From an uncultured Clostridia bacterium (GTDB lineage: Bacteria; Bacillota; Clostridia; TANB77; CAG-508): DNA of 64,000 bases. The translations under genes were made by a program, and so were the position numbers. This document shows, piece by piece, positions 1 through 64,000 of this stretch. The stretch spans positions 41,036-105,035 of the forward strand of contig CASDJM010000001.1 of the NCBI GenBank assembly GCA_949280815.1, written 5' to 3'. The notes under the pieces are model-generated. The model was not told the origin of the DNA. It saw only the letters and a program-made list of their open reading frames with translations, and searched no databases. The stretch's first letter is position 1, and every line of letters starts with the position of its first letter.

Positions 1-3000
1 TCTTCATATTGGGCAGCATTTTCTGTACTTTCTATCTCTGCTATATTAGATTTTGTTCCTAGATTGCTTTGACCTTTAATCCATTTTAAGGTTACCATTA
101 AGTCTTTGCTTTCTCCAACCTCTAAATCAACTTCACTTTCTAGTACTCCATCTGGTCTCATACTCCAATACTCTGGAAGTTCTATAAGATCGCATCCATC
201 TGGCAACTTGTCTAATACCTTAGCTTTTCCTGCTAATTCTCCTTTGTTTGTTACTTTGATATTATATTTGATAAGTAAATCTGTATTTTCTAGTTCTTTT
301 GCATGTATCTCTACTTTTGCTAGTTGGTTATCAAATAAACTTACATTTCTTCCTTTTAAGGTTATACTGCTAATTGTTTTTTCTAATGAAATATTAAAGT
401 CTAGTTTTCTATAATAGTAAATTACAGTATCTCCTACTTCTGTTAATGTGCCTGTTCTATTATCTGTACTCTTTACAAAAGCATAATAAGGTATCTCTGT
501 TTGTTTTGTTTGATATTTATCTCCTACAAACCCAGTAATTTGATATCCATATACTTCCTCGTTTTCTCCATGGGTAATTTCTTTTCCTGTTTCTACATCT
601 ACATATTTGATGTTGATTTTTCCACCTGGAATCTTTTCATAATAGTAAATTACTTCTATTGGTTCTTGTGTCATTTTTCCGGTTGCATTTGTTGGCTCTG
701 GTTCTACTGCTCTGTAATTTTCCACTACTTTTCTTGCTACCTCATAGTTATCTCCTATACGTCCTTCTATGGTATCGCTTGGTAATAATTCTATTTCTTT
801 TGCTCCTTCTGGTTGTTTTTCTAGATATTTTACAATTACTTTTGCCCTGTTGCTCTCATCATATACATAGATTACTTCGATTTGATTTTTGGTCATAACA
901 CCTTGTGCTTCACCTTTTATCTCTACTAATTTATAATTATCTATGTCTTTCTTTTCTGTTTTATAAATATCTCCTAAATATCCTTTTATTAATACATCTG
1001 CTGCTATTTTCTTTCCATTTTTGTCTTGATATTTTACTAATACAGAGGTTTCTAATGGTTCATAATAGTAAATTACTTCTTGTTCTTGTGCTTTTATTGT
1101 TCCTGTCGCATTGTTTGTTGATTCAACATAGTTATAATTTTCTATTTGTTTTCTATTTGTAGTATATTTCTTTCCTACTTTACCAACAATTTCTTCTCTA
1201 TCTGCTATTTCTTTTTGATTGATTTTATTTACATATTTTACAATGACTTTTCCCTGTACATTTATGTTAGTATCAAAACTTACTGTCTTTTCATCTTTTT
1301 GATCTGTTTCATATAACTCTATTTTTCCGTTTACTGTGTTTGTTATTTTACTTCCTGCTAAATCAATGTCTTTGTAAACTAGTTTTAATTGTTTGGTTAT
1401 ATCTATTTTATAGCTTTCTTTTGTAGTTTCTGTATTAATATGTGGTAATTCTTGTTCAAAGGTTATTGTTTGTTTCTCATCATCATATACCCCTTCTGCT
1501 AAGTCTGATTTTGTTACATCTACCTTATATGGTAAGGTATCTACAATTACTACTTTTCCTCCACCTATGTAGTTTCCAATTTCTGCTTTTAAGTTAATTG
1601 TATAGTCAATAGCAGTATTTGCATTTGTTATTTCTTCTGTTCCTGTCTTAGTTAGCTGTGTATTTAAATTGGTATTTGTTAATTTGTAAGCATTTGTTAC
1701 TGTGTATTGATAATTCGTTACTTCGTTGGTTTGTAATTCTTCTGTTGTTATAACAGCTTTTTCATAATGCTCTAAATCTCCTTTTTCTGTTTCAGTCTCT
1801 GTTATTGTATAGGTTATCTTTTTACCTGTTGCCTCATCATATTTTGGTAACCCTTTGTTCTCATAAGTCCATTTATTAGCTTGATTCAATTCTGCTGTTA
1901 TTGCTGTCCCATTGCTTGGCGTAATTTTTATGGTTACGCTATTTGGACGTTTTCCTTTTAAGTTTTCATTATCATCCCAAACTTTTACTACTTTGATATT
2001 TGCTTTGTATTCTTGTTTTAGTGATACATCATCTACTTTTTCTTCATTTACAAAGTCTTTTCCGCCTTTATTTAAATGTTTTTCTGGATAATATGTTTTT
2101 ATTTTTCCTGTTACTGTATTTACTAAGTCTTTTAATACATTTTGTTTTTCATAAACTACTGTTATTTGTTTGCTTATTTTCTTGGTATAATTTCCATTCG
2201 CAAAAGTATTAATATTATTGATTTCTTCTTCCCAAGTTATCGTATTTTTAGCTTCATTATAGGTTCCTCCTGCTAAATTTGATTGAGCCATATCAATTTT
2301 TGCTGGTAATGTATCTACTATGGTTGCTGTCGCTTTTCCCATATAATCTTTTATATTTATGTCATATGTAAGATTATAAGTTACTACACCATCTTCTTTT
2401 GTAAGTACTGCTACTCCATTTTCATCTGTTTTATTGGCTATTACTGTCTTTTGTGCACTATTTTCTATGGTTGGTGTTATTAATTGATAATAGTAGTTTA
2501 CATCAATTGGTGCTTCTTTCATTTTTCCAGTATAGTTTTCAGGTTGTTCGCTAATACAGCTATAGTTTGCTGGAACTTTTGTTGATTTGCTTGTTGTATA
2601 CTCTTCTCCTATGATTCCTGATTTAATTTCATCATCCGCTAATTTTATTGTTGTATTTACTCCTGTTTCTGCATCATAAATATAATGATGGACTCTTACT
2701 TCTGTTGCAATTTCCATTTTAGTTTCTTCTTCTGCTTTTGAAGTATTTTCTCCTATTGTTTCATATTCGGTTGGATTCTCTTTCTTTGGTGCTTGTAATT
2801 TTATAGTACCTTTTACTTCATTCTTCATGCTTTCTGCTGTATTATCTAAGTTTTCATATGCATAACTTAAAGAAATTGCTTTGGTAATTTTTATATTGTG
2901 TGCTTCTGAACTTGAGAAAGTATCAATATTGCTTATCTCTTGTTGCCATGTAATAGTTTGCATATCTGCATCGTAGTTTCCTCCATCTAAATCTGATTTT

Positions 3001-6000
3001 TCTTCATTAATTGGATATGGAAGTGTATCTACTATGGTTGCTATTGCCTTTCCTTCAAAATCATTTACTGTTGCATTAAATTCTATTTCATAATATACAT
3101 TAGTATCTTTTGATGTTATCTTATCTTGCTTGCTTGTCTTATCGATGCTAGTTTCATAGCTTACTGTTGGAATGGTTACTTCATTCGTTTCTTCATCATC
3201 TACGATTGCTCTATTCGCTATATTTCCTGTTGTATCTTCTTTAACCGTTACTTCAAAACTTAAAGTTTTTACACTTGCTCCTTCTTCTCCTGCCTCTGGT
3301 ACATTAATTGTAATTCCATTTGCTAAATCTTCTGCTACCATTTCTGCTTTGGCTTCTTCATCAATTTTGATAGAGCCTTCTACAAAGGTAGTCCCTTCTG
3401 GAATATTATCTCTTACGACTACATCTTTTTCTAAGTTTCCTTCATTCTTTACTGTGATTTTATAGGTTATTTTTTCTCCTGGTACTACATATTTTCTACT
3501 ATTGTCTGTTGTTAATTCTTTTGATGCCGTTATCTTTGGTTCTCTTAGTTTATAGTAATAAATTACTACTATATCGTCTTTTGTATATGTTCCATTCGTC
3601 TCTCCAATAGAAGATAAGAACTCATAAGCATCTGAAGCATTTTCACTTGGTTTAGTTGCATAGATATTGCCAACAAAACCTGTTTTTATTTCATCTTCTA
3701 CTACTTCTGTGTCTTTTGCTGGTACTTTGGTTGTTGTTCCTTCAATATAATGATGAACAATTACAGTTCCCGTTATTTTTTCGAATTCTACTTCAACTTC
3801 TTGGTCTTCTCTTAAATCTTCAAATTTGCTTAATTCTACGATTTTATCATCATTTGCTGTGAAGGTTATTTCTTCTCCATTTATCTTTATGGTTTTTACT
3901 TGATATCCTTCATCTGGTGTTATGATAATTTCTTTGGTTGAATCCTCACCATAAATTACTGTTTCATATGGTTTTTGTCCTTCCCCAGAAATACTTCCTC
4001 CTTGCACTTTTGATACTTGACCTAAAGAATCAGTTTCTTCATGCTCTATAACCTTTGTTGTTATTTGAGCTGTTTTCAATTTATAGTAATAGATTACTAC
4101 TATTTCTTCATCTCCATAGGTTCCATTACTATTAGATGGAACTTCTACTAATTCATATTTTTCATTTACATTTGTTAAGCTTTGAGTTGTATATATTTCT
4201 CCTTTGTTTCCTTGTGTTACTAAATCTTGTGCTAATTTATTATTATCTAGTGGTACCTGATTTTCGGTTCCTTCTATATAATAATGTACTGTTAATGGTA
4301 TTTGTTTTTCTTCATAGTAATAAGTAACAATTATTTTTCCTTCTCCATAAACTCCTGTCGCATTGTCTGGTACTACATATTCTTCATCTTCATTTTTTTC
4401 TAAGTCATATCCTACAATATCTAGTTTTGGTTTTGTAACGTAACTATCTCCTTTATCTCCATAGTATATTTCGTCTTCTGCTAATTTTGTATCTGTGTAA
4501 TTTCCTGTTCTATCTTTTAACATATGATGTACGATTACACTTGGTTTTTCATAATCTTGTATCGTAAAAGTATGAGTTCCATTTTGTACAAATTCAATAT
4601 TAGCTATTGCTGTATTAATTTGGTAACCTTCTGGTGCTTCGATTTCAGTTACACGATAAGTTCCGTAAGGTAATTGTGTAACTATTTTTCCTTCACTGTT
4701 AGTTTCTAGTTCTACTTCATATTCTGTCGCATCTTCTTCATTTGGTATTCTTTCTAATCTTATTTTTGCACCTTCTAGTTTAATATTGTTATCTTCTGCA
4801 TCTACTTTTTCTATTTCTATTTTATTAGATGATAGGACATAGGTTACTACTACTTCTTTGTCTTCTGTAATATCAGTAAAGGTTGGCATTGTATAGGTTC
4901 CATCAGCATTTGCTGTAAATTTCTGTTCTTCTCCATTTACAGTAATTTTGATGATTTCATAGTTTGTATCTGGTGTCATTACAATTGATTTTGTGTTAGA
5001 ATCTCCATATTTTACAGTTTCATATATGAAGTCTTTTTCTCCTGAAATGCTTCCACCTTTTATGCCATTAATTGGTTCTACTTTAGTTTTTATATTGTAT
5101 TCTTTTCTGTTGTTGTCTACTTTTAATTCTAAGTTTCCTGGCTTTTCTGCTTCTAATTCTATTTCTTTACATCTTAAAATATATCCATCATAAGAGTTGT
5201 ATCCACCATGATGATTTACAGTGAATCTACTATCTAACTGTAGCGCAGGATGTGCTGTTGTAGATCCACAAAGTACAATATCTCCATTTTCAAGTTGCAC
5301 GATTTCTTTCATATCCATTATATGTGGAGTATTTTCTAAAGTTTTAGTATTTAATACTTTACCATCATTTGAAAATTTAATAATAGCATTATCGGTATAC
5401 CCTCTAGCATTGGTTATTGTTTCTCCTGTAGATAACGTTGCGTTTTGTCGTTGGAACAGACCAATAACTGCAAATCCACCTTCTCTTAGAGCCGTTACTC
5501 CATTAAAAGCATCCCATCCATTCAAAGAATAGATTTCTCTATGATATTCTATTTTTCCATTACTATCATATTTTATTAATAGTCCATCACTGTCCCCTTT
5601 CCTCTGTACAACTTCTTTATTTGATAATCCAATGTTGCCTCCTTGCCATTTTGCTACTACTACATATCCTCCATCATTTATTTGTACTGCATTAAAAGCC
5701 TGATCAATGTCTACTCCTCCGAAAGTATCAACCCATTGTACATTTCCATCACCATCATATTTTGCTACAAATGCATCATTTTCTCCTTTATTAGATATAT
5801 ATTCATCGTCCTTAAAAAATCTTCCACTGCTTCCAGAAAGTCCAGCTATAATAAATCCATCATCATTAGTAGGCTTTATACTATTAATAGAATCATATTC
5901 GTTTCCATTGATTTGTTTATACCATACTATATTCCCTTCGCTATCATACTTTATGATGATTCCATCACGACTACCTGCATTCGTTATATTGCTTCCATTA

Positions 6001-9000
6001 GATAATACAAAACTTGCACTATAATGTCCTGCTACAATACAGCCACCATCTTTTGTTCCTATTGCATCTATAATAAAATCATAAGCACTTGAAGCTATTG
6101 TGTCATACCATACTATATTTCCTTCATTATCATATTTTACTATAATTCCATCTGCATCGACATTACCACCTTTAACCGTTATTTCTACATCATTTGATAA
6201 TCTTATTGTATCTCTAAATTCTCCTACTGCAATATATCCTCCGTCTTCTGTCTGTGCAAATCCATAATAATAATCATCGTCTATGCTACCAAAAGTATCA
6301 CTCCATTCAATCTCATTATCTTGATTATATTTTATGACAAGTGCATCTTTTTTACCATTACTTGTATAGGTTGTTCCATCAGATAATGTTATCGTATCCT
6401 CAAAAGATTTACCTGTAATATATCCTCCATCTGATGTAGCACATATTTTATTTAAATTATCTGTACCTGTTCCGCCAACCATTTCTCCCCATACGGAATA
6501 ATATTGAGTTACTGCTGGTGTTACATTAGCATCCATTAAATTTTCTACTTCTGGATATACAGCCACATCATATTTGGCAATAATTCCTTTGCCTGTATTA
6601 CATCCTCCTATCACATATTTTTCATCATCTGTTTCCACTAAGCCACCAATTGAGAATTCTATGTTTTGGCTCCATTGTTCTTCTCCCTTTTTATTAAATT
6701 TCGTTATATTATTAATATCTAATAATACAAATCCATCATCTTTTGTTGCTACAACGCCATAAATAGCACTTTTCTTTGCTTGATAGCTCCACTCAATTTT
6801 ACCATCTTCACTATATTTTATAACAAAACCTTGAGCTCGATTGGTAGAACCAAAAAGTTCATCTCCATTGGATAATATTAAAGAATCACTACTAACTAAT
6901 CCTACTACTAAATATCCTCCATCTTCTGTAGGAACAATCCCATTTGGCATATCAGATGCAAAACTTTCACTACCTGATCCAGAAATCATATCATACCATA
7001 TTACATTTCCTCGTTTATCATATCTTGCTACAATTATGTCTTGATTCTGAGATGTAATTATTTCTCCATTTGCTAAAGTGATACTACCTGTAAATTGACC
7101 TTCCACTATATATTCATCATTTCCTGCTTTTGCTATACCTCCAATTTGAAAAGGATTTGCTTTGTTCCATTCTATATTTCCGTTTTTATCATATTGCAAT
7201 AACAAACTACACTCGTCACTTTCTATTGTTATTTCTTTTCCAGTCCTTGATGAAGTTATACTGTTACTTCCAACATTTGCTCCTAGCATAACGCCCCCAT
7301 CTGATGTTTCTAAAATGGCACTTATATTTTCAGAACTAGTACCTCCTATTATATCACTCCATAATATATTTCCTTTTGTATCATATTTTACTATAACTAT
7401 ATCAGTTGAGTACGATCTGTTACTTAATACATCTCCGTTAGATAGCGTAATAGAACTTTCTGATGTTTGACCTGCTAATATGTAATTTCCATCTGTTGTT
7501 TCTACTATCTTTTTATAATTTACGTCATATCCGCTACCACCAACAGTATCTGCCCATTCTATTTCTCCTTCTGCATTATATTTCATGATGAAGCTATTTC
7601 CTCCTCCATGATTAGTTAATACCTCTCCATTTGGTAGTGTAATCTTCGGAAAAGTAAAATATCCACTTGTTAAATATCCTCCATCTGATGTTTGAATAAC
7701 ATTGGTATTATAACTTAATTGTCCTCCTTCTATTGTCATTTTCCATTCCTGATTTAATTCAACTTCACCTGCTCTTGAATTTCCAACTCCAAAGTAATAA
7801 CTTCTTTCTTCAATTTCTTCTGGTATTTCATATTTTTCTAAAGTTTCTAATTCAACTACTTTATAAAGTCCCTCTGCTAAATCTGCTGTAATTTGTCCAT
7901 TTTCATCTGTTTTTAATACTCTGTAAGTTTCACCATTAATAGTTTCTAGTTCTCCTAACACTTCTCCCCTTGCATTAGTTGCAAAGGATTCTTCAGCATT
8001 TGCCCCTATCGCATATAAAGCAAATTTTACATTTGGTAATAAGGTGCCTATCTCTCCATCTTTTTTCTCTAACTTAAAGACTGGTTTATCTTCTATAGTT
8101 AGTGATACTATATTTCCATTTATATTAGTTTCTTTTACTTCCCCTGAGATAATATCTACTTGTAATTGTTCTCCTTGGTTATAAGCTTTCAATTTTATTG
8201 GTAAGGTTTTAATATATCCTTGTGGTGCTTCTGTTTCTGTTAGAGTATATTCTACTTCATCATTTTCATCTGTTCCTATGTATAATCCATCAATTGTTAT
8301 TTGACCTGCTTCATTCGTTGTATCATTTTGTGCTTGATCCATTCCTGGTCCTTCTATTTTGAATTTTGCACCTGATAAAGTATCTGTTGTATTCTTTTCT
8401 ACTTTTACAATCTGTAATTGATATGTTGGTCTCGGTTCGTTTTGTAGTTCTAATGTTAATACTGGTATTTCATCTTGTTTCGTTAATTCTGCTTTATAGA
8501 CTTCTCCATTTGTCAAATTGAATTTATATTCACTATCTTCTCTAGTTATGATAAACTTTACTGGCTCTCTCATTAGGAAATAGCCATTTGCTTTGGTTTC
8601 TTCTATGGTATATTCTTCCCCTAAAAGAAATCCTTTTGAACTAATTTCTCCTTCTTGGTTTGTAGTAAACGTCGTTCCACCTTTTCCATCTCCTATTATT
8701 TTAAATTGTGCTCCTTTTAACTTTTCTCCTGTTTGCTTGTCTGTCTTTATGATTTGTAATCTTGCCTTTGGTTCATCTTCTACTTCTAGTTTTACTTTCC
8801 AATCTTTACCTTCTCCTTTTGTAACATTTATATTTCTTGTCGTTCCATTCACTTTATTTACTTGTAAATTACCTTGTTCATCGATTTGTGTATTAATTTT
8901 AATTTCATCTTCGTTTAGTTGATATTCTTGTGGTGTTTTTGTTTCTTTTATAGTATATTCTTTTTCTGCATATAATCCCTTGATTATTAATTTTCCATTT

Positions 9001-12000
9001 TCATCTGTTACTGCAGATCTAGCTTCTTGTGTTTGTGTATCTGTTACAATATAAGTTGCTCCTTTTAGTGCTTTGTCTGTTTTACTTTGATATTTTGTTA
9101 ATTCTAAATCATATTGTTCTGCTATCATAAATCCTAATTTATTAGATTCTACTTTTGTTCTATATTTTCCTTCATCTGTGTCTAAACTAAAGTTTACAGC
9201 ATGTGTACAATAACTTACTTCATTATAGTTTAATCCTTCTGGTATATTTAATTTATAGTTTATTATGAAAGTCTTATCATCTGGCATTACATAATCTTCA
9301 AATACAACTATATAGCTTTTTATATTATCCCAATTTTCAACGTTCTCTGCTGTTACCCAACCATTTTCTTTATTCTCCACATCTATTGTTGGATTTTCAT
9401 TTGTCGTATAATATATTTGTGTATATGCTTTTAAATCATCTGGAACTTCTATTCCTGCAGCCTTCATCGTTGTTGTAAATTGTGAATTTAAGTCTTTTCC
9501 ATTGATAACATAACTATTACCTACAAAAGGTATTCTTCCCATTATAACAATATCACTTATGGTTCCTCCATAGTTGTTTGTAATGTTGATAGAAACTTTC
9601 GCTTCCCTTTGATTCTTATCTATCTTTGCTATTCTTGGTGCTACTGTAATGCTTCCTTTACTATCATACTCTGAAGCACTTGAACTGGTTAACAAACTAC
9701 TTGGTGATACTAAAATCAATTCACTTGTTGAATAACTTACGATTTCTTGTACATTTGCATTATTATTTACATCGTATTGATCTATACCTGAATAATAATA
9801 ATCTTCTGCTTGTTCATTTGATGCATATAATTCTATCTTAGTATTGGTTGTTGAAATGATTGGATCTGATGTCATATCACAGTCAACTATTATATTAAAT
9901 CCTACTTCTATCGTATTGCTTGTATATATTTTGATATAAAAATTCCCATCTTCTTCATATACCTCATAATTGTCTATTTGAACATGAGTATCATTTACCC
10001 TTACAGCATTTACATGTAAATCTATAATCTCTTTTGGAAATTTTAATAAAAATGTTCCATTTATCCATGCGTCTTGGTTGTTTTTCTCATCTCGTACAGC
10101 TTTTATTATTATGTTATTTCCACTTGTTGTTTGTGTTGATGTCGCTTTTGGTTGTGCCTCTACTTGTGCTATTGACATTCTATTCTCATAAGAAGCTTCT
10201 CCATATTTTGTTTCTATATATCGTATATCATCTGTTCCATCTGTTCCAAAATTTACATAACCAGATAGTCTTCCTCTTATATATTTTAATGTCTCAAATT
10301 CCTCTCTTGTATATCTATCAGTTAATTTTTGATCATCTACTTCTTTTATATTTATGATTCCTAAGCTTACACCTGTTACTGGAGTACTCGTTTCTATTCT
10401 TATATGACTTACTCCTTCATCATAATAATATGGGTTTTCTTCATCATATTGTTTGTATTCATCATTTGTAAATTCTACTAACAATTCATTTGTCTCGTCA
10501 TTATATACTCTTATCCATCCGTTGTCTTCTTTTAAGAATCTTGGGTCATTTCTTTCGAAATATAATCCTGTATACTTTACGATATCTCCCATTTCTCCTG
10601 CTGTTGTTTTGTCAGATTTCAAAAATTCATTTGTCTTTTGAACTTCATTTTCATCCACTAATAAATTTCTGGTATCTTTCATTATAATACCTGACTTTTC
10701 TACACTGTCGTTTATTTGTACAACCCACTCCTCTGGATAATAATCTTTCTCTTCGACTTTACCTGCGTTATTATATAGTTGGGTTGGTTTTGATTTTGAT
10801 ACTATCCATCTATGGATTGGTTCTTTTACAAAATCTCCCATATATATCTGAAAAGTTATTTCTTCTTGTATTTGTGTTTCCAATGATATCGTTATATTAT
10901 CATCTACTACATTTGATTTATATGGGGTATCAAATTCCTCATTATCATTATTATATCCTTCATAGTGTGCTGCAATTGGTATAACAAGTTTCTTAAATTC
11001 TTCTATTGCATCATATGCTTCTTCTGGATATTCTATTAAAAACTCATACTCATTATATATATTATTCCACCATACAGTAGTATAGGCATTTGATATTATG
11101 TTTCCTGTTTCATCTACCTCTGCCTTTCTTTGTGCTGTATATTTTCCAGTTTCTTTATTATAAGTATACTCTACATTTGTTCCTGATATTTTTACATCTA
11201 GTGGTTTATATCCATTAAGTTCTGGTATTGTTCCCTCTATATATGATTTACTTAGTATTAATTGATTTGCTGTTTCTTGTGTCACTACTTTAAAAGATAG
11301 TCTCGTTCTATCTTCTTTCTCTTTTCCTACATAAATAGTTCTTCTTCTATTGCCCATATCATTTTTATAAGTTTCTGGAATAGAACACGTTACTTTTCCA
11401 TACCAATCTACTGTTAAATCTATTTCTTTCCTTATTTCTGTTTCTGTTCCGTCTTTTGCCACATAAGTTCCTGTTAATACTACTTGATTTACTCTACTAT
11501 ATTTAGTAGTATCTTTCCCTATTGCATCTATCCTAGTTGTTTTCTGTGAATAATCCCCTGTTCTTACATTTCCTGTTAACAACTTCTGCGTTCCGTTTTC
11601 TATAGTATTTAATTCTATCTTTTTCGTATTTGTATTAATATAATTACTTTTTACCTGCTCATCTTTTACGATAGCAGTATTAAAATAGAAGTTATTTGCA
11701 TTGACAGTTATAATTGGATTTTTTAATGACCCTTCTGTCAATACATTTAATTCTAAATATAGTGTATCTTCTTTTCCTATTTCTTTACAAGTTCCTTTTA
11801 TTCTCTCTGCATAGCCATCTTCATCTAAATCACGCAAAAAGAATGCATTAAATTGGACACAATTGCTAGTACCTTCTACTACTTCTTCTCCTTCTTTAAC
11901 TTGCTCATACGTCATTGCTCTGGCTAATTCTGTATCTATTTCATTAAGTCTGTCTGATTGCATTCTCACTATTAGTATTACAATTAAACCTAATACTGCC

Positions 12001-12060
12001 AATGCAATTCCCATGCTAATGATAACCTTATGTTTTCCATTCTGTCTTTCTTGTTTCATA
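1..12060 (-). CDS. Giant cell-surface repeat protein. It is more than 4000 aa within the window and the C-terminus lies beyond position 1. It has a signal/TM N-terminus, a block of ~50-aa beta-propeller-like repeats, Cna-B/SpaA-type prealbumin-fold repeats, MucBP-like repeats and DUF11-like repeats.
   Basis: Manual minus-strand translation starts at the ATG at 12058-12060 (RBS GGAGGG about 7 nt upstream; N-terminus MKQERQNGKHKVIISMGIALAVLGLIVILIV) and reads without a stop to position 1. Repeated motifs include 'DGGYI.G...LSNG....DAIIKYD..GNI.W', 'VIVHHYIEGT...GNIYAT', 'KATATIVDTLP', 'YT.KETKTPQEY' and 'KITYKITVKNEGNLEKDVVV' (DUF11-like). The ORF track shows only short antisense ORFs here because the ORF leaves the window. 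Confidence 0.85.
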
Positions 12061-12154
12061 AAATTCCCTCCAAAAATCATATTTGAAATATTTTTATTTA
12101 GCTTATTATATTATCTAAAAAATTCAAAGTAAATATGAGATTTTTCAAAACAAA

Positions 12155-12201
12155 AAAGAACTCCTCGTTTTTCATTACGGAAGCTCTTTTTCTTTGTTTT
12201 A
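12155..12201. terminator. Hairpin flanked by A-run and T-run; likely bidirectional terminator between the surface-protein gene and pcrA
   Basis: aaaaaagaactcctcg...cggaagctcttttt followed by tttttctttgtttt; imperfect stem. Confidence 0.35.
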
Positions 12202-12297
12202 TTTCTTTTTCTTTACATTATCATTTTTTTTGTGTCATATTTCTTAATATTTCTCCATCTCTCCTAGGGAATAAACATTTTCACAATGTTGCATATT

Positions 12298-14608
12298 TTA
12301 TTCAATAACCTCTAAATTAGCAAATTTTGCCATTAGTCTCTTATGCCCTGCTTTGTCAAAATTAATATCTACCTTTAAATCTTCTCCTTCTGGTTCTACT
12401 AAATTAATTGTACCTTCCCCAAATTTTTTATGAAATACCCTTACACCTGCCTCATATTGTGATAAATCGATTGTATTCTTATTTGATACTTTTTTGCCTA
12501 AATTACTTAAAAAGTTCTCTGCTGTTCGGAAAGAAAAACTACTATTACTTTTAGCTACCATGACTGGTTCTTTCTCATTTACTTTATACGTTTTTATATT
12601 ACTTCTATTCTTACTTCCATAAGTCCACGTATAAGAAGAATCTTTAAACATTTCTTCTTTATTAGAAGTTTGCCCAAATGTTTCTTCATATCCTTCTAAT
12701 AATTCTTCTGGAATTTCTTCTAAAAATCTTGACACTGGATTGTAGCTGGTTGAACCAAATATCGTTCTTTGCTTACTACAAGTCAAAAATAGATTTTCTT
12801 TTGCCCTTGTAATTCCTACATAACATAGTCTTCTTTCTTCCTCTAATTCTTTTGGATCCATCATTGACTGATGTCCTGGAAAAATCCCCTCTTCCATTCC
12901 CACCAAAAATACCACTGGAAATTCAAGTCCTTTAGCACTATGAAGAGTCATTAGCGTAACCGATTCCTCTTCTTCTTCCATATTATCTAAATCGCTGGAT
13001 AAAGTAATTCCCTCCAAAAATTCATTTAAAGAATTTTCTGCAAATTCTTCTTCAAATTCGATAGCAACCGTCAAAAATTCATCTAAATTGGCTATCCTAT
13101 TTTCTGCTTCTATAGTATTTTCTTGCTCAAGTGCTTTTGCGTAGCCTGACTTTTTTAGCGTTAATTTAATCAGCTCTGATATAGTTATGCCATCTTTTTT
13201 TGTCTTTAACTCTTCTATAATATTGATAAATTCTCTGGAATTTAAATATACTCTATTTAATCCATATTCATCTGCCTTTTGGATAACTTCATACATAGAA
13301 ATTTCATTTGTAACAGCTATTTGCTCTATTTTTTCTAAGCTTGTCTTACCAATTCCTCTTTTGGGTTCATTAATAATTCTTTTTAGACTTAAATTATCAT
13401 TACTATTTTGTATCAACCTCAAATAAGCAATAATGTCTTTAATTTCTTTTCTCTCATAGAATTTTAACCCACCTATAATTCTATAAGGAATATTTTCTCT
13501 CCTGAAAATATCTTCAATGGCTCTAGATTGTGTATTCATTCTGTATAATACTGTAAAATCTGAATATCTATAATATTCTTGTCTTTTCAAATGTTCAATT
13601 TGTTCTACAATATAAGCACCTTCATCATATTCATTATCTGCCTGATAAACATGTGGCAAATTTCCTTCGTCATTTTGTGTCCAAAGTTCTTTTTTATATT
13701 TTACTTCGTTGTTTTTAATAACACTATTAGCTGCTTTTAAAATGTTTTGAGTACAACGATAGTTTTGTTCCAATTTTATAATTTTAGTGCCAGGAAAATC
13801 CCTTTCAAAGTTTAATATATTTGAAATATCTGCTCCTCTAAAGCTATAAATTCCTTGATCATTATCTCCTACTACTGTAATATTTCCATTTTTAGAAGCA
13901 AATAAAGTAATCAACGTAAATTGTGCTTTATTTGTATCTTGATACTCATCGACCAACACATACTGAAATTTATTAGCATAATATTCTAATATGTCTGTAT
14001 TTTCCATCATAATTTTTATGGTATAGTTAATAATATCATCAAAATCAATGGCATTATTTTCTCTTAATCTTTTTTGATATAACTCATAAACTGTTGCAAT
14101 CTTTTCTTTTCGAAAGTCCCCATTGGCTCTCAATGTGTATTGATCTGGTTCTAACATGTCATTTTTCGCATTACTAATTTCAGATAACACACTTCTATCT
14201 GTAAACAATTTGTCATCGATTGCTAAATCTTTCAAGCAAGTCTTTACTAACGTTCTTTGGTCCGTTGTATCAAATATGATAAAAGACGAATCAAATCCTA
14301 TTCTATCAATAAATCTTCTTAAAATTCTTACACAAATAGAGTGAAAAGTTCCCATCCAAATATCTTTGGCTGGTTCTCCCACTAAATTGACAATCCTTTC
14401 TTTCATTTCATTAGCTGCTTTATTCGTAAAGGTAATCGCCAAAATATCCCATGGCTTTGCACCTTTTTCTTCTATTAAATAAGCTATTTTATGTGTTAAT
14501 ACTTTCGTTTTTCCACTTCCTGCACCGAGCTATAACTAAACATGGTCCTTCTGTAGTTGTTACAGCTACATATTGTTTATCATTTAATCCTTCTATTATG
14601 TTTTGCAT
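12298..14608 (-). CDS. pcrA: ATP-dependent DNA helicase PcrA/UvrD family (about 770 aa). As sequenced it is interrupted by a single extra base at plus-strand 14527.
   Basis: Removing the C before GGT joins the 14489..14710 ORF (MQNIIEGLNDKQYVAVTTTEGPCLVIA) in frame to ...GAGSGKTKVLTHKIAYLIEEKGAKPWDILAITFTNKAANEMKERI (Walker A). Helicase motifs are seen throughout. The C-terminal end (GVRVFHKKFGEGTI...) is read as PcrA-specific (Tudor-like domain). Start ATG at 14606-14608 with RBS AGGAGAG. Confidence 0.85.
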
Positions 14609-14744
14609 TTTTCTCTCCTTTTGCTTCGTCTTATTTTCTTTCCTAATTATATAATCCTTAATCATAAAAGTCAATAGAAACGATAAAATTTCAAACATTT
14701 TTTCGCTCATTCTTAAGCAACAGAAAAAACTACTTGATTATTTC

Positions 14745-24214: not shown

Positions 24215-25153
24215 TTATGTTTTATATAAAATCATTCTAAAACCAATATTATAGTCTGATCCATCTTCCTTATAGCTACGATTTAAAGCCGAGCCATTAA
24301 ATTTAACAGAACCTCCTCGAATGATTCTAAAGAATTGTTGATTAACAGTATCATTATTTATTAAATATCCTTCTGTGGTCCATTCTTCTAAATTTCCAGC
24401 CAAATCACAAATATTATTTACAATATCTGCTTCAGTAGCACCAGTAGGATTGATTGTCTCTGAATAATTACCACGATTTGTACTTGTTGAATAATTAGAA
24501 TTTGATTTATCAATCCATGCAAGTGTTGTATCCCAAGCATAACTATTTATTAAATTGGTAACTACATCTGAATAGTTAAATTCTTTATAAGAATTATTAG
24601 CAGTTTCATAAGCTATTGCATAATTTACATTATTAACAGGTGTTCTGTCACCCATTGTTGCAGAAACATTTTTATTATTGATAGAATAGGCAGAAGATTC
24701 GTATTTTGCGATGTAAAACCCTTTATACTGATTAACACTATTTTTAAAATCAGTTACCATATTTTCTATTTCTACACATTCACTTATATCTATATTCCTA
24801 ATTAATTCCCCATTTTCTACTGGCACCCATACATAGGTATTTCCGTAACTATCTGCAATTGTATATCCTGTTTCTACTTCTCCTTCAACATATGAAAAAC
24901 CATTTGGCATATAAGGTAAATCTTCTTCTACTGTGTTTTCCTCTGTAATATTTTCTTCTACAATGCTTTCTTCAACCGTATTCTCTTTAACAGTATTTTC
25001 TTCCATCGCATTTTCTTTTACGATATCAGTATCTTCTTCCGAGTTTGTAATAGACTCATCATCCCATACTATAACCATTATAATAGGTGCAGAAACTAGA
25101 AGTACGATAGTTGCAACAACTATAATAAAGACTTTTTTGCTCATTTTTTTCAC
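24215..25153 (-). CDS. Membrane-anchored FGE-sulfatase (SUMF1/EgtB/PvdO-type) domain protein. It is the last gene of the T7SS-like operon.
   Basis: N-terminal TM (VFIIVVATIVLLVSAPIIMVIV), an acidic EENTV repeat linker, and C-terminal GFYIAKYESS...DLAGNLEEWT...RIIRGGS...IGFRMI. Confidence 0.65.
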   Translation of the reverse strand: MKKMSKKVFIIVVATIVLLVSAPIIMVIVWDDESITNSEEDTDIVKENAMEENTVKENTVEESIVEENITEENTVEEDLPYMPNGFSYVEGEVETGYTIADSYGNTYVWVPVENGELIRNIDISECVEIENMVTDFKNSVNQYKGFYIAKYESSAYSINNKNVSATMGDRTPVNNVNYAIAYETANNSYKEFNYSDVVTNLINSYAWDTTLAWIDKSNSNYSTSTNRGNYSETINPTGATEADIVNNICDLAGNLEEWTTEGYLINNDTVNQQFFRIIRGGSVKFNGSALNRSYKEDGSDYNIGFRMILYKT

Positions 25154-25163
25154 CCTCCATTAT

Positions 25164-25415
25164 TTATATTAGAACAATTTCAGAACCATTTTGAATCGTA
25201 GATTCTCCAATTGTTAAATTTATGTCAAATGGATTAGCACTCTGCTTGTCATATAACAAGGGCATCTTTTTGGGATTATATTCTCCTTCTGTAAATTCAT
25301 TTATAGCTTTTACAATTAATCTTATAACATTGTGTATGCGCCTATTGGTTGGAATCCATATATCATAAACTTCTTCTATTATAGGAACATATAATTCAAC
25401 TAATATCTTATTCAT
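25164..25415 (-). CDS. esaB: YukD/EsaB-like ubiquitin-fold protein (T7SS)
   Basis: 83 aa; its start overlaps the essC stop; the size and position match YukD. Confidence 0.6.
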   Translation of the reverse strand: MNKILVELYVPIIEEVYDIWIPTNRRIHNVIRLIVKAINEFTEGEYNPKKMPLLYDKQSANPFDINLTIGESTIQNGSEIVLI

Positions 25416-28400
25416 CTTCTTCTTTCTTTTCCTCCATACCTAAAATCTTTACTAATATAGGTCGACCTTTTTTTATTACATATCCATAAGTATTACCACA
25501 GTTATCACTTATTCCATTATAATCAGATATTTTAAAGATACTTTGTGATTCAATGCCACTTCCAATCCAAATACCAAAGTTATTAGAAACATATTTTTTA
25601 TACCATTGTGAATAAGCATATTCTTCTAATTGGCTTGGAGTATCCAAAATAATAATATTAACTTTTTCCAAACTCTCTACTTGACTTAAACCTGATGTAA
25701 ACCATTCTTCGCCAACTATTTCAATCATTTTTCCTAAACCGATAATGAATATAATTGAATTTGGTATCTCTCTATTAGCCTTTTTCGCCTTCATTAAATT
25801 CTTTACGAATTCAAAAAAATTCTTTTGTATTTCTTCTTCATTTTCTTTTTCTATATTTTCTGCATCTAAAACTTCAAAATTAATTTTTGGTATTGATTTT
25901 ATAAGTTCTGAAAAATCACTTATAAAATTTGCACATTCTTCTAAATCTCTAGTAGAAATGATTGTCATAATATTATTTCTAAAGTCAAATTTACAAGGCT
26001 TAATACTTTTTTGGACAATTCCAACAGGAATTGCTGATACGTCTATAACTGCATTTTTTAAATGATTTGGTGTAACAATTTCTGGAACAGTTGGTATTTT
26101 TTTAGCACTATAACTAGATTTCTTATTTAATATTTCTATGGTATTCATTATTTGCTCATTCCATCTACTAGCCTCACATATCTTTGCTGTTTGAAATTCA
26201 AATATACCTTCATTTTCTATACTAATTAAACCTCTACCAAATAGTTTAGCAGGTCTCTTTCTGCCTATATGTTCAAAAATACTTCTGTATTCATCATCAT
26301 TATTCATTTGCAAAGCAATGGATTGTTTAAAGTTTTGAAGCATCCTATATCTCATACATGAAGTAGAAGATGCAACAACTAGAAAATAGATACCACACTT
26401 TTCTCCTTCTCTAACTAAGGTTTGAAATAATTCATCAAATTTCATTTCGTAATTTTCTATATAAGTTTCATAATTGTTTAACATTACAATATAAGTTGGC
26501 ATAGCGTTTCCAGTTGATTTTAAATATAATTTATAATCACCACTATAATCCGATAATATTTCTTTTCTTTCTTTTATTTCCTTTTGTAACATCATAAAAA
26601 ATCTAGTTATTTTTTCTACTTCAGAAACAAAAATAACTTCTCCAACATGTGGTGCTTTTCTAAATGCTTTCATTGCTTCACTACCAAAATCTAATATATA
26701 CAAATTGACCTCTTCTGGTGTATAATTTGTTATAATGTCATAAGCAATCGTTCCTAATAGAGTTTCTTTACCACTTTCAGCATTTCCATATATAATGACA
26801 TTTCCATCTTCTGAAAAATTCAAAGTTTTTACATTTTGTAATTGCTTCGATGGATTATCATATTCTCCTATTACTGGATTAATAATATATTTTTTATTTT
26901 TTACATGATACTTTTCTCTAATTTCATCAAGAAATATAGTTTCTGGAATGTCTTCTAGCCATAATTGTCCTTTATCTATATTTTCTTTTTGAGCCAAATC
27001 TGATAAATATTTTACGATATTAGTTATCTGTTCCCCTTGGCCTTCAATCAATACCTTTTTTTCATCATCTACTTTCTTAAGTACCATACCAGTATCTGAA
27101 ATAAATTCTATAGAATTATCAAATTCCTTTTTTACTTCATTGGATGGATAATATTGTGCTCCTGCCCAAGCTGCTTGCCCTAAAACCAAATAATCATTAC
27201 TTCCTACTCTTAAATAGAATTGTCCAGAACCTTTCAATTTTGCCCCATCTGGAATTCCTATAATATCGGAGCTATCCGATGGTGACTGAACCTTTAGACA
27301 TATTCCAAATTTTGTGTTACTAGTAATTTGTTCATTTACGACACCAGCTGGTTTTTGCGTTGCTAATATTAAATGAACTCCTAAACTTCTACCAATTCTG
27401 GCAATACTAACAAGCTCGTCCATAAATTCAGGTTCTTGTTGCTTTAATTCAGCAAATTCATCACTGATAATGAACAAATGAGAAATCGGTTTTTTTAAGG
27501 CTCCTTGATGATATAATCTTTGGTATTTATAAATATCCATGGTGCTTTCATTGGTAATATCTTTTGCTTCATTAAATTCAATTTGCCTTCTTTTTAATTC
27601 ACTTTCAATCGATTCTAATGACCTTTGCAATCCGCTTTTATCAATATTGGTTAATGTTCCAACTAAATGTGGTAACTGTACGTCTAATCTTTTAAAAGCT
27701 CCTGCTAATCCACCACCTTTATAGTCGATTAATACAAAAGTCACATCATCTGGATGATAATTGACAGCTAAGGACAAAATATAGGTAATAATAAATTCAC
27801 TTTTTCCTGAACCAGTACTACCACCAATCAAGCCATGTGGCCCATGATATTTTTCGTGTATATCTAATTCAACTTTATTTCCATTACTATCTATTCCAAG
27901 TGGTGTTGCTAATGATAGCGTAGAATCATTTTTCTTCCATCTTTCTAAGACATTTAATTGCTCAATACATCCAACATTAAACATTTCTAAAAATGTATAA
28001 CTACTAGGTAATAATAATGATTTTTCTTCTACATATTTTATCGGAATATTAGAAAGAACTGGAGTAATTTTATCAAAGAAAAGTATGGTTGATGTGTCAA
28101 TTCTAAATTTAGTTTGATTATCCGCTACATTTTTTGTTTCAAACAAGATTCCATTACCATCACTTAAATTGATAAATGTTTCACATTGGTTTGGAAGATA
28201 GTTAATATCATTTGTAATAATAAAAATACTAAAACCTATATTTTTTTCTGCACTTAAAATCTCGTTAATTAAATTTAAATTTTCTGCAATTTTATAATCA
28301 TCGATAATGATTAAATAGTAAGGTATTTCAGCTGTATAATCGAAATGTTCGTCATCTTTCCTTTTCCTTACCTCATTTTCCAAGTGTTGAGAAATTTCTT

Positions 28401-30012
28401 TAATTTTAGCATAATTATCTGCAAAAAAACGCATTGTTTTAGAACCATTCCAAGTATGTGGTAACATTTTTACAAAATCCCAATTTCGATTCACATTGTC
28501 TTTTAATAAAAAAACAAATTTTAGTTCATCATAACTTTGAAATGTTACTAATTGTGTTAATAAATCTTGCATAAATACATTCTTTTTATCTTCATCTTCG
28601 ACAATCAATGCAGAGACTCTTTTTTGTGTCAAATTTAGTAAAACTGGAGCATCTCTTAATATTTTAGCTTTTTGTATACTGTTTTCCATTAATGCCTGTA
28701 ATTCTTGTTCTTCTTTTTCCTTTTCTTCTGTTTCATCTTTTAACTGCATAGTATCAATTTTTATGTTGGATGGAATATCTCCTAATCCTAATCTGACTGT
28801 TATAAAATCTTTATCTGTTAATTTCCTTTCCCATAATCTCGCAGTTTTATTGATTATGATATTCATACATTCTTCAGCAGAAACATAAGTATTTAATAAA
28901 GTATTTTTACTTGTCTGCAAAATTTTATCAATGGTAGCTATCTTATTGTTTATATATGTCTTATAATTTCTTATTTTATCTTTTTTATTTTTTTCTCTTT
29001 GTTCTGTTGTATATTGTTGAATAAGAAGTGGTATTAATACAGAACATAAAATCATGATTCCGGAAGCTACTAAACTAAATATTGCATTTTTTTTCGTTAC
29101 TTGACCATGAATAAAATTATCTACTGTTTGGATTACAGTTATAAATGTCATTGCTCCCATAGAAAGCATAGAAGCCATTGCCAAAATAATCGGTAATTCT
29201 TTTTCTTGTTTTGTATCCATAGGTTTCTCTATTGTAATTGTTTGTTCATCAACTAAATCCATTATTCTAGGTGGTCTCAAAAAATATTTCTCATCGCTCT
29301 CTTCATTTTTTTCTTGATCTTCTTTTTCTAGAATTTGTTGATTATCTGAGGTAGTTAATGAAAAATAATTAGAATTTAATCTCACTTTATTAGAAGGATT
29401 ATTAATAAATATACTATTTCCCATTATTATAATTTTTAGTCCAAAAATAAATATAACATCACCATTATATAACATTTTAGATTTATTAGAAACGGGAATA
29501 TCATTTACGTATATGTCAAAATTGTTATAGTAACTTTCTATCATCCATAAACTATTAGAATGATATATTTTTACATGATTTTCGCCTATAAAAGCATTAT
29601 TAAATACAATATGATTGGTTTTTTTATTACTCCCAATATAAATTTCAGTTGTATTTATGATATCAAAATGGGAGAAAGTATTGTCATATAATGGCATACA
29701 ACATAATAAGTAGATTTCATTTTTATTGGCAAGTTTTATATAATAAGTTTCATAATTTTCTAAAATAACAGCATCCATTATTTTTTCTTTTCCTGTTATT
29801 TTTATTTCGTTGTTCACTATTTCAATACTTTTTTTGCTAATAATACTTGAATAATTAGTACTTACAATTTGCCATTTATCATTAATACTTTGAATGTTTA
29901 CTAGCTTTTTTTCTACTTCTGTACTTTTATCACATAACCAATAATTCCCAGTAGGTTTATTGGGCAAAATTATTTTGTTGAGTGAATTTTTTCCTATTAG
30001 TGTAACAACCAT
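25408..30012 (-). CDS. essC: Type VII secretion FtsK/SpoIIIE-family ATPase EssC/YukBA
   Basis: About 1530 aa. N-terminal FHA-like region, then TM segments, then three P-loop ATPase domains (HGLIGGSTGSGKSEF..; GNAESGKETLL..). Likely start MVVTLIGK with RBS AAGGGGAAG; the ORF-track TTG at 30078 is less likely. Confidence 0.85.
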   Translation of the reverse strand: MVVTLIGKNSLNKIILPNKPTGNYWLCDKSTEVEKKLVNIQSINDKWQIVSTNYSSIISKKSIEIVNNEIKITGKEKIMDAVILENYETYYIKLANKNEIYLLCCMPLYDNTFSHFDIINTTEIYIGSNKKTNHIVFNNAFIGENHVKIYHSNSLWMIESYYNNFDIYVNDIPVSNKSKMLYNGDVIFIFGLKIIIMGNSIFINNPSNKVRLNSNYFSLTTSDNQQILEKEDQEKNEESDEKYFLRPPRIMDLVDEQTITIEKPMDTKQEKELPIILAMASMLSMGAMTFITVIQTVDNFIHGQVTKKNAIFSLVASGIMILCSVLIPLLIQQYTTEQREKNKKDKIRNYKTYINNKIATIDKILQTSKNTLLNTYVSAEECMNIIINKTARLWERKLTDKDFITVRLGLGDIPSNIKIDTMQLKDETEEKEKEEQELQALMENSIQKAKILRDAPVLLNLTQKRVSALIVEDEDKKNVFMQDLLTQLVTFQSYDELKFVFLLKDNVNRNWDFVKMLPHTWNGSKTMRFFADNYAKIKEISQHLENEVRKRKDDEHFDYTAEIPYYLIIIDDYKIAENLNLINEILSAEKNIGFSIFIITNDINYLPNQCETFINLSDGNGILFETKNVADNQTKFRIDTSTILFFDKITPVLSNIPIKYVEEKSLLLPSSYTFLEMFNVGCIEQLNVLERWKKNDSTLSLATPLGIDSNGNKVELDIHEKYHGPHGLIGGSTGSGKSEFIITYILSLAVNYHPDDVTFVLIDYKGGGLAGAFKRLDVQLPHLVGTLTNIDKSGLQRSLESIESELKRRQIEFNEAKDITNESTMDIYKYQRLYHQGALKKPISHLFIISDEFAELKQQEPEFMDELVSIARIGRSLGVHLILATQKPAGVVNEQITSNTKFGICLKVQSPSDSSDIIGIPDGAKLKGSGQFYLRVGSNDYLVLGQAAWAGAQYYPSNEVKKEFDNSIEFISDTGMVLKKVDDEKKVLIEGQGEQITNIVKYLSDLAQKENIDKGQLWLEDIPETIFLDEIREKYHVKNKKYIINPVIGEYDNPSKQLQNVKTLNFSEDGNVIIYGNAESGKETLLGTIAYDIITNYTPEEVNLYILDFGSEAMKAFRKAPHVGEVIFVSEVEKITRFFMMLQKEIKERKEILSDYSGDYKLYLKSTGNAMPTYIVMLNNYETYIENYEMKFDELFQTLVREGEKCGIYFLVVASSTSCMRYRMLQNFKQSIALQMNNDDEYRSIFEHIGRKRPAKLFGRGLISIENEGIFEFQTAKICEASRWNEQIMNTIEILNKKSSYSAKKIPTVPEIVTPNHLKNAVIDVSAIPVGIVQKSIKPCKFDFRNNIMTIISTRDLEECANFISDFSELIKSIPKINFEVLDAENIEKENEEEIQKNFFEFVKNLMKAKKANREIPNSIIFIIGLGKMIEIVGEEWFTSGLSQVESLEKVNIIILDTPSQLEEYAYSQWYKKYVSNNFGIWIGSGIESQSIFKISDYNGISDNCGNTYGYVIKKGRPILVKILGMEEKKEEDE

Positions 30013-30192
30013 TTCTTTCTTCCCCTTATCTCTTTGTATATTTGTGGATATTATATCATTCAAATAGCTTAATGTCAAAGTTTTTAACTACGTTCCATAC
30101 GTTTTCTTATATCTTGTTACTACTCGGTCTTATTATCTTTTTGTTCTAAAAGTTTATATATTTTTTACGAGCAAAAATAATCTCAATTATAG

Positions 30193-30226
30193 CACTAAAA
30201 AGACAAAGCAATCTTTTACTTTGTCT
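30193..30226 (-). terminator. Weak intrinsic terminator or attenuator between the WXG gene and essC
   Basis: Minus-strand GACAAAG-loop-CUUUGUC followed by UUUUUAG. Confidence 0.35.
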
Positions 30227-30252
30227 CTTGACAATACTTTTATAACAAAATA

Positions 30253-30972
30253 CTATGTATTTGATTCCCAATCGTAACTTGCAGACTTTGCTTTTTCTGC
30301 CTGTTGCTCAGCTTCTATTGCTCCACTCTTCAATCCACTTATATCTGCACGAATAGCACTTCTTTTATTTCCTTCTTCTGCCGCCTCCATTGCTTCTGCC
30401 TGTGCTTCTAAAGCTTTTCTATAAGCTGTTCTTATTTTTTTCACAGCTTCTATTGTGTCCTCCATATACTTTTTAAATTCCTTTTTTAAAGCATCTCCTG
30501 TAGAACCTTTCCAAATAATTGAATTAAAATCTTCTTTGATATTTGGAAGATTTGTCTTTAAGATATTATCAAATCTCTGATCTATTTTGCTTGTTAATGA
30601 AGCCATACCAGCTGAATTGAATTTTATTTCATCTCCTTGATCTTTAATAGGTAATTTCTCAAATATAGTTACGCCATATGGATAAATTGTTACTTTCTTT
30701 TTTTCCATTGCTTTAGCATATTGATTTCTTTTAGCAACAATTTCCTCTGGTAATTTGTCAGTGAAATAGGTATGCATCTTTTGTAATGTTGGTATTGTTT
30801 TATTCACTATAGTTACAAAATGAACATAAGAATCTCCTTTCCAATATTGTTGCATATTTTCAACATCATTAAGCATATTAAGAATCTTATTTCCTAAATT
30901 ATTTCCCCTATTTGAAATTGATTCAGCTATAGTTCTCATTTGTTTTAAATTAACGGTTGCATCTACTCCCAT
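30253..30972 (-). CDS. Tandem double WXG100 (ESAT-6-like) protein, 239 aa
   Basis: Two helix-WxG-helix units: ...MQQYWKGDSYVHF... and ...NSIIWKGSTGDALKK...; coiled-coil C-terminus; RBS AAGGAG. Confidence 0.6.
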   Translation of the reverse strand: MGVDATVNLKQMRTIAESISNRGNNLGNKILNMLNDVENMQQYWKGDSYVHFVTIVNKTIPTLQKMHTYFTDKLPEEIVAKRNQYAKAMEKKKVTIYPYGVTIFEKLPIKDQGDEIKFNSAGMASLTSKIDQRFDNILKTNLPNIKEDFNSIIWKGSTGDALKKEFKKYMEDTIEAVKKIRTAYRKALEAQAEAMEAAEEGNKRSAIRADISGLKSGAIEAEQQAEKAKSASYDWESNT

Positions 30973-31080
30973 AATTCAACACTCCTTTTCTATCTTTATT
31001 ATCAAAAAGTACTTATATATACTCTCCATTTTAGATTCTACTATAGTTAAACCTAATATGTCAATCTCAGATAAATTAAA

Positions 31081-31124
31081 ATTAGATTACAATTAGATTA
31101 CAATTAGATTACAATTAGATTACG
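31081..31124. repeat. 11-bp tandem repeat (ATTAGATTACA) x4 in the prfA / T7SS-operon intergenic region
   Basis: attagattacaattagattacaattagattacaattagattacg. Confidence 0.9.
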
Positions 31125-31200
31125 ATTCCTTTCGCTTTTTAATATCTTTCTTCCTACTTCATCAATTCTCTTTAAATTTCCTTTTCAAAGATTTCCTATA

Positions 31201-32265
31201 CTACTCTTCTCCTTTCAATCTCTCTGCCCTATCTGCTGCAATCAAATTATCTATCATTTCATCAATATCACCATTTAAGAAATTTTCGATTTGATAGACA
31301 CTCATCCCAATTCTATGGTCTGTGATTCTTCCTTGTGGATAATTATAAGTTCTAATTTTCTCACTTCTATCACCCGATCCTACTTGTGTTTTTCTACTAT
31401 TGGCTATTTCACTATCTTGTTTTTCTTTCTCTATTTCATATAATTTGGTTCTAAGCATTTTCATGGCATTATCTTTATTTTGAAATTGTGATCTTTCTGT
31501 TTGGCATTCTACAACAATGCCAGTTGGCTCATGAATTAATCTTACCGCTGATGAAGTTTTATTAATGTGTTGTCCTCCTGCTCCTGAAGCTCTAAACACT
31601 TCCATTTTAATATCGGCTGGATTGACTTCTATTTCTACATCTTCTACTACTGGTAATACTGCAACTGTTGCAGTCGATGTATGAATTCTTCCACTGCTTT
31701 CAGTATCTGGAACTCTTTGTACTCTATGAACTCCACTTTCAAATTTTAATCTACTATAAACTCCCTTCCCTGTAATCATGAAAGAGATTTCTTTATAGCC
31801 CCCTAATCCAGTTTCATTTTCATTTAATACTTCTAGCTTCCAATGCTTTTTTTCTGCATACATCGTATACATTCTAAATAGTGTACCTGCAAATAGAGCC
31901 GCTTCTTCTCCTCCTGCACCCGCTCTTATTTCACACATAATATTTTTGTCATCGTCTGGGTCTCTTGGAATTAACAAAATTTTCAATTCTTCTTCTATTT
32001 TGGGTAAATTTTCTTTTGCCTCATAATATTCTACTTCTGCTAATTCTTTCATTTCTTGGTCTTGTAATAATTCTTGTGCTTCCTCCATAGATGCTTTGAC
32101 TTTTTTATATTCTCTAAATTTTAATACGACATCTTCTATACTTGCATGTTCTTTCATCAATTTTTGCCATTCTGCTTGGTTTGCTATAATCTCTGGGTCT
32201 GCAATTAACTTTGTTAATTCTTCATACCTTTCTTCCACTGCTTGTAATTTTTCAAACATAACCAT
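31201..32265 (-). CDS. prfA: Peptide chain release factor 1
   Basis: GGQ motif [29 protein letters not shown]; the RF1-type PxT loop here reads [13 protein letters not shown]. Confidence 0.85.
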
Positions 32266-32350
32266 TCTCCTCTTTTTCGAATTTGTTTTTCGTATTATAC
32301 TACATTTTTTAGATTAGTTCAAGATTTGTTTGACTAATAAATTGTCCCTT

Positions 32351-34273
32351 TTACATTTCTATCAAATTAAATGCTAAATTCAATTCTTCCAAAAGTTCTC
32401 TTTCCCTATGCATACAAGTAAATATCATTACTTGATGGTCAGAAAATCTCTGGGCTATATATCTCAAAATGTTTTTTAATCTTTCTGTATCATAATAAGC
32501 AAATGGCTCATCTAAAATAATTGGCATTTTTTCTTCCGACAAATCTTCTACCAATGCAAGCCTTAAAGAAAGATATAATTGGTCAATTGTCCCTATACTT
32601 AACCTAGCTACTGGTATATAATTTCCATTTTCTAACTCTACCACTAGTCCAGTATCATCATTTAGTCTAACATTCGTATATTTGCCCTTTGTAATTTCTG
32701 ATATTGTCTTAGATAATTCCTGTGTAAACTTAGGGGTAATCGTATTTTTCATACTTTCATAAGATTGGTTTAATACTTCTTTTGCTAAATTGATACTTTT
32801 CTCTAAATTTCTGAGACTCATCAATTTTTCCGTATTTTCTACTAACTCTTCTTCTATCCTTGATAAATTTTCTAATTTAGGTTCTATGTTCTTATCATCT
32901 AAATCTAAAGTATGTAATTCAACTTTTTTGTTATTTAATTTATTTTCTAAATTTTGCAATTCTACATTAATATCTTCTAATTTTGTTAATTCATCCATTT
33001 TGTTTGCTTCTATTTTATTGAAATAATTATTTTTTATTTTTTCTTTCTCTAAATTTATTTTTAAAATAAATTTATTCTTTAATTGATTTATTTCTTCCTC
33101 TAATGCACTATTATTTTTTTCTAATAAATTATTTTCATGATTTAAATTATTAATCTCTAATTCCACTTTCTCTAAATTACTTTTTATCTTTATTTCCTTC
33201 TTTTTCATCTTATTTTTAGCCAATAAAATAAATGCAAAAGCCACTGGAACCGTAAAAAGAAAAGAACAATTAAAATAAATATTTTTAATAAAAATAAATT
33301 GCAAAATATTAATAAGAAAAACCGCTAAAAAACTAATTACCATTTTTTTATTTAATTTATTTTTTTCCAAATTTACTTTTTTATTTTCTTCAAAAACATT
33401 TTCATGATTTAATTTAATTTCATTTATTTTATTTTTTATTAAATTTATTTTTTCGTCATTTTCATGTTTTAAATTTATTTTTAAATTTATTTTTTCACTT
33501 TCTATTTTTTCGTTTTCATTTATTAATTTTATTTCTTTTAAAAATTGATTTTCATTTTCCAATTTTTCTATTTCATTATTTAAATCATTTTTATTTTCTT
33601 CTATTTCATATTTTATATTTTCATATTTTTTTAGTTCTTGCTTGTCTTCTTCTAATTCTGCTATTCGCTTACTAACTATATTAATTGGTCTTTCCCTAGA
33701 CCTTTCCGTTCCTATTTCATCTAATCTACGTCTATCTATTCGATCCATTGCTCTTTTAAAAGAAACATTATCATCTCCTGTCCCTACTAAATTTGCAATT
33801 TTTTGTATTAATATATTTTGCTCTTGTTTTCCTAGTTTTACTTCTTCTTGATTAACAAGTATAGTGGATAAAAATAATGCTTCATCTACTTTTGTCTGCT
33901 CATAAAAAAACTCATTTCCCTTGCTTTTATCAATATTAAATTCCTTTGAAATATCTTCCATTTTTTCATTAAATATTTTAGGATTTTTCTTTCTAAAATC
34001 TCTAAATATTTCGTATTTTTCTTGATTGTCTAATTCATATTCCAATTTTCCAGAAAACTCTTCGCCTGCCCATGGTATATATTTTTCAAAATCCGATATA
34101 TCTTTTCCATTTTTATTTTTAGAAATCCCATAAAAACTATTCGTAATAAAATTTAAAATGGTAGATTTTCCAGTTTCATTTTCTCCATAAATTATGTTTA
34201 TATTATTACCAAAATTTATCTCTTTGTCTTTTAATTTGCCATAAGCATTTATTTTTAATTTATTGATCTTCAA
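32351..34273 (-). CDS. SbcC/Rad50-like ATPase of the YhaN type (N-terminal Walker A, central coiled coil containing two hydrophobic helices, C-terminal signature and D-loop)
   Basis: GENETGKSTILNFI; ...MVISFLAVFLINILQFIFI...VPVAFAFILLA (TM); C-terminal LSIGTIDQLYLSLRLAL...ILDEPFAYYD; TTG start with RBS AGGAGGAG. Confidence 0.7.
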   Translation of the reverse strand: MKINKLKINAYGKLKDKEINFGNNINIIYGENETGKSTILNFITNSFYGISKNKNGKDISDFEKYIPWAGEEFSGKLEYELDNQEKYEIFRDFRKKNPKIFNEKMEDISKEFNIDKSKGNEFFYEQTKVDEALFLSTILVNQEEVKLGKQEQNILIQKIANLVGTGDDNVSFKRAMDRIDRRRLDEIGTERSRERPINIVSKRIAELEEDKQELKKYENIKYEIEENKNDLNNEIEKLENENQFLKEIKLINENEKIESEKINLKINLKHENDEKINLIKNKINEIKLNHENVFEENKKVNLEKNKLNKKMVISFLAVFLINILQFIFIKNIYFNCSFLFTVPVAFAFILLAKNKMKKKEIKIKSNLEKVELEINNLNHENNLLEKNNSALEEEINQLKNKFILKINLEKEKIKNNYFNKIEANKMDELTKLEDINVELQNLENKLNNKKVELHTLDLDDKNIEPKLENLSRIEEELVENTEKLMSLRNLEKSINLAKEVLNQSYESMKNTITPKFTQELSKTISEITKGKYTNVRLNDDTGLVVELENGNYIPVARLSIGTIDQLYLSLRLALVEDLSEEKMPIILDEPFAYYDTERLKNILRYIAQRFSDHQVMIFTCMHRERELLEELNLAFNLIEM

Positions 34274-34301
34274 AAAATGCTCCTCCTTTCCAGTTATAGT
34301 T

Positions 34302-44257: not shown

Positions 44258-45637
44258 TTACATTGTCAAAGTTCCATTTGGTGTATTAGTTATAATCAAA
44301 ATATCTTCTTCTCTACCATTTTCGCTATTTATATATACCAAGAATCCTCTATCCTCCACTTTACCCTTAAATTCATAGCACAAAATCTCGCTCTGCCATT
44401 CTGTTGGAATAACCGCTAACCCTTCACTCTCAATCTGCAAATCTTTATTTAAAGATTTTTTTGCTTCCTCTTGTGTAATTTTAACTTTTGATACATCTCT
44501 TTGGGTATGATTATTTAGATATCCAGTTGTCTCAATTCCTAAAACTTCACCATTATCTAAAGCTACTTTTACTTTGATTAAATCTGGATACATTACAACA
44601 TCTTCTTGTGTTGCAGCATAATTAATAGTAACAATTCCTTCTTGTTTTAGATAATATGTCTCTCGCATATTTTTAAAACCTTTGCTTTCTAAATATTCTT
44701 TTCCTTTACTGTTCGCTTCTTCTTGTGAAATAACTTCTGAATTTACTGCTCTGTTACTATTCATATAAATAATATGTCCACCCTTTTTACTAACAGACAC
44801 ATTAATCGTTTCATCATTATGATTTGTAATAGAAAAATCGTAAACTGGAATACTTGCATTTTCTGAGAAACCTAAATTTGATGTTTCTTTTATCTCATCT
44901 TTACCTACAAAATTCTCTGCTATTTGTTTGGCTTGCTCTTCTTCAATATCATCACCTGTTAAACCCTTTTTCTCATTATTTGTCAAATGTTCAGAAAAAG
45001 CACCATCATAAATCAAACCTGAATATTCATGAAAATTCTCTTCTAAATTACTAAAACTCTCTTTTGAAATATTATCCACCTGTTGAGCAAAAGCAACTGT
45101 TCCTTTCTTTGTCAATTCTCCCCAAGAAAATCTTCCTGTATTCAAATCATCAGATAATTGACTCAATGTATTTTCTAATTCCACACTATAAGAATGTAAC
45201 TCTTTTAAATTCTTTAAATCTTCATCTGTTAAATTTTCATTATAAATATTTTTTCTGGATAAAGAATAACTATAATCGCTTACTTGATTTAAAAACTTCT
45301 CCGTATTCTCTAGCTCCTGACTCTCAATTGGAAGTTGTGCCAAATAACTTTGTGCCAAATTTGCCTCTCGCCACAAATTTGTTAAAGTCTCTGCACCATG
45401 TTCTGAAGTTGATGAAATCAAAGATTTTGCCAAGTAGGTTTCCACATTTTGTACATAATCTACTAATTCATAAAAAGCCATATTATAGCTATTTTCAGAA
45501 GCTTGCCTATACTCTCGCTGTTTAGAATACAATATAATTCCTAATGCTATTATAACAATCAATAACACACAAATCACACTTAACATATGTCCTTTTTTTA
45601 ATCTTTCTTTCCAATCCTGTAATTTATTCATAACCAC
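44258..45637 (-). CDS. ypeB: Germination protein YpeB
   Basis: N-terminal TM, PepSY-like C-terminal region, and synteny immediately downstream of sleB. Confidence 0.7.
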   Translation of the reverse strand: MVMNKLQDWKERLKKGHMLSVICVLLIVIIALGIILYSKQREYRQASENSYNMAFYELVDYVQNVETYLAKSLISSTSEHGAETLTNLWREANLAQSYLAQLPIESQELENTEKFLNQVSDYSYSLSRKNIYNENLTDEDLKNLKELHSYSVELENTLSQLSDDLNTGRFSWGELTKKGTVAFAQQVDNISKESFSNLEENFHEYSGLIYDGAFSEHLTNNEKKGLTGDDIEEEQAKQIAENFVGKDEIKETSNLGFSENASIPVYDFSITNHNDETINVSVSKKGGHIIYMNSNRAVNSEVISQEEANSKGKEYLESKGFKNMRETYYLKQEGIVTINYAATQEDVVMYPDLIKVKVALDNGEVLGIETTGYLNNHTQRDVSKVKITQEEAKKSLNKDLQIESEGLAVIPTEWQSEILCYEFKGKVEDRGFLVYINSENGREEDILIITNTPNGTLTM

Positions 45638-45747
45638 TCTCCCTTAAGATGATTTTGGGGATGGAGGAAAAAATCATCCTAATTTTTTATTTTTAATTTT
45701 TAATTTCAGATGATTTTTTCCTCTGTCCCTAAAATCATCCTTCATTA

Positions 45748-46224
45748 CTATTTACAAAAACGATGTTTTCCAATTGTTTTTACTAATGGTCTTGACCAAA
45801 TCCATTTATTAGTTGCTGTCGCTGGATTAAAGTAATAGATACATCCACCTGTTGGATCCCAACCATTTTTGGCATCCTGTGCTGCTTTATATACAGTTGA
45901 CCCTTCACTAATTGGGCTATTTATTTGTCCATCCGCTACTGCCGTAAATGCTCCTGATTGATAAATAACTCCTGCTATGGTGTTAGGAAATTGAGAACTT
46001 TTTACTCGATTTAAAATAACAGCACCAACAGCTACTTGTCCTTCATAGGGTTCCCCTCTTGCTTCTCCATTGATTGCTCTTGCCATCAATTGCATGTCTG
46101 AAGTTCCTGACGATGCAGCATAACTAACATTACTCTCTTCCATATCACTTGTTATAAAAATAAGAGATATAATGATGACTAGTAGTATTAAAATAACTCC
46201 TATTATTTTGATTACATTTCTCAA
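45748..46224 (-). CDS. sleB: Spore cortex-lytic enzyme SleB-family cell wall hydrolase
   Basis: AINGEARGEPYEGQVAVGAVILNRV...GGCIYYFNP hydrolase_2 motifs. Confidence 0.75.
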   Translation of the reverse strand: MRNVIKIIGVILILLVIIISLIFITSDMEESNVSYAASSGTSDMQLMARAINGEARGEPYEGQVAVGAVILNRVKSSQFPNTIAGVIYQSGAFTAVADGQINSPISEGSTVYKAAQDAKNGWDPTGGCIYYFNPATATNKWIWSRPLVKTIGKHRFCK

Positions 46225-46364
46225 AAAATCACCTTTTTCTTTTTCAAAATTTTACTAACTAATATTATTTTGCATTTTTATAAAAAAAATATTCCATTTT
46301 TTGAAATTTTATTTTTTTATGATATAATAAATACATTATTATTAATTTTAAGAAAGGATTTTCT

Positions 46365-47489
46365 ATGAATATTTTAATTTTTTATGCTTCTTATGGTGGT
46401 GGTCACTTAAATGCTGCCAAATCCATCCATGAATATATCCAAAATCATTACAAAGACAATAATATGGAATTAATTGATTGTATGAAATATGTGAATAAAA
46501 CAGTTGAAAAAGTCACAACAGCTGCTTATAGAGAAGCTGCTAAAAAGGCACCTTGGGTTTGGGGACGAATTTACAGCGACTCTCAAAAAGGACCTTTAGC
46601 ACATCTTTCTACAAGGTCTAATAAAATTATGGCAATTAAATTATTAAGATTATTACGAGAAAAAAAGCCAGATTTAATTATTTCTACTCATCCTTTTAGC
46701 AGTCAGATGTGTAGCTATTTAAAAAGGAAAGGAAAAATAACAGCGAAAATTGCAACAATTATGACTGACTTTGCCCCACATGATCAATGGCTTGTTGGCA
46801 GTAATTTTACCGATTATTTTTTTGTTGCCAATGATAAAATGAAAGATTATTTAATTTCTACTAAAATTCCAAGTAACAAGGTTTTTGTAACCGGAATCCC
46901 CCTATCTAACCGCTTTTTGCAAAAATATGATAGGAAAGAAATCTTAGATACTTATCAATTAGAAAACGGAAAAAGAACCATATTATTTTTCGGTGGAGGA
47001 GAATTTGGTTTAGGGAAATCCAGAACTTTTGATATATTTGACAGCCTAATTCAAACCAGTGAAGATATTCAAATAATTGCTATTGCTGGTAAAAATGAAA
47101 AAATGAAAGCTAAATTTAATGAAATAGTAGAAAAAAATAAAGCTTCCGAACGTGTTAAAGTACTTAGTTTCACAAACCAAGTTCCAGAACTTATGAGTAT
47201 TTCTGATTTAGTGGTAACTAAACCTGGTGGTATGACAACAACAGAAAGTCTAGCTTCTGGATTACCAATGATTATTATTAATCCTATTCCTGGGCAAGAG
47301 GAAGAAAATGCTGAATTTTTAGAAAACAAAGGAGTCGGTATTTGGCTTAAGAAAAATGATAATGTTTCTGAGGTTTTTAATGACTTATTTTCTCATCCTA
47401 ATAAATTAAATGAAATGAAAAAAAACACTTTACTAATAGGACATCCAAATGCAACAAATATTATTTGTGATGTATTATTAAAAAGCTAA
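46365..47489 (+). CDS. UgtP-like diacylglycerol glycosyltransferase (MGDG synthase N-terminal domain plus GT28 C-terminal domain)
   Basis: ILIFYASYGGGHLNAAKSI...FFGGGEFG...TKPGGMTTTESLASGLPMII. Confidence 0.7.
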   Translation: MNILIFYASYGGGHLNAAKSIHEYIQNHYKDNNMELIDCMKYVNKTVEKVTTAAYREAAKKAPWVWGRIYSDSQKGPLAHLSTRSNKIMAIKLLRLLREKKPDLIISTHPFSSQMCSYLKRKGKITAKIATIMTDFAPHDQWLVGSNFTDYFFVANDKMKDYLISTKIPSNKVFVTGIPLSNRFLQKYDRKEILDTYQLENGKRTILFFGGGEFGLGKSRTFDIFDSLIQTSEDIQIIAIAGKNEKMKAKFNEIVEKNKASERVKVLSFTNQVPELMSISDLVVTKPGGMTTTESLASGLPMIIINPIPGQEEENAEFLENKGVGIWLKKNDNVSEVFNDLFSHPNKLNEMKKNTLLIGHPNATNIICDVLLKS

Positions 47490-47595
47490 ATGGTTTTCTA
47501 ATCATCTAGCTTTTTGATAATCTGTTTTATAATTATTCGAATTTTGTTCTATTTCGTATTAATTCCTTTATACTTATTGGATTTTATGTTACTTT

Positions 47596-48195
47596 TTATA
47601 ATTCTCTTCTTCCTTCTAAAGCTTTCGTCAATGTTATTTCATCTGTATATTCTAAATCTCCACCAACTGGAATTCCATGAGCAATTCTCGTCACAGTAAT
47701 TCCTAATGGCTTAATCAATTTAGATAAATACATCGCTGTAGCTTCTCCCTCTACCCTTGGATTGGTAGCTAATATAACTTCCTTAACTTGTCCTTCCATT
47801 AATCTTGCTAAAAGTTCTTTAATCTTAATATCATCTGGACCAATTCCATTCATAGGGGAAATAGAACCATGTAAAACATGATAAACACCTTTAAATTCAT
47901 GTGTCTTTTCCATTGCTATAATATCTCTTACATCCTCTACTACACATATAATAGAACTATCTCTTTTTGGATTACCACAAATAGAACATGGATCTGTGTC
48001 TGAAATATTGTAACACTTACCACAATACTTTAAATTTTTCTTAGCATTTACAATGGAAGAAATAAATTCATTTGTTTCTTCCTCAGAACTATTTAAAATA
48101 TAAAAAGCAAGCCTTGCGGCAGTCTTATGCCCAATGCTTGGCAATCTTTCAAAACTTTCTATTAGTTTTTCAATCGATGGTGAATATAATGACAT
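47596..48195 (-). CDS. recR: Recombination protein RecR
   Basis: [15 protein letters not shown]4 zinc finger [16 protein letters not shown], Toprim domain. Confidence 0.9.
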
Positions 48196-48196
48196 T

Positions 48197-48541
48197 TTAC
48201 ATCAACCCCGGTATATTAAATTTTCCTAGTTGTGCTGCTTGTTCACTATCTACTTTTCTTAACGCTTCATTAACACATGTTAAAATTAAATCTTCTAGCA
48301 TTTCTACATCTTCTGGGTCTACTACCTCTGGTTTTATTTTTAACTCTTTAAGTACTTTTTCCCCAGAAACTTTCGCTGTCACAGCTCCTCCACCAGCTGA
48401 TGCCTCAAATTCTTTAGTTGCTAACTCTGCTTGTGATTTTTCCATATCAGCTTGCATTTTTTTTGCTTCCTTCATCAAGCTATTAATATTCATTCCTCCG
48501 AATCCTCCCATACCTCCTGGGAATCCACCTCTTTTACTCAT
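48197..48541 (-). CDS. ybaB: Nucleoid-associated protein YbaB/EbfC
   Basis: Likely start [30 protein letters not shown] with RBS AAGGAGA. Confidence 0.85.
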
Positions 48542-48603
48542 TCTAAAATCTCCTTCCTTTTTTATACTGCTTTGTTTCATATCTTTTAAGTTTAATTATA
48601 TTA

Positions 48604-48683
48604 TTTTTGCAACACCGCGTAAACGACCAGCTAACGCATACTGCTACTGTAACAAGCAAAGCTTTAACAGTGGACAGCAAAAC
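48604..48683. repeat. Conserved 80-nt structured element, copy 1 (ybaB-dnaX intergenic); a possible small RNA or intra-operon RNA element
   Basis: 75 of 80 identical to 56861..56940; closing helix UUUUGC...GCAAAA and internal stem CUACUGU/ACAGUGG. Confidence 0.5.
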
Positions 48684-48783
48684 GAGCGATAACGCGAGTG
48701 CGATTAGAGCAACCAATCAATTTAAGATTCATGGAGGTTGCGAAAAAAAATAATATAATTAAACTTTATAAAAAAATTAAAAT

Positions 48784-50448
48784 TTACTCAATAATATGAA
48801 ATGGTATATCTGATTCATTTGCAAAATTCTGTAAACTTTCCTCACTTGTCATTTGATGTGTCTGCTGTGCATCTGACGTCAAATACTTAATTTGCATTTC
48901 CTTACCACAAGCCATCGAAACCAAATTTGAAATCTCCCTAATATTCTCTTGTTTCTCTAGCACAGTCTTTCCAAAAGAAGACATGCCATTCGGAAACTCA
49001 ATACCAACTGTCATATCATTTAATTCCTTTGCTGCTGTCCCTATCAAATTGGTATATAAAACAATCTTTCCGCTTTGTTTCAAATCATTTACAATTTGTG
49101 GCCAATATTCCTCTGACTTATTAGAAAACTTCTTAGTTGTTGTAGCTGAATGACTCTTAATTTTAGAAGAAACTTGACTGGTAGTAGATGTCCCTAAATT
49201 AGCTGGTCTCACAGCACTAACATTATTAGTATCTCTTTGTCCAATTTGTGCTACACTACTCATACTAGACTGCCCTGCCTGATTTATATTGGATGCAACC
49301 ATTCCTTTTCCTGATTTCAAATATTTCTCAATTTTAGCTACTCTCTCCTCTATTTCACTACTGATATCAGTTTTTTGGTTACATAATTTAATTATACCTG
49401 CCTGAAACATGATTGTTTTTTGTGTTGACCATTTTATGTTACTTTCTAACTCTGATAATTGATAGACTAAGTCTACCAATTTATTTTTAGACACTGTTTC
49501 AGAAATGCTTTTAATAACATCTAGTTCTTTTTCACTATATAATTCTAACTTACCAGTTGCTTGATAAACCAAGACATCCTTCACATATTTTATCATTTCC
49601 CAAATAAAATAATTGATATCTTTTCCCTCTTTTAAAACAGAATCAACATTTTCTAATGCCTTAATTACATTATATTCCAAAATAGCTTGTATGATACCAT
49701 TTACAAAAGTAACTTTTGGAATTCCTACCAAATCTTTTATTTTATCCTCATCAATTTTGTTTTCGCCATCTTGCACACACCTTTCTAGAATAGACAAACT
49801 GTCTCTCATAGCACCTTCTGATAAAGTGGCAATAATAGCTAATGCTCCTTCGGTCGCTTCTATCTTGCTTTCGTTACATACGATTTCTAACCTTTTAATA
49901 ATATTCTCATTGGCAATTCTCTTAAAATCAAATCGTTGACATCTTGATAAAATGGTCGCTGGCAATTTTTGTGGCTCTGTCGTCGCTAATATGAATTTGA
50001 CATGTTCTGGCGGCTCTTCCAATGTTTTTAACAAAGCATTAAAAGCACCTGTTGAAAGCATATGTACCTCATCTATAATATATACTCTATATTTTGCTTT
50101 GGTTGGCAAAAAATTAACTTCTTCACGAATACTTCTAATATCTTCTACACTATTATTAGAAGCCGCATCCATTTCTACAATATCTGTTAAAGAACCAGAA
50201 ATAGCACCTTTACAAATTTCACACTCATTGCATGGCTCTCCGTCTTGCGGATTCAAGCAATTAATCGCTCTTGCTAATACTTTAGCTGCTGTTGTCTTTC
50301 CCGTTCCTCTTCCACCATTAAATAAATAAGCATGCCCCACACGGTCAGATGTTATTTGATTTTTTAGTGTTTTTGTTATATGTTCTTGCCCCACCATTTC
50401 AGAAAATGTTATTGGTCTAAATTTTCGATAAAGAGCTGTGTACCCCAT
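48784..50448 (-). CDS. dnaX: DNA polymerase III subunit tau/gamma
   Basis: HAYLFNGGRGTGKTTAAKVLA...zinc module CNECEIC. Confidence 0.9.
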   Translation of the reverse strand: MGYTALYRKFRPITFSEMVGQEHITKTLKNQITSDRVGHAYLFNGGRGTGKTTAAKVLARAINCLNPQDGEPCNECEICKGAISGSLTDIVEMDAASNNSVEDIRSIREEVNFLPTKAKYRVYIIDEVHMLSTGAFNALLKTLEEPPEHVKFILATTEPQKLPATILSRCQRFDFKRIANENIIKRLEIVCNESKIEATEGALAIIATLSEGAMRDSLSILERCVQDGENKIDEDKIKDLVGIPKVTFVNGIIQAILEYNVIKALENVDSVLKEGKDINYFIWEMIKYVKDVLVYQATGKLELYSEKELDVIKSISETVSKNKLVDLVYQLSELESNIKWSTQKTIMFQAGIIKLCNQKTDISSEIEERVAKIEKYLKSGKGMVASNINQAGQSSMSSVAQIGQRDTNNVSAVRPANLGTSTTSQVSSKIKSHSATTTKKFSNKSEEYWPQIVNDLKQSGKIVLYTNLIGTAAKELNDMTVGIEFPNGMSSFGKTVLEKQENIREISNLVSMACGKEMQIKYLTSDAQQTHQMTSEESLQNFANESDIPFHIIE

Positions 50449-50467
50449 AATTTCACATCCTCTTACT

Positions 50468-50608
50468 AAAAAAATGATTGTTCACTCAATCTCTCTATGG
50501 AAAGACTCCACATAAAGAAATCTACTTATTGCTGCTTCCTTCCGGACCTGACAAGATTCATAGGTCTTTATTGGATTCTCTCCATACAAAGATTAAGCTC
50601 ACAACCAT
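50468..50608 (-). ncRNA. ffs: Signal recognition particle RNA (short 4.5S/scRNA form) directly upstream of dnaX
   Basis: Minus-strand domain IV motif GUCAGGUCCGGAAGGAAGCAGC; flanking helix GUAUGGAGAG/CUUUCCAUAG; promoter TTGATA-17-TATAAT just upstream; 3' stem-loop followed by a U-run. Confidence 0.75.
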
Positions 50609-50651
50609 TTGTATTATATACTGAATTTCTAATTTTATCAAGTAATTTATA

Positions 50652-51404
50652 CTAATTATTCACTCTTTTAAAAATAAATTTCTTAAGATCCGTTATTTCC
50701 CTAGATGTTGTCCCATTCTCGATAACATTATCAACTGGAAAATCCAGCCCAATTGTTGTCTTATATTCTTTTTTTTCTTCTAACTTAATGATTAAATCAA
50801 AAGTCAATTTTATTTCCAAATCTTCTTGCTCAATTCCTGCTTTTTTTAATAATTCATGATGATTAATTTCCTCATCATTTGAAGTATAATTTGTCAAATT
50901 GTCATTGGAACATCTAAAAGCTATAATTCCTCCCTGATTTGAAATTTTTTGTTGTTTTAAATTTGATTCCATATCTCCAGTGTATTTAATACTTTCAACA
51001 ATATTCTCCTCTTTATTTTTAAACACTAACTTTTCTTCTTGTTCATCTGGCTTATAAATCTTTATATTCTCTTTTTTCTTTCCCTCAATTTGTATATTAT
51101 TAACCTCCACAGATTTAATTGCCTCTGTTTTACCATACCCATCATTTTTATCGATATACAAAAATATATCATTACTTTGATAAACATCAAATGCCCATCT
51201 TGTATCGATAACCTTTTGATCGATTCCCTCAGAAGAGCTAATGACCGATATTTTTGATAATTGAAAAGGCATATTCGTTTCTCCCTCTACACTATATTTT
51301 AACCAAATAATGCCAAAAACAAACAAAAACATAGCAAAAATTATAATGATTACGATTATATGAAAATATTTCTTTCTTGTTATATCTCTTAACTTTCTTA
51401 TCAT
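50652..51404 (-). CDS. hypothetical membrane-anchored protein (250 aa)
   Basis: N-terminal TM YFHIIVIIIIFAMFLFVFGIIWL. Confidence 0.45.
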   Translation of the reverse strand: MIRKLRDITRKKYFHIIVIIIIFAMFLFVFGIIWLKYSVEGETNMPFQLSKISVISSSEGIDQKVIDTRWAFDVYQSNDIFLYIDKNDGYGKTEAIKSVEVNNIQIEGKKKENIKIYKPDEQEEKLVFKNKEENIVESIKYTGDMESNLKQQKISNQGGIIAFRCSNDNLTNYTSNDEEINHHELLKKAGIEQEDLEIKLTFDLIIKLEEKKEYKTTIGLDFPVDNVIENGTTSREITDLKKFIFKRVNN

Positions 51405-51446
51405 TTTTCCTCCTTAGAGACATTTTGGTGTCGTATTGAGAATTTC

Positions 51447-51941
51447 TTAGCTATTTGAGCATTTCTTCATCTCTCTTAACTGTTTAAAAAACTCCTTTAA
51501 TTCTCTCTCACATCTTTCCTTTTCAATTCCTGTCTCTATTTCGACTTTATGATTAAAGGGATAATCTTGCAATAAGTTTAAAACAGAGCCACATGCACCT
51601 GTCTTTTCGTCCATTGCTCCAATATACACTTTCTTAATTCTTGACTGTATTATTGCACCAGCACACATAGAACACGGCTCTAATGTAACGTACATTTCAC
51701 AATCTAGCAACCTCCAAGCTTCTAATTTTTTACTAGCTTTTTGGATAGCTATAATTTCTGCATGTTTAGTAGTGTCTGTTTTTGTTTCTTTTTGATTGTG
51801 TGCTCTTGCTATTATTTTTCCATTTTTTACAATAACACATCCTACTGGTACTTCTAATTTATTGGCTGCTTTTTTAGCTTCTTTTAATGCTTCTTGCATA
51901 AATTTTTCTTTTAGCATATTATTCTTCTTTCTTTTTAGCAA
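51447..51941 (-). CDS. tadA: tRNA-specific adenosine deaminase TadA
   Basis: HAEIIAIQKA ... PCSMCAGAI deaminase zinc motifs. Confidence 0.85.
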   Translation of the reverse strand: MLKRKKNNMLKEKFMQEALKEAKKAANKLEVPVGCVIVKNGKIIARAHNQKETKTDTTKHAEIIAIQKASKKLEAWRLLDCEMYVTLEPCSMCAGAIIQSRIKKVYIGAMDEKTGACGSVLNLLQDYPFNHKVEIETGIEKERCERELKEFFKQLREMKKCSNS

Positions 51942-51957
51942 TTATTTTTGAATGTTT

Positions 51958-52032
51958 TGGTGTGCCCAGGTGGACTCGAACCACCATCGATTGCTTAGGA
52001 GGCAACTGTTCTATCCTGTTGAACTATGAGCA
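51958..52032 (-). tRNA. tRNA-Arg (anticodon CCU)
   Basis: Cloverleaf found by hand: 7-bp acceptor stem GUGCUCA/UGGGCAC, anticodon loop CUCCUAA, T-arm GGTTCGAGTCC, 3' CCA encoded. Confidence 0.75.
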
Positions 52033-52577
52033 CATATCAAATATTTAATACCCACATATTACACTATATTTATACTTTTGTCAACGAAGACATTTATTTA
52101 AGTTCCAGTGTTTTTTATAACTTTCATATTTAGAAGGGAACAAAAAACACTAAACTTAAAAGACATTTATCAATCTTGCTCCTCATAACATCCTTTTCCA
52201 TGGATAAAACCCAACAAATATATCTTTTTGACGCACTCTTTCTGATTTTTTATCATTTCTAATTCCTCTTTTGTAAATAAGTCCTTATTTTCTTGTATTC
52301 TATCCTTTATAAAATCATCTAATCTTATATCTTTCATAAAGAAAAAACCTTCTTTCGTATAAAAATCATTTGACTTTCACACTCAAAAAAGTTATACTAA
52401 CCATGTACATACTTTTGAGTGTGTGTGCTTTAAAGAGATAGCAAGGTTTAGCGGTCTAGCTGTCTCTTTGTTTTGTATTATACTATATATCATAATGAAA
52501 AACAAAACCCGTTTTCGACAAAAAAATCCGCAATGCCTTGTAAACACTACGAATTTTTTTCAAAAGTTTTTTGATAC

Positions 52578-52931
52578 TTATAATTTCAACGAAATTCTAT
52601 TTCGCAAGCCGTGCCAAGCATTCCCACTGATATATTTTAAACTCTCTGAATTTAATAGGTCGTTCTCTTTAGCATAACAATTCCATTCCTTAATAGTAGG
52701 AAATTTTATAAAATCGCTTGCCATTTTTCTTAAACATTTAACAGATTCTAAATATTTAATATTCATTACATTATCTTTGTGATATTGTCTTTCATTTTGA
52801 TAATAAAAATTGACTAATTGATTGTATCTGTCACTTATTTTTCTTGTTTTTTCTGAATCTAAACCGTATATTTCTATACTTTCATGTAATCTTTCTCTTA
52901 ATTTTTCAAAATCACTTATCATTTGTATCAA
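52578..52931 (-). CDS. Spo0E-family sporulation regulatory protein (N-terminal Spo0E-like domain with a C-terminal extension)
   Basis: MISDFEKLRERLHESIEIYGLDSEKTRKISDRYNQLVNFYY. Confidence 0.5.
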   Translation of the reverse strand: MIQMISDFEKLRERLHESIEIYGLDSEKTRKISDRYNQLVNFYYQNERQYHKDNVMNIKYLESVKCLRKMASDFIKFPTIKEWNCYAKENDLLNSESLKYISGNAWHGLRNRISLKL

Positions 52932-53388
52932 CCAACCTTACTGTTCTTTTTTACCACATTATTGTATAAAATGGTACATACTATAGCTATTAATATATTC
53001 GTTCTCTAACATTATCAATTCATAAATTTATACATATTTCTACATTTTTCTCTTTTTGCCATTGTATATCGTTATTGAACTTTTAGTATAAAAAAATTTT
53101 TGACCGATTCTCTTAATTGTTTTACTATACGTTATCACTATTCCTTTTCGCATTTTACCACCTCCAAGTTTTTTGTTTCTAAACTTATTATAGTATATTA
53201 CTATTGAACTGTCAATAATATTTCAACAAAAAGTTTTTAATTTTTGAACTTTTCTAAGAATCCTAAGAAAAAATTTTAAAGCCGTTTACTTTTAATGAAC
53301 ATTGTGATATAATATTTTAAGCAAATCAATAAAGGATTCTTACTATTTTAAACTGTATTTATCCCCTTAGAAAGGAACACTATTAACT

Positions 53389-53766
53389 ATGGAAATAGAT
53401 AAAATTATGATAGGAAATCGAATAAAAATACTCCGCAAAGAATTCAAATTAACCCAAGAAGAATTAGCTTTAAAGCTAGGTTTAAAAGGAAAATCTAGTA
53501 TTGCTAATTATGAAAAAGGTACCATAAGTCCTAGTGATGATATAAAACTACAAATGTCAAAATTATTCAATTGCTCTATCGATTATTTAATGGGTGTTTC
53601 TGATGTGCGCAATTCACAAGAAATTAATTTAGATAAATTAGATATTGCATTTGCTACTGGTATAAAAGGCTTAAATAAAGAAAATCAAAAAATTGCTAAA
53701 GATATTATAGAAGGTTTGCTCGCAAAACAAAAAAATGAGGAAAATAAAAAGGAGACTAATAATTAA
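53389..53766 (+). CDS. XRE-family HTH transcriptional regulator
   Basis: IGNRIKILRKEFKLTQEELALKLGLKGKSSIANYEKG. Confidence 0.8.
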   Translation: MEIDKIMIGNRIKILRKEFKLTQEELALKLGLKGKSSIANYEKGTISPSDDIKLQMSKLFNCSIDYLMGVSDVRNSQEINLDKLDIAFATGIKGLNKENQKIAKDIIEGLLAKQKNEENKKETNN

Positions 53767-53773
53767 TTAAAAG

Positions 53774-54190
53774 ATGGACCCAACTGAATTATATAAAATG
53801 ATGGAAGATGAAAACATTAATTATATAAATCATGACTTGTTCTCTACAAGTGGAATGATAGCTCATTATGAAGATATAACTGCCATTATAGTAGATGACA
53901 AAAAAGTTAAAGGACAAGTTGCAGAAAATACCGTCTTAATACAGGAATTAGGACATTACATGTCAGGTGCATACTATCGCACGAACAGTCCCTATGAGTT
54001 AATAGAAAAAATGGAACATAAAGCAGATAAAAAAGCTTGGGAGGAATTTTTCCCTTATGAAGAAATCAAAGAGCTCATGAAAAAAGGATTAACAACTGTA
54101 ACACAACTAGCCGAATATTATGATGTAGAAGCTCCCTATATGGCTAGATGTATTAATTATTACTATAATCAATATCATGGTTTTGATTAA
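53774..54190 (+). CDS. Hypothetical protein adjacent to the XRE regulator (possibly a degenerate ImmA/IrrE-like protein)
   Basis: IQELGHY resembles HEXXH but lacks the first His. Confidence 0.4.
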   Translation: MDPTELYKMMEDENINYINHDLFSTSGMIAHYEDITAIIVDDKKVKGQVAENTVLIQELGHYMSGAYYRTNSPYELIEKMEHKADKKAWEEFFPYEEIKELMKKGLTTVTQLAEYYDVEAPYMARCINYYYNQYHGFD

Positions 54191-54263
54191 AAACTATATC
54201 AATTTTACGAAAAAATTATATTACACTAAATGGTAAATTTGTTATTTAAAATAGGAGATAAAA

Positions 54264-54971
54264 ATGCAAAGAATATTGAGTCATTTAAGAAAAGCAATTG
54301 AAGAATATAAAATGATAGAAGAAGGAGATAAAATTGCTGTATGCTTATCAGGAGGTAAAGACTCTATTACAATGTTACATGCTCTAAAAGCATTACAAAG
54401 ATTTTATCCTAAAAAATTTGAATTAATAGCAGTTAGTATCAATCCAGGATTTGAATTTTTTGATATTGAATTTTTACAGGAAATTTGTGATTCTCTAGAA
54501 ATCCCATTATTTATTGAAAAAAGTAATGCCAAAGAAATTGTATTTGATATTAGAAAAGAAAAAAATCCATGTTCACTATGTGCTAATTTGCGTAGGGGTG
54601 TAATCAATTCCATTGCAATTCGAGAAAGATGTAACAAAATTTCCTTAGGTCATAATCAAGATGATGTTTTAGAAACTTTTTTACTAAATTTATTATATAC
54701 TGGAAATATTGGTACTTTTTCTCCTGTTAGCTATATGGATCGTTCTAAAATCACTTTAATCAGACCTTTAGTCTATACTCCAGAAAAAGAAATTAGAAGA
54801 TTTGTTCGAAAAAATAATTTATCAGTAATGCCCAAAGTTTGTCCTATGGATGGTACTTCTAAAAGAGAAGACATGAAACAACTAATTTTCACTTTAACCA
54901 AAGACATTCCTATGATTCGTGCTAATTTATTTGGTGCCATTCAAAGAAATTTAGAAGATTGGAAAAAATAA
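54264..54971 (+). CDS. ttcA: tRNA 2-thiocytidine biosynthesis protein TtcA (PP-loop ATPase)
   Basis: PP-loop CLSGGKDS; cysteine motifs CSLCANLRRG and CPMDG. Confidence 0.75.
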   Translation: MQRILSHLRKAIEEYKMIEEGDKIAVCLSGGKDSITMLHALKALQRFYPKKFELIAVSINPGFEFFDIEFLQEICDSLEIPLFIEKSNAKEIVFDIRKEKNPCSLCANLRRGVINSIAIRERCNKISLGHNQDDVLETFLLNLLYTGNIGTFSPVSYMDRSKITLIRPLVYTPEKEIRRFVRKNNLSVMPKVCPMDGTSKREDMKQLIFTLTKDIPMIRANLFGAIQRNLEDWKK

Positions 54972-55025
54972 AAGAGAGAACCTGATGTTTTCCTCCGTCC
55001 CCAAAATCAGGCACCCTCTTTTTTA

Positions 55026-64000: not shown

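What the first reader, a model, noticed from the sequence alone, without database searches (positions are those of the whole stretch)
24215..30972. Minimal non-canonical T7SSb-like locus: double-WXG, EssC, YukD and an FGE-domain membrane protein, with no EssA, EssB or EsaA
Gene order on the minus strand is: WXG-like (30253..30972), a weak terminator, essC (25408..30012), a translationally coupled yukD/esaB (25164..25415), and a membrane-anchored FGE-sulfatase-domain protein (24215..25153). The canonical Firmicute components EssA, EssB (the YukC pseudokinase) and EsaA are absent from the locus. The FGE/SUMF1-type domain is not, to my knowledge, an established T7SS component. This may represent a distinct reduced T7SS subtype with a novel accessory or substrate protein.
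Basis: partly seen in the sequence, partly recalled or inferred. Interest (0 to 1): 0.65.

Follow-up and report, generated by a model that had tools for sequence, protein, structure and literature searches.

The report
Compact relocatable type VII secretion cassette
This is a stripped-down type VII protein-secretion gene cassette (a fused double-WXG100 substrate, the EssC motor ATPase and a small YukD-like partner) from an uncultured gut Clostridium, and the "sulfatase-modifying-enzyme" gene next to it is a non-enzymatic surface protein that travels with the cassette only in this narrow lineage, not a general part of the machine.

Summary
The four minus-strand genes exist as described: a double WXG100 (30972-30253), FHA-EssC (30012-25408), a YukD-like 83-aa ORF that overlaps the essC stop by 8 nt, and a membrane-anchored FGE-like protein (25153-24215). 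No EssB/YukC, EssA or EsaA lies in the 64-kb window or in about 15 related loci.

This absence is not new as a kind. Garrett et al. 2024 defined T7SSc-j, which all lack these proteins and share the WXG100 + YukD-like + EssC core. What stands out is that an EssC clade (42-61% identity, over 120 clusters, uncultured gut Clostridia) carries only that core, with a fused 200-250-aa double WXG100. The cassette also sits at four different positions in one shared chromosomal backbone.

The FGE-like gene is not a general component:
- 0 of 79 genomic homologues lie near an EssC.
- It is absent from most trio loci, including a relative with 74% EssC identity.
- It lacks cysteines where I recall the catalytic pair.
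- Its nearest solved folds are CarF, a DGR variable protein and PorK.

In the window's own sublineage, however, it moves with the cassette, is probably co-transcribed with it and is under purifying selection. I read it as a lineage-specific add-on of unknown role.

This is a new variant of a known kind, of moderate interest.

The parts
31075..31127 (.). 11-nt tandem repeat (4.8 copies, 95% match) immediately upstream of the WXG promoter. It may be a phased regulator-binding array at the upstream edge of the cassette.
   Evidence: Tandem Repeats Finder and the sequence itself. L146 has phased TGTAA(T/C) repeats at the same position. The function is inferred only.
31035..31064 (-). Sigma-70-like promoter (TTGACA-18-TAGAAT, 11/12 matches) in front of the double-WXG gene.
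   Evidence: This is a consensus match only. A GGAG ribosome-binding site lies before the ATG at 30972.
30253..30972 (-). Fused double WXG100 protein (239 aa): two helix-turn-helix hairpins, each with W-K-G at the turn, and a flexible C-terminal tail ending in a conserved Y-D-W. It is the likely secreted TsxA/EsxA equivalent.
   Evidence: Pfam WXG100. NCBIfam TIGR03930 in two stretches and ESAT6_2 on residues 115-201. AlphaFold helices 9-40, 47-88, 120-150 and 158-205. Y and W of the tail are invariant in 7 homologues. The family has 155 representative clusters, nearly all 200-250 aa and matched across both hairpins.
30192..30229 (-). Hairpin plus U-tract after the WXG stop codon: a probable (leaky) intrinsic terminator separating the WXG gene from essC.
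   Evidence: RNA fold -19.9 kcal/mol, z = -4.96, and 0 of 200 shuffles fold as well. The simple consensus scan missed it because it has few G-C pairs.
30050..30078 (-). Perfect extended sigma-70 promoter (TTGACA-17-TG-TATAAT, 12/12) for essC-yukD-FGE.
   Evidence: with the sequence.
25408..30012 (-). EssC/TsxC: N-terminal FHA region, two transmembrane helices and FtsK/SpoIIIE ATPase domains with intact P-loops in D1 (GSGKS) and D2 (ESGKE).
   Evidence: Pfam FHA and FtsK_SpoIIIE. TIGR03928 scores 900.6 bits against a cut-off of 778.4. The best solved relative is B. subtilis YukB, 9qks (E 3e-115). Sequence. dN/dS is 0.13 against L146.
25164..25415 (-). YukD/EsaB-like 83-aa protein (TsxB equivalent). 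Its start overlaps the essC stop codon by 8 nt.
   Evidence: Pfam YukD E 0.005, 17.9 bits, below the cut-off; 3 of 11 orthologues hit YukD. It follows EssC directly in every locus of the clade whose contig extends past essC, overlapping it or within about 15 nt. dN/dS is 0.17.
24215..25153 (-). Single-pass membrane protein with an acidic repeat linker and an extracytoplasmic, non-catalytic FGE-like (C-type-lectin-like) domain. It is the last gene of the cassette in this sublineage.
   Evidence: PF03781, 28 bits, C-terminal half of the profile only. AlphaFold pLDDT is mostly above 85 for residues 80-312. Best Foldseek hits are CarF, TaqVP, PorK and OvoA. Profile-to-PDB search finds PorK and CalU17 but no true FGE. 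There is no Cys in the RGGS...GFR segment in 30 homologues. Homology to L146 ends at its stop codon. dN/dS is 0.21-0.38.

Best explanation
The locus is a compact, self-contained type VII secretion cassette of a T7SSb-related but reduced kind. Its conserved core has three genes:
- a fused double-WXG100 protein, i.e. an EsxA-type dimer made as a single chain;
- an FHA-EssC membrane ATPase;
- an 83-aa YukD-like protein whose start overlaps the essC stop.

Inferred mechanism, by homology with T7SSb. EssC multimerises in the membrane through its two transmembrane helices. The YukD-like protein binds and stabilises EssC, as YukD does for YukB in B. subtilis. The flexible C-terminal tail of the double-WXG protein (conserved YDW) docks on a C-terminal ATPase domain of EssC, and ATP hydrolysis drives export. 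The WXG gene has its own promoter and a leaky terminator. essC, yukD and the FGE-like gene are read from a second, consensus promoter.

The fourth gene encodes a membrane-anchored, outward-facing, non-enzymatic FGE-like domain protein. It is not part of the conserved machine. It joined the cassette in one sublineage and has since been co-inherited, co-relocated and probably co-transcribed with it. It is most likely a lineage-specific cell-surface add-on: an envelope-side accessory or a protective/binding protein. It is not a formylglycine-generating enzyme.

Shown: gene content, domain assignments, conservation pattern, relocation and purifying selection. Inferred: assembly, secretion, the role of YDW and the role of the FGE-like protein.
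For: Gene identities.

The core trio recurs.
- WXG(200-250 aa), EssC and an adjacent YukD-like ORF occur in L003, L087-L094, L140-L143, L145 and L146. They are flanked by unrelated housekeeping genes such as yqfD/ybeY, pta-ackA, mreBCD and murT.
- Exceptions: L092 is cut within essC, so no YukD can be seen there. L139 and L144 show EssC-YukD without a recognisable WXG.
- No YukC, EssA, EsaA, kinase, PP2C or FHA-partner families appear beside the genes. The only nearby PP2C and PASTA kinase (L142) lie after rlmN, in what I read as the housekeeping operon.
- More distant EssCs (28-33% identity) do sit with kinase, PP2C and FHA genes. The method therefore detects such partners when they are present.

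The cassette relocates within one backbone.
- Window: prfA | WXG-EssC-YukD-FGE | ZIP.
- L146 (EssC 90%): ddl | the same four genes | dnaJ.
- L140: traG-HTH | trio | sbcD, with prfA directly followed by an intact ZIP.
- L139: ATP_bind_3.. | EssC-YukD | tadA.

Expression signals.

All four genes are under purifying selection with similar dS: EssC 0.36, FGE 0.38, WXG 0.48. Backbone dS is 0.23-0.64.

FGE is not general.
- 0 of 79 genomic family loci are T7SS-linked.
- 13 of the 79 lie after rplU-rpmA, and tandem copies are common.
- It is absent in L087-L094, L139-L144 and within the sequenced part of L145.

FGE is non-catalytic.

YukD's role in EssC/YukB assembly: PMC12637312. The universal TsxA/B/C core and the existence of EssB-less subtypes: PMC11217815.
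Against: - Only 64 kb of this genome, and up to 10 kb either side in relatives, could be searched. EssB-, EssA- or EsaA-like or other membrane partners encoded elsewhere cannot be excluded.
- In canonical T7SSb the EssC FHA domains bind EssB. Here the FHA region has no known partner.
- The YukD assignment is sub-threshold (17.9 bits against 27; no PDB hit).
- No LXG or other effector lies in the window, so only the WXG protein can be named as a substrate.
- Some relatives carry extra unannotated genes between WXG and EssC, for example 357, 479 and 239 aa in L141 and 612 aa in L143. These could be missing machine parts rather than cargo.
- Regarding FGE as a mere add-on: it stays fused to the cassette through at least two relocations, lies 10 nt after yukD with no detected terminator between them, and the two T7SS-linked FGE groups are sister in an NJ tree (66% bootstrap). 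A real functional tie in this sublineage is therefore possible.
- No secretion has been shown experimentally.
Confidence: 0.62

Rival explanations
1. The FGE-like membrane protein is a true structural or regulatory subunit of this T7SS. It would act as an envelope-side partner that replaces the missing EssA/EssB/EsaA ectodomains, much as the FGE-fold lipoprotein PorK forms part of the type IX secretion ring.
For: - It starts 10 nt after yukD, on the same strand, with no detected terminator between them and the consensus promoter upstream of essC.
- It relocates together with the trio (window versus L146), and it has three different downstream neighbours in the window, L146 and L006.
- Its dS matches that of EssC, and its dN/dS is 0.21-0.38.
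- T7SS-linked copies form one clade in an NJ tree (66% bootstrap).
- The nearest solved sequence relatives are PorK chains.
- It is single-pass, like several accessory T7SS components named in PMC11217815.
Against: - It is absent from the 74%-identity cassette (L139) and from all loci at 42-58% identity, which keep an intact EssC-YukD pair and, in most cases, a WXG gene.
- The family is overwhelmingly unlinked to T7SS (0 of 79 loci), is multi-copy, and often sits after rplU-rpmA.
- In L003 it lies at the opposite end of the locus, 121 nt upstream of the WXG gene.
- The window copy has lost the Ig-like module that most family members have.
Confidence: 0.2
2. The FGE-like protein is immunity or protective cargo carried in the variable region downstream of essC. 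It would be a binding scaffold that shields the producer's envelope from a T7SS-delivered toxin, possibly the pore-forming-type WXG protein itself. FGE-like Tsi3 proteins confer immunity in a comparable way to type VI effectors.
For: - FGE-like proteins are an experimentally supported, non-enzymatic T6SS immunity family (bioRxiv 10.1101/2021.05.21.445229).
- The ectodomain faces outward and lacks cysteines in the segment where I recall the catalytic pair.
- The gene occupies the position after essC/yukD. From my own knowledge, T7SSb loci carry variable effector/immunity genes there.
- The family is multi-copy with tandem arrays.
- The second WXG half matches NCBIfam 'pore-forming ESAT-6 family', and the WXG protein evolves fast (dN/dS 0.56).
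Against: - No toxin gene (LXG, RHS or similar) lies next to it here or next to the 79 genomic homologues.
- Many homologues sit in housekeeping contexts.
- The family is fairly conserved (40-50% identity across many MAGs), unlike typical fast-evolving immunity genes.
- Most cassettes with the same WXG family lack it.
Confidence: 0.13
3. The locus is a decaying remnant of a canonical T7SSb that has lost essA, essB and esaA and no longer secretes anything.
For: - The window has several interrupted genes: ZIP is split by an 8.5-kb insert and a serine recombinase is split.
- In L139 the EssC appears N-terminally shortened and no WXG gene was found.
- No effector genes are present.
Against: - All four ORFs are full-length, and the WXG protein is 100% identical on 13 contigs, from at least four different sequencing runs.
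- The essC promoter is a perfect consensus.
- dN/dS is 0.13-0.21 for EssC, YukD and FGE.
- Full-length EssC with an adjacent YukD-like ORF was found in every locus examined out of more than 120 EssC clusters, and the matching double-WXG family has 155 representative clusters. This is not the pattern of a pseudogenising remnant.
Confidence: 0.05

Closest known systems
T7SSb (Ess/Yuk system of Staphylococcus aureus and Bacillus subtilis)
   Same: - The EssC has an N-terminal FHA region, two TM helices and FtsK-type ATPase domains, and it passes the NCBIfam EssC equivalog model.
- Its best solved relative is B. subtilis YukB.
- A small YukD-like protein and a WXG100 substrate are present.
   Different: - No EssB/YukC, EssA or EsaA lies in the window or in related loci.
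- yukD follows and overlaps essC. From my own recollection of the B. subtilis yuk and S. aureus ess operons, it precedes essC there.
- The WXG100 protein is a single-chain fusion of two hairpins (about 200-250 aa) rather than a homodimer of about 100-aa subunits.
- No LXG effector or immunity genes lie in the cassette.
T7SSf and T7SSg of Garrett, Higginson & Palmer 2024 (PMC11217815)
   Same: - Both are Bacillota/Clostridia systems without EssA, EssB or EsaA, built around TsxA (WXG100), TsxB (YukD-like) and TsxC (EssC).
- T7SSf TsfC has FHA domains.
- T7SSg is similarly small and uses two WXG100 proteins.
   Different: - T7SSf also has a PP2C phosphatase (TsfF), a DUF6382-FHA membrane protein (TsfJ) and an AAA+ ATPase (TsfV). 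None was found beside the cassette in the window or the clade loci. (L142 has a 273-aa ORF with a faint CbiA hit after YukD.)
- T7SSg TsgC lacks FHA domains, and the system has a DUF5050 beta-propeller (TsgL) and adjacent Tad pilus genes, none of which is found here.
- Neither subtype is described with a fused double WXG100 or an FGE-like gene.
- EssC could not be placed in their tree, because no reference sequences were available.
PorK/GldK (type IX secretion), TaqVP (DGR variable protein), CarF and Tsi3: non-enzymatic FGE-fold proteins
   Same: - The ectodomain of the fourth gene shares the FGE / C-type-lectin-like fold and the C-terminal GN(V/L)xEW...RGGS...GFR signature.
- It lacks cysteines where I recall the catalytic pair.
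- PorK shows that this fold can be a secretion-machine part. Tsi3 shows that it can be an immunity scaffold.
   Different: - Identity is only 9-14% and TM-scores are 0.35-0.46.
- It is anchored by an N-terminal helix in a monoderm rather than by a lipid anchor.
- There is no PorN-like partner, no DGR template repeat or reverse transcriptase in the window, and no adjacent toxin.

Membership tests
Type VII secretion system (any subtype) | Membrane-bound FtsK/SpoIIIE-family EssC/EccC ATPase | tested here: met
   Pfam FtsK_SpoIIIE E 4.2e-47. TIGR03928 scores 900.6 bits, above the 778.4 cut-off. Two hydrophobic helices are visible in the sequence.
Type VII secretion system (any subtype) | WXG100-family protein encoded with the ATPase | tested here: met
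   Pfam WXG100 scores 34 bits, above the 27.3 cut-off. There are two WXG100-like stretches. The model shows four helices.
Type VII secretion system (any subtype) | Ubiquitin-like YukD/EsaB (TsxB) protein | tested here: inconclusive
   Pfam YukD scores 17.9 bits, below the 27 cut-off. Three of 11 orthologues hit it. A profile finds no solved YukD. The size, and direct adjacency to or overlap with essC in every locus that extends past essC, fit.
Type VII secretion system (any subtype) | EssC-dependent export of the WXG100 protein | not testable with these tools
   This requires an experiment.
Canonical T7SSb | EssB/YukC pseudokinase membrane protein in the locus | tested here: not met
   No YukC family was found in any window ORF scanned. 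None appears in the precomputed Pfam lists of related loci. The rest of the genome was not searchable.
Canonical T7SSb | EsaA/YueB large polytopic protein and EssA/YueC small membrane protein in the locus | tested here: not met
   The calls are the same as for EssB. The only very large protein in the window is a SpaA/Cna_B/MucBP adhesin about 12 kb away.
T7SSf (Garrett et al. 2024) | TsfF PP2C phosphatase, TsfJ DUF6382-FHA membrane protein and TsfV AAA+/TadZ-like ATPase beside TsfA/B/C | tested here: not met
   None is present in the window or beside the cassette in the EssC-clade loci. Such partners were detected beside more distant EssCs. L142 has a 273-aa ORF with a faint CbiA hit after YukD.
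T7SSg (Garrett et al. 2024) | TsgC without FHA domains; DUF5050 propeller TsgL; adjacent Tad pilus genes | tested here: not met
   This EssC has an FHA domain. No DUF5050 or Tad genes are in the window.
Formylglycine-generating enzyme (catalytic FGE/SUMF1) | Full-length FGE-sulfatase domain | tested here: inconclusive
   PF03781 scores 28 bits, above the 23.3 cut-off, but only profile positions 118-254 of 255 match. The fold is FGE-like.
Formylglycine-generating enzyme (catalytic FGE/SUMF1) | Catalytic cysteine pair in the segment between RGGS and GFR (the position is from my own knowledge of human and bacterial FGE) | tested here: not met
   No cysteine occurs in that segment in the window protein or in any of 29 homologues. 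No true FGE appears among the PDB profile hits or the top Foldseek hits.
FGE-like T6SS immunity proteins (Tsi3 family) | Encoded next to a cognate antibacterial effector | tested here: not met
   No toxin-like gene lies beside it in the window. No conserved partner was found in 79 genomic loci.
Diversity-generating retroelement variable protein (C-type-lectin fold) | Template repeat matching the C-terminal variable region, plus a reverse transcriptase nearby | tested here: not met
   Apart from the self-match, no repeat of 24215-24500 longer than 47 nt at 72% identity occurs anywhere in the window. No RT was found among the scanned ORFs.

The most novel reading that the evidence does not exclude
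The three-gene module (single-chain double WXG100, FHA-EssC, YukD-like) is a complete, autonomous type VII secretion machine. EssC alone would form the membrane channel. The module moves as a cassette between chromosomal sites in gut Clostridia. In one sublineage it has recruited an outward-facing FGE-fold protein as an optional envelope-side adaptor. This would be the smallest natural T7SS and a first link between the FGE fold and type VII secretion.
Probability: 0.25. Interest if true: 0.7.

Novelty: new variant of a known kind. Interest (0 to 1): 0.45.

Why it matters
If the trio works on its own, it would define the minimal parts list of a type VII secretion system. It would also be a tractable three-gene target for reconstitution and cryo-EM, addressing whether EssC by itself can form the translocation channel. 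That question remains open because every studied T7SS has extra membrane subunits.

The single-chain double WXG100 would show that the obligate EsxA dimer can be hard-wired into one polypeptide. The system is widespread in uncultured gut Clostridia, where nothing is known about what T7SS does. Its appearance at different sites in one backbone suggests an unrecognised way for secretion cassettes to move.

The FGE-like gene matters less. It is a reminder that an 'FGE-sulfatase' annotation often marks a binding scaffold rather than an enzyme.

Tried and rejected
- **DGR target hypothesis for the FGE-like protein.** The C-type-lectin fold and the RGGS...GFR C-terminus resemble DGR variable regions. 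Rejected: the window has no template repeat, and the C-terminus is conserved rather than hypervariable.
- **FGE as a general T7SS partner.** Rejected by the genome scan, in which 0 of 79 loci had T7SS genes, and by 14 EssC-clade loci without it.
- **Conserved partner of the FGE family.** Neighbour clustering found only rplU/rpmA synteny in 13 of 79 loci and tandem paralogues, and no toxin.
- **'Genome full of pseudogenes, so the T7SS is a remnant'.** Partly withdrawn. The split murF and split TraG are conserved in L140 and L146 with low dN/dS. Only the ZIP and serine-recombinase interruptions look like real disruptions.
- **Foldseek on the double-WXG model.** It returned only generic single-chain helical bundles and was uninformative.
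- **Profile search of YukD-like orthologues against the PDB.** No YukD hit.
- **Self-BLAST of the two WXG halves.** Not significant.
- **Literature search for fused or tandem WXG100.** Nothing found.
- **Placing EssC in the T7SSb-j tree.** Not possible, because reference sequences are not retrievable with these tools.
- **Locating the source genome.** The best FGE hit there was only 42-47% identical.

Full report
**1. What is there**

The window is about 29% G+C. Its genes are most similar to those of uncultured gut Clostridia MAGs.

- **Double WXG100, 30972-30253 (239 aa).** It matches Pfam WXG100 over residues 7-69. NCBIfam finds WXG100-type matches in both halves (TIGR03930 in two stretches; ESAT6_2 on residues 115-201). 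Each half has a W-K-G motif. The AlphaFold model has four long helices whose turns fall on the two WKG motifs, followed by a disordered tail ending in a conserved Y-D-W. 'Double WXG' is therefore correct.
- **EssC.** It starts at the ATG at 30012. The upstream TTG that the ORF listing chose is the -35 hexamer of a perfect TTGACA-17-TGxTATAAT promoter. The protein has an FHA domain and FtsK/SpoIIIE domains. It passes the NCBIfam EssC equivalog model with 900 bits against a cut-off of 778. Its closest solved relative is B. subtilis YukB.
- **YukD-like, 25415-25164 (83 aa).** It overlaps the essC stop by 8 nt. It hits Pfam YukD only below threshold (17.9 bits against 27; 3 of 11 orthologues; no PDB YukD hit).
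- **FGE-like, 25153-24215.** It begins 10 nt after yukD. It has an N-terminal signal-anchor helix, an acidic repeat linker and a domain that matches the C-terminal half of PF03781 (28 bits).
- **Signals.** A 14-bp hairpin with a U-tract follows the WXG gene (z = -4.96). A second promoter-like site and an 11-nt tandem repeat (4.8 copies) precede it.
- **Rest of the window.** No other window ORF scanned matches any T7SS family.

**2. The FGE-like protein is not an enzyme and not a general T7SS part**

In an alignment of 30 family members there is no cysteine in the RGGS...GFR segment. From my own knowledge of human and bacterial FGE, the catalytic cysteine pair lies in that segment.

The domain is modelled confidently (pLDDT mostly above 85). 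Its best structural matches are CarF, the DGR variable protein TaqVP, the type IX secretion protein PorK and OvoA. A sequence profile finds PorK and CalU17 but no true FGE. The window contains no DGR template repeat.

The family has 168 hits and is multi-copy in several MAGs. Typical members are about 375 aa and carry an extra Ig-like module that the window copy lacks.

None of 79 genomic loci holding a homologue has EssC, YukD or the WXG protein within 10 kb. Thirteen of the 79 lie after rplU-rpmA, tandem paralogues are common, and no conserved partner exists.

**3. The conserved unit is a trio**

EssC homologues at 42-61% identity form a large clade of more than 120 clusters, about 1525 aa each, all from metagenomes or MAGs. 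Contexts were examined for L003, L087-L094 and L139-L146.

- In every locus that extends past essC, EssC is followed directly by the YukD-like ORF, overlapping it or within about 15 nt.
- In most loci a 200-250-aa WXG protein lies upstream. L139 and L144 are exceptions: no recognisable WXG gene was found there.
- DUF4176 or other unannotated genes sometimes lie in between.
- The flanks are unrelated housekeeping genes.
- No YukC, EssA, EsaA, T7SS-type kinase, PP2C or FHA partner appears beside the cassette.
- More distant EssCs (28-33% identity) do sit beside kinases, PP2C and FHA proteins. The approach therefore sees such partners when they exist.
- The double-WXG family has 155 representative clusters, almost all 200-250 aa and matched across both hairpins.

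**4. The cassette changes place, and in this sublineage FGE goes with it**

Relatives share the window's backbone (prfA 92%, pcrA 90%, ddl 71-88%, dnaJ-like 73-95% identity). The cassette sits at four different positions in that backbone:

| Source | EssC identity to window | Arrangement |
|---|---|---|
| Window | 100% | prfA \| WXG-EssC-YukD-FGE \| ZIP |
| L146 | 90% | ddl \| the same four genes \| dnaJ-like |
| L140 | 55% | traG-HTH \| trio \| sbcD, with prfA followed directly by an intact ZIP |
| L139 | 74% | ATP_bind_3.. \| EssC-YukD \| tadA, with no FGE and no WXG found |

The ZIP upstream region is conserved between the window and L140 and starts just after the FGE stop codon. Homology between the window and L146 ends at the FGE stop. 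FGE is therefore physically the last gene of a four-gene block in the window, L146 and L006 (EssC at least 83% identical).

In L003 (EssC 60%) an FGE homologue lies at the other end of the locus, before two double-WXG paralogues. The two T7SS-linked FGE groups are sister in an NJ tree with 66% bootstrap support.

Between the window and L146, dS is similar for EssC (0.36), FGE (0.38) and WXG (0.48), and comparable to the backbone (0.23-0.64). dN/dS is 0.13 for EssC, 0.17 for YukD, 0.21 for FGE and 0.56 for WXG. All four genes are thus maintained by selection and were inherited together. The secreted WXG protein evolves fastest.

**5. How it most likely works**

By homology (inferred, not shown):
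- EssC multimerises in the membrane.
- The YukD-like protein stabilises it, as YukD does for YukB (PMC12637312).
- The single-chain WXG pseudo-dimer presents its C-terminal tail to an EssC ATPase domain, as described for EsxA and EsxAB (PMC11217815), and is exported.
- The WXG gene is transcribed from its own promoter and largely terminated at the hairpin.
- essC-yukD-FGE are read from the consensus promoter.

By eye, the FHA segment lacks the usual Arg/Ser phosphothreonine-binding residues. This fits the absence of a kinase. It is my own reading and was not tested.

The FGE-like ectodomain faces outward. Its role is open. I rank the possibilities as follows:
- a lineage-specific surface add-on without an essential machine role (within the best explanation, 0.62);
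- a real envelope-side subunit (0.20);
- an immunity-type scaffold like the FGE-like T6SS immunity protein Tsi3 (0.13).

A decaying remnant is unlikely (0.05), given intact ORFs, low dN/dS and wide conservation.

**6. Comparison with what is known**

T7SS variants without EssA, EssB or EsaA are established. Garrett, Higginson & Palmer 2024 defined T7SSc-j from RefSeq genomes and named TsxA/TsxB/TsxC as the near-universal core.

The present system matches none of their subtypes by gene content. T7SSf has PP2C, DUF6382-FHA and AAA+ components. T7SSg has an FHA-less ATPase, a DUF5050 protein and Tad pilus genes. That paper and its supplements mention neither a fused WXG100 protein nor an FGE-like gene. 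By sequence the EssC is T7SSb-like.

I therefore file it as a T7SS and as a new variant of a known kind: a bare-core, double-WXG cassette. I do not file it as canonical T7SSb or T7SSf.

The main limitation is that only 64 kb of this genome, and up to 10 kb around relatives, could be searched. Partners encoded elsewhere remain possible.

**7. Verdict**

The 'missing EssA/EssB/EsaA' point is real but already known as a category. The 'FGE as novel T7SS component' idea holds only as a narrow, lineage-specific physical association of unknown function. The more interesting result is the widespread, relocating three-gene T7SS core with a fused WXG100. Interest: 0.45.

Noticed in passing
window 14782-15111 and 23646-24137, with the insert at 15112-23645: The ZIP metal-transporter gene is split into an N-terminal part (163 aa) and a C-terminal part (109 aa) by an insert of about 8.5 kb. 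The insert carries a large serine recombinase that is itself split (17217-18002 and 18109-18765), a DUF4143 ATPase, two GNAT acetyltransferases, an MBL-fold hydrolase and a serine hydrolase. ZIP is intact in the relative L140. The N-terminal junction of the insert (ZIP fragment followed by the MBL hydrolase) is present in other samples of the same species (L135, L136).
   Followed up: partly
window 40564-41472 and 41528-41962: murF is encoded as two separate ORFs: 144 aa (Mur_ligase N-terminal domain) and 302 aa (middle and C-terminal domains). The same split occurs in L140 and L146. Both halves are under purifying selection (dN/dS 0.11-0.15). This looks like a conserved split gene rather than a sequencing error.
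   Followed up: partly
window 35521-37089 and 37067-37549: A TraG/VirD4-type coupling protein is encoded as a 160-aa membrane part plus a 522-aa ATPase part, in overlapping frames. It sits among housekeeping genes with no other conjugation genes nearby. L140 has the same arrangement, so this is either a conserved orphan or a programmed frameshift.
   Followed up: partly
window 2-12059, minus strand, running off the window start: One open reading frame of more than 4,036 aa encodes a giant surface adhesin. It has an N-terminal signal/anchor and SpaA, Cna_B, DUF11 and seven MucBP domains.
   Followed up: partly
window 31075-31127; L146 about 2660-2740: An 11-nt tandem repeat (ATTACAATTAG, 4.8 copies) lies directly upstream of the -35 of the double-WXG promoter. 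The relocated cassette in L146 has phased TGTAA(T/C) repeats at the same place. The array may be a regulator-binding site, or it may be related to the edge of the cassette.
   Followed up: partly
window 30253-30972 compared with L146 2811-3545: The double-WXG protein diverges much faster than the rest of the cassette. It is 61% identical with dN/dS 0.56, where EssC is 90% identical with dN/dS 0.13. In L140 it is only 26% identical, against 55% for EssC. This suggests relaxed or diversifying selection on the secreted protein.
   Followed up: partly
L003 11229-11942 and 12032-12727: One related lineage carries two tandem paralogues of the double-WXG gene (237 and 231 aa). Both end in a YDW-type tail.
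   Followed up: no
window 53389-54190; L140 6631-6993; L141 2635-3027: In L140 and L141 an XRE-type HTH regulator is transcribed divergently next to the WXG gene. The window cassette has none next to it. An XRE gene with a 138-aa partner lies at the site that the cassette occupies in L139.
   Followed up: no
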